From an uncultured delta proteobacterium (GTDB lineage: Bacteria; Desulfobacterota; Desulfomonilia; UBA1062): a DNA stretch of 64,000 nucleotides. Below the pieces are notes generated by a model. That model did not search any database and was not told the origin of the DNA. It worked only from the letters and a program-made list of their open reading frames with translations. The position numbers and the translations under genes are program-made. The DNA lies in NCBI GenBank assembly GCA_963847605.1, contig CAWKAM010000009.1, positions 12,028 to 76,027 of the forward strand, in the 5' to 3' direction. Below, in pieces: positions 1 through 64,000 of this stretch; within the stretch, counting starts at the first letter, position 1; every line of letters starts with the position of its first letter.

Positions 1-65
1 ATTAACGAAACGAACTACTAGTCATATTCCAGTAGAAAAACCCGGCCCCGGCCCGATTTCACACC

Positions 66-1196
66 TTACATATCAAACCACTGCTCCGCCGCTTTCCGGC
101 GCTCCCGGAATTTTGTGTACCTGTCGATCTGCTTTTTTGTGCTGTCGTTAACCGCAAAGGTAAACCCGCTGTATATTGACGGGCCGCCCTTTTTCGGCCA
201 GTTGTTGACATCGATAATGTCGGCTTTTAATACCCTTTTTAATGCATGGGTCATGTCTGCGGTGGTTGTCAGCGCCCAGTCGGGCCTGGCCTTTGAAAGG
301 GCGTCTATATATATGGAGCACTTGCCGAGAACCATGGCCTTCATGATATTGGCAGGATTAAAATAGGTCCTGTAGTTGGTTCGCATCATCACATAGTTAT
401 ACTCCTTCAAGGTGGTGTTCTCGTTGGGATTGGTTATGCAGCAGACCCCGCCGTCAGGGCGCAGGACCCTTGCGATCTCGGCGATATAAAACGGCCTTCT
501 GTGCCTGAAGTTAAGATAGGATGCGTCGGTCGTGTTGACAAGGTTCAATGAATCCGACGGAAAGGGGATTTGATTCATATCACGCGTAAAAAAGGTGATC
601 TCCGATCCCGTCTCTCGGTTTAATTTTTCTGCTTCTTCTATGTTGCCTTCCGATATATCCATGCCAAAGACCCTGTAGCCCTTTCCCCCCGCGTAAAGAG
701 AGCGCAATGTGTCTTCTATAACCCTTGCGAGCCTGCCGTACCCGGTGCCCACATCAAGGGCAGAATACTTACCGTCGGAAGATGGAAAATTTGAAAAAAG
801 GGCCAGTCTTGTCAGAACCTCTTGAAGCTGACGCGAGGGGTCACTGGTGATGACGCGGTAATAGCTTGGGTTTGTGGGAAAATCAACAAAGATAGGGGGG
901 CATATTTTTTCAAACGCCACCACCTTCTGCTGATAGCCCTCCGGATCTTCAAGGAGCTGTGCGAGCATCTCCTCAAGGTTTTCCGGGAAATACTTTTTGA
1001 ACTCTTCCCGCGCCAGCCGTGCCGCATCCTCGTCAATTTTGGGTTTTTTCCCAAGCACATCAAAATAAAATGTATAGAGTCCATCCACCAGAGCCTTCTG
1101 GATAAAGCTTAAGGGCTGGTTGAGCTCCCTGTGCAGGGATTCTTCCTTTTCTCTGGTTTGTTTCAGCAATTCTTTTGCCGATTCATCTTTTTTCAT
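66..1196 (-). CDS. Class I SAM-dependent methyltransferase
   Basis: 376 aa ORF. Gly-rich motif I 'LDVGTGYGRLA' is followed by the acidic motif 'VFGMDISE'. Confidence 0.7.
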   Translation of the reverse strand: MKKDESAKELLKQTREKEESLHRELNQPLSFIQKALVDGLYTFYFDVLGKKPKIDEDAARLAREEFKKYFPENLEEMLAQLLEDPEGYQQKVVAFEKICPPIFVDFPTNPSYYRVITSDPSRQLQEVLTRLALFSNFPSSDGKYSALDVGTGYGRLARVIEDTLRSLYAGGKGYRVFGMDISEGNIEEAEKLNRETGSEITFFTRDMNQIPFPSDSLNLVNTTDASYLNFRHRRPFYIAEIARVLRPDGGVCCITNPNENTTLKEYNYVMMRTNYRTYFNPANIMKAMVLGKCSIYIDALSKARPDWALTTTADMTHALKRVLKADIIDVNNWPKKGGPSIYSGFTFAVNDSTKKQIDRYTKFRERRKAAEQWFDM

Positions 1197-1399
1197 AGAT
1201 GTTTATTTATTCAAGTTTAATTGGACCATTACCATCGGATTATATTAAATAGCCCTTTCACAGGCCGATGTCAACCATCCTGAAACCTGTATTTTTTAAA
1301 AAAACTTACCCCGCAGCCGTCAAATTTTATCTGGACAAAGAAAAAGCTTAAAGGTATTAAGCTACAAGTCATTCGATTTATTCATAAAATATTTTTCAG

Positions 1400-2311
1400 A
1401 TGGGAGGCCAGATTATGCCCGGCAACCGGACGGAAGGAGTACGCGCTGTTCTCATAACAGGAACCTCAACCGGAATCGGCAAAGCCTGCGCACTTTACCT
1501 TGACAGCATAGGGTTTAACGTCTTTGCCGGGGTGCGCAGGGAGGCTGACGGCAACGCCTTGAGGAAAAACGCCTCCGGCAGACTCACCCCGGTTCACATA
1601 GACATCACCGATTCAGAATCCATCGATTCCGCCTTGAAGTTCGTATCCGGTGAGGTGGGCGGCGCCGGTCTGGCGGGGCTGGTTAACAATGCGGGCATTG
1701 TTACCGCGAGCGGCCTCCTGGAGTTTCTTTCCATCGCTGAAATCCGCAACCTGCTGGAGGTCAACCTCATCGGGAACATCGCCGTCACCCAGGCGTTTTT
1801 GCCCCTTATCCGGAAGGGGCATGGCCGCATCGTAAACATGGGTTCAATCGCCGGCATCATGCCCCAACCCTACCTGGCCCCGTATTCAGCCTCAAAAGCC
1901 GCTCTTGAAGCCATCACCGATTCGCTCAGACTGGAGCTTAAACCCTGGAAAATCCCGGTTTCAATCATCGAACCCGGAATCGTCTATACCCCCATGTGGG
2001 ACAAAGCTGAGACAGTAGCGGCAATCAAGGCAAAAAATTTCCCGCAGGAGGCCTTTGACCTCTATGGCCCCACCATCAACGAGGTCGTTGAAATCCTTAA
2101 AAATAAAAAAAGGATAAAAATGGTTGCGGTTTCCATTGATGTGGTTGCAAGGACGGTTGCCCGGGCGCTCACGGCAAAAAGGCCCGGGATACGTTACATC
2201 GTCGGCTGGGATGCCAGGTTGGCCGCTTTTCTTACCTGGGCGCTGCCCCACCGGGCGATAGATTGGCTCGCCATGCTGTTCTGGCGGCAGTTAGGATTAA
2301 AGCAAAGGTAG
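1400..2311 (+). CDS. Short-chain dehydrogenase/reductase (SDR) family oxidoreductase
   Basis: N-terminal 'VLITGTSTGIGKA' Rossmann motif. Catalytic 'YSASK' (YxxxK) and 'NNAG' motifs. Confidence 0.85.
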   Translation: MGGQIMPGNRTEGVRAVLITGTSTGIGKACALYLDSIGFNVFAGVRREADGNALRKNASGRLTPVHIDITDSESIDSALKFVSGEVGGAGLAGLVNNAGIVTASGLLEFLSIAEIRNLLEVNLIGNIAVTQAFLPLIRKGHGRIVNMGSIAGIMPQPYLAPYSASKAALEAITDSLRLELKPWKIPVSIIEPGIVYTPMWDKAETVAAIKAKNFPQEAFDLYGPTINEVVEILKNKKRIKMVAVSIDVVARTVARALTAKRPGIRYIVGWDARLAAFLTWALPHRAIDWLAMLFWRQLGLKQR

Positions 2312-2538
2312 CAGAAAGGAATAGGTATGAAACATTTCAGAGCCATTACAACAGTCGATTCTTACAGCAGCCCTTTTTTATTTGGCGTTTCCACAGACGT
2401 CTTATGCAGCTGCCGAGGAGGGGCACAGCATCACCCTGCTCCAATTGCTGATTCTCGGGTTTGTCCTGGGATTGTACCTCTACAACCACTTCAAGGGCAA
2501 AATCAAAGCCATGTTTACAAAAAAGCAATGACCGTTGA

Positions 2539-3052
2539 TCAGGGTATCGCCTCCCGGTAAAGGCTACGTACATACACGATATACTTCCACATGTAGTGAA
2601 GCATCACAACCGCAGTGAAAAGAAGCAGGATCCCGGCATATTGCCAGCCGATAATGTATGCCATGACCGTTGGATAAACCGCGGCAGCCAGCAGATTCGT
2701 CTCCAGATGCGGTATGTCCAGAATCCCGGCTTTCCGTGAGATAAGGATGATGATGGGGGTCCAGAAGGCTATTCCCGTCAGGGTGACGATCAGAAGCGGC
2801 CATGCCTTTGACACATAAACAACAACAAATATCGTCGTAAACCCGAAGAAAAAATCCGCCAGCGCATCAAAATTCGTGCCCGTACGTCACCTTCTTTTTG
2901 CTTCTTCTTGCAAAATAACCATCCAGGGTGTCGGTTATCGCCCCGGCGGCAAAAAGATAGTAGGCAACCACCCTTTCGTCATGTAATAGGAGCCATATAA
3001 TTACCGGGGTCATAATAATCCGCAAAGACGTCATGATATCCGCAATTCGCAT
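2539..3052 (-). CDS. CDP-alcohol phosphatidyltransferase family protein, interrupted by an apparent 1-nt frameshift at an A4 run (~2868-2872)
   Basis: ORF 2867..3052 carries 'DTLDGYFARR...TYGHEF'. The adjacent frame (continuous with ORF 2539..2814) continues 'FDALADFFFG'. Together these rebuild the D-G-x2-A-R ... G-x3-D-x3-D signature. Confidence 0.6.
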
Positions 3053-3103
3053 GGTTGATACACCTCTTAGTCGATCGTTTAATAGATAATTTTAAAGCAA
3101 ACC

Positions 3104-4282
3104 TTAATGGGCATTATTAAATCTAAAGTGATAAAAATAGACTGCGGCAACGAAAATGGCAACTATAACAGAAAGGATTGCCCAAAATATAAAGACATTG
3201 CCCCAGCCTCCCCCCTGTGATGTGACCAGAAGAGGAACAATCACACCGATCAGGACAGTGCCGATATAGCCCATGCCGTCTATAAACCCTGTAGACGCAG
3301 CCACCACCTGCTGATCAACGAAACGTGTCGGCATGGTTGTAACCAGAAAAACATGGGGTCCATACAAAAAGAAGCTGCCGACCAACAATACAAGTGTTGC
3401 CCAAAGGCCTTCTGTAAATGGGAGTATTGCGAAGCTCACCGCAAGGAAAATCAGGAAAATAATCGTCAGCACGTCCTTGCTGATTTTAAATCTGTTGTAC
3501 ACAAGGGTTCCTATCACGCCGGCAATAGGAATCAAAAACACCTTCAGGCCCACATCGCCCATATCTTTTACCATCAGATGCTGATGTTGAAAAAGATATA
3601 GAGGGATCCAGCTTATGACACCATATCTTACCATATTCAGTAGGCATAAAGATAACCCGCTGAAAACAATCGGCAAGGACAATGTGTTTTTGACCTGATT
3701 ATTTACTTTTTGAGGGGGTTCAATCTTCAGCTCCGGCTTTGTCAATAACAGCAATATTCCCCTTGCAAGCATGAAAGCCGAGGCCACAAAGAATCCTGCC
3801 CGCCATCCCCAGGCGCCCACAGCATACGCGGATACCAGCCACGCAACAGAATTGCCGACCTGATAGGATGTTCCTAATATTATCGATGTACGCTCTCTGT
3901 CTTCAGTACGCTGGGTAAGCGCATTTGCTCTCACGCAGGAGGACCAGCCCATGGACTGAAACAATCCCTCCACTATCTCCCCTGCAAATAATAGAGTAAA
4001 AAACCCGGCATAACAGCCGAGGAAAAAATTCATAAAAGCAGAGCAGATTAATCCTATGGAAATGTATACAAACGGATTATAGCGTTCTGAAACCTGACCG
4101 TGAAAAAACTGACCGAATGCATATGCAAAGAAAAAACCGCTGGTGACCAACCCAACGTTCATCATGCTCAAATCTTTATGCGTGGCCAATAACGCCGGCA
4201 CCACAATGCTCAGATTCACCTTGCCGAAATAGTACGTTGCATAAGATGACCAGATATTCCAGAATATAGGTTTGTTTTTCAT
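3104..4282 (-). CDS. MFS-type membrane transporter
   Basis: 392 aa, roughly 12 predicted hydrophobic helices and a Gly-rich MFS-like composition. Overlaps the upstream gene by 4 nt. Confidence 0.7.
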   Translation of the reverse strand: MKNKPIFWNIWSSYATYYFGKVNLSIVVPALLATHKDLSMMNVGLVTSGFFFAYAFGQFFHGQVSERYNPFVYISIGLICSAFMNFFLGCYAGFFTLLFAGEIVEGLFQSMGWSSCVRANALTQRTEDRERTSIILGTSYQVGNSVAWLVSAYAVGAWGWRAGFFVASAFMLARGILLLLTKPELKIEPPQKVNNQVKNTLSLPIVFSGLSLCLLNMVRYGVISWIPLYLFQHQHLMVKDMGDVGLKVFLIPIAGVIGTLVYNRFKISKDVLTIIFLIFLAVSFAILPFTEGLWATLVLLVGSFFLYGPHVFLVTTMPTRFVDQQVVAASTGFIDGMGYIGTVLIGVIVPLLVTSQGGGWGNVFIFWAILSVIVAIFVAAVYFYHFRFNNAH

Positions 4283-4710
4283 GTTTTTTTGTCTTTTGAT
4301 ATGCGTGATATTTCATTCTTGATGTTTGTTGAGGACTGGCCGGGAAAATAGGGAATTACAATAACTCTCCCGTTGATTTCTTCCAGAACCTTTCTTGCCT
4401 TTTCGATGTCCTGCTCATCGTGATTTGAACTTTCCATCAGTATATCCGGTCTAATCATCATCACATTCTGCAATGGCGAATAGGTTTCCTGGGCCACCAC
4501 CACATCCACATATTTTATCGCGGCCGCAAGCGCCATCCGGTCTTCAAAGGAAAGCAACGGCTTGGGCTTTTTCTCCATAACCGCCTCATCCGTCAGGATT
4601 CCCACAATCATTTTCCCGTCTTCTCCGGCGATCGCCTTTGCGTTTCTCATCATCATGAGATGACCTTTATGAACGATATCCAATACATAGTATGAATAAA
4701 CAATTTTCAT
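4279..4710 (-). CDS. Small cytidylyltransferase-fold (HxGH) nucleotidyltransferase, TagD/GCT-like
   Basis: 143 aa. 'YVLDIVHKGHL' HxGH motif near the N-terminus. Size matches glycerol-3-phosphate cytidylyltransferase-like enzymes. Confidence 0.65.
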   Translation of the reverse strand: MKIVYSYYVLDIVHKGHLMMMRNAKAIAGEDGKMIVGILTDEAVMEKKPKPLLSFEDRMALAAAIKYVDVVVAQETYSPLQNVMMIRPDILMESSNHDEQDIEKARKVLEEINGRVIVIPYFPGQSSTNIKNEISRISKDKKT

Positions 4711-4740
4711 TTTTATCTTTCCCTGATTGTCTGATTTCTG

Positions 4741-5169
4741 TTACGGTTTTTTAAAAGCACCCTTTGAAATAGCCATTGCAACAGACATCACCAGAATGCT
4801 GATCGCGATGCTCCATCCGGGTGAATGCACCCCTACCTCTATGGAAAAGGAGATAAATGTAATCGGAACAAGTGCCAAAAGCGACATCACTAGGATGATC
4901 CACCAGGCATACCTGTCCCCTCTGCTGAATTGAAACCTGATCATCATGACAAAACCGATACCCATGGATAACGCAAGGGCGCCCACCACCTTCATGGAGG
5001 CCACGCTGAGCGAAGCCATTTTCGGGTCCAACTCCTCAAACGTCTTGCCGAGAAACCTCTCATGATAAGGCATTATCCTTGGCCAAATTAAATATACCAG
5101 CCCGAACAGGATAATGTAAGCGGCAAACACATAAAGCATGATGGCCGCCACCTTCAATCTCTTTTCCAT
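4741..5169 (-). CDS. Hypothetical integral membrane protein
   Basis: 142 aa, about 4 hydrophobic segments. No recognisable catalytic motif. Confidence 0.45.
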   Translation of the reverse strand: MEKRLKVAAIMLYVFAAYIILFGLVYLIWPRIMPYHERFLGKTFEELDPKMASLSVASMKVVGALALSMGIGFVMMIRFQFSRGDRYAWWIILVMSLLALVPITFISFSIEVGVHSPGWSIAISILVMSVAMAISKGAFKKP

Positions 5170-5309
5170 AATTTATCCCATTGTTATTTTTGTTGCGTCA
5201 TTTTTGGCTGGACAGGAGGGTTTCAAAACCGCTGCCCGATTTTTTTCTTTTACATTATATCCAAAATGGCCCATGGGATCAATAGCCTTTGTTCTTTTAA
5301 ATCAAAATT

Positions 5310-5747
5310 TCAAGCATATTGCGCTTGACAACCATTTCTATAAAGCATGGCGAAGTGAAAAAGACGTATCGTTGGCGATCCTTGGGCGATCGTATACGAC
5401 TGGTAATGCACAAGAAAAGACATCAGCCAGGCGTCTACACGGAAGGTCTCAGCATCAGTCCTTTGTTGCAATCTGTCTAGACTTACAAGACCTGTTGGGA
5501 CTGGATTGCCGTCAACCTGGAGGTTGAATTTCCTTATGTCGAGATCCTCGCTCAAATAGGTATAATTCACTGCTAAGCCATAAGGGAGCGGCAGCTGGCT
5601 CCTTGTTTGCTCGGGGACAGATGACAGGTCAAGGGGCAATAACTGATTGTCTGCAGCGGTTGCAGTCCCGGAAAAAATGAATACAAAACTAATCACAAAG
5701 ATGAAATGGGAAAATCTTATCTTTCTTGGAAGAATAGCATTGAACAT
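5310..5747 (-). CDS. Hypothetical secreted protein
   Basis: Start trimmed to the internal Met. Hydrophobic signal-like N-terminus 'FIFVISFVFIFSGTATAADN'. AT-rich gene. Confidence 0.45.
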   Translation of the reverse strand: MFNAILPRKIRFSHFIFVISFVFIFSGTATAADNQLLPLDLSSVPEQTRSQLPLPYGLAVNYTYLSEDLDIRKFNLQVDGNPVPTGLVSLDRLQQRTDAETFRVDAWLMSFLVHYQSYTIAQGSPTIRLFHFAMLYRNGCQAQYA

Positions 5748-5894
5748 AGTGTGCCTCCTCTTTCTCAACAGATTTTATTAAACATTCATATTGCCAAGTA
5801 CTCTCTCGCGACCTGGTTTCCACAAGCAGAATGCCAACTCTGCTCTCAGAATAACGGCAAGGGATGATCCTCTAAAGGTGTCATGAACCTTGAA

Positions 5895-7793
5895 TTATTT
5901 ATTTCTAGCAACAACAAAATCAGCTACCCATCCGGGGATGAATGCCCAGGCACGATTATCTTTTGAGGTTCTTCCGAGATCCAGAGTCCCAACAAGCCAT
6001 ACTTTTGATTTGTAAGCAACACTGGCTCCATATGACTGCAGGCTATTGGCAAAAGATAGTATTCCAGGTTTTTTTATCATACCACATTCCCCTATGCTGT
6101 ACCCGGCACTATGTCCCTCGGAACCAGGCCACGCAGTAATATAGTGTGCAGCCAATGCCGGGGCCAGAGCCATGGTCCTGACAAACTCAGCTATTGTCTT
6201 ACATTTTAATCCATGCCTGAATGACAACCATGAAGCTATAATTCGGGGTAATGGTGTATATTCATCTTGAGGGTCCGGCACACCATGTATTGTTCTTAAG
6301 TATTCTTTTCCCCATCCATTTGTATCTCTGAAGAAATCATCTAATCTCCACATGGGCGAAGAAAAATCAACGGCATAAATCTTACTGCACTGCTTAAATA
6401 CTTCACGAGCCATGGCTTGTGCATATGTGGTCACATCATGATCAGATTGAATATCAAGGGCGCCTATTGTGTATGCAGTCATTCCCAGATAAATAGGTTG
6501 ATCGTGATAGTTTATGCCAAACTTGTTATGTATGCTTTTTAATTGATATTCGCTCAATGGCTTGGTTACATCACCTTTCATGAAAATGATTCTATCTTTG
6601 ATTCCTTGCAGTTCTGGTTTTTTGCCCATCACCTCAAATCTGTTCAGACCTGCTGCAAGCTGATCTTCCTCCAGGTCAATTACCACTGCTTTTACCTTGT
6701 TCAGTAATCTTGCTCGTAACTCATTATCCTCAAGAGAATAAATCATCTTCAACAATAACTCTGAAAGATTCCCTACTCCCCCGGCATAATCTAATACCAC
6801 TATGGATTTATTACGATCTCCTTGCATTATATCTGTAATGTCATCCAATATTCTCTTAACTAGTGCCTTCCTTCCAATCTGGTCTTGAGAAACGAATGTT
6901 GAGTCAAGAGTGACATGCTCTACAGGAACTTCTGCAACAGGGTATAACCCAAGAAACCTGCTGTTATCGTCAACAAGAAACCTGCCTACTCCGAGAATAG
7001 ACTTCCTATCTACGTTTTGATCTAATAAACAATCCAGGTTCTCTGCGATATAATGAGGAATCTGGCCAGTAATGCGCGCATGAAAAGCCGGATATAATTC
7101 CCTCAGTATTGCATATAAATCAATCCCGGCAGGCCAGATGGCACCAAAACATTGCCAGGCAACGTTTACTTCCACAGGAGTTCCCAACATCGTATGTATC
7201 TTATTGGATCTAAAAACGTTACCCACCCTTCTCAACAGATTTAAAATCTGAATTGTCTCCTGGATGAGTCGTTTCTGTTTATAGAACCCATTAACTTCCC
7301 TATTTTCCACATGTGATGTTATTGCTTTGAAAAATGGTGCCTTGCTGATTAATTTTGATTGTCTTATCAGCTGCCTACCTGTTAATTCCTGATGCGATAT
7401 TTCTTCAGGAACATACCCATTCTGAACTTTCATTTTGTTGATAGCTGAAATAGAGTCCGGTATGCATCCCTCTTTTTCATATTGTTTTATGGTTCTGCTG
7501 TAAGTCAATAGATCTTCCCATGCACTTTGATCATGAAACACCTGACGTGCTTCAACGGTATCTCTTTCCAACTTTAGCGGATACATGGTTGCAGGATCCA
7601 CAAGATCCTTGCTCGTGATAACATCATCTTTCATGGGATTCTTGATGTTGAAACTCACACCTTCTTCGATCTTCTTAAGGCTTCCAATGCTGTAAATCTT
7701 TCTGGGGGTAGTGGGGGGTACAGATACCGAGCTCTTGGTCTCCGATTCACCCCTGGTAGTCACAAAACTCAGATCTGTTTTTAGGTTTTTCAT
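5895..7793 (-). CDS. Hypothetical ~630 aa protein with a central class I SAM-methyltransferase-like core
   Basis: Start moved to Met16 because it is preceded by AGAGGAA. Motif I 'VVLDYAGGVGN', acidic motif 'AVVIDLEED' and motif 'IFMKGDV' lie in canonical order. 'GHSAG' sits near the C-terminus. No signal peptide. AT-rich. Confidence 0.5.
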   Translation of the reverse strand: MKNLKTDLSFVTTRGESETKSSVSVPPTTPRKIYSIGSLKKIEEGVSFNIKNPMKDDVITSKDLVDPATMYPLKLERDTVEARQVFHDQSAWEDLLTYSRTIKQYEKEGCIPDSISAINKMKVQNGYVPEEISHQELTGRQLIRQSKLISKAPFFKAITSHVENREVNGFYKQKRLIQETIQILNLLRRVGNVFRSNKIHTMLGTPVEVNVAWQCFGAIWPAGIDLYAILRELYPAFHARITGQIPHYIAENLDCLLDQNVDRKSILGVGRFLVDDNSRFLGLYPVAEVPVEHVTLDSTFVSQDQIGRKALVKRILDDITDIMQGDRNKSIVVLDYAGGVGNLSELLLKMIYSLEDNELRARLLNKVKAVVIDLEEDQLAAGLNRFEVMGKKPELQGIKDRIIFMKGDVTKPLSEYQLKSIHNKFGINYHDQPIYLGMTAYTIGALDIQSDHDVTTYAQAMAREVFKQCSKIYAVDFSSPMWRLDDFFRDTNGWGKEYLRTIHGVPDPQDEYTPLPRIIASWLSFRHGLKCKTIAEFVRTMALAPALAAHYITAWPGSEGHSAGYSIGECGMIKKPGILSFANSLQSYGASVAYKSKVWLVGTLDLGRTSKDNRAWAFIPGWVADFVVARNK

Positions 7794-8313
7794 TTGTGTT
7801 CCTCTTTCGTTGAAGCTGGATTGGGTACCAATGCACATTTGTCGAGGGTTTCAGATGATAACAGGATATGCATAGGTCAATTGTATCTTACAAAACATGT
7901 GCCAAATAATTGAGTTAGAGTTACCTAAATAACCTCGGGTTATTCACAGGCATAATCTAGTACTATTTAATAATAATCAGTATTACCGTTGTATTACATA
8001 TAGTTGAAAAAATTATAGGAAGAGAAACTTTTATGACTGTAGTAAATTAATCCTACCCCGAGAAGAAAAAGTTTTCCAATGATCGGTCCCTCTTATCACG
8101 CTGTTTGCCCATATTAGCGTATTGCAGACTTTTATCACTCTAAGCAATATTGGATATCTAATAATAATAAGTATAGCTTACGTGCCATAATTTCATTTCA
8201 AGATGTATTGATCTTGAGCGTAGATCTCTTTTTGAAACCTGTGATACATGAGTAATGAACCGGCTTTCAGCTCTTGCTTTCTTGTCATTTGAGAAACGAA
8301 AAGAGGAGGGACA

Positions 8314-8751
8314 ATGATGGAACAAGAAAGACTGCTTAAGACGGCATTTTTGGCGGGTGCGATAACCGATGCTCTGGCGGTGTTGCCGATGTTGGTTCCT
8401 GAACTTGCCCGTCTCCTTTGGGGATTCGACAATCAGTCCCATGCCTACCGGTTCGCCATGGGTTATGCTGCTTCTCTCATGCTGGGTTGGACAGGGCTTC
8501 TTATGTGGGCATACCGGCGTCCGATCGAAAGGCGCTTTGTCGCGGCTCTAACGGTCTTTGTCATTTACGGCCTTGCGTTGACCGAGGTCGTTGCCGTCCT
8601 TTCGGGCCGTCTCGCGGTATGGCGCATGGTTCCTACGTGGTGTCTTCAGGTGGCATTGCTCTGCCTCTTCGCAGGGGCTTATCACTATCATACTATTCGT
8701 GCATTCATGAGTATCCGCCCGGAGCGTTGCAGAAAAGACTACAACGTATAG
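8314..8751 (+). CDS. Hypothetical membrane protein
   Basis: 145 aa, 4 hydrophobic helices. Confidence 0.45.
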   Translation: MMEQERLLKTAFLAGAITDALAVLPMLVPELARLLWGFDNQSHAYRFAMGYAASLMLGWTGLLMWAYRRPIERRFVAALTVFVIYGLALTEVVAVLSGRLAVWRMVPTWCLQVALLCLFAGAYHYHTIRAFMSIRPERCRKDYNV

Positions 8752-8849
8752 CATCCGTGCCGTAATTGCCATATCCTTAGGGATGGGCATAATTATGCTA
8801 TGACTCATTGCCCGAGGCAAAACCGACATTATTATAGAGGTCGTATAAA

Positions 8850-9200
8850 ATGAAGAAGATACTCTTAGTAGACGATGATATACGCATCCAAAGGCTTATC
8901 AGGGAAGAGCTCGAAGAGGATGGGTATCATATATCGACCGCCTCCAATGGAAAGGAGGCACTTGCATGTATAAACAGGCCCGAAAAGCCCGATCTTATCA
9001 TCCTGGACCTCCGCATGCCCAGAATGAGCGGGCTTGATACCATGAAATTCATATCAAATCTCAAAGAAAAAGTCCCTGTGATCATTTTTACGGCATATGG
9101 CGCCTACAGGAATGATCCGTTGGCCAAGTCGGCGAATGCCTATGTTGTAAAGTCCTCCGACGTTTCGGAGTTGAAAAAGAAGGTCCATGATTTGCTATAG
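8850..9200 (+). CDS. Stand-alone response regulator receiver (CheY-like) protein
   Basis: 'KILLVDDD' region, phospho-acceptor context 'LIILDLRMP'. 116 aa with no output domain. Confidence 0.85.
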   Translation: MKKILLVDDDIRIQRLIREELEEDGYHISTASNGKEALACINRPEKPDLIILDLRMPRMSGLDTMKFISNLKEKVPVIIFTAYGAYRNDPLAKSANAYVVKSSDVSELKKKVHDLL

Positions 9201-9301
9201 CCTTGCCGTTATGTAAGTTTCTCCTGAGGAACGCATCTTTCCTCATACGATATCCCATTGATTATTGGCAGAAGACAACTAACATTGAAGTAAAAAGAGA
9301 C

Positions 9302-10288
9302 ATGAACATGACAGCGCCTGCGATCCACATCTGTGATCTGTCCAAAATCTATGTCGTGAACGAGCGTGAAGTCGGGGTGAAGGCCGCGCTCAAAAGCCTC
9401 GTGCACCGGCGCACGAGAGAAATACACGCCGTGGACGGCATCACGTTCGACCTTGCCCCCGGCGAGATCGTGGGGTTCTTAGGCCCCAACGGAGCAGGTA
9501 AGACGACCACGCTCAAGATGCTTTCGGGCCTGCTCCACCCCACTGCGGGCGAGGTCAGCGTGCTCGGCCATGTGCCGTGGAAGCGCGACAAAGAATATCT
9601 CCGCCGGATTACGCTCGTTATGGGGCAGCGTAACCAGTTGATCTGGGATATCCCGGCCCTGGATTCGTTCGAATTGAACCGGGCCGTCTACCGCATTCCG
9701 CTTGAGGACTATCGCCTCATGCTCGGCGAGCTGACCGAGCTCCTTGAGCTGGGGCCGCTTCTCCAGAAGCCTGTCCGTAACCTCTCTTTAGGTGAACGGA
9801 TGAAGTGCGAGATTGCATCCGCCCTCCTGCACCGGCCCCAGGTGGTTTTCCTCGACGAGCCCACCATAGGCCTTGATGTGACCATGCAGCGGCGCATCCG
9901 CACCTTTATTGCAGAGTACAACCGCCGCTTCGATGCGACCGTCCTGCTGACCAGCCACTACATGGCCGACGTCGAGGCGCTGTGCCGCCGCGTCGTCGTC
10001 ATCCACCACGGCAGGCTCCTCTTCGACGGCGACCTGTCGAATATGGTGCAGCAATTCACCGCCCATAAAACCATTGTGGTGCAATTGGGAAATTGCCAGA
10101 CAAACTTGAATTCCTACGGCGAGGTGGTCTCCTGTTCCGACGGCCTTGTTACGCTGCGCGTCCCGAAGGCTGAGACCGCCCATGTCACCGAGCGTCTGCT
10201 GGCCGATCTGCCGGTGATCGACCTGCTGGTAGAGGACCCGCCCATCGAGGAAGTAATCGAGCGGGTCTTTGCACAGGAGCCCATATGA
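9302..10288 (+). CDS. ABC transporter ATP-binding protein (ABC-2 exporter type)
   Basis: Walker A 'GPNGAGKTT', signature 'LSLGERMK', Walker B 'VVFLDEPT'. Start chosen at the internal Met. Confidence 0.85.
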   Translation: MNMTAPAIHICDLSKIYVVNEREVGVKAALKSLVHRRTREIHAVDGITFDLAPGEIVGFLGPNGAGKTTTLKMLSGLLHPTAGEVSVLGHVPWKRDKEYLRRITLVMGQRNQLIWDIPALDSFELNRAVYRIPLEDYRLMLGELTELLELGPLLQKPVRNLSLGERMKCEIASALLHRPQVVFLDEPTIGLDVTMQRRIRTFIAEYNRRFDATVLLTSHYMADVEALCRRVVVIHHGRLLFDGDLSNMVQQFTAHKTIVVQLGNCQTNLNSYGEVVSCSDGLVTLRVPKAETAHVTERLLADLPVIDLLVEDPPIEEVIERVFAQEPI

Positions 10289-11088
10289 AGGCGCTTAAGG
10301 AGCTCTATGTGCAGCAGTTTAAGACCACCTTCATCATGATGCTCCAGTACCGCGCCTCGCTCGTCATCTGGATGATGGGGCACGTCTTAGAGCCGCTCGT
10401 CTATCTCATAGTCTGGTCGGTCGTCTCGAATGGGGCGGGCGGCAGCGTCGGCGATTATACCGCACAGGGGTTCGCGGCCTATTTCATCGTGCTGATGCTG
10501 GTCAATCACCTCACCTACACCTGGATCATGTATGAATACGAATACCGCATCCGGGAAGGGGGGCTGTCGTTCGCCCTGCTGAGACCGGTGCATCCGATCC
10601 ACTCCGACATTGCCGACAATGTCTCGGCAAAGCTGGTCACCCTTCCCTTCATGCTGCTCATTGCGGCCGGGCTGGCAGCAATCTTCAAACCCGCCGCCAC
10701 TCCCGCTTTATGGGCCGTCGCAGCATTTGTCCCTGCGTTGCTGCTTGCCTTCATACTGCGGTTCCTCCTGGAGTGGACACTGGCGCTGGCCGCCTTCTGG
10801 ACCACGCGCACCGGCGCCATCAACCAGATCTATTTTGTCCTGGTGCTGTTCCTTTCCGGGCAGATCGCCCCGATTGCGCTTTTCCCCTATCCGATCCGGG
10901 TGGCGGCAACTGTCCTGCCCTTCCGATGGATGATCGGCTTTCCGGTGGAGCTCCTTCTCGGCCGTCTTACGTTAGGCGATGCACTGACAGGCCTTATGGC
11001 CCAGGCTGCATGGCTGGGTGTAAGCCTGGTACTGCTCCGGATCGTGTGGCGCGCGGGTGTGCGTGTCTACTCGGCGGTGGGCGCATGA
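10285..11088 (+). CDS. ABC-2 family transporter permease
   Basis: Polytopic 267 aa. ATGA overlap with the upstream ATPase gene. Confidence 0.75.
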   Translation: MKALKELYVQQFKTTFIMMLQYRASLVIWMMGHVLEPLVYLIVWSVVSNGAGGSVGDYTAQGFAAYFIVLMLVNHLTYTWIMYEYEYRIREGGLSFALLRPVHPIHSDIADNVSAKLVTLPFMLLIAAGLAAIFKPAATPALWAVAAFVPALLLAFILRFLLEWTLALAAFWTTRTGAINQIYFVLVLFLSGQIAPIALFPYPIRVAATVLPFRWMIGFPVELLLGRLTLGDALTGLMAQAAWLGVSLVLLRIVWRAGVRVYSAVGA

Positions 11089-11870
11089 GCTACCCTCGCC
11101 TCCTGGCTGTCTTTTTCAGGGTCAGCGTTATGGGCGAACTGGCCTACCGCATCAACTTTTTCGTGCAGCTGTTCCAGTCTGTCCTGGAATTGGCCACGGC
11201 AGTGGCCGGCCTGGCGGTGATCTTCTCACATACCAGCACCCTCGGTGGTTGGCGGCCCGACGAGGTGCTGGCACTGGTGGGGATTTACATCCTTGTCGGA
11301 GGTATAATCGGCTTTGTGATACAGCCGGGCATGGAGCAGCTCATTGCATCCGTCAGGAACGGGACGCTCGATTTCACGCTCACCAAGCCGGAAGACGCCC
11401 AACTCCTCGTCAGCATCCAGCAGGTGGAAATCTGGAAGCTGATTGATATCGTGTTGGGTTTCGCTGTTCTCGCAACAGCACTCGTGCGGCTGGGGGAGAA
11501 AATGGGGATGCAGCAGGCTGCGGAATTCACCGTGATGCTGCTCGCAGGCACGGTCATCATCTACAGCTTCTGGCTGCTCCTGGCCACGCTCTCATTCTGG
11601 TTTGTAAGGGTGGAGAATATCCTTATGATCTTCCAGAGCATGTACGAGGCAGGACGCTGGCCGGTGAGCCTGTATCCGGGGTGGCTGCGCTTCGCGCTTA
11701 CCTTCATCGTGCCGGTCGCCTTTGCCACGACAGTGCCCGCCGAGGCCTTGACCGGCCGTATGAACGAGGTCACCCTGGCAGGCGCGATAGTCATGGCTTT
11801 AGTCCTGTCAGTGATCTCACGGGTTTTCTGGCACCTGGGATTGCGCCATTATACTGGGACTTCGGCATAA
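11085..11870 (+). CDS. ABC-2 family transporter permease (second subunit)
   Basis: Start 'MSYPRLLAVFF' overlaps the previous stop (ATGA). The listed ORF 10710.. is an out-of-frame N-terminal extension. Confidence 0.75.
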   Translation: MSYPRLLAVFFRVSVMGELAYRINFFVQLFQSVLELATAVAGLAVIFSHTSTLGGWRPDEVLALVGIYILVGGIIGFVIQPGMEQLIASVRNGTLDFTLTKPEDAQLLVSIQQVEIWKLIDIVLGFAVLATALVRLGEKMGMQQAAEFTVMLLAGTVIIYSFWLLLATLSFWFVRVENILMIFQSMYEAGRWPVSLYPGWLRFALTFIVPVAFATTVPAEALTGRMNEVTLAGAIVMALVLSVISRVFWHLGLRHYTGTSA

Positions 11871-11997
11871 TGAAAGGGTCCCTGACAGCTCTGAAAAAAA
11901 TTTAAGGATAGGGAAAAACTTGCAAGTGATGGAAAAAAGTCATACGTGAAGGGAGAGTCGCTTCGATATCAGGAAACGGGTCAAGGGAGAGATACAC

Positions 11998-12915
11998 ATG
12001 AGTGTACTGGATGCCATAGGGAATACGCCTCTTGTGGAGATAAAAAATATCTGGGATTCCGCCAAGACGGGCGTGCGGATCATGGCCAAGCTGGAAGGCT
12101 CCAATCCGGGCGGCTCGGTCAAAGACCGGCCCGCACTCTTCATGCTGAGGGAGGCCGTGGAGTCGGGAAAGTTGACCCCGGGCAAGGTGATCCTGGAGCC
12201 CACATCAGGCAACACCGGCATAGGTATGGCCATGGTGGCCGCAGCCATGGGATTCAAGATCAAGCTGACCATGCCCACCTGCGTGAGTACCGAGCGCAGG
12301 GCGGTTCTCCAGGCACTCGGGGCCGAACTCGAGCTGACCCCGGGCTGCGACAAAACGGACGGTGCCATCAATCGGGCCCACCATATCATGGAATGCGACG
12401 GCAACCATTTCTTCATGCCAAACCAGTTCGATAACCCTCACAACTATCTGGCTCATTATAAAACCACCGGGCCCGAGATCTTTGAGCAAACAAAGGGCGA
12501 GGTCGATTGCTTTGTGGCAGGCATGGGCACTACCGGCACCCTCATGGGGTGCTCCATGTTCCTCAAGGAAAAGAGGCCTTCCATAAAGATCATCGGCGTC
12601 GAACCGACGCTGAACCATCGCATCCAGGGATTGAAAAATATGAATGAGGCCATTGTCCCCAAGATCTATGACCCGGCTCGGCTTGATGATAAAATTATCT
12701 GTTCCGACGAGGATGCCTTCGAGACTACCCGCGACCTCTCCATCCACGAAGGCCTGTTCTGCGGGGTCAGCTCGGGTGCGGCCATGTGGGGTGCGCTTCA
12801 GGTCGCACGCAACCTTAAACGCGGATCCACCGTTGTGGTCATCTTCCCGGACCGGGGCGACCGCTACCTTTCAACCGAGGTCTTCCGTTCCTTCTGCGCC
12901 CAGTGCCCGCCGTGA
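11998..12915 (+). CDS. cysK: Cysteine synthase (CysK/CysM family, PLP-dependent)
   Basis: PLP-lysine motif 'GGSVKDRPA', 'TSGNTGIG' and the 'G-T-G-G-T' loop. 305 aa. Confidence 0.85.
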   Translation: MSVLDAIGNTPLVEIKNIWDSAKTGVRIMAKLEGSNPGGSVKDRPALFMLREAVESGKLTPGKVILEPTSGNTGIGMAMVAAAMGFKIKLTMPTCVSTERRAVLQALGAELELTPGCDKTDGAINRAHHIMECDGNHFFMPNQFDNPHNYLAHYKTTGPEIFEQTKGEVDCFVAGMGTTGTLMGCSMFLKEKRPSIKIIGVEPTLNHRIQGLKNMNEAIVPKIYDPARLDDKIICSDEDAFETTRDLSIHEGLFCGVSSGAAMWGALQVARNLKRGSTVVVIFPDRGDRYLSTEVFRSFCAQCPP

Positions 12916-12945
12916 TGTGCAGGTTTCTCCCATGAGGGGTGTCAT

Positions 12946-13944
12946 TTGATGGAATATGCTCTCTTGGCCCAATCCGTCATTTCCGGCGAAATACTATCCC
13001 GCAAACAGGCCCTGGCCGTCCTGGCCGCTTCCGACGAGGATTCTCTTGGCCTGTTCGATGCGGCCTGGAGGGTACGCCGCCATTTTCATGGCAATCGCGT
13101 GCAGGTTCAGGTGCTGAGCAATGCCAAGAGCGGAATCTGCACGGAAGACTGCCACTACTGCTCACAGTCCTTAATCTCCAAGGCCGAGATCGCCCGCTAT
13201 CCGCTCAAGACCCGTGATGTACTGCTCGCCGAGGCCAGGGAAGCCCGGCGTCTCAAGGCCCACCGTTTCTGCATGGGCTTGAGCGGCCGCACGCTCAATG
13301 ATACCGAGGTGGATGCACTGTGTGGGGTAATCCGGGAAATTAAGGCCGGTACGGGCATCTCCGTCTGCTGCTCACTGGGGTTCCTGTCGCCGGAGCAGGC
13401 ACGACGACTGCAAGATGCCGGACTGGACCGTGTCAACCACAATATCAACACCAGCGAACGCCACTATCCCTCGATCTGCACGACCCATACCTGGTCCGAC
13501 CGCATGCATAACCTGAAGGTCTGCCGGGCAGCAGGGCTCGAGATATGCTCGGGCGGCATCATCGGCCAGGGCGAAACGGATGAAGACATCGTCGACATGT
13601 TGCTGGCGTTGAGGCAGATAAACCCCGAGTCGATCCCCATCAATTTTCTCATCCCTGTTCCCGGCACACCTTTCCAGATGTTGGACCCATGCCTGACGCC
13701 GCTGCGCTGCCTGCGGGTTCTTGCCTTGGCGCGCCTCCTTCATCCCGCAGCCGATATCAGGATGGCCGGCGGCCGAGAGGTACATCTCCGCAGCCTCCAA
13801 CCAATGGCGCTGTTCCTGGTCAATTCAATCTTCGTCAACGGTTATCTGACCGAAGGGGGACAGCCCCGGGACGAGGCCTTGAGAATGATAGAGGATCTGG
13901 GTTTCGAGCTTGAAGTGGAAGGCGCTGCAAGCTTCAGGGAGTAA
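12946..13944 (+). CDS. bioB: Biotin synthase
   Basis: Radical SAM 'CTEDCHYCSQS' (CxxxCxxC). BioB-like length. First gene of the bio operon. Confidence 0.9.
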   Translation: MMEYALLAQSVISGEILSRKQALAVLAASDEDSLGLFDAAWRVRRHFHGNRVQVQVLSNAKSGICTEDCHYCSQSLISKAEIARYPLKTRDVLLAEAREARRLKAHRFCMGLSGRTLNDTEVDALCGVIREIKAGTGISVCCSLGFLSPEQARRLQDAGLDRVNHNINTSERHYPSICTTHTWSDRMHNLKVCRAAGLEICSGGIIGQGETDEDIVDMLLALRQINPESIPINFLIPVPGTPFQMLDPCLTPLRCLRVLALARLLHPAADIRMAGGREVHLRSLQPMALFLVNSIFVNGYLTEGGQPRDEALRMIEDLGFELEVEGAASFRE

Positions 13945-13949
13945 TCATT

Positions 13950-15113
13950 ATGGATTTTCTGCAACGTGAACTCGAACAACTTGAACGCGCGGCACTGCGC
14001 CGCTGCACTGAGGCGTGGCCACAGTCCGGAGGGAGAATCGAGCTCACAGACGGCAGGACACTGCTCAACTTTTCCTCCAACGATTACCTTGGACTCGCCC
14101 GAGACCCGCATGTCAAGCGCCGGGCCATAGAGGTGATCGAACGTTGGGGTTGCGGGGCCACAGCCTCGCGCCTGATGTGCGGCACGCTTGAGTTACACGA
14201 GGAACTGGAAGCCGCTTTGGCCCGCCTTGTCGGGGGGGAAAAAGCGCTGGTTTTCAGCAGCGGTTTCGGCATGAATGTCGGTGTGGTGGCGGCGCTGGCA
14301 GGCCGCGACGACATCATTTTCTCAGACCGGCTGGTGCATGCCAGCCTGATCGATGGCGCCCGCCTGAGCCGAGCCACCATCAAACCCTTTTCACACAACG
14401 ACGTCGCCGGCTTGGCACACCTGATGGAGACTACACCCTGCCGGGGACGCCGGCTCATCGTGACCGAATCGGTATTCAGCATGGACGGCGATCTGGCACC
14501 CCTTGAGGAAATCCGAACCCTGGCGGCTCAATACCGGGCCGTCATGCTGGTGGATGAGGCGCATGCCGTAGGGGTCTGGGGAAAGGGCGGGGGCGTTTGC
14601 CGCCAACTGGGCAAGGGTATCCTGCCGGACTTCACAGCCGGTACGCTCGGCAAGGCTCTGGGCAGTATGGGCGGCTTTGTCGTCTGCTCGGAGATAAGCC
14701 GCGAGTTCCTGATCAATCGCGCACGCAGTTTCATTTTTGCAACGGCCCTGTCACCTGCCTGCCTGGGGGCCGCACTAGGGGCGATAGAGCGGATCAGTCA
14801 GGATCCTGATATGGGCGAGCGGCTGCTGGATCGTGCAAGGACCTTCCATGGCCTGTTGAAGGCCGAGGGGCTGAGACTCCCGGATTTCCGCTCCCAGATT
14901 CTTCCCGTGCCCGTCGGCGAGAATGAAGCTGCGCTGGAATTGGCGCAGCGCCTGCGCGGGCAAGGTCTGCTGGTAACCGCAATACGCCCCCCGACCGTAC
15001 CCCGCGGCACGGCACGCCTGCGCCTTTCAGTCACACTCTCTCATGAGATGCATGATCTCCAGTGGGCAGCAGCACAGATCGGCCGGGTGTCTAAGGGAAT
15101 GGGCCTGGTTTGA
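13950..15113 (+). CDS. bioF: 8-amino-7-oxononanoate synthase
   Basis: Class II aminotransferase-like AONS motifs 'DEAHAVG' and 'TLGKALGSMGG' (PLP Lys). Lies between bioB and bioD. Confidence 0.85.
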   Translation: MDFLQRELEQLERAALRRCTEAWPQSGGRIELTDGRTLLNFSSNDYLGLARDPHVKRRAIEVIERWGCGATASRLMCGTLELHEELEAALARLVGGEKALVFSSGFGMNVGVVAALAGRDDIIFSDRLVHASLIDGARLSRATIKPFSHNDVAGLAHLMETTPCRGRRLIVTESVFSMDGDLAPLEEIRTLAAQYRAVMLVDEAHAVGVWGKGGGVCRQLGKGILPDFTAGTLGKALGSMGGFVVCSEISREFLINRARSFIFATALSPACLGAALGAIERISQDPDMGERLLDRARTFHGLLKAEGLRLPDFRSQILPVPVGENEAALELAQRLRGQGLLVTAIRPPTVPRGTARLRLSVTLSHEMHDLQWAAAQIGRVSKGMGLV

Positions 15114-15133
15114 AAGGGGTGGAAGAAAACCGC

Positions 15134-15847
15134 ATGATCCCCGGGATCTTCGTCACCGGCACGGGCACCGATGTAGGCAAAACCATAACCGTTGCCGGTC
15201 TCATGCGCCGCCTTCTACGGCACGGTGTGGACGCCATGGTCATGAAGCCCGTGCAGACCGGTGCTTACCTCGATGCAACAGGGCATGCAACAGCCCCGGA
15301 TATCGACTTCGTACTTCAGGCAACCGGATTGCCCATGGATGATAAGACCATGCACCACCTTGCACCCTACCTCTATGAACCGGCCTGTTCGCCTCATCTG
15401 GCTGCCCGCCTGGCCGGTAGGCCGATCCGCCTGGAGGTCATCCTGGAGAGCGCCCGGGTGTTGGCAGGGTGTCACCGATTGCTGGTGGTCGAGGGCGCAG
15501 GAGGCCTTATGGTTCCGCTGAACGAATCCGAAACCATGCTGGATCTTGCCTCTGCGATGTCGATGCCGTTGCTGCTGGTGGGCCACTCGGGTCTGGGCAC
15601 GATCAATCACGTACTGCTTTCTCTCGAAGCCCTTCGCAGCCGCAATCTTAAGATCCTCGGGGTCATTCTCAATGATACCCGCCCCGTTGCGGAGCACAAC
15701 AGGTTTATTTACGACGACAACCTGCACGCCATCGAATCGTTCGGGAACATCCGGGTCCTGGCCCGTATCCCCTGGCTGGGAACCCCGCCCGACCCGGACC
15801 TGTTGGACCGGGCCCTGGGTGCGTGGGATCTTTATAAGGAGCTCTGA
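15134..15847 (+). CDS. bioD: Dethiobiotin synthetase
   Basis: P-loop 'GTGTDVGKT'. ATG start chosen downstream of the TTG-initiated listed ORF. Confidence 0.85.
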   Translation: MIPGIFVTGTGTDVGKTITVAGLMRRLLRHGVDAMVMKPVQTGAYLDATGHATAPDIDFVLQATGLPMDDKTMHHLAPYLYEPACSPHLAARLAGRPIRLEVILESARVLAGCHRLLVVEGAGGLMVPLNESETMLDLASAMSMPLLLVGHSGLGTINHVLLSLEALRSRNLKILGVILNDTRPVAEHNRFIYDDNLHAIESFGNIRVLARIPWLGTPPDPDLLDRALGAWDLYKEL

Positions 15848-15850
15848 ATC

Positions 15851-17176
15851 ATGCATTACCATGATATGCGCCGCCGGTCCGTCCAAGCCATATGGCATCC
15901 CTATACCGAGATCACTTCCTTCGAGCGGACCGAGTTTCCCATCATCGACAGGGCCGAAGGCTGCACACTCTACGAAATGAACGGCCGCGCATTGCTCGAC
16001 GGCATATCCTCATGGTGGTGCGTGAACCTGGGGCACAGCCACCCGAGGTTGGTACGGGCCATACAGGAACAGGCCGCACGCCTGCAGCACACGCTTCTGG
16101 GAGGCATGTCGCATCCCCTGGCCATCGAGCTGGCTGAGCGCCTCTCCCTTGTCGTCCCTTTCGGCCTGGGCCATGCCATGTTCGCAGCCGACGGTTCCAT
16201 GGCCGTAGAGGCAGCGCTCAAGATCGCCCTGCAGTACTGGACCAACCGTGGGGAGGCAGGCCGTACACGCTTCATCGCCCTGAAGGATGGATACCATGGC
16301 GACAGCCTGGGCGGTATCGGCGTGGGCTACATCGATACCTTCCATAAACCGTTCGGCCCTGCCGCCACGCCGTCGTGGCGGGCGATCTCGCCTCACTGCG
16401 CCCGTTGCCCCTTAAGCCTTCGACCCGGACGATGCGGCATCGAGTGCTTTGACTCGATGGCCGAGCTGGTTCATGAACATCACTCCGGGTGTGCTGCCGT
16501 GATCGTCGAGCCGCTCTGCCAGGCTGCTGCAGGGATGCGCATCTACCCTGCAGAATACCTGCGCCGCCTGCGCGAGCTTTGCGACGAGCACGGCCTCCTC
16601 CTCATCGCCGACGAGGTAGCAGTAGGTTTCGGTCGCACCGGGGCCATGTTCGCCTGTGAGAAGGCAGGCATCAAACCCGATATAATTACCCTGGGCAAGG
16701 GGCTGACCGGAGGTATGCTGCCCATGAGCGCTACGATGGTCACCGATGAGATATACGACACTTTCCGCGCCGACGGCGAGCTGACGCGAACCTTTCATCA
16801 CGGCACCACGTTCTGCGGTAACCCGATCACCAGTGCCGTTGCCCTGGCCGCGCTTAAGGTCTATGAAGAGGAACAGGTCATTGAGCGTCTGGCCGGCCCT
16901 GCAAGTATCCTTGAGGACGGCATGGGCCGTCTCGCAGTCCTGCTTGAAGATTCTCCCATGCAAGCGCTCGGGATGATTGCGGCCGTCGAGATCAAGGATT
17001 CGGCAGGTGGGACCTCCCGCGCCCGTGAAATAGTACGCCGGGCTTACGAGCTCGGCCTCTTCATCCGCCCCCTGGGGCCCACGATTTACCTATGGCCCCC
17101 GCTCAACATAGGCGAGTCGGATCTACGGAACATGATCGATATCCTGTTGGATGCGGCCCGAGCGCATCATGGATGA
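15851..17176 (+). CDS. bioA: Adenosylmethionine-8-amino-7-oxononanoate aminotransferase
   Basis: Class III aminotransferase, 441 aa, with 'TLGKGLTGG' PLP-lysine region. Confidence 0.9.
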   Translation: MHYHDMRRRSVQAIWHPYTEITSFERTEFPIIDRAEGCTLYEMNGRALLDGISSWWCVNLGHSHPRLVRAIQEQAARLQHTLLGGMSHPLAIELAERLSLVVPFGLGHAMFAADGSMAVEAALKIALQYWTNRGEAGRTRFIALKDGYHGDSLGGIGVGYIDTFHKPFGPAATPSWRAISPHCARCPLSLRPGRCGIECFDSMAELVHEHHSGCAAVIVEPLCQAAAGMRIYPAEYLRRLRELCDEHGLLLIADEVAVGFGRTGAMFACEKAGIKPDIITLGKGLTGGMLPMSATMVTDEIYDTFRADGELTRTFHHGTTFCGNPITSAVALAALKVYEEEQVIERLAGPASILEDGMGRLAVLLEDSPMQALGMIAAVEIKDSAGGTSRAREIVRRAYELGLFIRPLGPTIYLWPPLNIGESDLRNMIDILLDAARAHHG

Positions 17177-17226
17177 TATGGTTGATAATGCTAGTCAGCA
17201 CGAGTCGTCGGAGGAAAGTACCTCAG

Positions 17227-17880
17227 TCAGTAGTTCCAGCCGAGAAGGCCTAAGGATGTAATGTTGAGGGCAAAGGCGATGGCATAAATCGCACAGACCG
17301 TCTTCACCTTGCTGCTGTTGTTCCTCAGGCCGATGACCAGCATGGGACTGAGGAAGAGCGGGAAGTATGCGGCAAAGAAGATGGGCAGCACCCCCACAGG
17401 CGACAGCTTCCAGAAACGATACTCCCATACCAGATGGCCGCCGATGTTCAGCAGGCACTCGACAAAGACGCAGAAGGCCGCATATGCAATGACCCAGAAC
17501 AACCTGTCCGGTATCCCCAGGATCCTGGCATTCCTATTGCTGGAAAGCGTGTTGTAATAGATTATCCCGGCAATGGAGAACATGAACATGATCTAGATGT
17601 TCCATCCGACCATGGTGCGCAATGCCGTCTCCCCCGGGGTGGTCCACAAGGCGGAGTACTGTGTAAAATGGAATATCCAGCCGTTCATCGTTTCGAACAG
17701 GAAGTCCGTGCCGAAGAGAGCCAGACCTGCAAAGACTGCGTCCCAATTCCCCGACTCCCTGGCCTTCTTTATCTCGAATATGTAGATGTAGAACACCAGT
17801 GCAAACAGAGGGATTACATACCACTTAAGCGTTGAAAGGTCTCTGAGTCCATGGAATGCAAGCTCGGATGCCGGTGTCAT
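17227..17880 (-). CDS. Hypothetical polytopic membrane protein interrupted by an in-frame TAG
   Basis: ORFs 17593..17880 and 17227..17589 are in the same frame. Only TAG (17593-17595) plus one Ile codon separates them, and the downstream part has no RBS. Confidence 0.4.
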
Positions 17881-18086
17881 GATAACCTCCTTTGATAAAT
17901 GAGTGAAGGACAGAGAAACGGATTATCGCCCTCCCCTTCATCAATACCATGAATCGGAATTATAAATCTAAAAAAGACCCGGCCCCTCTCCCTTTCAAAC
18001 CTTCCGGACTTATATAAGCAATAGTCATACGGCGTAACAGATGGAACATATAAGCTGCCGATGATATGGCTGCAGGAGGAAGATTG

Positions 18087-19742
18087 ATGAGTAATGATGC
18101 GGATGTGATTATAGTCGGTGCAGGTCTTGCCGGCCTCGTTGCCGCCTCTGAGCTCACGGATGCGGGCAGGCGGGTGATCGTACTGGACCAGGAGCCGGAG
18201 GCGTCGCTTGGCGGGCAGGCATTCTGGTCCTTCGGCGGCCTGTTCTTCGTCAACTCGCCGGAGCAGCGCCGGCTGGGCATAAAAGATTCCTACGAGCTGG
18301 CCCTGCAGGACTGGCTCGGCACCGCAGGGTTTGACCGGGATGAAGACTACTGGCCGCGCCGATGGGCAGAGGCCTATGTCGGCTTCGCCTCCGGAGAGAA
18401 ACGCGCCTGGATGCAGGCCCTGGGTGTGAGGATATTTCCTATCGTGCAGTGGGCGGAGCGCGGCGGTTATCTGGCGACCGGGCCTGGCAACTCGGTCCCC
18501 CGCTTTCACGTGACATGGGGTACGGGCCCGGCTGTGCTTGAGCCGTTCATCCGGCGTGTGCGCGAGGGCGAGAAGCAGGGCCTGGTGACGTTTAGGTTCA
18601 GGCACCGGGTCACCGGGCTGAGCATGAGCGGCGATGCGGTCGAAGGCGTCCACGGTGATGTGCTGGAACCGAGCGAAGCAGTTCGCGGCGCGCCCAGCTC
18701 CCGTGTAGTAACAGGCGAGTTCGCGCTGAAGGCCCAGGCCGTGATCGTCACCTCCGGCGGGATCGGCGCCAACCACGACCTGGTGCGCCGCAATTGGCCG
18801 AAGCGTATGGGTGAGCCGCCGCGGCGCATGATATCGGGCGTGCCTGACCACGTGGACGGGCGCATGCTCGAGATCGTCGGCTTGAGCGGCGGCCGCATCA
18901 TCAACTCTGACCGGATGTGGCACTATCCCGAGGGCATACAAAACTACGCCCCGATCTGGAGCCGCCACGGCATCCGCATCCTGAGCGGCCCGTCGCCGCT
19001 GTGGCTGGACGCGAGAGGATATCGCCTGCCGATCCCCCTGTTCCCCGTGTTCGACACCCTGGGGGCGCTCCAGCATATCGCCACTACAGGTTACGATTAT
19101 TCGTGGTTCCTGCTTAATCAGCGCATCATTGCCCGCGAGTTCGCCCTGTCCGGCTCCGAGCAGAACCCCGACCTCACGGGCCGCAGCATCCTCAAAACCT
19201 TAAGCCGTGCACTACCCGGCGCACCGGGACCCGTGGAGGCATTCAAAAAGCGCGGTGCGGATTTTGTGGTTAGGCGCACGCTAAAGGAACTCGTGCAAGG
19301 GATGAACGCCCTGACCGGCGAGTCCCTTATCGATCCGATCGAGCTCGAACGGGAGATAGTCGGGCGCGACCGGCAGATCATCAACCCCTTCGGCAAGGAT
19401 GCACAGGTCACCTCGATCAGGGCGACGCGCGCCTATCTCGGCGACAAGCTGGTCCGGGTGGCAAAGCCGCACCGGATCCTCGACCCGGCTGCAGGCCCTC
19501 TGATTGCGGTGAGGCTGTGGATACTCACGCGCAAGACCTTAGGCGGCCTTGAGACCGACCTCTCCGGCCGAGTCCTGAACGCCGACGGCCAGCCTCTGCC
19601 CGGGGTATATGCAGCAGGAGAGGTGTCCGGATTCGGCGGCGGGGGCATGCACGGCTACCGTGCGCTGGAGGGGACGTTCCTCGGCGGATGCATGTTCTCA
19701 GGCCGGGCTGCAGGCCGGGCCGCGGCCAACGATGTGGCCTGA
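18087..19742 (+). CDS. FAD-binding dehydrogenase (KsdD-like)
   Basis: 'DVIIVGAGLAGLVAA' dinucleotide-binding motif. A C-terminal 'GEVSGFGGGGMHG' region typical of this FAD dehydrogenase family. Confidence 0.8.
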   Translation: MSNDADVIIVGAGLAGLVAASELTDAGRRVIVLDQEPEASLGGQAFWSFGGLFFVNSPEQRRLGIKDSYELALQDWLGTAGFDRDEDYWPRRWAEAYVGFASGEKRAWMQALGVRIFPIVQWAERGGYLATGPGNSVPRFHVTWGTGPAVLEPFIRRVREGEKQGLVTFRFRHRVTGLSMSGDAVEGVHGDVLEPSEAVRGAPSSRVVTGEFALKAQAVIVTSGGIGANHDLVRRNWPKRMGEPPRRMISGVPDHVDGRMLEIVGLSGGRIINSDRMWHYPEGIQNYAPIWSRHGIRILSGPSPLWLDARGYRLPIPLFPVFDTLGALQHIATTGYDYSWFLLNQRIIAREFALSGSEQNPDLTGRSILKTLSRALPGAPGPVEAFKKRGADFVVRRTLKELVQGMNALTGESLIDPIELEREIVGRDRQIINPFGKDAQVTSIRATRAYLGDKLVRVAKPHRILDPAAGPLIAVRLWILTRKTLGGLETDLSGRVLNADGQPLPGVYAAGEVSGFGGGGMHGYRALEGTFLGGCMFSGRAAGRAAANDVA

Positions 19743-19790
19743 TACCGGTTTGTATTCAAACTGCATATCAAACCTCCCTTTTCTCCCCTG

Positions 19791-20459
19791 CTACAGCCAG
19801 AGCTTTTCCTGCCAATATTTATATTCCCAGTCCCACCGTTCTTTCCGCTTTATCATGATATCACAGAAATATTGGCGCAGCTGGGATAATGTGTGGAGCT
19901 GTTCGGGGAAATCCTTCTTCTCACTGATAGCCGATACAAGGGTTTGGCCAAGCTCTCTTGCCTTCCTCATAACATCAGACCCGGCCGGGACAAGGCCGTC
20001 ATCCAGGGTGCAGGCCACCCGGCCCGTACACTGAACGCCCATACGGTTCAGGAGAGTTTCCATGTAATCTGCGGTCTCAACCTGCCCGGAGCCGCCGGCG
20101 GTGGCTACCACTGCACCGTACTTGCCCAGCAGGCGCTGGCAGTGGATGGCGTGGCCGAGGCGGTCTATGAAGGCCTTGAGCTGTGCCGTGACCTGGAAGA
20201 TATATACGGGGCTGCCGAGAATAAGGCCGTCACTGGCGAGCATCTTTTCAAACAGGTCATTGAAGTCGTCGTTCCGGGCACACCGGCCCAGATGATGGCA
20301 TTTGTCGCACCCGATGCAGCAGTCTATATTCAGGGTGGTTATATCTATGTATTCGATGTCGGAACCGGCGCCTTCCGTCCCGGAGAGGACCTCTCTGAGA
20401 ATCTGGCCGGTACGGCTCTGGCTTTTCCGGGGACTTCCGTTTATGGCCATGATCTTCAT
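19791..20459 (-). CDS. Iron-sulfur flavoprotein / NADPH-dependent FMN reductase-like
   Basis: Flavodoxin-like 'MKIMAINGSPRK' start plus a compact 'CCIGCDKCHHLGRC' cluster. Confidence 0.7.
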   Translation of the reverse strand: MKIMAINGSPRKSQSRTGQILREVLSGTEGAGSDIEYIDITTLNIDCCIGCDKCHHLGRCARNDDFNDLFEKMLASDGLILGSPVYIFQVTAQLKAFIDRLGHAIHCQRLLGKYGAVVATAGGSGQVETADYMETLLNRMGVQCTGRVACTLDDGLVPAGSDVMRKARELGQTLVSAISEKKDFPEQLHTLSQLRQYFCDIMIKRKERWDWEYKYWQEKLWL

Positions 20460-20478
20460 TGTTACGATCCTCCTTTTT

Positions 20479-20697
20479 TTAGAATTCTATTATCCTCTGC
20501 TCGAGCTCGTCCCATATATAGTATGGTGAGGTGATCCCTCCACATTGCTCGGCGCTTAAGATTTTGCCCTTGGCCTTTCTCGCATTTTCCAAGGAGATGT
20601 GCCTGGATACGACCCGGTCCCTGTGCACCGGCCCGCAGCCGGTTGCATTCAATATCTTGACCTTGTACCGGTATCTGTACATCTTATGAGCGTCCAT
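20479..20697 (-). CDS. Small hypothetical protein (72 aa) between the radical SAM gene and the flavoprotein gene
   Basis: GGAGG lies 6 nt upstream of ATG 'MDAHKMYRYRYKVKIL...'. Basic, with two Cys-Gly motifs. Confidence 0.4.
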   Translation of the reverse strand: MDAHKMYRYRYKVKILNATGCGPVHRDRVVSRHISLENARKAKGKILSAEQCGGITSPYYIWDELEQRIIEF

Positions 20698-20800
20698 AAG
20701 ACCTCCTGATTTACCAGGCGCTTTACAAACAGATAATAGGCAGCAGGGCCGGAGGCAATGGGTGACTTCTTGAATATTTAGATTACCAATGCCAAGATCT

Positions 20801-22111
20801 TCACTTTCTGAACGTCCTCCAGAGAGGGCCCCTTCGATAAAGGAAATGAAGGATCTTGAATCCAAAAGTAGAGCCCCAATCCCTTTTCCCCGGGAAGAAC
20901 CAGTTTCTCCTGTGTGCAGTCGCTTCGTGCACACAATCCAACAATGCAGACGGCCCCATATGCGGAAAATAGAATCGCGGCTCAAGGAGAGATTCCTCCT
21001 CGGCAAGGACGTCTTCTTCAATGGCAATACGCTCCATCTCCGTGCCTGGGTATATGCGAATACCTGTCATGGCAACCACTGCCCTAGGCGAGATCTCATC
21101 CATGAGGCCGACTGTTTCATGGATCGTATCTCTTGTTTCTCCGGGTCCGCCAAGGATGAGGGAGTGACAGAAATCTATTCCCGCCTCTTCGCATGCCCGG
21201 GATGCTCTTATGATGTCATCAATACCAAAAGGCTTTTTATAAGAAGCAAGCATTGCAGGGGAACCCGAGTCTGTACCGAAATCAACAGCCACAAATCCTG
21301 CCTTCCTCAGGAGATGGAAGATTGCAGGTTCCGAGGTCTTTGGCTGGAGATAACAGGAGATGCGCACCGGAATGTTAAGCGCTTCGATCTTTTCCGCAAG
21401 CCGAACCATGTGTTCCTCATCAGCATTGAACAATGAGTCCACGAGAAAAAAGTCTCTGAGATTGAAATCCTTGTGCAGCATGGCGATCTCTCCGGCAACG
21501 ACCTCCGGGCATCGTGTCCTTACTGTCCTTCCCTCAAGACATGGATACGTGCAGTAGATGCAATGATTGGGACATCCGCGCGTAGCCTGGATTCCTACGG
21601 CTCGATATCTGCGGAAACATGGGAACAGTTCACAGATGTTTATGGGAAATGCGACATCTTCGAATGCAGCGCGATGTAATGAAGGTATCTTTCCATGCTC
21701 AGGATTACGGAATACATCAAGGGCCCCTTCTCCATCACCCCTCACCCCTCCATCCGCTCCCAGGTATGCAGTGATCTCTCCAGGGAATAAAGAGAATGCC
21801 GAACCTCCCAGGATGATCGGCGCATAACAGAAAGCCCGCACCGACTTCACGAGGGATGCGTATGCCGGCAGATAAAAGCGGGTGGCGGGATATGCGGCGT
21901 TATCGACATTTCGTAAAGAAATCCCTATGCGGTCAGGATGAAAGGTTGCCAGCTCCTTCTTCAGCGACGCGCCGGAATTGTTGTGCCGTATGTCGAATAT
22001 CCTCACCTGGGCACCCGCCCGCTGCAGGGCATCAGCGACATAGACTGCTCCGATGGGGAACACTGGTTCAGGGAAGGGTTCTGTGTTTGCAGAGATCAGG
22101 AGAATGCGCAT
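20801..22111 (-). CDS. B12-binding domain radical SAM protein
   Basis: N-terminal cobalamin-binding-like domain 'MRILLISANTEPF...VRIFD'. Radical SAM 'CPNHCIYCTYP' (CxxxCxxC). Confidence 0.85.
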   Translation of the reverse strand: MRILLISANTEPFPEPVFPIGAVYVADALQRAGAQVRIFDIRHNNSGASLKKELATFHPDRIGISLRNVDNAAYPATRFYLPAYASLVKSVRAFCYAPIILGGSAFSLFPGEITAYLGADGGVRGDGEGALDVFRNPEHGKIPSLHRAAFEDVAFPINICELFPCFRRYRAVGIQATRGCPNHCIYCTYPCLEGRTVRTRCPEVVAGEIAMLHKDFNLRDFFLVDSLFNADEEHMVRLAEKIEALNIPVRISCYLQPKTSEPAIFHLLRKAGFVAVDFGTDSGSPAMLASYKKPFGIDDIIRASRACEEAGIDFCHSLILGGPGETRDTIHETVGLMDEISPRAVVAMTGIRIYPGTEMERIAIEEDVLAEEESLLEPRFYFPHMGPSALLDCVHEATAHRRNWFFPGKRDWGSTFGFKILHFLYRRGPLWRTFRK

Positions 22112-22153
22112 AGCAACACGCCTATAAGTTTCGGTAGGTGAATGAATGACATG

Positions 22154-23173
22154 TTAATCGAGAGGCTTGGCAATGTGAAGGACTTCCGGTGGCAGCTGCA
22201 TGCCCATGGCCTGCACGAGATTCATGTCCACCCAGACAGTGAAGTTTTGCTGCCTAACAATGGGCAGACTGCCCGGTTTCACGCCATCCTTAAGGATCTT
22301 GACCGCCTGTTGGCCGGAGAGAGTGCCGATAACCTCGAAGTCCACCCCTACATACAGGATTGCGCCGGGGATCCTGTCAATGACAAAACTGAAGGCCGGG
22401 ATCTTGTTGATCTTTGAGAACTCAATGAGCTCGCCGGCCTTCTCATGGTTACGTATCTCGTAGTAGGGGTCGGGAGGTACTACAAAGGCCTGCGCACCCT
22501 GTTTCTGAAGCTCATTAAGTGCGGGCACTATGTTATCTTTCATACCAACCTTTTTCGATATTACGGCAAAGCCCAGTGGGGGCCCTTCCTTTTTCGCCTC
22601 CTCCACATGGGTGATGCTGTTTGAATCGTCGCTATTTACGATGCCCAATGTCTTGATAGCGGGGAATGCCAGCCTCACAACCTTGAGCGCGTCTTTCATG
22701 TCCATGTGCGTGGTTACACCGGTAAAACCCGGGCCTGCCTCTGTCAAAGACTTGCAGCCTACAGCAGTGGGAAAGGCCAGCGCCGTGAACTCCAGCGGTA
22801 TACCCGCTGCAATGATCTTATCCTTGGAGTACTTTGTGACAGGGGTCCCCATGGTGAGGACCAGGTCAGGCTTCTCCTTTATGATACGCGAGGCCTCACT
22901 CTTAATCCTGAAATAGACATTGATCCTTTTCGTAAGTGTTGGGTTCTCCAGGTCGAAGTCGATGATAGTCCGCTTAACCGCAAGGTTCTTCCCCTGGATG
23001 AAGCCGCTCTTCTCCAACTCCTTGAGAAAACCGTCATATACCTCCTGGAGCTCTTCTATTGCAGTGATCTGGAGGACTTCCACCTTATAGGTCTTCTCCT
23101 GGGCGAGGCATGGGAGTGGGAGCCCGGTGATAAGGAAAAAGACACAGATGAAAGAAGTGATTGTTCTTCTCAT
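22154..23173 (-). CDS. ABC transporter substrate-binding protein (uncharacterised PF04392-like)
   Basis: Signal peptide 'FICVFFLITGLPLPCLA'. Periplasmic binding-protein-like fold. No cognate permease or ATPase adjacent. Confidence 0.55.
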   Translation of the reverse strand: MRRTITSFICVFFLITGLPLPCLAQEKTYKVEVLQITAIEELQEVYDGFLKELEKSGFIQGKNLAVKRTIIDFDLENPTLTKRINVYFRIKSEASRIIKEKPDLVLTMGTPVTKYSKDKIIAAGIPLEFTALAFPTAVGCKSLTEAGPGFTGVTTHMDMKDALKVVRLAFPAIKTLGIVNSDDSNSITHVEEAKKEGPPLGFAVISKKVGMKDNIVPALNELQKQGAQAFVVPPDPYYEIRNHEKAGELIEFSKINKIPAFSFVIDRIPGAILYVGVDFEVIGTLSGQQAVKILKDGVKPGSLPIVRQQNFTVWVDMNLVQAMGMQLPPEVLHIAKPLD

Positions 23174-23315
23174 ACGCGCTGTGTTTTTATAATATCAGCT
23201 TTGTCGCGGATTTGCATGACATATATAAAAATCCTTTAGAGTCTATTCAATCGCGAGGTGTATCTTTAGGCCGTGGCAATCTAAAAAAAGATACTAAGCT
23301 TTTTGCAATTTGGTA

Positions 23316-24593
23316 TCAGATCCCCTTCCCGCTCAAGGCTATGTCGATGAAGGCATCGATCTCGTGTTTAATGTCCTCGTGTGCAATTAACCCCTCGATA
23401 AGATGCCCCGGTATCTTGTCGTTGGCAGCCCCGAGGATGAGGCCCAGGAGCATGCCGCGGTGCACATTGTCACCGCCGGCATTTACATTGGCCAGCAGCG
23501 AGGGTTCCACTTCAAGGTTACGGCTCCAGGCGAGGTAAAGGAGCAACGGCAGGCCGTGCTCCGGATAACATGCTGTGGCAAGCAGATGAGCAATAACATC
23601 CTTGTCAGAATACTCCCGGACAAAGCGATCAATGGCAAACGGTTTATCGATGAATTCCGTATGCAGTCTCCACATTTCGTCCTTTGGAATGTTACCCGGG
23701 CCGTCATGGTCACGGTAAGCTCTAAACAATTCCTGGCCTGTTATGCGCGGTATGCGTATTGTTCGGGCATATGTGGATATTGTTTTACGCGGCTCGGCCC
23801 CTGATAATAACGCATTGAAGAGCGGGACCAGCACGCCCAGCGCACTGATTGAATTTTCTGCACGATGCGTCATATTCTGATGCTCGACGGCCAGGCCAAG
23901 GCCCTGGTAGGGGCTGTCAACGAGCGTGGAGAGCACCAGGGGCCTGATGATGCCGCCATGGGCGCTTATGGACCACACATTGCGCTGCAGCTCGGCGCAG
24001 GCATGGGGCGGCACGCCGCGTGAATAATTTTCGAACCACCGGCGGATATAGATCTCGGTATACGGGTCACGGTTCCTGCCGGGTGTGGTAAGGTGCGTGA
24101 TGAAGTCGTCTAAGAACGCATTATGGTCGTAGCGGCCTCTCCTGATCACCGAACGCATGAGCACACGCACGAGTTGTGCACCGAGGGTGTTCTCTCCGGC
24201 CTTCAGGCCGTAGTGGTAATGATAGCGGTCATCCAGCTCCGGAATGGTATTCCCGGTTACCTTTGCCTGATCGGAAAGCCGGATTTGAAGCGAGCTGTAG
24301 TTGGTCTTGTAAAAGCGGGCATGTTCGTGGAGGATATCGTACGCACGCCCAAGGCGATTGGCTGTTTCGATATCAGGGGTATAGTCCATGCCCACCATGA
24401 AGCTTTCAAGGTGAGGATTCGGCGGGTCTATATATCCCTGTACACCATTGTCAAAGACTTTTTGAATGTTCTCAAGGCTGTAGTACCAATGAGCCGGCAT
24501 GGCCAAAGCGTCTCCGATGAACATGGCCCATAGCGCATTGTGTAGCCGTCTTTTCTTGATTTCAGCCTTCTTGTGTTTTATTGGTCTCATCAA
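23316..24593 (-). CDS. ADP-ribosylglycohydrolase family protein
   Basis: N-terminal 'ALWAMFIGDALAMPAHWYY' motif, 425 aa. Confidence 0.7.
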   Translation of the reverse strand: MMRPIKHKKAEIKKRRLHNALWAMFIGDALAMPAHWYYSLENIQKVFDNGVQGYIDPPNPHLESFMVGMDYTPDIETANRLGRAYDILHEHARFYKTNYSSLQIRLSDQAKVTGNTIPELDDRYHYHYGLKAGENTLGAQLVRVLMRSVIRRGRYDHNAFLDDFITHLTTPGRNRDPYTEIYIRRWFENYSRGVPPHACAELQRNVWSISAHGGIIRPLVLSTLVDSPYQGLGLAVEHQNMTHRAENSISALGVLVPLFNALLSGAEPRKTISTYARTIRIPRITGQELFRAYRDHDGPGNIPKDEMWRLHTEFIDKPFAIDRFVREYSDKDVIAHLLATACYPEHGLPLLLYLAWSRNLEVEPSLLANVNAGGDNVHRGMLLGLILGAANDKIPGHLIEGLIAHEDIKHEIDAFIDIALSGKGI

Positions 24594-24736
24594 TCAATCC
24601 TCGATAAAGCTATAAACCGCTTTGTTTATTCGTGCGAATAATCTTCTAGTAATGCACTACTTCGAAAAAAAAAGGGGCACTATCAATAAATCTTTAAACT
24701 CGTAAGACCCCTGCGGGGATTCGCAACGACTCTTAA

Positions 24737-26299
24737 TCACTCGCCGAGTGCGGCCGGTCCCTGCCCTTCTTTGCTCTGTTTCATGAAGAGCACCAGGGGG
24801 ATAAGGATAAGGGTCATCACTGCGAGGGCATAAAAGACATCATCGAATGAGAGCATTGATGCCTGTCTGATCATATTCTCATATATGATGTCGAGCCCGC
24901 CCTGCCTTGCCGTAGATGGGTCCAAACCGCTTTGTTGCAGAAGATTGGCTCCCTGCTGGGCACGCTGGTAGTACATCGGGTCATAAGGGGTCATATGCTC
25001 CACCAAGCGCATCTGGTGGAACTGGGCCCTGCGGTTTACCATGGTAGTGACGATGGCGATGCCTATGCTGCCCCCGATATTCCTGATGAGATTATAGATG
25101 GCAGTGGCATTACCCATGTTTTCCTTGCTGATGCCGGAGACCGTCAGGGTTGTGAGCGGGATGAAGAGCATACCCATGCCCAGGCCCATGACAACCCTGG
25201 GCCACAGAACCGTCATAAAGTCTACACCCAGGGTAAAGCTGGCCATGAGGAGCGTGGAATATGCTGTGAGGAGAACTCCGGGTATGACAAAAATCTTCGG
25301 GTTGAATCGATGCAGGAACCTCCCCACGAGGGGCATGGCCACCAGGTTTGCAACGCCCCCGGGTGCAAGCACGATGCCGGACAGACTCGATGTATAACCC
25401 ATGAGGGTTTGTAGGTAGATAGGCAGCAGGACAAGCGTTCCAAAGAGGTTCACCATAAAAAAGAATATGGCCAGATTTCCGAGGCAGAAGGAATAGTTCC
25501 TAAATACCTTCAGATCAACAATGGGCCTTTCGGTGCGGCGCTCCACAACGATGAACAAGGCAAGGGAGAACACCGAGATGATCGCAAGGGCAAGCATGAG
25601 GTTGGAATTAAACCAGTCGTTCCTCTCGCCCCTGTCGAGGAGGAGTTGGAGGCACCCCACGCCGGAGGCGAGCAGGATGAGACCGAAATAGTCGATCTTC
25701 ATACGTATGCCCTTCATGTAGGGAGGGTCTACAATGAACAAGGTCGCCATGATGACGGAGACAATACCGATGGGGATATTGATGAAGAATATCCAGTGCC
25801 AGGTGAGGTTGTCGGTGATCCATCCTCCGAGAACCGGACCGATGATGGGCCCGAACGTAACGCCGATCCCGAAGATGGCCATGGCCATGCCGTATTGCTG
25901 AGGGGGGAATGACTCCAACAAAATAGCCTGGGACAGCGGCGGCATTGCCCCGCCGGTAAGACCCTGTATGACCCTGAAAATAATGAGGCTCTGAATGTTC
26001 CATGAGATCCCGCAGAGGAAAGAGCTCAGCGTAAACAGCACAATCGATAAAAGGAGGTATCGTTTCCGCCCGATGAGCCTGCTTATCCACCCTGACATGG
26101 GAATTATAACCGCATTCGCTGCAAGATACGCGGTGATGGACCAGGTCGCCTCATCGATGCCTGCAGAGAGACTTCCCCGGATATGATCCAGCGATACATT
26201 CACCACCGAGGTGTCGAGAACGACCATGAGCATGGGGAGCATCACGGTCGGGGCAACGAGCCATTTATTCGCCTGGGGCGGCGATGGCGCGGTTATCAT
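24737..26299 (-). CDS. MFS drug efflux transporter, DHA2 (EmrB/QacA-like, 14-TMS)
   Basis: 520 aa polytopic MFS motifs. Paired with an upstream HlyD-family gene. Confidence 0.85.
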   Translation of the reverse strand: MITAPSPPQANKWLVAPTVMLPMLMVVLDTSVVNVSLDHIRGSLSAGIDEATWSITAYLAANAVIIPMSGWISRLIGRKRYLLLSIVLFTLSSFLCGISWNIQSLIIFRVIQGLTGGAMPPLSQAILLESFPPQQYGMAMAIFGIGVTFGPIIGPVLGGWITDNLTWHWIFFINIPIGIVSVIMATLFIVDPPYMKGIRMKIDYFGLILLASGVGCLQLLLDRGERNDWFNSNLMLALAIISVFSLALFIVVERRTERPIVDLKVFRNYSFCLGNLAIFFFMVNLFGTLVLLPIYLQTLMGYTSSLSGIVLAPGGVANLVAMPLVGRFLHRFNPKIFVIPGVLLTAYSTLLMASFTLGVDFMTVLWPRVVMGLGMGMLFIPLTTLTVSGISKENMGNATAIYNLIRNIGGSIGIAIVTTMVNRRAQFHQMRLVEHMTPYDPMYYQRAQQGANLLQQSGLDPSTARQGGLDIIYENMIRQASMLSFDDVFYALAVMTLILIPLVLFMKQSKEGQGPAALGE

Positions 26300-26315
26300 G
26301 CATATGCTCCTGCTG

Positions 26316-27413
26316 CTACTTTCTTACTTTGATCGTGGGCTCCACCGACATGCCCACACGCAGGAGATGATCAGGATCCGTCCCTTTTTCCAGGATGATC
26401 TTCACCGGGACACGCTGCACCACCTTCACATAGTTGCCTGTGGCGTTTTCCGGAGGGAAAAGCGAGAAGACCGAGCCCGTGCCCGCCATGATGCTGTCCA
26501 CGGTCCCTGAGAAGGTCTTGCCGGGATAGGTGTCTACCTTAATATCTACCTTCTGGCCGGGCTTCACGTTTGTAAGCTGTGTCTCCTTATAATTGGCCAC
26601 AACCCATACATCAGTCAACGGAACAACCGCCATGACCGGCTGGCCCACCTGTATCTGGTTGCCGACCTCTACGTTCTTCTTGGTGATGTACCCGTCTGAA
26701 GGGGCGTATATCTTTGTATAGCTCTGCCGCAAGCTCTCGGTTGCGAGTAGCTGTTTTTTCTGTTCTACGACATATCCCTGGGACTTGAGGGCCGTATCAG
26801 ACTGCCGGACTACAAGCTTCTGCGTCTCCAGTGAGGCTAAAGCCTGCTTGATCTGCTCGCGGGCCGCATCCACCTGGGCCTTCGCTATATCATAAGCGGT
26901 TGTTGCCTTCTCGAGTGTTGCCTCGGCCAAGACCCCTTTGTTGTAGAGCTTCTGAGCACGGTTAAGGTCCTGCCTTGCCTGCTTTAGATTTGCCTCCTGT
27001 AAGGCATACGTTGCCCGGGCTGCATCGATCCTCGATTGGATCTCCGTGAGCTGCTTTTCGGCAACATCCACCCGAACCGAGAGCTCAAGGAGCTTCGATT
27101 GCTCGGACTCCATCGCAGCCTTGGCATCGCTTACCCTTACATCGTAATCCTTACTGTCAATCTCCAGAAGGAGGGCTCCATTCTTCACCAACTGGTTGTC
27201 TTCCGCATAGACCGCCTTTACCGTTCCAGCAACCTTCGGGGCTATTGAATGGATCCTACCGGTCACATAGGCATCATCCGTTGAAATGTAGTATTTGGTA
27301 TGTCTGATATAGAAATAGACACCGGTGACGATCATAACAGCAATGAGTGCAAAGACAACGAAGATCATCGATCTGTTGGAATTATTTCCGCTGCTGTTTT
27401 CCTCCTGTGCCAT
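26316..27413 (-). CDS. HlyD-family membrane fusion protein (EmrA-like)
   Basis: N-terminal TM, long coiled-coil and a beta-barrel C-terminus. Lies upstream of the MFS pump. Confidence 0.85.
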   Translation of the reverse strand: MAQEENSSGNNSNRSMIFVVFALIAVMIVTGVYFYIRHTKYYISTDDAYVTGRIHSIAPKVAGTVKAVYAEDNQLVKNGALLLEIDSKDYDVRVSDAKAAMESEQSKLLELSVRVDVAEKQLTEIQSRIDAARATYALQEANLKQARQDLNRAQKLYNKGVLAEATLEKATTAYDIAKAQVDAAREQIKQALASLETQKLVVRQSDTALKSQGYVVEQKKQLLATESLRQSYTKIYAPSDGYITKKNVEVGNQIQVGQPVMAVVPLTDVWVVANYKETQLTNVKPGQKVDIKVDTYPGKTFSGTVDSIMAGTGSVFSLFPPENATGNYVKVVQRVPVKIILEKGTDPDHLLRVGMSVEPTIKVRK

Positions 27414-27599
27414 GCACCCCTCCCCATTTGTTCATATGCAGTATGGATCTCTAAGCCGATGAATCAAGGGGTTAATAGGTTGCACATCAGGTGTCAAGTG
27501 ATAATATTGTCTGATGATCATAAGCTTCTTAATGAGGCTTGAAGCTTCAGGACACCCTCATGCTCCGGAAGTAAGCGTAATGTGCACGATACGATTTTT

Positions 27600-27615
27600 T
27601 TATGTGATATAATCA
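27600..27615 (+). promoter_or_regulatory. Putative sigma70 extended -10 element upstream of the kinase gene
   Basis: 'TATGTGATATAAT' lies inside the N-terminal extension of listed ORF 27582.., upstream of the likelier start at 27705. Confidence 0.3.
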
Positions 27616-27704
27616 ATTACCCTGTTCCCAAAAACGATATCCCCATTATAATATACGAGTGGAATGTAATTAAGTGCATGTATCCGATCTGCATTGGGAA
27701 TCGT

Positions 27705-29009
27705 ATGGAATTCAAAAACAGCGAGAAATCAAAATATCCTGTTCTTGATTATATTGAGGTGCCCAAGGACGTCCTCGGGGCATGGCAGGAGATCGTTGAC
27801 CTGATATCCGATATCTTCCATGTCCCGACAGCACTTATCATGAGGGCACATGAACGCCATATCGAGGTATTCGTTCGAAACCAGAATGCTGCGCACCCCT
27901 ATAACCCCGGTAATCAAGAGTTCTATGAAACGGGCCTGTATTGTGAATATGTCATGAGCAACAAAAAACCACTGCTCATGGCTGATGCCCTAAATGACCC
28001 GAGGTGGTGCCAAAATCCTTGGATCAAACGGGGTATGATCTCATACCTGGGTATGCCGCTTACTTGGCCTAGGGGTGAGATCTTCGGCACTATCTGCATA
28101 ATGGACACCAAGGAGAACCATTACTCCGAACAGCTCATTAAACTGCTCCAGAAGTTCTCGCGCCTTGTCATTTCGGACCTCCACGGGATCTGGGCAACCC
28201 TTGAACTCGAAAAGGCAAACGAACAGACCCGAGGGCTCAATAAGCAGATGCACCTGTTCCTGGGCATCGCAGCCCATGACCTAAAAAATTCCCTGAACGT
28301 TCTGCTTGGGTGCAGCAACATGCTCCTGGAAAAGGTAACGGCTCAGACAAAGAAAGAGCGCACATACCTTGAACTCATACACAGATCGGGTATTACCATG
28401 CAGAACCTGCTGGATGAGCTTCTGGATATTTCACGGATTGAGACTACGCGTTTTCCCTTAAGTACCCAGGAAATCGACCTGTTGGAGGTTGTAAAGGACG
28501 ATGTGCAATTTAATCAGCACCTGGCAGAGGCCAAAGGTATCCAGGTCAACCTGATAGCCCCTGCAGGACCGCTTATGGCAAGGATCGACCCTGCAAAGAT
28601 CGATCAGGTGCTCAACAACCTCATCTCTAATGCAATCAAGTTCTCTCCGAGATTCTCCACAATAACCGTTTCGGTTGATAACAGAGCCGATGAGATCGTG
28701 GTTGCCGTTCAAGACCAGGGGCCGGGGATTCCCATTGATGAGCAGTATAGCCTTTTCAGACCCTTCCAGACCACCAGCATTCATCCATCTTCGGGAGAGA
28801 CAAGCACGGGTCTCGGGCTGTATATCGCACGAAGGATCGTCGAGGAGCACGGGGGCCGGATATGGGTAGAGAGTGAAACGGGTACCGGCTCAATGTTCTG
28901 CTTCAGCCTGAAAAACATGCAGGATACAGTGAAGAAACCTGAAGCAACTTTAGACTATGATTCAGTAAAGCACCTTAAATATCAAGCTAGTAAACCAGCA
29001 GATCATTAA
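27705..29009 (+). CDS. GAF-domain sensor histidine kinase
   Basis: H-box 'LFLGIAAHDLKNSLNVL'. HATPase_c 'NAIKFS' N-box, 'DQGPGIP' G1 box and 'GTGLGL' G2 box. Confidence 0.8.
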   Translation: MEFKNSEKSKYPVLDYIEVPKDVLGAWQEIVDLISDIFHVPTALIMRAHERHIEVFVRNQNAAHPYNPGNQEFYETGLYCEYVMSNKKPLLMADALNDPRWCQNPWIKRGMISYLGMPLTWPRGEIFGTICIMDTKENHYSEQLIKLLQKFSRLVISDLHGIWATLELEKANEQTRGLNKQMHLFLGIAAHDLKNSLNVLLGCSNMLLEKVTAQTKKERTYLELIHRSGITMQNLLDELLDISRIETTRFPLSTQEIDLLEVVKDDVQFNQHLAEAKGIQVNLIAPAGPLMARIDPAKIDQVLNNLISNAIKFSPRFSTITVSVDNRADEIVVAVQDQGPGIPIDEQYSLFRPFQTTSIHPSSGETSTGLGLYIARRIVEEHGGRIWVESETGTGSMFCFSLKNMQDTVKKPEATLDYDSVKHLKYQASKPADH

Positions 29010-29109
29010 GGGTGTTATACCGGGACTTGCCAGGGGCAGGGGATATCCTTCATATGCCGGGACGGATCCTTGTTGAGCACTTTAAATAACAGACAAGACG
29101 TGCAATGAG

Positions 29110-31008
29110 TCAGCTGATGAGGGATACGACTGTTTGGGTGAGATACTTGGGATTACCCTCCTTGGGCAGCCAGATATTAACCTGTGTAGAAGGCCTCTTC
29201 ATCTTGGCCATCCATGCCCCTATCTGCTCGGGCTTAATGGAGATGCAGAAGAGCTCGTTCCATGTATTCATAAAGAGCACATCCAGCTCACGTATAGAAT
29301 GCAGACTGTCAGGGCATTCAATGTTTGCGACAATAACCACGTGCCTGGCGTATTTGTCTTCCATAAGAGATGAACGGTCAAGGCCGATGGAGCTGGCATC
29401 CGGGATCAGCGCGTTGAGCCTCCATAACAGAGATTGAATGTCGAACAGCACCACCTTGGATGCATTGGGGATCATGTGGAAGGCGGTGGATGCATCGAAG
29501 CGTTTGTTGTAGACAAGCCATGCAAGGATCTTGGTCACCCTGTCAGATTCCATGATGGGTGCAACATCGCTCATTTCCGGAGACCGCTCGAAAATGCTCC
29601 AGATACCCTTTTTATAAACAAAGAAAAGGTCTCGATATGCGGGCTCCTTTTTCTTCACCCGCTTTTCAGACTCGATCTTCCCGTCTTTTGATACATAAAA
29701 GGCCTCAACTCTCCGCCTGAGGACCTCTACTTCAACATCCTCGTCAAGGGCTGAATGAACCATGTATGACTTGGCCCTGCGTATGAGTTGTACGGTGGCC
29801 AGTTTGAGGTATGCATGGATATCATCTCCGAACTCCCGATACTTTTCCACCCCCCATTCAGAGAATTCATTCAGCTCCTTGACGGCGTGGTAAGACCACC
29901 CCCATGACTTAACAATGTCCACCATCATCGACGATTTACCATCACGCTCCAGCTTGATAAGATCGGTGCTGCGAATATTGGGGTTCACCTTCAGGTAAAA
30001 ACACTTCCTGAGCAGATCAACCGTACGGTCATCACCCCGTAAACGGTAATAGTCCTCCACGCGGCGAAGGATTTGGTAATATGGATCAACGATGTCTTGC
30101 CCTACGGCATGGAAAACGTTTTTCTTAAGGACATCGCATAAGAGCACGTCCTTTGCCGATGTGTCCAGATAACTGGCGACAAGGGCCATCTTGAGGACCG
30201 ATTTCAGAGGATCGTCGAGTGCCTTGTGCATCTGCCACAATGCCGCCCCCAGGAGCTCTTGTTCAGGTATGGATTCAAGATTGCCGAGATCGATGATATC
30301 TTCATCATTTGAGCTGGATTGCGAATGCACTATTGTTCGCATCTTTTCATAGGTATCTTTCTCCGTCTCAGGAGATACGACCCACCAAAGCGGTACCCTC
30401 CCTTCGATGAGGGTCAAGGTACGGTAGAACTCTTCCTTAAGGATGCTCTTCAGGGCCGAGCCGGAACCCTCCTGGGATACAGAGCCGAATTTGTTGGCTT
30501 TGATATCCTTAAGGTCCATGAGGAAAAAGTGAATATCGAGAAGGTATTTACCGGCAATCCACCGCTGGATAAGCTTCAGCTTCTTTTCGAGGGACCTGAG
30601 TCTATCAGGCTCGATGCGCTTGGCATCCACCACCACCCAGATGTCATAGTCCGATTCTCTCGTCTGAGCAAGGCTACCCACCGATCCAATGGTGAATAAC
30701 CCTTCGATCTCGTGCTGCCGAGGGATATAATCCTGTATTCTCCCTAGATTGACCCTGGAGGTGAGAAGCGACCCGATGTCTCTGAATGTCTGTGAAGGCC
30801 ACTCCATGTATTTGATGCCGCATGGGCAGTCCCCATGCTCCACATAACCGGGCAGATTGGGGTGATTGATATGTATCAGCAAGGGTAATAGTTCAAGGAT
30901 GACCCGCGCACCCCCCGGGTCACACTTGTACATAATGTCCTTCTTGTAGCGGTTGTAGCTTGTAAAGGCCCTCAGACCGCTTGAAACACTTGTATCCGGA
31001 TGTCTCAT
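29110..31008 (-). CDS. cyaA: Class I adenylate cyclase, catalytic region
   Basis: 'LLPLLIHINHPNLPGY', 'GSVGSLAQTRESDYDIWVV', 'HFFLMDL' and 'RCFYLKV' match enterobacterial CyaA catalytic-domain landmarks, recalled from memory. 632 aa, so shorter than E. coli CyaA. Confidence 0.75.
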   Translation of the reverse strand: MRHPDTSVSSGLRAFTSYNRYKKDIMYKCDPGGARVILELLPLLIHINHPNLPGYVEHGDCPCGIKYMEWPSQTFRDIGSLLTSRVNLGRIQDYIPRQHEIEGLFTIGSVGSLAQTRESDYDIWVVVDAKRIEPDRLRSLEKKLKLIQRWIAGKYLLDIHFFLMDLKDIKANKFGSVSQEGSGSALKSILKEEFYRTLTLIEGRVPLWWVVSPETEKDTYEKMRTIVHSQSSSNDEDIIDLGNLESIPEQELLGAALWQMHKALDDPLKSVLKMALVASYLDTSAKDVLLCDVLKKNVFHAVGQDIVDPYYQILRRVEDYYRLRGDDRTVDLLRKCFYLKVNPNIRSTDLIKLERDGKSSMMVDIVKSWGWSYHAVKELNEFSEWGVEKYREFGDDIHAYLKLATVQLIRRAKSYMVHSALDEDVEVEVLRRRVEAFYVSKDGKIESEKRVKKKEPAYRDLFFVYKKGIWSIFERSPEMSDVAPIMESDRVTKILAWLVYNKRFDASTAFHMIPNASKVVLFDIQSLLWRLNALIPDASSIGLDRSSLMEDKYARHVVIVANIECPDSLHSIRELDVLFMNTWNELFCISIKPEQIGAWMAKMKRPSTQVNIWLPKEGNPKYLTQTVVSLIS

Positions 31009-31024
31009 TAATGTGCTTATCGCA

Positions 31025-31804
31025 CTATACTTCCCGCGACTTTAGGCGCCAGCTTATGAGGATTAACCCAATGACTACCATGATCATGCAAAGAAGCTGT
31101 CCCATGGTAAAAGGCCCGATGATAAAACCGAGCTGTGGGTCAGGCTCCCTGAAGAACTCCAAGGAAAATCGAATGATTCCGTAGCAGGTAAGGAAAACGC
31201 CGAATAACATGCCATGAACGCTTACCTTCCTGCTGACGAGATAGACGATGATGAAAAGGAGAAGACCTTCAGACAGGGCCTCATAGATCTGGGAAGGATG
31301 CCTCGGCAAAGGCCCGCCATTGGGGAATATCATACCCCAGGGGGCGTTTGTCACCCTTCCATAGAGCTCGGCATTGATGAAGTTGCCGATGCGGCCGAAA
31401 AAGAGGCCGGGAGTTGCGCCTATTGCACCGATATCGGCCAGCATAAGGAACGGCTTCTTGCGTGATATCGAGAAGATCCACCCGGTGAGGACCAGGCCTG
31501 CCAGGCCTCCATGAAACGACATCCCACCTTCCCATACGGCAAGAAACTTTAAAGGGTGGGAAAGATAATATCCTGGATTGTAAATAAGGCAGTAACCCAC
31601 ACGAGCCCCTATAACGAGTCCAAGTATGCAGTAGGTGATGAGATCTTCCACCTCGGTCTTTGTCATGGGGAGCTTTCTGCGGCGGCAGAGATCCATTATG
31701 ACAAAGTACGCTACTATGAAGCCGATGATATACATAAGACCATACCATCTCAGCTGCAAAGGGCCCATATGGATAAGCACAGGATCAATCTGGGGGTATC
31801 TCAT
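31025..31804 (-). CDS. lgt: Prolipoprotein diacylglyceryl transferase
   Basis: 'LRWYGLMYIIGF', 'GGMSFHGGLAG' and 'GRIGNFINAELYGR' Lgt signature regions. Confidence 0.9.
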   Translation of the reverse strand: MRYPQIDPVLIHMGPLQLRWYGLMYIIGFIVAYFVIMDLCRRRKLPMTKTEVEDLITYCILGLVIGARVGYCLIYNPGYYLSHPLKFLAVWEGGMSFHGGLAGLVLTGWIFSISRKKPFLMLADIGAIGATPGLFFGRIGNFINAELYGRVTNAPWGMIFPNGGPLPRHPSQIYEALSEGLLLFIIVYLVSRKVSVHGMLFGVFLTCYGIIRFSLEFFREPDPQLGFIIGPFTMGQLLCMIMVVIGLILISWRLKSREV

Positions 31805-32016
31805 GGACTAAGGTGTTCTCATATCTCACACCTGTAAGTCAAGGATCTCGGTCCTTTGGGGTTAAAGGGGATCTCTTGAAGGTGGATACTTGATGATGGG
31901 TCTATTTACGATTTGTATTCCATAATTATTTATCTTTTATGGATAATTCCTCAGGTAGCCTTGACTAAATTGTGCTGAATTGCTATTGTTCCCTATACAG
32001 GAAAGGGAAATTGCTC

Positions 32017-32520
32017 ATGTTCAAGGTCGGAGATATAGTCGTATATCCAGCACATGGGGTTGCTGAAGTGGAATCGGTGGAGGACAGAGAGATCTCGGGC
32101 AGTAAAATGTCTTTCATCATACTGAAGATCATCGATACCCAGATGACAGTCATGGTCCCCGTGTCAAATGTAAAGAATGTCGGCATCCGAGAACTCATTA
32201 AAAATAAAGGGATCGATCAGGTCATTGACATCCTTAAACAGAGATCCGTTCATGTCGACAACCAGACATGGAACCGCCGGTATCGCGAGTACATGGAGAA
32301 GATCAAAAGCGGTTCGGCCTATGAGATCGCAGAGGTATTGAGGGACCTTAATATCCTCAAACGGGGGAAGGAACTCTCTTTCGGTGAGAGGAAGATGTAT
32401 GACACTGCCAAGAACCTCCTGGTTAACGAGATTTCGATATCAAAGAAAATTGAAAAAAAAGATGCTGAAAAGATGATCCTTTCCGCAATGGGGAAAATCG
32501 ACACGGCATCATCTTCTTAA
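32017..32520 (+). CDS. CarD/CdnL family transcriptional regulator
   Basis: AGGAAAGGGA RBS. N-terminal 'MFKVGDIVVYPAHGVAEV' RNAP-interacting domain. Confidence 0.8.
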   Translation: MFKVGDIVVYPAHGVAEVESVEDREISGSKMSFIILKIIDTQMTVMVPVSNVKNVGIRELIKNKGIDQVIDILKQRSVHVDNQTWNRRYREYMEKIKSGSAYEIAEVLRDLNILKRGKELSFGERKMYDTAKNLLVNEISISKKIEKKDAEKMILSAMGKIDTASSS

Positions 32521-32538
32521 ATAGGATAGGATATTGAT

Positions 32539-33525
32539 ATGAAATGGATGTTACGCATTCTCATTGCCTTGGTTGTCTTCTATGGATCCTTTCAGTATGC
32601 ATCTGAACAAATGAGAGGGGGGATCTGGATCATCGTCCTGCCGCTCATTTCCGAAATGTGTCTCATTGCCATTTTTTTCAGCGAAACAAAGGGCTTCAAG
32701 CTTCATCCCATGGCTTATGCAGGCGGCCTCGTCGGGACGATCCTTGGCCTTATCATCGGCAGCCTTTTAGGATATGTACTCATCGGGATCAATGCGAGTG
32801 GAATCTATCTCTTCATCCTCATCAATACCATGTTCGCCTATCTGGGCTACAGTGTCGGTCTCGCCTGGGGCAGAGAAATTTCCTCTCTCCCCATATTCCA
32901 TCAGAAATCAAAAGGCGAAAGCACCAGGCTGAAGATCCTCGATACGAGTGTTATCATTGACGGCAGGATTTCGGACATATCCGATGCCGGGTTCATCGAG
33001 GGGACATTGATCGCACCTCAGTTCATCCTGAACGAGCTGCAGCATATTGCCGATTCCTCCGACCCTCTCAAGCGAGCACGTGGAAGGCGTGGTCTCGATA
33101 TCCTCAACAAACTCCAGAAGAGCCCGAATGCCAAGATAGAGGTTATAGAGATAGACTTCCCCAAGATCAAAGAGGTCGACTCCAAGCTCATTGCTTTAGC
33201 CAAAGACCTCGGTGCAGATATCCTTACAAACGACTTCAACCTGAACAAGATCGCTCAGATCCAGGGTGTGGATGTTTTGAACATCAATCAGCTCGCCAAT
33301 GCGGTCAAACCCATTGTACTGCCTGGGGAAAGCCTGTCGGTAAATGTCACCAGAGCGGGTAAGGAGCGCGGTCAGGGTGTGGCGTACCTGGATGACGGGA
33401 CCATGGTCGTGGTAGAGCAAGGGGAGAGCCTTCTTAATCAGAGTATCGAAGTTGTTGTAACATCTATTCTCCAGACCCCCGCAGGCAGGATGATTTTCGC
33501 AGCACCTAAAAACAATGTCTCTTAG
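32539..33525 (+). CDS. PIN/TRAM-domain protein (YacL-like) with N-terminal membrane anchor
   Basis: Four N-terminal hydrophobic helices, a PIN-like 'LDTSVIIDGRI' region and a C-terminal TRAM-like barrel. Sits upstream of ispD, as in many genomes. Confidence 0.65.
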   Translation: MKWMLRILIALVVFYGSFQYASEQMRGGIWIIVLPLISEMCLIAIFFSETKGFKLHPMAYAGGLVGTILGLIIGSLLGYVLIGINASGIYLFILINTMFAYLGYSVGLAWGREISSLPIFHQKSKGESTRLKILDTSVIIDGRISDISDAGFIEGTLIAPQFILNELQHIADSSDPLKRARGRRGLDILNKLQKSPNAKIEVIEIDFPKIKEVDSKLIALAKDLGADILTNDFNLNKIAQIQGVDVLNINQLANAVKPIVLPGESLSVNVTRAGKERGQGVAYLDDGTMVVVEQGESLLNQSIEVVVTSILQTPAGRMIFAAPKNNVS

Positions 33526-34195
33526 CGCTCTCATCGTTGCCGGCGGCAGCGGAGCCCGGTTCGGCCTAAAAAAGCAGTTCCTCAATCTCCTCGGCGTTCC
33601 TGTCCTGAAGAGGTCGGTCTCCTGCTTCGATGCAACCACGGCAATCGACATGCTTGTTGTTGTCGTACCCGAAGAAGATATATCACAGACTCGGCAGATG
33701 CTCACTGATATGGGAAAAGAGCTTGTCATAACCAAAGGCGGCAGAACCAGGCAGGAATCGGTCATGAATGGATTGCGGTGCGCCCATGAAAGCCATGCAG
33801 TGCTTATCCATGACGGGGTAAGACCGCTTGTCTCCTCAAGCCTCATCGACCGAGTGATCGGGGGCCTAGAAGGTGTTGACGGGTGCATCCCCGTCCTTGA
33901 GATGACCGATACCTTGAAAAAGGCACATAATGGTATGGTAGTGGAAACCATACCACGGGGAGGCCTCTATCAGGTCCAGACCCCCCAGGCCTTTGTCACA
34001 AAAACACTTCTGGAGGCACATGAAAAGGCCCTTCAAGATGGCTCGTTCCAGTTCACCGACGACAGTGCCCTCTTGGAGGCAGCAGGAAAAACGGTAAGAA
34101 TCGTTGAGGGTGATCCGCTTAATGTAAAGATTACCTTCAAGGACGATATCATTATGGCGGAGGCAATCCTAAGATGCCGTACAGGGTTGGAATAG
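33515..34195 (+). CDS. ispD: 2-C-methyl-D-erythritol 4-phosphate cytidylyltransferase
   Basis: 'ALIVAGGSGARFG...KQFL' N-terminus. 226 aa. Confidence 0.9.
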   Translation: MSLSALIVAGGSGARFGLKKQFLNLLGVPVLKRSVSCFDATTAIDMLVVVVPEEDISQTRQMLTDMGKELVITKGGRTRQESVMNGLRCAHESHAVLIHDGVRPLVSSSLIDRVIGGLEGVDGCIPVLEMTDTLKKAHNGMVVETIPRGGLYQVQTPQAFVTKTLLEAHEKALQDGSFQFTDDSALLEAAGKTVRIVEGDPLNVKITFKDDIIMAEAILRCRTGLE

Positions 34196-34650
34196 GCTTC
34201 GACATTCATAGACTGGTTGAAGGCAGGTCCCTGATCCTCGGAGGTGTAACCATCCGACATGATAAAGGGCTGCTCGGCCATTCCGATGGTGACGTGATCA
34301 TCCACTCGGTGTGTGATGCAATCCTGGGCGCCCTTGCGAAGACAGACATCGGCGAGATGTATCCCGACACCTCACAAGAAACCGAGGGCATGAACTCTCT
34401 GAACATGCTGCAAGCTATCATGGAAACAGCGGCAAGCAATTATGCGCTTGTCAACATCGACATCAACTGCATCTGCGAAAGACCGAAACTGGCCGGCTAC
34501 CGGTCTGAAATGATCAACACCATTGCAATGGCGGCAGGTATTGATCCATCGGCTGTTTCAGTAAAATTCCGTACCCACGAGGGCCTCGGGGATATCGGCG
34601 AAGGCCGGGCCATCGCTGCTCAGGCCGTGGTGCTCCTGGACAAGAAGTAA
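34174..34650 (+). CDS. ispF: 2-C-methyl-D-erythritol 2,4-cyclodiphosphate synthase
   Basis: 'RVGIGFDIHRL' and 'GHSDGDV' metal-binding motifs. Overlaps ispD. Confidence 0.9.
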   Translation: MPYRVGIGFDIHRLVEGRSLILGGVTIRHDKGLLGHSDGDVIIHSVCDAILGALAKTDIGEMYPDTSQETEGMNSLNMLQAIMETAASNYALVNIDINCICERPKLAGYRSEMINTIAMAAGIDPSAVSVKFRTHEGLGDIGEGRAIAAQAVVLLDKK

Positions 34651-34740
34651 CCTCCAAAACCCTTTATCCTGAATCTCTCATGTGTTAACCTGTTATTCCC
34701 TGGAACGAACGTTACTTTAGGATGTACCTAAGGAGAAACC

Positions 34741-36174
34741 ATGGAACTGAACGTGTTCAACACCCCTTTCAAAAAAAAGAAAACCTTTGAGCCTCTGAAC
34801 GGCAATAACGTGGGCATGTACGTATGCGGGGTAACGGTCTACGACATGTGTCACATCGGTCATGCACGCTCTTTAATCGTCTTTGATGTCATATCACGGT
34901 TCTTAAGGAGTAAGGGTTATAAGCTTACCTATGTAAGAAACTTCACGGATATCGATGACAAGATTATTTCCAGGGCCAATGCACTCGGTACATCCTATCG
35001 AGAAGTGGCGGACCGCTACATCGATGAATTTAAGACCGACATGGAGATTTTAAAAGTACTGCCTGCCGATAGAGAACCCAAGGCTACGGACCACATTAAG
35101 GACATTATCGAGATGGTTCGCCGCCTCGAGGATAAAGGCTTTGCCTATAAGGCAGGTGACGGCAGCGTGTATTTCAGTGTTTCGAAGTTTAAGAGTTACG
35201 GGAGCCTCAGCGGGAGAAAGACAGAAGAAATGATCGCCGGTGCCAGGGTCGACATTGAGGAGCTGAAAAAGGACCCGCTTGATTTTGCATTATGGAAGCG
35301 AAGCAAGGAAGGCGAGCCCTGGTGGGAGAGCCCCTGGTCCAAGGGCAGGCCGGGGTGGCATATCGAGTGCTCGGCCATGAGCACGCATTTTTTAGGCCCC
35401 ACCCTTGATATCCACGGAGGTGGCAGAGACCTTATCTTTCCCCATCACGAGAATGAGACCGCCCAATCCGAATGTGCCTATGGGGTCCCCTTTGTCAGGC
35501 ACTGGATACACAATGGATTCGTTACCGTGGATGGGGAGAAGATGAGCAAGTCACTTGGCAACTTCATGACCATCCGCGAGCTCACCAAAGACGTACACCC
35601 TGAGATATTGAGGCTGCTTATGTTGTCTCACCATTATCGGAGCCCTATTGATTTCTCACATGATGCCCTGAGTACGGTAAGACATTCCCTAATACGTTTC
35701 TATGAGATGCTGGATAGGGTTGCCCATACTGCTGCAGACAGCCAGGATTCTCGCCTTGAAGGACACATCAATACCTTCATCGCAGAGTTGGATGAGGCCA
35801 TGGCTGATGATTTCAATACGGCTAAGGCCATTGCCTCCCTGCACGATCTCACTACAGAGATCAACCGGGCCCTGGACCAGTACCCCAAGGTATCCAAGCA
35901 AGACACAGCAAAACTTGCCAATGCGATTAAAGAGATCACCGAGGTTTTTGGCATACTCACGGAAGAACCGGCACTATTCCTGGAATCTATGAAAAGAGGC
36001 AGTGTACAGGTAACAGGCCTCACGGAACAGGAGATATGGAGACTTATCAATGAGAGAAACCTTGCCAGGAAGACACGAGACTTTAAAAAGGCTGATGAAA
36101 TAAGGGTCATGCTTAAGAACAAGGGCATTCAGCTGAAAGACTCCCCTGAAGGTACTGTCTGGGAAAGGATCTAA
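34741..36174 (+). CDS. cysS: Cysteinyl-tRNA synthetase
   Basis: 'CHIGHARS' HIGH motif and 'KMSKSLGN' KMSKS motif. Confidence 0.9.
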
Positions 36175-38168
36175 TGGGTTATAAACTCGTCTCGCCCTTC
36201 AGCCCGCAGGGCGACCAGCCTCAGGCAATAGATGCGCTATGCGAGGGTATTGAACGCGGTACGCGCGACCAGGTCCTCCTCGGGGTGACCGGTTCGGGTA
36301 AGACCTTTACCATGGCATGCGTGATCGAGCGTACCGGCAGGCCCGCCCTCGTAATCGCACCTAACAAGATTCTGGCGGCTCAGCTTTACGGGGAGTTCCG
36401 GGAGCTCTTCCCGGACAATGCGGTAGAATATTTTATCAGTTACTACGATTACTACCAGCCCGAGGCATATGTGCCATCACGGGACCTGTACATCGAGAAG
36501 GACTCCTCCATCAACGAAGATATCGACAAGCTCAGACACAGGGCTACACGCGCTCTATTCGAACAGCAGGAGTGCATCATCGTGGCCTCTGTTTCCTGCA
36601 TCTACGGCCTCGGCTCACCCGAGGCCTACCAGGGTATGCTCCTCTACCTGGAAGAAGGCCGTGCTTTTACGCGGGACGAGATCCTGAAAAAGCTCGTAGA
36701 GATCCAGTACGAGCGCAATGACCTTGATTTCCACCGAGGCACCTTCCGGGTCAGGGGTGATGTCATCGAGGTCTTTCCGGTTCACGAGGATGAGATCGCC
36801 ATCCGTATCGAGCTCTTTGGCGATGATATTGAGATGCTCTGGCAAATCGATACTATCCGTAACAAGAAGATCAAGCGGATAGGCCATTTTCCCATCTACC
36901 CGGCCTCTCACTACGTGACCCCGAGATCTATCCTGCTGGATGCCATCGATGCCGTCAAAGAAGAGCTGAAAGAACGGATCGCATTCTACCAGGCGCATAA
37001 CCGGCTCATCGAGGCGCAGCGTATCGAGGAAAGGACACGATACGACCTTGAAATGCTCATGGAAACCGGGAGTTGCAAGGGGATCGAGAACTATTCCAGG
37101 CACCTCACCGGGCGCAGACCGGGCGAGCCCCCACCTACCCTCATGGATTACCTTCCCAAAAACACCCTCGTGTTCCTGGATGAGTCACACGTGGGTGTAC
37201 CCCAGCTCATCGGCATGTACCGGGGCGACCACTCAAGAAAATCCACCCTCGTGGAATACGGGTTCAGGCTGCCGTCAGCCCTGGACAATCGGCCACTGCG
37301 GTTTGATGAGTTCAACCGGATCGTCAACTCAATCGTTTATGTCTCAGCCACCCCGGGTGACTATGAGCTGAAGCAGACCAAGGGGAACGTCGTGGAGCAG
37401 GTAGTGAGGCCTACGGGCCTGCTGGACCCGGTCGTTGAGATCAAACCCGCAACGGGCCAGGTGGATGATCTCTACCGCGAGATCAGGAAGACCGTGGATA
37501 ACGGGGGGCGAGTGCTTGTCACCACACTTACCAAAAGGATGTCAGAGGAGCTCACCGATTATTTTCAGGGGCTTGATATCAAGATAAAATACATGCACTC
37601 AGATATCGACACACTGGAGAGGATCGAGCTTGTCAAGGGCCTGAGGGAGGGCGTCTTTGACGTGCTGGTCGGCATTAACCTCTTACGGGAAGGGCTTGAC
37701 ATCCCTGAGGTGACGCTCGTCGCCATATTGGATGCCGACAAGGAAGGCTTCCTGCGATCCGAGCGCTCGCTCATTCAGACTTCAGGCAGGGCGGCCAGGA
37801 ACATCAACGGCAAGGTCATCATGTATGCCGACAGGAAGACTGCATCCATTGAGAAGGCATACTCCGAGACCATCAGGAGAAGACAGAAGCAAGAGCAGTA
37901 TAATAAGGCCAACAATATCACACCCAGGAGCATCCAGAAGAACATCCGGGATATCCTTGCATCCATATATGAGCGTGACTATCCTGACATCTCGGCGCAG
38001 ATCAAGACATCAATGGGTACGATCGAGATCAGGAGGGTAAAGGAGACGATAAAGGAACTGGAAAAAAAGATGATGAAGGCCGCCCAGGACCTTCGGTTTG
38101 AGGAGGCAGCCGAGATCAGGGATGAGATCAAGCGGCTGAAACGAATCCACCTGGCGGTGGAGGGATGA
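36174..38168 (+). CDS. uvrB: Excinuclease ABC subunit B
   Basis: Walker A 'GVTGSGKT', a helicase C domain and the C-terminal UvrB/UvrC-interaction motif '[11 protein letters not shown]'. Confidence 0.95.
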
Positions 38169-38878
38169 GCATGAGACTAGACTTGGAAGGGCTGGATTAC
38201 GATATCCGCAGGGAGGGAAATCTTACCTTCATCTATAGACCTGACATGGCTCAGTTGTGGGATATGGCTTGTAAACAGGAACCTCTCGGGAAAATCTCCT
38301 TGTTAAATGGGAGATCCCCTCTGAGGTACATAGAACCCGATATGGTAGTTCGGACCCTTATGCATGGCGGCCTCTTCAGGCATATCACAGGAAAGAGATT
38401 TTTAACTCCGAATCGGACCATAAGGGAACTCAAGGCGAGTGCCCATCTTATTTCTCGTGGCATACTCACACCGGAAATTATCGCTGTAAGGCTGATTAAA
38501 GAAGGGCCTTTTTACGCCATCGATGTGATTTCGAGGCTCATACCGGGCGCCATTGATCTCCTCATGTATCTTGAAACTGTGCGTGAAGACAGCGCAGAGC
38601 TGTTAAAAAAATCCGGTATGCTCATCAGAAAAATTCACGATTCAGGAGTATATCACGCGGATCTCCACATTAAAAATCTACTCTTGGATGACACCAAGAA
38701 CCTGTGGGTGCTCGATCTTGATAAGGCGCATCAGTTCGACAGGCTGCCTGGAATCATGAAACAGATGAATCTGAAACGTTTTATGAGGTCCGTAAAAAAA
38801 TGGCTGGCAAAAGGCCGGATCCATCTGCCTCATGAATGGACTTCTATATTTTTGAATGGGTATTATCGTTCATCATAG
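38165..38878 (+). CDS. Lipopolysaccharide kinase (Kdo/WaaP) family protein, KdkA-like
   Basis: 237 aa with '[12 protein letters not shown]' catalytic loop and 'VLDLDKA'. ATGA-coupled to uvrB. Confidence 0.55.
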
Positions 38879-38952
38879 TGATAAGCATGTGCGGCCGGCC
38901 GGATTCAGAGAATCAGGTTATCATTTTCTGCAGGAGCCTTCATCAGATATAT

Positions 38953-39783
38953 TTAGTTTTCCTCTGCCAATGCCAGGATCGCCTTTCGGACATCATCCAT
39001 CAGGCGATCCCGCTCATCCAGACTATAATGCGAGGCATCTATGGGTTCACCAATATTCACCTGGACCTGTTGCCCAAGATAGAATTCAAATCTATCAGGC
39101 TTGAGTATATTCTCCGAGCCTTTGATGCCGACTGGGATGATGACTGCACCTGTCTGAAGGGCGAGCATGAAACCACCCTTTTTGAATTCACCGAGTCTAC
39201 CGGTGCGCGATCTTGTACCCTCAGGTGCTACCCAGAGCACTATGCCGCCCTGCATCATTCTGCGTGCTTCATCAAGGTCTTTGAGGGCCTGCTCATGATC
39301 TTTCCGATCGATAGAAATAAATTCAGCCGCCTTCATACCTCTGCCCCATAGGGGGACCTTAAAGAGTTCTTTCTTGGTCAGCATACGTATGCTGCTGGGT
39401 AGAGAGACATAGATGAGAGGGATATCATAATGGCTCCGGTGGTTTGACATGATGATGTATGGCCGACCTGGTGTTATGCTGACATCATAGATTTTTTTTA
39501 CATCCCAGGATGCTTCTACAGACCGGAGAAGAAGGGCAGACCACCATCTGAGTACATTGTTTGCGTGTTCCCTGTCATAGGTATTGGTTAACCTCATGTA
39601 GAGCACATATATTGAGATTGCTAAAGTTGAGGCGATCGTTATTGCTATGATGGAGATCTTCTTTAGGAATGATGCCTTCATCGCGGAACCTCTCTTCTGT
39701 TCAGTATATGGATGACTCATGATGAGACCGGCTTCATGGAGGCGATCTTCTTGATGTTGCGGGGATGTAGGTTGGTTGTCCAA
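38953..39783 (-). CDS. 1-acyl-sn-glycerol-3-phosphate acyltransferase (PlsC/LPLAT family)
   Basis: N-terminal TM. 'NHRSHYD' HX4D motif and 'PEGTRS' motif. Confidence 0.75.
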   Translation of the reverse strand: MDNQPTSPQHQEDRLHEAGLIMSHPYTEQKRGSAMKASFLKKISIIAITIASTLAISIYVLYMRLTNTYDREHANNVLRWWSALLLRSVEASWDVKKIYDVSITPGRPYIIMSNHRSHYDIPLIYVSLPSSIRMLTKKELFKVPLWGRGMKAAEFISIDRKDHEQALKDLDEARRMMQGGIVLWVAPEGTRSRTGRLGEFKKGGFMLALQTGAVIIPVGIKGSENILKPDRFEFYLGQQVQVNIGEPIDASHYSLDERDRLMDDVRKAILALAEEN

Positions 39784-40176
39784 TCAGTTCTTCCTCCTTT
39801 TTTTCTCCTTTAGTTTCTTCTGGACAAATTCATGCTCTTTTTTTAGATGATCGACCAGGTCGCTGAACTTCCAGGAAATGTTCTCCCTGGTGACCATGGC
39901 AAAAATGGGTAGCGGAAGTTCTTTCTTCTTTGCCTCGTTCATGATCTTGTGGATGACTTCCGCAGGAACATTGAAGAAAAGCATTATCTTCTCGTCTGAG
40001 TCAAGGGGTTCCTCTCCCCTCTTGTCTGAAAAGAGGATCTCGTGGACCAGGAGATAGCCCTGATCAGGATCAATGATGACTGTCTGCGGAGCGGCGAGCC
40101 CCTGGAGAAACTTGTTGAACCTGTCCTTTTCATCGCTGTTGAAACCCCAGAATAGAATTTTCGGGCTTGTGTCCAT
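39784..40176 (-). CDS. Hypothetical protein
   Basis: 130 aa. Stop abuts the plsC-like start, implying co-translation. No motif recognised. Confidence 0.4.
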   Translation of the reverse strand: MDTSPKILFWGFNSDEKDRFNKFLQGLAAPQTVIIDPDQGYLLVHEILFSDKRGEEPLDSDEKIMLFFNVPAEVIHKIMNEAKKKELPLPIFAMVTRENISWKFSDLVDHLKKEHEFVQKKLKEKKRRKN

Positions 40177-40385
40177 ATCCTCTCCTTGATGAATGAAACT
40201 TGCTTAAGGCCTTGCATGATTCGCTCATATGATAACACGAGGGAACATATCTGGTACATCCCATCTTTATGCTTGATACTTGAGAATTCATCATTGAAAT
40301 CATACAGAGAACGGAAATGGCTTTACTAATGTAATTATTTCGTTATACCGATAAACTTAAGATATCACTTAGGAGGTTACCGTAC

Positions 40386-40673
40386 ATGAGGTGCCCAAAA
40401 TGTGGTTATATCAGTTATGATTACTTAGACCGATGCAAGAGCTGCGGGGAAGACCTTGTCCCCAGCAAGATAAAACTCAACATCTATACAAAACAGCCGG
40501 AAATCGAGATCAGCGATGAAGGCTTTGCGGTCGAAAAACTAGATGAAGAGCGCAAAGACCTTCTCGGCCAGGAAACACCCCGAAAAAGCAAGGAAGTTTC
40601 AATGGATGATGTTCTCAAAGAAGAGGGTGAAACCCTTGAAAGCTTTGATTTCAGCGAAGACGAAAAGTCTTGA
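40386..40673 (+). CDS. Small zinc-ribbon protein
   Basis: GGAGG RBS. 'CPKCGY...CKSCG' double CxxC at the N-terminus, with an acidic tail. Confidence 0.55.
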   Translation: MRCPKCGYISYDYLDRCKSCGEDLVPSKIKLNIYTKQPEIEISDEGFAVEKLDEERKDLLGQETPRKSKEVSMDDVLKEEGETLESFDFSEDEKS

Positions 40674-40710
40674 CAAGCCCCCCCAAATTCCAATACACAT
40701 CCAAGCGGTT

Positions 40711-40786
<76 letters not shown>

Positions 40787-41277
40787 GTCGTAAAGCCCCC
40801 CACAAGATATCCCCAATTCTTACTATGCTCCATTTATGGTATTTTGTCCCCACTCTGTCCCCTTTTGCCCCGTAATAAGAACCAGGGTCAATACCCTGTA
40901 TCTGTAAAGCCGTCCCCTGCTGAGTATGGCACGAACTCTATGGTTTTGAAAATCCCAACTCAGTTCATTGCCTTTGCACAAAATCTATAATTATTTAATA
41001 AAAGTAATAACCACCTAAGATAGTTAGGTGTGAAAATATATTCACAACAAAAGTAAAGTATCCCTCAAAAATAACGATAATAGTCTTTAATCGATCCAAT
41101 TAAGTGAATGATGCATATGAAAGAATGTAATAATATTTAAAGGATACTCAATTAGTTGAATATAAACATTGGATTGACCATTACTCTGCATTTGAATGGC
41201 TTAGAATTTGCAGAGAATAATTGTTCTCTAACTATCATACGTTTATGAGATTAATTCTCAGGGAGGGGATTTTCCAA

Positions 41278-41919
41278 ATGAAAAAAACTTTATCACTCAT
41301 AATTGTCATGTCAATATGCACCATCTTCACTTATGCACATGCAACAATAATTACATATAATATAACTGGTGGAGTGGATTCAGAGGGGAATAAATTTTCC
41401 GGCTTCGTAGATATAAATAGCGTTGCTTACACCATACCACCATCAGTGGATACAGGGTGATATATAGAATATTATATAACTGCCTTTAAATTCATATCTT
41501 CAGATGGGATGAACTATGGAGTCTCAGGAGATTTAATCTTCAATAAAATCATCTTAGATAACGTTGGTGCTGAGGGCGCTGATGCCAACTTTTATAATAC
41601 ATACACTGTAAATGATGTTGGGTTATTAAATAGACCGGTATGGGATAGGTATGGGATAGGTATGGGATAATTATATTAGTGGTGTTTGGTTTGTTGGTAC
41701 TGAACCCACATTTAGCGGTTATTTAACCCTTCCCGATGAATCATAATAAGTACATACTGTATGAGGGGAATGAGTAATTTGCAGGATTATTGGGATCCTT
41801 CTGATAGTCAATTTCTTACACTGGATAGATGCCCGCAACCTGTCCCTGAACCATGCACCATGTTCCTTTTGGGATTTGGATTACTAGGGTTCTTAGGATT
41901 TAGAAAGAGGCCAAAATAG
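41278..41919 (+). pseudogene. Degraded PEP-CTERM domain protein
   Basis: GGGAGGGG RBS and signal peptide 'MKKTLSLIIVMSICTIFTYAHA'. An in-frame TGA falls at 41458-41460 and the reading frame continues past it to a second stop at 41668-41670. A further frameshift precedes the C-terminal 'VPEPCTMFLLGFGLLGFLGFRKR'. Confidence 0.6.
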
Positions 41920-41961
41920 CTAATAAGAAATTAAGACAAGTAACACATCAGTGTCATTTGA

Positions 41962-42018
41962 ACTGAAAATCCTTGTGTCGGCGGTTCTACTCCGCCCCTT
42001 GGCACCAGTCGTGAAGCC
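41962..42018 (+). repeat. Degenerate direct repeat of the tRNA-Phe 3' half plus 11 nt of its downstream flank
   Basis: 'actgaaaatccttgtgtcggcggttctactccgccccttggcaccagtcgtgaagcc' matches 'actgaaaatccgcgtgtcggcggttcaactccgtccctcggcaccagtcgtaaagcc' at 40740-40797. Confidence 0.7.
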
Positions 42019-42340
42019 ATTCAATAAGGTTCTCATATAATCTAGGTTTATGTAAAAAAAATCTTATACTTATGTTGACTCCTCTTTGATTAGGGGATTA
42101 TAATTTTAATGGTAGTGTCAACAATGTTTCGCATTTTTGAGCAGGGTCTCTGTTCTCCGGAGTAGTGCCTCCTTTTTTTTTCAATATCCCTTTGTTTGAG
42201 GTCTAGAGAGGCCATCCCGCTGCCATCGGCCTGGTTCAATGCAACAAGCCAACGAATACTTTCTTGGGATCTCAATCAAATTCAAAATACCAAGATGCTT
42301 TTCTTGGAATGATTATGCAAACCCCAATTTTAGAGAAATA

Positions 42341-42568
42341 CTAACTACCTTTTGCTCCTATGGATTTCTTGATCTCCCTTAGTTGGATTGCTATTACGAA
42401 AAGTAAGGCTATTACTGAAAACTCTAATAGCTGCATGTTGGAGTAATACCCCCTCGTCAGCGTAAGCCCAATCAAATTTGCCAACTTTTCCCATAAGGCT
42501 ATGCCTGCGATTATAAATGAAGCGATGAAAAGAATCCGGCTGATAAGACTAGTAATTTTATTCATCAT
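42341..42568 (-). CDS. Small hypothetical membrane protein
   Basis: AAGGAGG RBS. 75 aa, two hydrophobic helices. Confidence 0.5.
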   Translation of the reverse strand: MMNKITSLISRILFIASFIIAGIALWEKLANLIGLTLTRGYYSNMQLLEFSVIALLFVIAIQLREIKKSIGAKGS

Positions 42569-42579
42569 TATAAACCTCC

Positions 42580-42882
42580 TTATCTGCGCTTCAGGAATCT
42601 ATAAGCATCAGAGAATTTATTTGTTTTCATATTATACCAGGCTATATAGATATTCCCTTCTTTATCTTGGAACCACCACCGAGTCCATTCAGGGTATTGT
42701 ATTGAATTACTCACCGCAATCAGATTCCCCCATTTTAATGGAATGGTATCACCTAGTTTTAGAGTCTCCATTCCAAACTTTCCTACAATTTCCGGAGCTT
42801 GAGATTCGGGTAGTTTGGTACAGGAAACAAGAAAAACCACCAGAGACACACCAACCAAACAGATCAACATCTTCTTAGCCAT
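42580..42882 (-). CDS. Hypothetical lipoprotein
   Basis: AGAGGAGGGG RBS. Signal peptide ending in lipobox 'LVSC'. Confidence 0.55.
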   Translation of the reverse strand: MAKKMLICLVGVSLVVFLVSCTKLPESQAPEIVGKFGMETLKLGDTIPLKWGNLIAVSNSIQYPEWTRWWFQDKEGNIYIAWYNMKTNKFSDAYRFLKRR

Positions 42883-43335
42883 AACCCCTCCTCTGATAGA
42901 TTTTTTTAGATCTATTTTAAATCATGATGCTTAAATTCATTTACTGGTATAAAAACAATATCATATAAATTGAACTAAGATGAGTATCAGATCGCAAGAT
43001 GTGAACTATATGACATTATGAAACCAATGAATTCAATGCACTGAACTTTATTAAAATATACAGAGTCTACAGAAAAAATCAAGTATCTCTATAATAATGT
43101 TAGCATGAGAAAGCTGCTATAAGTTGTGTTGAATTTCAATTTCTCCTCATTTCCTTAGGAAATAATCATATGCCCAATTCAAATGACTTCCACTGTCAAT
43201 TTCTATTTGTAGTGATAGTCTTCATAACGCGTTTGTATCAGTAGATCCCAGATCACATCAAAAAATCATGGTTGATTTGGGAGACAAACACATATAGGAC
43301 TACTTTCGATCTGACTTTACAACTTGGGGGCTTAC

Positions 43336-44661
43336 ATGAAAATCTGTATGATCGGCAGCGGATATGTGGGGCTTGTAACCGGGGCATGCCTGGCTGAGAT
43401 GGGAAATGATATTATCTGTGTGGATGAGAACCCGAAAAAGATTTCATCTCTCCAACGTGGAGAGATCCCTATTTATGAACCTGGACTCAAGGAGATCGTT
43501 GCCCGTAACACAGAAGAGGGTCGGATAAAATTCACTACCGATATGAAGGAGGGTGTCTCTCAGAGCTTGCTCTGCTTCATCTGTGTCGGCACACCTCAGG
43601 ACAAAGACGGGTCGGCTGACCTCACCTGTGTCCTTACCGTTGCATCCCAGCTGGGCGATATCATCGATGAATACAAGATCATCGTGGATAAGTCCACCGT
43701 GCCGGTAGAGACAGCGGAAAAGGTCCGCACAACCATCCAGGAAAAAATCGATGCACGCGGTTTGAAAGACATAGAATTCGACGTGGTCTCCAACCCTGAA
43801 TTTCTCAAGGAGGGCAACGCAATTCAGGACTTTATGCGGCCTGATCGAGTGATCATCGGCACGGATAATGTCCGCACTGCTGAACTCCTAAAGGAACTCT
43901 ATAGCCCTTTCATGCGGACAACCAACAACCCCATCTTAGTAATGGACATCAGAAGCGCAGAGCTCACGAAATATGCATCGAACTGCTTCCTGGCAACAAA
44001 AGTATCATTTATTAACGAACTTGCAATCCTTTGTGACAAGCTTGGTGCGAACATAGATCTTATCAGGGAAGGCATGGGAACCGATGACCGGATTGGTCCA
44101 CGTTTTCTCCTGGCCGGCCCGGGGTTCGGGGGATCATGCTTCCCAAAGGATATACAGGCCCTCATTGCAACTGCAAGGAACAGTAATCATACCCTTGAGA
44201 TCTGTGAAGCAACCTGGCGTGCAAATATCCGCCAGAAACAATATGTTGCAGCAAAAATTCTCGATTACTTCAAAGACGAAGACTTAAAGAAACTTACTGT
44301 GGCGATATGGGGTCTCACCTTCAAGCCGAAGACGGATGATGTGAGGGAATCGCCGGCCATTGATATTATCAATATGCTCATCAATCATGGAATAAAGATC
44401 AAGGCATATGACCCGAAAGGTGTAGAAAACGCCCGGGAGATCTTCAAAGATAATATTCAATACGTCAATGACGCCTACGAGGCCCTGGAAGGATCTGATT
44501 GCCTTGCAATCATAACAGAGTGGAATATGTTCAAGAGTCCGGATATTGGGCGCATAAGATCACTTCTGAAAAGGCCTGTGATATTCGACAGCAGAAATAT
44601 TCTCTATGCATCCGAGCTGCGTTCTGCTGGTTTTACCTATTTCAGCATAGGAAGACCATAA
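43336..44661 (+). CDS. ugd: UDP-glucose 6-dehydrogenase
   Basis: 'MKICMIGSGYVGLVTG' NAD-binding start. Catalytic 'GGSCFPKD' Cys motif. Confidence 0.9.
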   Translation: MKICMIGSGYVGLVTGACLAEMGNDIICVDENPKKISSLQRGEIPIYEPGLKEIVARNTEEGRIKFTTDMKEGVSQSLLCFICVGTPQDKDGSADLTCVLTVASQLGDIIDEYKIIVDKSTVPVETAEKVRTTIQEKIDARGLKDIEFDVVSNPEFLKEGNAIQDFMRPDRVIIGTDNVRTAELLKELYSPFMRTTNNPILVMDIRSAELTKYASNCFLATKVSFINELAILCDKLGANIDLIREGMGTDDRIGPRFLLAGPGFGGSCFPKDIQALIATARNSNHTLEICEATWRANIRQKQYVAAKILDYFKDEDLKKLTVAIWGLTFKPKTDDVRESPAIDIINMLINHGIKIKAYDPKGVENAREIFKDNIQYVNDAYEALEGSDCLAIITEWNMFKSPDIGRIRSLLKRPVIFDSRNILYASELRSAGFTYFSIGRP

Positions 44662-44687
44662 TCGTTTTTCATGTAAACAAAAAAACA

Positions 44688-44720
44688 ACCCCGCAGCGTG
44701 TCGCGGGGTTGTTTTTATCT
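44688..44720 (+). terminator. Rho-independent terminator after ugd
   Basis: GC hairpin 'caaccccgc-agcgtgtc-gcggggttg' followed by TTTTTAT. Confidence 0.7.
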
Positions 44721-44936
44721 ATCGGAGGGTCACTCGTGCCGAGCTGCAAGACAGTGTTTTATAAGAATCCTGATCCGTTTATTTCATGTGACCGCAAGTA
44801 CATCTCCCTTTATCCTTTCCTTAAAGAATCATCAATGTGCTTTCTTAAAGGATCTCTAGCAGGCCGTTGAGATAAAATCAAACAGATACGTTATGAACAG
44901 CAGCTCCCTATAATTGTGAACAATTCCCTGGTTTGG

Positions 44937-46178
44937 TCAAAAACAATATCCTCCAGACCCGGCCAGATATATCTTGATACTATGAATGACATTGTTTATG
45001 TCATACTGCCGAGCAACAACCGAGCGGGCATTTTCACCAATTTTAACCGCAAGATCTTTATCTTTCATAAGTCGTATGCAGGCTTCGGCGAAGGACTTTG
45101 GATCATCACACAACAATATCTCTTCTCGATCCCGCAGGTTTATTCCTTCTGCACCTATGGTTGTCGAAACAATAGGTTTTCCGTACGCTGCTGCTTCCAG
45201 TATTTTAATGCGTGTGCCGCCGCCGGAGAGAATCGGGCAACAGACTACAGCGGCATCTTGATACAGTTCTCCAAGGTCATTGACGAACCCAAGAAATTCC
45301 ACGCCGGGAGGCCTGGCTGTAAAACTTGCAATATTATCAGGATTCGATCCTGCAATGAGTAATTTGGATTCCGGTACAGCGGATAAAATTATGGGCCATA
45401 TCTTGCTGATTAAGTAATCGGCAGCCACTGTATTCGGTAGATAAGACATCTGGCCTAAGAACAGCAAGTTCGGCTTATTCGGTATTTTTTGCCTTTCATG
45501 GATGTCAATTGCATTTGGAATTACCGTCACGTTTTTCGAGCAATAGACTTTTGAAAGATAATGCCTATCGTTTTCCGAACAAACAAATGTAGTGTGGGAA
45601 AAACGAACAGCACGTCGCTCCCACAACATAAGAATCGGCAGTTTTAAATAGTATAGCCATTTACCGGGCCACCATGGCGGTTGTCTTATAGAGCGGATAA
45701 AGGCCATATGCTCGATATCATCCAAGTCAAAGTAAACTCCTGGATGGTGCACTTTAGAGAGCAAAACCGGTATCATAGAGGTAAGTCTGTGAACGAACAA
45801 AATATCAGGCTTCCTTGAAAGCATTCGATGGACTGCATTGATTTGTTCTCTTTGGGCAGTGTACATATAGGGAGGATAATCGGTAATGCTCAAGGCCGGA
45901 CTGATGTATTCCTGCCAGCGCCCTTTTGCCGGCCTTTCAGGTGCCAACTTACAGAGATCCAATCGTAGTCGTGCATCCCAGTGTTCTGCTAACCGTTCCT
46001 CCATTTCGGCTATAGAGTGTGCATTTACCTCCAACTCCGGACGCACATAAAAGAGCATGTCCAGCTCACCCATTTCCTTCATTGCCTGGATGAACATGCC
46101 CATGCGCTTATACATACCGGAAACGCTCGTCCCGAGGTTTTCAGGAAATACCCTGGAAATAAAGCCTATTTTTATCAC
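44937..46178 (-). CDS. Glycosyltransferase family 4 (GT-B, retaining)
   Basis: C-terminal 'EAAAYGKPIVSTTIGAEGI' donor-binding region. Confidence 0.85.
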   Translation of the reverse strand: MIKIGFISRVFPENLGTSVSGMYKRMGMFIQAMKEMGELDMLFYVRPELEVNAHSIAEMEERLAEHWDARLRLDLCKLAPERPAKGRWQEYISPALSITDYPPYMYTAQREQINAVHRMLSRKPDILFVHRLTSMIPVLLSKVHHPGVYFDLDDIEHMAFIRSIRQPPWWPGKWLYYLKLPILMLWERRAVRFSHTTFVCSENDRHYLSKVYCSKNVTVIPNAIDIHERQKIPNKPNLLFLGQMSYLPNTVAADYLISKIWPIILSAVPESKLLIAGSNPDNIASFTARPPGVEFLGFVNDLGELYQDAAVVCCPILSGGGTRIKILEAAAYGKPIVSTTIGAEGINLRDREEILLCDDPKSFAEACIRLMKDKDLAVKIGENARSVVARQYDINNVIHSIKIYLAGSGGYCF

Positions 46179-46194
46179 GTGTCTCTGTAAACGA

Positions 46195-47229
46195 TCATAT
46201 CATGCGTTTACGCACCCTTTGCCAGATGCTTTCTATGGTATGCTTCGGGTTCATTGCTGCATCCGCAATGATCAGGAGTGCATGGAATGCGACCCGCCGG
46301 TATGAGAGTTTCTGCCCAACACTTTCCAGTCCCTTCCGGTGGAACTCCCAGAAGCTTCTCCCATATCCGAGCAGGGCACACCGTGCAAGAAATCGGTAAT
46401 AGCGCGCCTCGACTTCATGGACACGGCGGACAAGTTCCTCACGCTCGAGAAAATCCGGAGCAGCAAGATGGATAAACATGACCTCATAGAGCATAAGGGG
46501 GTCGTGCGGTTCCAATTTAGCCCACGTACCTTCGTTGTCGCGCCTGCTGAAGGTGAGGATTTGGGGGACGAACCCGAAGTCATGGTCTCGAAGTATTTCG
46601 AAACATATATCCGTGTCTTCAAAATAGAGCGTGGTAGTGGAGTAGAATGGATCGTGTGATCGAACGATGTCGCTCAGATACATCACGCCTGTAGGAGATC
46701 CGAAAAGCATAGTGCCGGACAGCTGGACCCTCGCAACATCACGACCCGGGTAAACCGGCCCCTGACCGAGAGACAGGCCGGCATGAGCAGGATAATTACC
46801 ATACAGACAGAAAGACGAAACCAGGCCCACATTATCGCGAGATTCTGCAACGGCTATCATCTCCTCAAGACAATGCGGATACATCAAATCGTCGGCTTGC
46901 ACTATCTTGCAATACTTGCTTTTCAGAGAAATGTAGCGGAGCGCTCGGTTGTAGTTTTCGACCTGGCTCAGGAACTCGGTTTCTCGGATTACACGGATTC
47001 TTGGATCCAATGCAGCATATTTTTCAGCAATGTCGAGCGATCCGTCCGTGCTGCAGTTGTCGGCAAGGATATACTCCCAGTTCGTATGCGTCTGTCCAAG
47101 CACGCTCAGTATGCACTCCTCCAGGTGATCAGCCGTATTGTAGAATGGGGTTACCACCGAGACAAGTATGTCTTTCGACATTGGATCTTTTTGGGGGGGA
47201 ACATAATATTTTGAATCCATTTCGCTCAC
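46195..47229 (-). CDS. Glycosyltransferase family 2
   Basis: '[25 protein letters not shown]...DNCSTDGS' GT-A signature. Confidence 0.85.
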
Positions 47230-47239
47230 CGTTCCTCTC

Positions 47240-48655
47240 TCATTGTTCGGAACCTCGGCATCCCAGATTTAATGCCAATTCATTACTGATGGCTGCGAAT
47301 TCCTGTTCCACCGCCTCGCGCTTGTCGATGCATCTGCTGCGAAGTGCGGAAACTATTCTGCCGTGCTCTGTCAGTATGCTGGACAAGGATTCCTGGGCTT
47401 GAAAAGAGGTGAAGGTTTCTAGATTCAGACAGAATCGCTCTTGCCCCATGTCTTCCATGTGGACCATCACCTTCCTGCGGTATGAGATAGCCAGCACAGG
47501 TACCCCGCTGATATGGCTCAATAGGACACCATGCAGACGGCTCGCAACCACGGCGTCGCAGGATCTCAGTAAGTTTGTTAGTTCCTGAAGCTTCAACAAG
47601 GGGAAAAGCTGGACGTGTCCCCCGTTAGAACCCGCGCTCACAAGTTGATCGTAGAGTAACTTCGCCAATTTAGTATCCCCGCCATCGGTGATGAATATCT
47701 TCAGGGAGTGGTTTGCTTTGAGAAGGGAAGCAGCGAAAACCCTTAACTCATGCCAGTATCGTTCGAAAACATCTCTATGAATCGTAGGCCAGCTGCCCTC
47801 GAGACCGAAAGAGATAGGGCTCAAGCCGATAGTGAGGTGTGATTGTGCCGGAGCTTCTGTAAACGGTGTATCGCCGTTCAGTGTCGACATTCCGAAGGCT
47901 AAATCGGGACAAGAGATAAGCTCGCGTTGAATGCCCAACCTGCGAAGAATTTCGAGGGACCCGGCATCACGCAGCGACACCCGGCGAGCCTGTACAAGTA
48001 TACGTCGCAAAAACCACCCGCTGAGTGAATGGTGGAGATCATCGACCCCGACACCAACAAAGAAAACAGGTACATGTGCGATACGAGCCAGGGTGATCCA
48101 CTTGAACATTGAATATGGATGGCCCCATGGGCCGCCATACTCGTCATCAAATTGACCACCTCCAGCGATAATCAATGCGTTCAGGGAGCGGACTACTCTG
48201 CGGGCTTGAAGCAAATGACGCGATTCAAGTGCAATCATTTGCATGCTATCCCGTAGACGCCTTGCTACTGGCAGAACCAAAGGTATGCGCCCGGCAGTCT
48301 TCTTGAGCACGGTCCTCAAGTCAAGGCGTGGGGATGCAACGCCAGTGGTGTGGGGTAAAGGCATAGTTTGCTCGGAAGGCTTCAACATCCATGTACTAAA
48401 ATAGTATGGCCGAGGAATGGCGGCAAGAGGAAAGCCCTCCAGGCCGTGAAGTTTTGAGGCATACTCGTAATCCAAGACAATCAAGAGAACTTCGGCCTTC
48501 GGGGATAGCCGGATCAAGTGAGTTCGCGCCGATTCAATGATAGCTGCATCTCCCAAGTTTGTGCCCCAATAGGGACTTATCAATCCTATGCGTGGGCTCT
48601 TTTCGGTTTGATTCGAAGGGATTTCCATGTTGTTTTGGGTGCATTTACCAAACAT
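47240..48655 (-). CDS. Polysaccharide pyruvyl transferase family protein
   Basis: '[16 protein letters not shown]' Gx-N-x-GD motif. 471 aa, larger than typical family members. Confidence 0.55.
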
Positions 48656-48719
48656 TATATCCCGTCTCCTGAACCGTTCATAAGATCTTCAATCTATTCG
48701 GGACTTCCTGGTGCGAATC

Positions 48720-50300
48720 TTAGTAACTATAAGCAGCTCTTTTCAGTGTACTTATGGAAAGATACAGTACCGCATCGCTGTGGAATGGTGCGGCAAACGA
48801 CCGGGAGGCACCGCCCTCGATAGTATCGCCTGACTGTGTAATTCCTGATATGGGGTTGAGCCACTCTACATCGAGCTTCCCGGATGAATGAGAGAGGTCT
48901 ACGGTAACTTTGCCATCTTGAGGTGCATAAATCAGATATTCTTTCCCATTTTCGGCGAGACAGTATCCGGAAGAGGCCAGATCCGGCCGGGGCACCATAC
49001 CCACCAGATGAATCCTCTTGGCGAAGGTTAGCGTATACCCCATGTTCCTGCGCATGAGTTCCCATTCCGGGCTGGCTGGATCACAATAATATTCTGGAGG
49101 GTTATGAAGTACGTTCGCGTTATAAGGATCCATGAAAATCGGGTTCAGGCCCCTGAGGAAACTTTCCCATATCCACCGGTAGTCTCCGCCCATCCCCCAT
49201 AAATGGTCCGTGTCACTAATGATGATCTTTCGTCCGTCCGCCACGGGCGGATTGTCTTTATACCCGCCCTGAGAATTCGGGGATACCGCCTCAGCAGGAC
49301 TTTTAAAGAGGGCACTGTTCTCTCCTCCCGGCCATTGTGCGGTCATCCACACCGGGTGTCTCCTGCCCTTCTTCCCCTCGTAGGCATGAATGAAATTGAT
49401 CATGTGGTACTGCCACAGAGTTGAATCGCTGTGGCCTTCATTGGATATCTCCCACAATACATTATCCAGGTCATTCAATGTATCTATGACTTTTTTAACG
49501 TATTCTTCCTGCAGCTTTGTTATACGGGGCAAGTTCATGGTATGAATTTCTCGGCCGTCACCCTTCCCCAGAGGATCTCCATCGATTCCATTGATATTGT
49601 TTCTGGCATTAAACGGATGTCCTCTCCATGGGTTGTTTTCTTCGGTGAGCATTGCCCCTAAACGCACCTTTCGAAGCATCCTCCTAAGATACCATTTTAA
49701 CTTGCTGTCAGTATTTACCCCCTTGATCTCAATGCTGAAACCTTGAAACAGCATAATGGAAACATAAATGCCCTTCCCCTGTGCCGAGATCACCCGTGCA
49801 CGCAATCTGTCAAAAAATTTCTGATTGAACCTGGTAAGGTCGAATTTTGGTTTTCCATCAAGGGCTTCCCCCGGCCCGGTTCTCTCATAGGGCATAGGGC
49901 TGAACACAATCTTTTCCTTTGTGCCCTGGAACCACGCAGCATGTTCCCATACCCATAGACGGATGAAGTTGTGATTATGCTTCTTAAGAGAATCAAGGTA
50001 AGCTGCGTAATTGAAAGGAGGTGTATTTTCATCCCCTATCTCCTGGAAATTGTTCCACGTGTGCGACCCGGTCAGATAGACGGCTTTCCCTGTTCCGTCG
50101 GTAAAATATCTCGGGTTGGTAGGATTTACCGTAAGTGGTCCCATGGGTAAGACACCTCTTGTTTTGGTCAGGGTTGCCCGACTACCGGCCATCAGTTGCG
50201 TGCTATCTGCGGCCAATAGCACTAGCGCAATCAATAATATTAAGCTATAAGCCGACGGCTGCTTCACATCATTCACAATCTCAGTATCAATGCGAATCAA
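48720..50300 (-). CDS. Membrane-anchored or secreted glycoside-hydrolase-like protein (GH5-like/DUF4038-type)
   Basis: N-terminal TM/signal 'LILLIALVLLAA'. 'NPRYFTDGTGKAVYLTGSHTWNNFQ' resembles cellulase-like putative glycosidases. Family assignment is tentative. Confidence 0.45.
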   Translation of the reverse strand: MIRIDTEIVNDVKQPSAYSLILLIALVLLAADSTQLMAGSRATLTKTRGVLPMGPLTVNPTNPRYFTDGTGKAVYLTGSHTWNNFQEIGDENTPPFNYAAYLDSLKKHNHNFIRLWVWEHAAWFQGTKEKIVFSPMPYERTGPGEALDGKPKFDLTRFNQKFFDRLRARVISAQGKGIYVSIMLFQGFSIEIKGVNTDSKLKWYLRRMLRKVRLGAMLTEENNPWRGHPFNARNNINGIDGDPLGKGDGREIHTMNLPRITKLQEEYVKKVIDTLNDLDNVLWEISNEGHSDSTLWQYHMINFIHAYEGKKGRRHPVWMTAQWPGGENSALFKSPAEAVSPNSQGGYKDNPPVADGRKIIISDTDHLWGMGGDYRWIWESFLRGLNPIFMDPYNANVLHNPPEYYCDPASPEWELMRRNMGYTLTFAKRIHLVGMVPRPDLASSGYCLAENGKEYLIYAPQDGKVTVDLSHSSGKLDVEWLNPISGITQSGDTIEGGASRSFAAPFHSDAVLYLSISTLKRAAYSY

Positions 50301-50403
50301 TTATCCAAAATCTGTTTCAACGGGTCTGGAAAATTGGGATAACACATAACGTCGGATAAAGACTTTATTGCCGGAGGCTCATGGACATCATCTTCCCGGC
50401 TCA

Positions 50404-51558
50404 TCAATCAGCCATTGATTGCATCCAGTGCGTAAGGACCCTCTCGCGCCCGCTGCCTTCCGCAGCAAGCGCCTTTGCAAGGTCCGCTTCGATGGCCACT
50501 TGCGCCTCTCGACCATGCAAATACAACTGCCAGAGCGGTGTTGCATGGAGAGTATTCATCTTACCCATGGCCTTGGCTAGGGAGAGACGGTCCACCATCT
50601 CATCGTACCGTGCGATCTCTCGCTGATACGTCTCGTACAGTTCTGTCCGGAGCACATGAGAGAGAGGTTCATAGTCGCTGTATTCACCCGGCTGATGACG
50701 TTCAATACCCGTGGGTGCAGGATCGAACAGACAGAAGAGCGATACGTACCCGTCGACAATGTGAACTTCGTGCTTATTGCGAAGGAATTGCTTGGCCTGG
50801 GTTTTCTCGTCGATGCGGCATTCCTCTTCGGAGCTCCCGGCGGCTTCGTTCAGATGATAGGTGGAGTCGCCATCGAGTGACAACCACGGGCCCCATAGCT
50901 GGTTCGTATACTGGTACGGGTGCTTCGCCATACGCACGCGGGCGGTCCCTTTCACGTCGTAGCATATGTTGAACTCGGTTCGGGAGTTGTATGACATCTT
51001 GAACACCGGCTCCCCGTCCTCGTTTCCGGGGAGACCGGCCACGTCGAACATTGTGGTGCGAAACCAGGAGACGGGATTCCCGGATCTAGATAGAAGAATC
51101 GGGTCATGATGCAGAAAGATACGGCGGCTCAAATACTGGGGGGTGAGGATCCACCGAAGTAACTGAGATCCCGAAGCACAGGCCGCAAGAAATGTTTCGT
51201 CGCGAAGCAGCAGCCTTTTGCCGCGGGTCTGTGAGGCAGTTGGACTCGATACGCGCAAGACTTCGGTCTCCGGTTCCGCTTCGAGGGCGGTCTCCAGCCC
51301 GGGCGGAAGATAGAGGTGCACGCCTGCCTCCAGGTGAAGCGGTTGTTTGCCGTCACCCGGAACGTATAGGTTCCCTCTTCCTCGAAGAACGCTGATGATG
51401 TGGCCGACGCTTGCTCCCGGTGTGAGGCGCCCGGCCTCGGAGAACCGGATACGATCGACGTCCAGCCCCTCGGGATGTATGTCGTGCTTCAGGATTTGAG
51501 CACGGGCAAAGGGCTCTCCTGATTCACGACGCCATTCGTTCTTGATGAGCTTTTGCAT
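50404..51558 (-). CDS. Hypothetical protein
   Basis: 384 aa, no motif recognised. Embedded in the polysaccharide locus. Confidence 0.4.
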   Translation of the reverse strand: MQKLIKNEWRRESGEPFARAQILKHDIHPEGLDVDRIRFSEAGRLTPGASVGHIISVLRGRGNLYVPGDGKQPLHLEAGVHLYLPPGLETALEAEPETEVLRVSSPTASQTRGKRLLLRDETFLAACASGSQLLRWILTPQYLSRRIFLHHDPILLSRSGNPVSWFRTTMFDVAGLPGNEDGEPVFKMSYNSRTEFNICYDVKGTARVRMAKHPYQYTNQLWGPWLSLDGDSTYHLNEAAGSSEEECRIDEKTQAKQFLRNKHEVHIVDGYVSLFCLFDPAPTGIERHQPGEYSDYEPLSHVLRTELYETYQREIARYDEMVDRLSLAKAMGKMNTLHATPLWQLYLHGREAQVAIEADLAKALAAEGSGRERVLTHWMQSMAD

Positions 51559-51860
51559 TAAATTACTTCTCCTTAGAATAAAATTTGCACCATACTGATA
51601 AGGTCGATATTATTCAGCGTCCGGATGATACTATGAGGCCTTGCACAACCCTTATGTTGTCTATTGGATTGTTTTCATAGAAGGTCTGTTCATTTCGTAC
51701 ATCTCATTTAACTCTAAATAGCAGTACGAAATAAATGGATCAGATTACTAAGTATTTCAAACAGGTACATCTTAAAGTTATGCAAAGATCTTACTACCTC
51801 GTTCATGCCTGTCTCAAAAAAACGTGGCTCCTTACCTAATTAGCAGAACAAGAAGCTGTT

Positions 51861-53444
51861 TCATTTAAGCGCGCTCAACTTTTTTCTATCTATCTTTCCG
51901 GATGAAGTTGTAGGCAGGGAGTCGCGGAATTCAATAATCTCCGGGATCATGTACTTCGGCAGTTGTCTGGAACAATACTTCAGAATGTCTTCCTTTTCGA
52001 TCTTACCTGGTGTCAATGGAACTATGACCGCCGAGATTCTATTCCCTATTAGCTCGTCCGGGATCGGGATGATAACGGCATTCTTAATATCCGGATGATT
52101 GCACAGGACAGTTTCAATTTCTCCGATCTCAATCCTGTACCCCCGGCTTTTTATCATATGATCTTTCCGGCCAAGGAAAACATAGTTTCCATCAGTATCC
52201 AGGCGGACCAAATCGCCGGTTCTGTAAACTATTTCATTCAAGTCAGGCCTGAGGGGGTTTTTCACAAAGCACTCTTGACTTTTTTCAATATCGTCCCAAT
52301 ATCCTGCTGCAACCGAAGCAGCCCTCACATATAATTCTCCTTTTTCTCCAGGCTTTTTAACCTTTTTTCCCTCTTCGTCCAGGGCAAAAATCTCGAAATT
52401 CGGGAATGATCTACCTATTGGAAGTACTGCTGCGTCATCCGATGGAATTTGTTCAACCCGATAATACATTGAAGAATTCGCTTCCGTTTGTCCGTATATA
52501 TTGTAAAATTTCCCTCCGGGGACTGCTTTCTGGACTCGCCGCAGATATTTTATGGGGAATACCTCACCTGCGAACAGAATCAATCGTAGAGAAGAAAAAT
52601 CATACTTATCCAGATTCGTAAAGTTCGCCAAAAGAGTGAGCGCCGACGGCACCGAATTCCATACCGAGATTTTTTTCTTCTCTATGTATTCAGCCAGCTG
52701 AGACGGAAAGATGGACGTGCTCTCTGGGATGATGACAACAGAAGCCCCTGCCTTGAATGCAACGAAGATGTCAAACACGGACATGTCAAAGTGCAGGGGG
52801 CAGATGTTGGAAACCCTGTCATTCGTTTCTATTCCAAAAAAGTCATGCACCGAATTCACAAATGTCAAAGAGTTGCGATGCGATATCATGACCCCTTTGG
52901 GATTGCCTGTTGACCCGGAAGTAAAGAGGATATACGCTAAATCCGAATCTATCGTGTTCATGCATGGAGTCTCACTCCTTGCAGCCTCCCTCATCTGATG
53001 CCAGTCAATCAATTTCACGGATCCGAGTGACCCGGAATCTGAATCCAAGCCATTCATGACAAGAACACTTTCCAAAGGCGATGATCCGGGAAACGCCCGC
53101 TCTACATTTGTCAGCTTTTCTTGAGAAGTTAACAGCAACTTAATTCCACATCTGTTGACAATATAACTGAGACGGCTGAGCGGGCACATGGGATCTATGG
53201 GAACATACGTGGCCCCTGCTTTCAGGATCCCCAAAGCCCCGGCTATTGAATTTATGCTCCTGTTCATGTGTATCCCGACCCGTGCCCCTCTTTCTATGCC
53301 GATTTCTGAGAGACAATGAGCCAGTTTGTCGGTTTCCTTCTCCAATTCGGCATAGGTTATGGACTTGTCTTTAAAAGCCAATGCCTCCTTTTCCGGATAT
53401 TTCGCCGCACTCTCAGACAATAATTGGTGCAGTAGGTAGACCAT
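51861..53444 (-). CDS. AMP-dependent ligase, DltA-like carrier-protein ligase / adenylation enzyme
   Basis: 'YILFTSGSTGNPKGVMISHRN', 'FDMSVFDIF' and C-terminal 'SSGKIDRKKL' closely parallel DltA landmarks (from memory). Confidence 0.8.
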   Translation of the reverse strand: MVYLLHQLLSESAAKYPEKEALAFKDKSITYAELEKETDKLAHCLSEIGIERGARVGIHMNRSINSIAGALGILKAGATYVPIDPMCPLSRLSYIVNRCGIKLLLTSQEKLTNVERAFPGSSPLESVLVMNGLDSDSGSLGSVKLIDWHQMREAARSETPCMNTIDSDLAYILFTSGSTGNPKGVMISHRNSLTFVNSVHDFFGIETNDRVSNICPLHFDMSVFDIFVAFKAGASVVIIPESTSIFPSQLAEYIEKKKISVWNSVPSALTLLANFTNLDKYDFSSLRLILFAGEVFPIKYLRRVQKAVPGGKFYNIYGQTEANSSMYYRVEQIPSDDAAVLPIGRSFPNFEIFALDEEGKKVKKPGEKGELYVRAASVAAGYWDDIEKSQECFVKNPLRPDLNEIVYRTGDLVRLDTDGNYVFLGRKDHMIKSRGYRIEIGEIETVLCNHPDIKNAVIIPIPDELIGNRISAVIVPLTPGKIEKEDILKYCSRQLPKYMIPEIIEFRDSLPTTSSGKIDRKKLSALK

Positions 53445-53694
53445 CCTTATAACCTCCCTAAGAAATAATTCTGCTCATCGAACGTGTTTGGGGGAAACTG
53501 GACGTACTATCTGACGGGGCAATGCATGCCTCTGTTTGGTGGAAACCACTGAAAATCAAATTGAGTGGATGTGATTAATAAATTTTAGATGCGGCCACAG
53601 CCGGGCTCCGTGCCCTACTCTACCCCATTTGTCTCATATGGATGTCACCTTTGCTTCATTATCCCGGGTTACCAAGACCACCATTAATACTCTT

Positions 53695-56600
53695 TTATTG
53701 GGCCGGCTGTAAGGTGGCATACAAGGACCAATGAACCGTGGCGCTTGTGGGCGATGTGGAGAAGGTGCCGGGCATATCCGCGTAGGTGTAGCTGTAAAAT
53801 CTGGCCGATCCTGTGAGCGCATCCCTGAAACCCAGGCTGTTGCTTGATGGGAGATAGGCCAGCCAGTATGTACCCGCCGGCAGCGACACTTGTGAAATTA
53901 CATTCGCAGTGTTCCATCCGCTTACCGGTGTAAATGAGGCTGTCCGGGCTTTGAGAGTTCCAGGGCCACCGTTGGGTCCGGTGGCGTCATAGATACCCAG
54001 CTCCAGGCTGCCAGCCGCGGTCGTGACGTAGAAACTCATGCTCACTACAGTGCCGGTTTGCCCGAGGCTCGCCTGCTGGGCAATAAGCCCATTGCCATTC
54101 CCATTATCGTTGGTGCTCAGGATGCTGGTTTCTCCAATGGTAAAGGAACTGGCTGCCGTGACGGTCACGCTGGCCGTTCCGCTCACACCACCGCTCGCGG
54201 CGGTAACCGTGTACGGCCCACCCGCCGTGCTGCCTGCGGTGAAAAGGCCACTGCTCGTGATCGTTCCACCACCACTCACCGTCCAGCTGAAGCTGGGCTG
54301 CGGCACCATGGCGTTACCCGACTGATCATTCGCCGTCGCGGTGAACTGCTGTGTTCCATTCACCGCTACACTGGCCGATGACGGTGTTACGCTGATGCTG
54401 GTTAGGATCGAGCCCGTCCCGGCGAAGCTCGCCGCGATCGTATGGTTGCTGCTGACACTGCTGAAGGTATAGGTACCCACCGCTCCAACCGATGCCCCGT
54501 CAACGGTAACGGCGCTGATGGCATATCCGCTGCTGGCCGTGATGGTGAAGGTCTTGCTTGACCCGCTACTCACCGAGACGCTCCCCGAGGGGGAGATAGA
54601 CCCGCCCGTGCCTGCAGTGGCGGTAATGGTATAGGTCTGGGCAGCAACAAAGCTCGCCGCGATCGTATGGTTGCTCCTGACACTGCTGAAGGTATAGGTA
54701 CCCACCGCTCCCACCGATGCCCCGTCAACGGTAACGGCGCTGATGGCATATCCGCTGCTGGCCGTGATGGTGAAGGTCTTGCTTGACCCGCTACTCACCG
54801 AGACGCTCCCCGAGGGGGAGATAGACCCGCCCGTGCCTGCAGTGGCGGTAATGGTATAGGTCTGGGCAGCAACGAAGCTCGCCGCGATCGTATGGTTGCT
54901 CCTGACACTGCTGAAGGTATAGGTACTCACAGCTCCCACCGATGTCCCATCCACGGTAACTGAGCTGATAGTATATCCGCTCTTCGCAGTGATGGTGAAG
55001 GTCTTGCTTGACCCCCCACTCACCGAGACGCTTCCCGAGGGAGAAATGGTGCCGCCTGTGCCTGCGGTGGCGGTGATGGTGTAGGTCTGGACAGCGAAGC
55101 TTGCCTTGATCGTATGTTTGGCTGTCACGTTACTGAAGGTATAGGACCCCACCTTACCCACCGATTTCCCATCCACGGTAACGGAGCTGATGGCATATCC
55201 GCTGTTCGGTGTGATGGTGAAGGTCTGATTTGACCCTGAATTCACCGAGACGCTCCCCGAGGGGGAGATGGACCCGCCCGTGCCTGCGGTGGCGGTGATG
55301 GTGTAGGTCGTGGTAGCAACGAAATTCGCAGCGATACTATGGTTGCTGGTTACGTTTGTGAAGGTATAGGAACTCACCGCTCCTACCGATGTCCCATCCA
55401 CGAGAACTGAGCTGATGGCATATCCGCTGTTCGATGTGATGGTGAAGGTCTGGTTTGATCCTCCACTCACCGATACGCTTCCCATGGGGGAGATGGAACC
55501 GCCTGAGCCTGCGGTTGCAGTAATAATAATTGACCCATGATCAGGAAACAGGCTCGTAAATGTATATGTCTGTGGCTGAACATTCGCTGCGGTTTGAACA
55601 CTGCCATTAACGATTGTGGCAAATGAGACATCAAAATCCATCGTGTTTGGCCGGACTACAGTGGTCATTATTGTCGGGGCTACAATATCGGCAACTTCCT
55701 CCAGAAGATACCATGACTCCAAAGAATCCACAACTTTATCGCCGGCACTATAAAGACTGATCAGTCCATTATTCAACGTGTTGTAACGCGTGATGGTATC
55801 ACCCGATGAAGGGGGTGGGCTTATCTCAATAAAGTGATTCGTGGCTATGATTTGGTCGTAGTTGGGATTAGTATACGCGGCCCAGCGGATTAAAGCCCCC
55901 AAGATAGGAGAATTTTCAATGTAATAAACAGGATCGCTGGACCCTTGGTAGGGACTGCCGATCAGGATAATAGTCGGCGTGTAACTATATACCGAATTTA
56001 CAATAGACAGCGGTTGAGTTAAGTAACTGTCATATGTAGTGTTCTCAAGAATATAGCGGAGAGTTTCAGTTATTGGATGGAATGGTCCATTGCTGGTTGC
56101 ATTGTTGCCATTGCCTGAATTCACCATCACGACGATGCCGTCTTCGTTCATGCCCGATGTAACACCAAACCAGCCGGGCCAGCCAAAGGAAACAAGCTTT
56201 GGCATGCCGGTCGGCTCGTAGGTGATCAGCATCTGGTCTTTGAGAAGATTTCCTTGACTATCATAGGGAAAGTCATAATCTCTTGCTACAATCGTATCTC
56301 CGTTTCCAGTCGAGTTTCCCCAAACGCCGAAAGAGGAGCAGCTGAACCAATATTCAACAAAGAGGTTGAGGCACTCGATGTCCAGAGCACCGATATTTCT
56401 CCCCAGACTCGTAACATAGAGATTTTTGCCGCTGGCATTCATGCCATCCACCATGCCGCTTATTTCGTCCAGATATTGAGGGAAAAAGGTATGAACGGTG
56501 GGGATCAGGGTAAGACGATTGTTATAATCCGAAACATTGCCGTTGGCTATCACACCGATCAACCAGGTATCAATCAGGTCGCGGATCTTATCAGCCATCA

Positions 56601-56796
56601 AGTAGCCATGGGCATAACCCATCTCATAATATGAACCCCAGAGGTTGAGAACATTCTGATTGCCGACTTTCTCGAAACTGCCATTGATCGACGTTTGAGC
56701 TAAAGATTCATCTATAAAGCCATTCCCAAAAACAAGAAAACAAGAAAATAACAATAAAAGAAATGGCTTCAACACTCTCCTATGAAAAATTATCAT
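53695..56796 (-). CDS. Large secreted multidomain protein: Ntn-hydrolase (C45/choloylglycine-hydrolase-like) domain + 6 tandem 75-aa repeats + Big_2-like domain
   Basis: GGGAGG RBS and signal peptide 'MIIFHRRVLKPFLLLLFSCFLVFG'. 'YEMGYAHGY' and 'CSSFGVWG...ARDYDFP' suggest an Ntn-hydrolase Cys nucleophile. 'SISVTPSSASVAVNGTQQFTATANDQSGN' is Big_2-like. Confidence 0.6.
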   Translation of the reverse strand: MIIFHRRVLKPFLLLLFSCFLVFGNGFIDESLAQTSINGSFEKVGNQNVLNLWGSYYEMGYAHGYLMADKIRDLIDTWLIGVIANGNVSDYNNRLTLIPTVHTFFPQYLDEISGMVDGMNASGKNLYVTSLGRNIGALDIECLNLFVEYWFSCSSFGVWGNSTGNGDTIVARDYDFPYDSQGNLLKDQMLITYEPTGMPKLVSFGWPGWFGVTSGMNEDGIVVMVNSGNGNNATSNGPFHPITETLRYILENTTYDSYLTQPLSIVNSVYSYTPTIILIGSPYQGSSDPVYYIENSPILGALIRWAAYTNPNYDQIIATNHFIEISPPPSSGDTITRYNTLNNGLISLYSAGDKVVDSLESWYLLEEVADIVAPTIMTTVVRPNTMDFDVSFATIVNGSVQTAANVQPQTYTFTSLFPDHGSIIITATAGSGGSISPMGSVSVSGGSNQTFTITSNSGYAISSVLVDGTSVGAVSSYTFTNVTSNHSIAANFVATTTYTITATAGTGGSISPSGSVSVNSGSNQTFTITPNSGYAISSVTVDGKSVGKVGSYTFSNVTAKHTIKASFAVQTYTITATAGTGGTISPSGSVSVSGGSSKTFTITAKSGYTISSVTVDGTSVGAVSTYTFSSVRSNHTIAASFVAAQTYTITATAGTGGSISPSGSVSVSSGSSKTFTITASSGYAISAVTVDGASVGAVGTYTFSSVRSNHTIAASFVAAQTYTITATAGTGGSISPSGSVSVSSGSSKTFTITASSGYAISAVTVDGASVGAVGTYTFSSVSSNHTIAASFAGTGSILTSISVTPSSASVAVNGTQQFTATANDQSGNAMVPQPSFSWTVSGGGTITSSGLFTAGSTAGGPYTVTAASGGVSGTASVTVTAASSFTIGETSILSTNDNGNGNGLIAQQASLGQTGTVVSMSFYVTTAAGSLELGIYDATGPNGGPGTLKARTASFTPVSGWNTANVISQVSLPAGTYWLAYLPSSNSLGFRDALTGSARFYSYTYADMPGTFSTSPTSATVHWSLYATLQPAQ

Positions 56797-57213
56797 GGCA
56801 GGTCCTCCCTTTCCCGTAAGGAACTTCAAAGAGATCCTTGTGATCCAAATTCATAATAATACCTTGTCTCCTGTAAAACAAGCCCCTCACAAGTGCCTGA
56901 ACGAATAATGTGCGTTTATCATTTATTATAATCTACCTCTTTATATTTTATTATAAAATATATCTTTTGTCAATATTTATTTTACTATTCTTAAATCAAA
57001 ACCCTTCATAAAAGAATCTAAAATATTGAAAAGATACAATGAGAACAGTAGCCGTATTACTGATATGCACCATAATATAACGCAATGGAGGTGCCAAGGG
57101 CCGTAATTGTCCAACATAATGATTATACTTATAAATAAATCTTAACTTCGATTGCCGATTATTGGGTAAGTGAAAAGAAATGCCCATTTTCCGTAAGGGA
57201 TTCCCAATATTTA

Positions 57214-58359
57214 TTAAAGCCCCAAGTACCGGGCGATGATATTCCTCTGTATCTCAGAGGTCCCGGAATAGAGAGTACTTCCAATGGAATCTCGTAAATC
57301 GCGTTCCAATTCATATTCAGTGGTATAACCGTAACCCCCGTGAATCTGAATGGCATCAAGGCAAGACTTTATCCATGATTCACTCAGATAAAGCTTTGTG
57401 ATGGCAGCCTCCATGGTCGCCTTGCCATGGGTCTTCTTCATCCAGGCCAGTTTGTATAACATCAGTCTGGCCGTTTCCATTCTCACCTTCATGTCAACGA
57501 TCTTATTGGCAACAGACTGATACTTACCGATTGATTTACCAAATTGCTTCCGTTCCTTGGAATATTTTATACATCTCTCCAGTTGCCTTTCCATGCCACC
57601 CAGTAAACTGGCCAAAATGCAACTCCTCTCCCATTCTATTGAGTCATCGAATATTGCCGCACCATTGCCTTCTTTTCCAAGACGATTCTCTGCGGGAACT
57701 TTGCAATCTTCAAGAATCAATTCGGCAAAAGGAGCCGTTCGTAAACCCATTTTTCCTATGTCCTTGCTTACACAAAAACCAGGATAATCTCTTTCAATAA
57801 TGAATGCAGTCACACCCATAAATCCCTTCCGCTTATCTACAGTAGCAAATACTACAAATACATCGGCCAACGGCGCCATGGTGCAGAACGTTTTTGTCCC
57901 ATTTAAGATATAATAATTACCGTCCAACCTCGCTGTTGTTCGAAGGCTGTAGGCATCGGAACCCGAGTCCGGCTCGGTAATGCTGTCAGCTCCGATCAAT
58001 TCGCCACTGCAAAGTCTAGGTAAATACCTGTTTTTCTGTGCTTCGGAACCAAACTTCAATATCGGCATTTGAACGGACCACATCTGGCCGTTGATTGCGA
58101 ATATCAACCCACTGTCTTTGCATCCATATCCCAATCCTTCCATGAGGAGCAGGGTGCTCATGATATCAGCGTTGTTTCCTCCGTACTGTTCCGGAAACGC
58201 AGAGCCCTGTATTCCGAAATTTGCACATTTTTTCCAGAGTTCACGGGGGAAGACAGCATCTCTGTCCCTTTCAATGACCCCATCGTTGAGCGCCTTCTGA
58301 GCAAAACGGATAGCCCTTTCCTTGTATTCTAACTGCTCTTTGCTAAATTCAAAATCCAT
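57214..58359 (-). CDS. Acyl-CoA/acyl-ACP dehydrogenase family protein
   Basis: 381 aa. ACAD fold with C-terminal 'IYSGTSEIQRNIIAR' signature. Confidence 0.85.
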   Translation of the reverse strand: MDFEFSKEQLEYKERAIRFAQKALNDGVIERDRDAVFPRELWKKCANFGIQGSAFPEQYGGNNADIMSTLLLMEGLGYGCKDSGLIFAINGQMWSVQMPILKFGSEAQKNRYLPRLCSGELIGADSITEPDSGSDAYSLRTTARLDGNYYILNGTKTFCTMAPLADVFVVFATVDKRKGFMGVTAFIIERDYPGFCVSKDIGKMGLRTAPFAELILEDCKVPAENRLGKEGNGAAIFDDSIEWERSCILASLLGGMERQLERCIKYSKERKQFGKSIGKYQSVANKIVDMKVRMETARLMLYKLAWMKKTHGKATMEAAITKLYLSESWIKSCLDAIQIHGGYGYTTEYELERDLRDSIGSTLYSGTSEIQRNIIARYLGL

Positions 58360-58605
58360 AATGTCACCTCATTCTCCATTTCTTTGCATCATAAGGTATT
58401 ACTGCTAAAATCTTAAGGATTCTTATATGCTGGAATATCTTTGACTAAAAGCCTTCTTACAATACATTTTAAACAGACCACCGTTCAGAGGGTTTTTTCT
58501 TTCTCCCGGGATTGTCAAAAACCTGAAGTCATTATGGCTGAGCCGGTGGCTTGCCCGGATTACGTATCTGTGTAAGAGTGCATGACTTTAGACCATAAGT
58601 GTAAA

Positions 58606-58857
58606 CTACTTATTCCCCATTTTCTGTTCGACAAACTTGACCATGTTATTAAGAGTTTGAAAGTTCTCTGGGACGATTTCATCGTCAGTGACAGCTATAC
58701 TAAAGGTTTCCTCCATAAAAAGTATCAACTTCATGATCCCTAAAGAATCAATAATTCCCTTCTCAAGAAGATCTTCATCAGGTGTCAGGGATTTTTTATC
58801 AAGATTGACAGCAATCTCATTAATCAAAAATCTTTCAAGATCTTTTATAATGCTCAT
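58606..58857 (-). CDS. Acyl/aminoacyl carrier protein
   Basis: 83 aa. 'GIIDSLGIMKL' phosphopantetheine-attachment Ser. Confidence 0.85.
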   Translation of the reverse strand: MSIIKDLERFLINEIAVNLDKKSLTPDEDLLEKGIIDSLGIMKLILFMEETFSIAVTDDEIVPENFQTLNNMVKFVEQKMGNK

Positions 58858-59027
58858 TGGAATATCACCTCACTTTTTATATATTCGTAGATATACATTT
58901 TCTCAATAATTATTGTTACTATATTCCTCTTATAATTTAAGCATATTCAATAACTTGTACTATCCTCAATTAAGATGTTTTCCTCTTGATTCATTTCTAA
59001 TCTAAAAGACGCAACAGCCATTATGAC

Positions 59028-59921
59028 CTACACACCTTCAGGAAAGATTCCAAAAGCTTCAACATACTGACTTGGACGCCACGACGGTCCTCTTACCATG
59101 AGAATATCTATACAATAGAGTTTAAAGCCCAACTCTTGAAGTGCTTTAACAAGCATAAAATCTCTAGCCATGACACGCGTTCGACAAGATCGCTTTTTGA
59201 AAGTTTCTAGTGCCTGTCGAAACAAAAACTCAGCTTCCTCTTCTCCTTCGGCAAGCAAGGGACCGAGCTGAACCCCTCTCGGTCCGGGAAGACATGCCAG
59301 ATAACCTTTGATATGCGAGTGACTTCGATAAACAAAAATCTTGCCCCACCGGGAAAAATATCTGAGGTCTGTTCGTCGGTCAAATTTACTTCGCGGAAAG
59401 TCATATGCACAAAGCTCATCGAGATCATTTGCGCTTAATTCGTTTACACTGCTGCAAAGATCCGGATTCCGTTCAACTCCCTTATCCAGGATTAAATCCA
59501 TTAGAGTTGCCACTGGCATATACTTGAATGAATATAGGAAAGAAAAGGTTTCAGGATTGTAGGCCTCCTGGATACATCTCGTACTTTGCAACCCTTCCAC
59601 CCTCTTGAAACAAGCATTCATGAGTTCCCGTCCAACACCACCGCCTTGAGAATAAGGATCAATGGCAAGAGGTCCATGACCTCCATTTTCACCCCTTGGG
59701 TTCAGACAAATTATTCCTACGACCCGATCCCCCACCTCAGCAACCAAACGTACACACGGTCCATGGTGGAGCATTGCCCAGGCCCAGGACTTTCCTTCAT
59801 TGACACTCTGTATTTGCGGGGCATAACCATATTTCAATGCATTTTTATTAAACGCTTCATGAAAAATTTCTCCTACCCGGTCTATATCCGCCTTAGTCAT
59901 ATCACGTATTTGAGGCCTCAT
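59028..59921 (-). CDS. GNAT-family N-acyltransferase
   Basis: AAGGAG RBS before the internal Met. 'VGIICLNP...GPLAIDPYSQGGGVGRELM' acyl-CoA-binding GNAT core. Confidence 0.65.
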   Translation of the reverse strand: MRPQIRDMTKADIDRVGEIFHEAFNKNALKYGYAPQIQSVNEGKSWAWAMLHHGPCVRLVAEVGDRVVGIICLNPRGENGGHGPLAIDPYSQGGGVGRELMNACFKRVEGLQSTRCIQEAYNPETFSFLYSFKYMPVATLMDLILDKGVERNPDLCSSVNELSANDLDELCAYDFPRSKFDRRTDLRYFSRWGKIFVYRSHSHIKGYLACLPGPRGVQLGPLLAEGEEEAEFLFRQALETFKKRSCRTRVMARDFMLVKALQELGFKLYCIDILMVRGPSWRPSQYVEAFGIFPEGV

Positions 59922-60137
59922 CGTAATCTCCTTAACGTTACATAACAATTAACCTCAATCTGCTTGGAAAAACCTTTAAGACCCTCAATCTTTAAAACTT
60001 TGAACACACGCCCCATAAATATATTGCTTTGATCGATCACAAACAGAAAACTCCTTTCTGTTTAGACACCTATCAGTTTAGTCCGAAAGTCATTCTTTGA
60101 ATAATTTGATGAGTAACGTATTATCTTTGTTCGTTTT

Positions 60138-61172
60138 TTAGACTTTATATCCACGCAGGAAACTATTTGTGTTAAGATAAGTCATAGCGCAGAATTCTAT
60201 GTTTCTGAAGCCAGCTTCTTGGAACCAACGTGTAGTTTCCACCTGAGAGTGGTTCTTTCCTTCAGCTGTAACACAAAGCATCATAAGATCCAGGAAGATC
60301 GGCCATCTTCCGCCAAGACGATCGTCCCGTAGATATTGGGCCTGAATAACCAGTGACCCGCCATAATTAATGGAGTTATATAAGCGCTTAATGAGCATGC
60401 GGCTTGCATTCTCCCCTAGTCCATGCAGTGTGTTAGAGACAAGTATCATATCATACGAACCGGGAATATCATCTTTCAGAGCATCCAATGGCAGATATTG
60501 AATTTTGTTCTTGAGGGAGTATCTTGTCTGAACCTCTTTTGCATTTTCCAGAACCTCAGAGAGGTCCAGAAGATAGAGCTCTAAGTCTGGGTTATACATA
60601 CCTAAATGAAAGGCATATGTTCCAGGACCACAACCAAGATCAAGTAACGACTTACATCTATCCGTGCTAAGGAATTTGGCCAATTCCTTTCCCCGCAGTG
60701 AAGCATAGTTGTGCATACCCAGTGTGAATTCCCGCGTACTTTCTTTGTCACCCCTGACATGCTTTGACGGATCAATGGTTGGTCCAGATTTTAATATTGC
60801 TTCATCAAGTTTTGATAGTGCTGCATAAAAGATTTCCAAACTGCTGATCCAGTTGCCGATATAATGTTCACCGGCAGAAGGTGACAATACTGTGCGACAC
60901 ATTGGTGCTATGCTGAAATTGATGCCATCTGCGGATTCAAGTAGTTTCAAAACAACCCCTGCATTCAATAATCGCGAAAGTGTCTCCGGCCGTGTATGCA
61001 ACTCCTCGGCAAGCTCATGCAAAGTTTTACTACCATTGTCTATACGTTCAAAAACTTTCAGCTTTAACAAAGCAAACAAAATACTGGACTGATAAAATCC
61101 CTCTGCGATAGAGAGTACTGCAATTTGGTTTCTTTTAACTGTCAGGTCCGATATTGGTTCGTCTTGAGACAT
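60138..61172 (-). CDS. SAM-dependent O-methyltransferase (dimerisation domain + class I MTase)
   Basis: 'LLDLGCGPGTYAF' motif I. N-terminal winged-helix-like region. Confidence 0.75.
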   Translation of the reverse strand: MSQDEPISDLTVKRNQIAVLSIAEGFYQSSILFALLKLKVFERIDNGSKTLHELAEELHTRPETLSRLLNAGVVLKLLESADGINFSIAPMCRTVLSPSAGEHYIGNWISSLEIFYAALSKLDEAILKSGPTIDPSKHVRGDKESTREFTLGMHNYASLRGKELAKFLSTDRCKSLLDLGCGPGTYAFHLGMYNPDLELYLLDLSEVLENAKEVQTRYSLKNKIQYLPLDALKDDIPGSYDMILVSNTLHGLGENASRMLIKRLYNSINYGGSLVIQAQYLRDDRLGGRWPIFLDLMMLCVTAEGKNHSQVETTRWFQEAGFRNIEFCAMTYLNTNSFLRGYKV

Positions 61173-61186
61173 AGTACCCCCACTAA

Positions 61187-62188
61187 TCATTCAGTTAAGT
61201 TTTCCCATCGCTTGTTTCGCGTATTCCAGCGTCGGCCACTCCCAATCTCATATATGCTCTGTGTCGGGTTCTCTCCGATTGCGACTTCCAGTGTATCGAT
61301 CAGTTTATCCATCACATCAACATCATTGCCCGCCTCATTACCAATGTTGCGAATTGGAACTCCCCAGTCCAGCACTATAGTTCCATCACTCTCCAGAAGA
61401 GAAACGCAGCTAATGATTGGGCATTTAGCTAAACGAGCTAACTGTGCAGCCCCTGTTGAAAACACTCGGTTTTTATGTCCCGCAAAGGGTCTTTCGTAAG
61501 ATCCTGTCGGAGTTTTATGCCAGAGCGCGTCAACGGCCATGTAAACGACATTTTCTCGTTCGTAGAGCCGCTTATAAAGTGTCCTGGCAGTACGCAGGTC
61601 AGATCCCATAAATACGATTTCAATATCCCTTTTCCAGCAAGAAGATAAGGCCTGCAGCAATGCCCCATATTGAATACGAATACGCAGATCATAAAGGCTC
61701 CGAATTCGCTTCCGAGGTTCACTACCAACATTGATAGGGTGACCATAAGTGACGCCGGGAGAAAATATACTCAGACCAGGTTCTTTAGGAAAATGCGCAC
61801 TGGCTATGATGTACGAATCACCAGACTCCCTCAGACTGTTTATACCATCAACATTTTTCTCAACGATTCGCCAGTTGGACGGATCTTCGCGCCGGTAAAT
61901 CAAACGTTTAAGCTTGACGAAATCGCTCAGTGGCCTGGCCAGCCAGCCCCAGGCGAGAAAGAACGATTCAAGGCGGCCCTTTCCGAAAGCGCTTCGCATC
62001 TGCCAATATGCATGAAAGCCCGGTACTGGTAAAACCGCCAGTGATAGTGCAAGGGCATCGGCGATTCCCAGGGCCCATTTTCTCGGCAGTGCATACGCAG
62101 CCGGTGCAAGGATGAATTGCATACTCACAATGCGTATGAACTGTTCGACGTGGTAGCTTATCCGGATTATCTGTTCTCTCATATTCAT
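61187..62188 (-). CDS. Putative LpxL/HtrB-like membrane acyltransferase
   Basis: N-terminal hydrophobic anchor. 'YIIASAHFPKEPGL' resembles the lipid A late acyltransferase H-F/G-x-WE region. Weak call. Confidence 0.35.
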   Translation of the reverse strand: MNMREQIIRISYHVEQFIRIVSMQFILAPAAYALPRKWALGIADALALSLAVLPVPGFHAYWQMRSAFGKGRLESFFLAWGWLARPLSDFVKLKRLIYRREDPSNWRIVEKNVDGINSLRESGDSYIIASAHFPKEPGLSIFSPGVTYGHPINVGSEPRKRIRSLYDLRIRIQYGALLQALSSCWKRDIEIVFMGSDLRTARTLYKRLYERENVVYMAVDALWHKTPTGSYERPFAGHKNRVFSTGAAQLARLAKCPIISCVSLLESDGTIVLDWGVPIRNIGNEAGNDVDVMDKLIDTLEVAIGENPTQSIYEIGSGRRWNTRNKRWENLTE

Positions 62189-62341
62189 GTTGCCTTACAA
62201 TTATGTTTAACACATACAGCAGTCATTCATGGACTTTCTGAGTCTGCTCCAGTCTTGAAAACTTTGCACCCTTTCTTCTCACACAGCATCCACATAAAGG
62301 ATACATGATATTCCCAGCCCCGATAAGTTACCCATATCGAT

Positions 62342-63532
62342 TCACTCAATGACCGCCTTGGGATACAGATTAACAACACCCTGCACATCCCTCTCCGATC
62401 TTATCTGCAGTGTCGCGGCAGGATTCCGCGTATCATACATTTTCTGAATGTCATATCGGTAGATATGCGCACCGACATGGTATGTCCCGGGCACAAGGTG
62501 AAGATTCAACTCAAACGTCACCTTCTTTTTTTCGCCGGGCTCCAAAGAAAATGTTGTGTTATTCAGCCGCTGGGTTGAGGTGTCGAATACATGGTAATTG
62601 TCGTCATTTTTCATGAGCACCGTTACCGATAGATTTTTGCAATTCACGTTTCCCGTGACTTCGACCTCTAAGAAAACTTTCTCTCCGGTCTCAAACAAGA
62701 GTTCTTTATTTCTTTCACCCTTGAGAATCACATTGGAAATATATGCCTCTTTCCTCTCATCTGCTTCACTGACCCATTCTCTGGGATTCATATAATTGTG
62801 GACGACATCAACAGACGGTCCATCACTGATCTTTTTACCGTGATCAAGCAAGATGCATCGATGGCACAGGTCCGTTACAGCCCGCAGATTATGGGACACG
62901 AACAACAACGTCGTACCGCTGCTTAGAACCGATTTCATTTTCTCTATACATTTTTTTTGAAAAGAGTAATCACCTACACTGAGCACCTCATCCACAACGA
63001 GTATCTCCGGGTCGACATGAGCTGCAACAGAAAACCCAAGCCGTGCGTACATTCCGGATGAATAACGTTTCACCGGGGTGTCTATGAAATCAGCCAGACC
63101 GGAGAAATCCACAATCTCATCAAATTTCTTTATGATCTGTTCCTTTTTCATACCGAGTATTGTTCCATTGAGAAAAATGTTTTCACGTCCGGTCAGATCC
63201 GGGTGGAAACCCGCGCCTACTTCGATGAGCGCTGATAACGTACCGTTTACTGTTATATTGCCTTTTGTAGGTTTCATGATACCGGTCAACAGTTTGAGCA
63301 TTGTGCTCTTTCCTGCGCCGTTGGGCCCGATGATACCTAAGGCTTCTCCTTTGTTGACTTGGAATGAGATATCATATAATGCCCAGAATTCATTTTCTCC
63401 CAGAGAAGATTCTTTCCGGCCCCTGAAAAGACTGCCGAACATGGCGGGTATGAGATCCCGCAGGGAGTCGTACAATTGACCTTTTCTGAATTTCTTATAC
63501 ACACGATCCATTTCGAATGCAAAACTGGACAT
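62342..63532 (-). CDS. wzt: Polysaccharide/O-antigen ABC exporter ATP-binding protein with C-terminal glycan-binding domain
   Basis: Walker A 'GPNGAGKST', signature 'YSSGMYARL', Walker B 'ILVVDEVLSVGD'. Carries a ~150 aa C-terminal beta-rich extension. Confidence 0.8.
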   Translation of the reverse strand: MSSFAFEMDRVYKKFRKGQLYDSLRDLIPAMFGSLFRGRKESSLGENEFWALYDISFQVNKGEALGIIGPNGAGKSTMLKLLTGIMKPTKGNITVNGTLSALIEVGAGFHPDLTGRENIFLNGTILGMKKEQIIKKFDEIVDFSGLADFIDTPVKRYSSGMYARLGFSVAAHVDPEILVVDEVLSVGDYSFQKKCIEKMKSVLSSGTTLLFVSHNLRAVTDLCHRCILLDHGKKISDGPSVDVVHNYMNPREWVSEADERKEAYISNVILKGERNKELLFETGEKVFLEVEVTGNVNCKNLSVTVLMKNDDNYHVFDTSTQRLNNTTFSLEPGEKKKVTFELNLHLVPGTYHVGAHIYRYDIQKMYDTRNPAATLQIRSERDVQGVVNLYPKAVIE

Positions 63533-63541
63533 AACGGCACC

Positions 63542-64000
63542 TTATAGATTTTCAGCGAATTTTGGCTCGAGATTCTTAAAGAACCTCAAAGAAAAATAAA
63601 CCCCGAGTACAGATATCGTCGTACTATAACAAACCCAAATAATGTTGGGGGAAGAGTGAAGCACGATGCTGGAACTCAATCCCTCGAGGATAGGGGCAAC
63701 AGGGTTCAGGAAGAGAACCCATTTATACTTTCCTGCTAAGTCGGCCTCATAGAATACCGGGGTAAAGAAGATTGCAAAACCGGTTATGACCTCTACAAGA
63801 TATTTCACGTCACGTAAAAAGAGGTTGGCAGCGGAAAGTAATAGTGCCAATGCAATCAACAAAAGAACAAGGTCCAGTATTAACGGCAAAACCCACAACA
63901 GGTATATGCTCAACCCTGTCCCTGCAATTGCCAGTAAAATAATCAGGACACATGAGGCGATAATAAAATCAAACAACTGGGACAATACTGCCGATATCGG
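63542..64000 (-). CDS. wzm: ABC-2 polysaccharide exporter permease, 5' end beyond the window
   Basis: Polytopic protein. Lies upstream of wzt in the same orientation. The listed Met is probably internal. Confidence 0.55.
   Translation of the reverse strand, partial: PISAVLSQLFDFIIASCVLIILLAIAGTGLSIYLLWVLPLILDLVLLLIALALLLSAANLFLRDVKYLVEVITGFAIFFTPVFYEADLAGKYKWVLFLNPVAPILEGLSSSIVLHSSPNIIWVCYSTTISVLGVYFSLRFFKNLEPKFAENL

Follow-up and report, generated by a model that had tools for sequence, protein, structure and literature searches.

One end of an ABC-transporter-dependent glycan locus occupies the region from ~43.3 kb to beyond 64 kb, the end of the window (the whole 64,000-nucleotide stretch analysed here), and its features are given in Table 1. 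The initial annotation of the last part of the window described wzm, wzt, an acyltransferase and a methyltransferase, and all four genes were recovered on the minus strand where it had placed them. It also set the acyltransferase in the slot directly after wzt, which is correct (the gap between the two is 153 nt), but as that reading ended at 60138 it missed the carrier-protein, adenylation and dehydrogenase genes of the cassette to which the acyltransferase belongs. A complete wzm (262 aa, ABC2_membrane) lies 9 nt upstream of wzt on contig L001, which is 99.96% identical to the window.

Table 1 Features of the glycan locus in the window, with profile scores and, where given, family cut-offs.
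Feature	Position	Strand	Details
wzm, ABC-2 permease	63542..64000, cut by window end	-	C-terminal 147 aa only; ABC2_membrane 24.9 bits on fragment
wzt, ABC ATPase, 396 aa	62342..63532	-	ABC_tran 76.1 bits; Wzt_C (Pfam PF14524) residues 259-389, 66.9 bits (cut-off 30.4)
LpxL/PatA-fold acyltransferase, 333 aa, first cassette gene	61187..62188	-	
COMT-class SAM methyltransferase, optional accessory	60138..61190	-	Dimerisation residues 21-102, 48.5 bits (cut-off 25.6); Methyltransf_2 residues 147-329, 71.5 bits (cut-off 22.3)
Two-domain GNAT acetyltransferase, accessory	59028..59948	-	Acetyltransf_1 and Acetyltransf_18
Carrier protein (PCP/ACP), 83 aa, DSL phosphopantetheine site	58606..58857	-	PP-binding 30.3 bits (cut-off 20.8)
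Flavin acyl-carrier-protein dehydrogenase (ACAD), prolyl-carrier-protein dehydrogenase-like	57214..58359	-	PDB 4irn, 5zw0; PigA model
Secreted 1044-aa C45-family acyltransferase/hydrolase with InlB B-repeats	53695..56829	-	C45_proenzyme 121.5 bits (cut-off 85); Flg_new_2 matched five times
Stand-alone amino-acid adenylation domain (A-domain), code DMFNLAISS(K)	51861..53444	-	AA-adenyl-dom (TIGR01733) 381.5 bits (cut-off 317.4)
Orphan 384-aa protein, EctC (ectoine synthase)-like cupin core	50404..51558	-	Adjoins adenylation gene
DUF6298/apiosidase-like glycoside-hydrolase-like protein	48720..50300	-	Conserved in L004 and L014
Polysaccharide pyruvyl transferase (CsaB-like)	47240..48655	-	PS_pyruv_trans 112.5 bits
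GT2 glycosyltransferase	46195..47229	-	
GT4 glycosyltransferase	44937..46178	-	
UDP-glucose/GDP-mannose dehydrogenase, locus edge	43324..44661	+	

Methyl, phosphomethyl and Kdo groups are the caps recognised so far in Wzt-dependent export. The window Wzt comprises a nucleotide-binding domain (residues 1–250) and a carbohydrate-binding domain (residues 251–396, nt 62345–62782), and its best PDB match is the full-length A. aeolicus Wzt (8dku, 7e-67). The C-terminal binding domain proposed in the initial annotation is a genuine member of the Wzt_C family, above the Pfam cut-off and matching the solved A. aeolicus domain. Its alignment to characterised domains, suggested there as a check, worked for A. 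aeolicus (8dky/6o14, E 4e-4) but not for E. coli O9a, whose binding domain was not matched at E ≤ 10, and the R. terrigena domain 5hno reached E 0.19 in the PDB sequence search. In the established paradigm a domain of this type reads a cap at the non-reducing end, E. coli O8 and A. aeolicus being established cases in which the cap is a methylated sugar (PMC9445017), and because Wzt has a Wzt_C domain the window glycan would be expected to carry some terminal cap. The window resembles E. coli O9a/O8 WbdD–Wzt and A. aeolicus Wzt in its Wzm/Wzt pair, Wzt_C domain and modifying-enzyme gene after wzt (PMC9445017; PMC3482155). It differs from O9a/O8, however, in having no WbdD-like kinase, methyltransferase or coiled-coil protein, its own methyltransferase being of the COMT class and optional, and from A. 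aeolicus in the mapped residues of the methyl-sugar cap pocket, of which one in six is identical.

The acyltransferase belongs by fold to the LpxL/LpxM/PatA (LPLAT) superfamily, scoring 18.4 bits with the PF03279 family HMM, under the cut-off of 22.3, although a PF03279 match is precomputed for some of its homologues. Both H132 and D220 are invariant, and a check for the HX4(D/E) motif found the residue five positions after H132 to be neither acidic nor conserved. The PatA catalytic dyad uses a distal acid; as no conserved acidic residue stands five positions after the catalytic His, a PatA-style dyad of H132 with D220 is a putative assignment. The description of the enzyme as a membrane protein in the initial annotation is based on a single hydrophobic segment (residues 38–58, Kyte–Doolittle mean 1.77).

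Among NCBIfam models AmcB, OlsHI ACP and DltC were nearest to the carrier protein, and both DltA and DltC models were among the matches of the cassette. The top PDB match of the dehydrogenase was the prolyl-ACP dehydrogenase AnaB (4irn, 1.6e-142, 478 bits), the L-prolyl-PCP dehydrogenase 5zw0 scored 330 bits and generic butyryl-CoA dehydrogenases ~290 bits, below AnaB, whilst the NCBIfam equivalog cut-offs were not reached for PigA (458 vs. 500 bits) or RedW (398 vs. 650 bits). The adenylation domain has LgrA module 2 and PltF among its PDB matches and keeps Asp235 and Lys517. Its specificity code, extracted at the GrsA-PheA positions, follows the pattern DMFN[LA]A[IM][ST]S in seven of seven loci with an EctC-like neighbour (the window and six related loci), whereas L013, which has a halogenase and no EctC-like gene, encodes DLFYLALVC. 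No verifiable substrate assignment matches the window code.

The EctC-like gene is always found next to the adenylation gene. Its 384-aa product was assigned to no Pfam or NCBIfam family in profile searches and has 76 cluster representatives among 1.84 billion. It may contain an EctC-like core, to which the link is weak: the PDB structure of EctC (5ono) was matched at E 0.019 and Pfam Ectoine_synth at E 0.06, below cut-off, in four of four family members scanned, and hhalign to a hand-entered EctC sequence gave Prob 75% and E 2.4e-5. In the alignment with this sequence, the iron ligands (Glu/Tyr/His) of EctC, an ectoine synthase family which makes a compatible solute (PMC6344544), correspond to the invariant E195, Y234 and H263.

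The acyltransferase family is linked to carrier-protein chemistry in eight of the ten lineages examined, which suggests a carrier-protein acyl donor. The acyltransferase occurs with PCP, ACAD, A-domain and EctC-like gene in the window, L002, L004, L006 and L014. L012 has PCP and ACAD, plus a shortened AMP-binding-like gene and LuxC/LuxE/Fe-ADH genes; L013 has ACAD, A-domain, a KSIII gene and a halogenase close to Mpy16 and PltA (~1e-162), which are pyrrolyl-carrier-protein halogenases; the P0026 locus has PPTase, ACAD and a 1995-aa NRPS. Only an 85-aa carrier-like gene adjoins the acyltransferase in L008, and no carrier-protein genes lie near the distant acyltransferase homologue in L018. The cassette moves as a unit: L006, a locus without wzt, becomes homologous to the window from a point 7 nt ahead of the start of the acyltransferase gene. 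It lies directly after wzt in the window, L002, L004 and L014 and without an adjacent wzt in L006 and L013, and in at least four lineages it is flanked by glycan genes at both ends; L006 carries an NDP-sugar module, L013 PMT_2 and GT2 genes. L016 and L017 have the A-domain, the EctC-like gene and the methyltransferase, but no PCP, ACAD or acyltransferase was found within 8 kb, so part of the module may have an independent role.

Going by its genes, we give an even chance to the reading that the conserved cassette charges the carrier protein with a proline-like cyclic amino acid, which is then transferred to the exported glycan. The EctC-like cupin would make, or help to make, this amino acid, and the stand-alone adenylation domain, which like the carrier protein is clear in its family, would activate it and load the carrier. 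By homology, the AnaB/PigA-like flavoenzyme may then oxidise the ring whilst it is tethered, and the acyltransferase, of which the fold and the gene linkage are established, is predicted to take the acyl group off the carrier and pass it to the lipid-linked glycan, on the cytoplasmic side of the membrane and ahead of export by Wzm/Wzt. The methyltransferase and GNAT would be optional tailoring enzymes in the window organism. The acceptor could be a lipid instead of the glycan, and the acyl group has about one chance in three of being the terminal cap; a decoration inside the chain or at its reducing end is just as possible. A tentative proposal, with odds clearly against it, is that the oxidised cyclic amino-acyl group sits at the non-reducing end as the cap, ending chain growth and being recognised by the Wzt C-terminal domain. 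If true, ABC-dependent glycan export would have its first acyl cap built by NRPS-type carrier-protein chemistry, the amino acid in it would be a new one made by an EctC-like cyclase, and the rules by which ABC transporters certify a glycan for export would widen.

Carrier-protein-dependent amino-acylation of the envelope is performed by Dlt on teichoic acids and by AlmEFG on lipid A. In uncultured Desulfobacterota and Nitrospirota-type bacteria the cassette would add an exported polysaccharide to these targets; it pairs an LpxL-fold enzyme with NRPS-like parts and gives a first functional context to the orphan 51-member acyltransferase clade and to the EctC-like orphan family. Dlt (D-alanylation of teichoic acids) likewise uses an adenylation enzyme (DltA) and a carrier protein (DltC) to decorate an envelope polymer; the window cassette, however, has no MBOAT (DltB) or DltD, and its transfer is predicted on the cytoplasmic side, via an LPLAT-fold enzyme and before ABC export. 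Pyrrolyl-type acyl transfer to a sugar hydroxyl is known for noviose in clorobiocin and coumermycin. The prolyl-carrier-protein oxidation systems AnaC/AnaD/AnaB, PltF/PltL/PltE and PigI/PigG/PigA combine, as the window does, a stand-alone A-domain with a carrier protein and a flavoenzyme of the acyl-CoA-dehydrogenase type, and the related locus L013 even has a halogenase of the PltA/Mpy16 type. The window differs in an A-domain code unlike that of L013, in its adjacent EctC-like gene and LpxL/PatA-like transferase, and in its context, a polysaccharide locus rather than an antibiotic cluster. The V. cholerae AlmEFG system acts on an envelope glycolipid, putting glycine on lipid A at the inner membrane, and like the cassette joins a stand-alone adenylation enzyme of the DltA type to a small carrier protein and an LpxL-superfamily transferase (PMC4278540), a likeness in the three parts. 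The flavin dehydrogenase and EctC-like cupin are extra in the window, its substrate would not be glycine because the A-domain code differs from that of AlmEFG, and the polysaccharide is the likely acceptor because the cassette lies inside a Wzm/Wzt glycan locus.

The interpretation in the initial annotation, a methyl and/or acyl cap as the export signal, is partly borne out. In its methyl form the O-methyltransferase would methylate the terminal sugar like WbdD or WbeT and so create a methyl export signal for Wzt. The Wzt_C domain, the precedent of methylated sugars (PMC9445017) and a gene position just two genes from wzt agree with this, yet we consider it very improbable. The enzyme has a COMT-type architecture, Dimerisation and Methyltransf_2 both scoring above their cut-offs, and its PDB relatives are all small-molecule methyltransferases (DsyB, the best at 1e-21, ASMT, SibL, MmcR and DnrK), a finding the initial annotation had itself named as refuting its reading. 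We rejected a WbdD-type chain terminator, as the two domains fill the 344–350 aa and leave no room for a kinase or coiled coil; no kinase domain or C-terminal extension was detected, and no WbdD was among the PDB matches. The gene is also missing from L014, L002 and L004, despite Wzt binding domains 91%, 76% and 72% identical to that of the window and the same six pocket-equivalent residues, and by this comparison appears dispensable for a near-identical binding domain; in L016 and L017 it adjoins the adenylation and EctC-like genes, with no wzt or acyltransferase within 8 kb. The poor conservation of the A. aeolicus pocket is a further point against a methyl cap. We take the methyltransferase to be an optional extra and not a WbdD-type terminator of the sugar chain; most likely it methylates the amino-acid-derived moiety. 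Its reported 4-nt overlap (ATGA) with the acyltransferase gene exists in the longest open-reading frame but is abolished by the likely start at the second ATG (Met7, 61172), which is preceded by a GGGGG Shine–Dalgarno-like run and gives 344 aa, the length of nearly all homologues. With Met7 as the start, the genes are probably separated by a 14-nt spacer; their linkage is tight whichever start holds.

Terminal pyruvylation by CsaB is a recognition mark on the B. anthracis cell-wall polysaccharide, and with this precedent the cap read by Wzt might be a pyruvate ketal that the CsaB-like enzyme adds to the terminal sugar, leaving the amino-acyl group as an internal or reducing-end decoration unrelated to export, a reading we hold to be unlikely. 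A PS_pyruv_trans gene is present in every Wzt-linked locus long enough (window, L002, L004 and L015, the last without the cassette), but the L015 enzyme is only 31.5% identical to that of the window. The window enzyme scored 91 bits with the CsaB model, below cut-off. Pyruvyl transferases usually modify repeat units, and we know of no Wzt binding domain shown to take a pyruvyl cap. An AlmEFG-like modification, with lipid A or another membrane lipid as the acceptor for the acyltransferase and an incidental adjacency to wzt, is improbable: membrane glycolipids are the substrates of LpxM/PatA-fold enzymes, AlmG offers a precedent (PMC4278540), and two loci carry the cassette away from wzt, but both still have glycan genes, and the flanking glycan genes and recurrent position directly after wzt argue for a glycan acceptor. 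It is highly doubtful that the cassette makes a free small molecule, either a natural product or an osmolyte-like cyclic amino-acid derivative, with an acyltransferase unrelated to glycans. The halogenase and KSIII genes of L013, the NRPS genes of the P0026 locus and the compatible solute made by the EctC-like enzyme family (PMC6344544) would fit such a product; however, no thioesterase, condensation domain or PKS occurs within the window, the fold of the transferase is that of membrane-glycolipid acyltransferases, and the cassette is consistently inside Wzm/Wzt glycan loci.

The GNAT gene is present in the window, L004 and L006 only, with a weak WecD-like match in NCBIfam and no informative PDB match. 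The C45-family gene is an insertion confined to the window and L006, with a doubtful role in the system; the gene has a GC content of 0.57–0.60 against ~0.43 around it, and contains 225-nt tandem repeats.

All four genes of the initial annotation are present on the minus strand, as determined by ORF listing and Pfam scans (see table), and a 99.96% identical public contig of 4.1 kb (L001), through which the sequence past position 64000 is known, supplies the complete Wzm (262 aa) and places a fold-type-IV aminotransferase and a PIG-L fragment upstream of wzm. The 4-nt overlap between the acyltransferase and the methyltransferase holds for the longest methyltransferase ORF, but not from a start at Met7, which has a GGGGG run upstream and gives 344 aa, the usual homologue length. 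Promoter and terminator scans scored at shuffle level. Downstream of the methyltransferase, Pfam and NCBIfam scans detected first a GNAT, for which a PDB search gave no informative match, then an 83-aa carrier protein (PCP), together with an ACAD-family flavin dehydrogenase, a stand-alone amino-acid adenylation domain (A-domain; TIGR01733, 381 bits vs. 317) and an adjacent 384-aa protein to which these scans assigned no family. The top PDB match of the ACAD-family protein is the prolyl-ACP dehydrogenase AnaB (1.6e-142), it matches 5zw0 (deposited as an L-prolyl-PCP dehydrogenase) at 330 bits, and it scored 458 bits against the NCBIfam PigA model, short of the cut-off of 500. Further downstream are an apiosidase-like protein, a CsaB-like pyruvyl transferase, GT2 and GT4. 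The gene content is thus that of a genuine ABC-dependent glycan locus which carries an embedded carrier-protein cassette.

Features of the window and gene orders of the compared loci (acylT, acyltransferase; OMT, COMT-class methyltransferase as in the window; C45, secreted acyltransferase/hydrolase insertion; positions in the numbering of each sequence)
Feature or locus	Source	Position	Strand	Evidence or gene order
wzm	window	63542 to beyond 64000 (cut by window end)	minus	ORF listing, Pfam
wzt	window	62342–63532	minus	ABC_tran 76 bits; Wzt_C 66.9 bits vs. cut-off 30.4
Acyltransferase, 333 aa	window	61187–62188	minus	ORF listing, Pfam
Methyltransferase, 350 aa (longest ORF)	window	60138–61190	minus	Methyltransf_2 and Dimerisation domains (Pfam)
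C45/InlB-repeat gene, 1044 aa	window	53695–56829	minus	225-nt tandem repeats at 54423–55524
EctC-like orphan, 384 aa	window	50404–51558	minus	always adjoins adenylation gene
tRNA-Phe	window	40711–40786	plus	
L002 (= L010)	Thermodesulfovibrionales MAG			wzm-wzt-acylT ... PCP-ACAD-EctC-like-A-domain-pyruvylT
L004 (= L011)	'delta proteobacterium' MAG			wzm-wzt-acylT-GNAT-PCP-ACAD-A-domain-EctC-like
L014	metagenome	2333–9189 (sugar module)		wzm-wzt-acylT-GT2-PCP-(MTS-type methyltransferase)-ACAD-A-domain-EctC-like
L006	metagenome			acylT-OMT-GNAT-PCP-ACAD-C45-A-domain-EctC-like; without wzt
L012	Syntrophobacteraceae MAG	12115–18792		wzm-wzt-GT2-GT4-acylT ... LuxE/LuxC/Fe-ADH-PCP ... ACAD
L013	Planctomycetaceae MAG	8247–20934		acylT (36% identical), KSIII-like gene, PMT_2, halogenase, ACAD, A-domain
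P0026 locus	metagenome			FemAB-like-acylT-PPTase-ACAD-1995-aa NRPS-GT2
L015	related Wzm/Wzt locus	11226–12221		FemAB-like (Acetyltransf_6) gene in post-wzt slot
L016	compared locus	5077–9035		A-domain, EctC-like, methyltransferase
L017	compared locus	5150–9044		A-domain, EctC-like, methyltransferase

The acyltransferase following wzt is real, and is nearly an orphan at the sequence level: PF03279 fell below the Pfam cut-off, no NCBIfam match and no PDB match by sequence was found, only 51 homologues were present among 5.8 billion clusters, and an exact-match search with the window protein (P0001) returned nothing. Its neighbours across the compared loci place it with carrier-protein genes, together with which it moves as one block, usually docked directly after wzt. 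Two lineages are without the cassette, L008, where an adjacent 85-aa carrier-like gene is the sole carrier trace, and L018, with none. Homology between the metagenomic locus L006 (9163–11005) and the window (62195) sets in 7 nt before the acyltransferase gene begins, beside an IS200-like Y1 transposase, and the acyltransferases are only 72% identical, whilst the genes from methyltransferase to A-domain share 84–98% identity; these unequal identities and the edge at the transposase indicate a mosaic and mobile cassette.

The carried group is predicted to derive from an amino acid. Read at the positions defined for GrsA-PheA, with internally consistent numbering on a PheA anchor fragment, the A-domain has the code DMFNLAISS(K), and the pattern DMFN[LA]A[IM][ST]S recurs in 7/7 loci with the 384-aa neighbour. 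The A-domain of the Planctomycetaceae locus L013, which has a halogenase and is without the 384-aa neighbour, reads DLFYLALVC, which is probably the code of free-standing proline A-domains. A literature search for A-domain codes and pyrrole-2-carboxyl groups on polysaccharides returned nothing relevant. Only 76 cluster representatives, out of 1.84 billion, belong to the family of the 384-aa protein; a profile of 19 members matches ectoine synthase structures in the PDB (E 0.019), a profile of four close homologues found no PDB match, and cupin and Ectoine_synth gave sub-threshold Pfam matches in 4/4 scanned members. Alignment with hhalign to an EctC sequence gave a probability of 75% (E 2.4e-5), and the residues that bind iron in EctC, Glu57, Tyr84 and His92 (PMC6344544), align to E195, Y234 and H263, invariant in the family, the EctC-like part being central. 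A single-sequence AlphaFold2 model reached a pLDDT of only 33.5. Read most simply, a cyclodehydratase would produce a cyclic amino acid that resembles proline and is more polar; the A-domain would next activate it, and the AnaB-like enzyme would oxidise it while on the carrier. The logic resembles that of AlmEFG, in which an LpxL-superfamily aminoacyl transferase acts on lipid A with an A-domain and carrier protein (PMC4278540), and the cassette may work like the Dlt system; on-carrier oxidation, as in the AnaB, PltE and PigA cassettes, would be an extra step relative to both.

The C-terminal binding domain proposed for Wzt is borne out. Full-length Aquifex aeolicus Wzt is the top PDB match of the window protein (8dku/7k2t, 7e-67), and in PDB sequence searches with the C-terminal 146 aa alone, the characterised binding domain from A. 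aeolicus (8dky/6o14) was matched at E 4e-4 and that from R. terrigena marginally (E 0.19), whereas the E. coli O9a domain gave no match; by sequence, membership of the Wzt_C family is therefore sound. The A. aeolicus 3-O-methyl-sugar pocket comprises Ile299, Leu300, Asn313, Thr346, Ala348 and His350 (PMC9445017), for which a low-identity, and so approximate, alignment gives V305, L306, S319, G354, H356 and Y358 in the window, only one of six identical, suggesting that the ligand is likely to differ from that sugar. All six window residues are common to L014, L002 and L004, whose binding domains are 91%, 76% and 72% identical to the window's. Across Wzt homologues, binding-domain divergence did not separate cleanly by cassette presence: the homologues P0060 and P0061, whose contigs have the same lengths as contigs with acyltransferase homologues and are therefore probably the same ones, drop in identity as much as cassette-less L015.

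A methyl and/or acyl cap had been proposed as the export signal, an interpretation that finds partial support; its methyl part is disfavoured. The methyltransferase has a COMT-class architecture and small-molecule PDB relatives, and is missing from L002, L004 and L014 despite their similar binding domains, whilst L016 and L017 link it to an A-domain and an EctC-like gene, with acyltransferase, PCP, ACAD and wzt not found within 8 kb of it; taken together, these points speak for a role in tailoring the amino-acid-derived moiety and give no argument for a terminal sugar as its substrate. That trio suggests a function which may be independent, and the methyltransferase family is about tenfold larger than that of the acyltransferase (496 matches, 65–92% identity). 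The locus, with its dispensable, COMT-class methyltransferase, is not a WbdD-type terminator system. The acyl group may be the cap. Alternatively, the CsaB-like pyruvyl transferase, which is conserved, could make the cap instead of an acyl group. L015 is without the cassette and has a FemAB-like transferase directly after wzt, which hints that acyl or aminoacyl transferases can replace one another in this slot, and such slot content mildly favours a cap-related role.

Among the related loci, the P0026 locus also has a member of the FemAB-like (Acetyltransf_6) family, directly before its acyltransferase. For the halogenase of L013, the matches are Mpy16 and PltA, which halogenate pyrrolyl carrier proteins (~1e-162; 6e-164), and the product there may be a halogenated pyrrolyl glycoconjugate. 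In L012, the LuxE, LuxC, Fe-ADH and carrier protein set alongside the acyltransferase calls to mind the tetronate genes of V. cholerae O1, and a GT2-methyltransferase fusion looks more chain-terminator-like than the window's methyltransferase. A conserved sugar module lies before wzm (off-window in the present case), and in L014 encodes an NDP-sugar epimerase/dehydratase, a TylCIII-like C-methyltransferase, RmlC, DUF4910, a nucleotidyltransferase, a PIG-L deacetylase and an aminotransferase, the last being of fold-type IV except in L006 and L015, where it is PRK06209-type; the likely product of the module is an unusual 6-deoxy sugar, either branched or amino. NCBIfam assignments to RmlC and PRK06209-type led us to reject FdtA-like and EctB identities for the off-window sugar isomerase and the class-III aminotransferase, respectively.

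Only the window and L006 have, between the genes for the dehydrogenase and the A-domain, an inserted gene for a secreted protein that combines five InlB B-repeats with an autoproteolytic acyltransferase/hydrolase domain of the C45 type, at a GC content of 0.57–0.60 against ~0.43 in its surroundings. Just outside the glycan locus, the tRNA-Phe gene is followed by ~2.5 kb of ORF-poor sequence (40.8–43.3 kb), and a variable locus may have its boundary or a hotspot for integration here.
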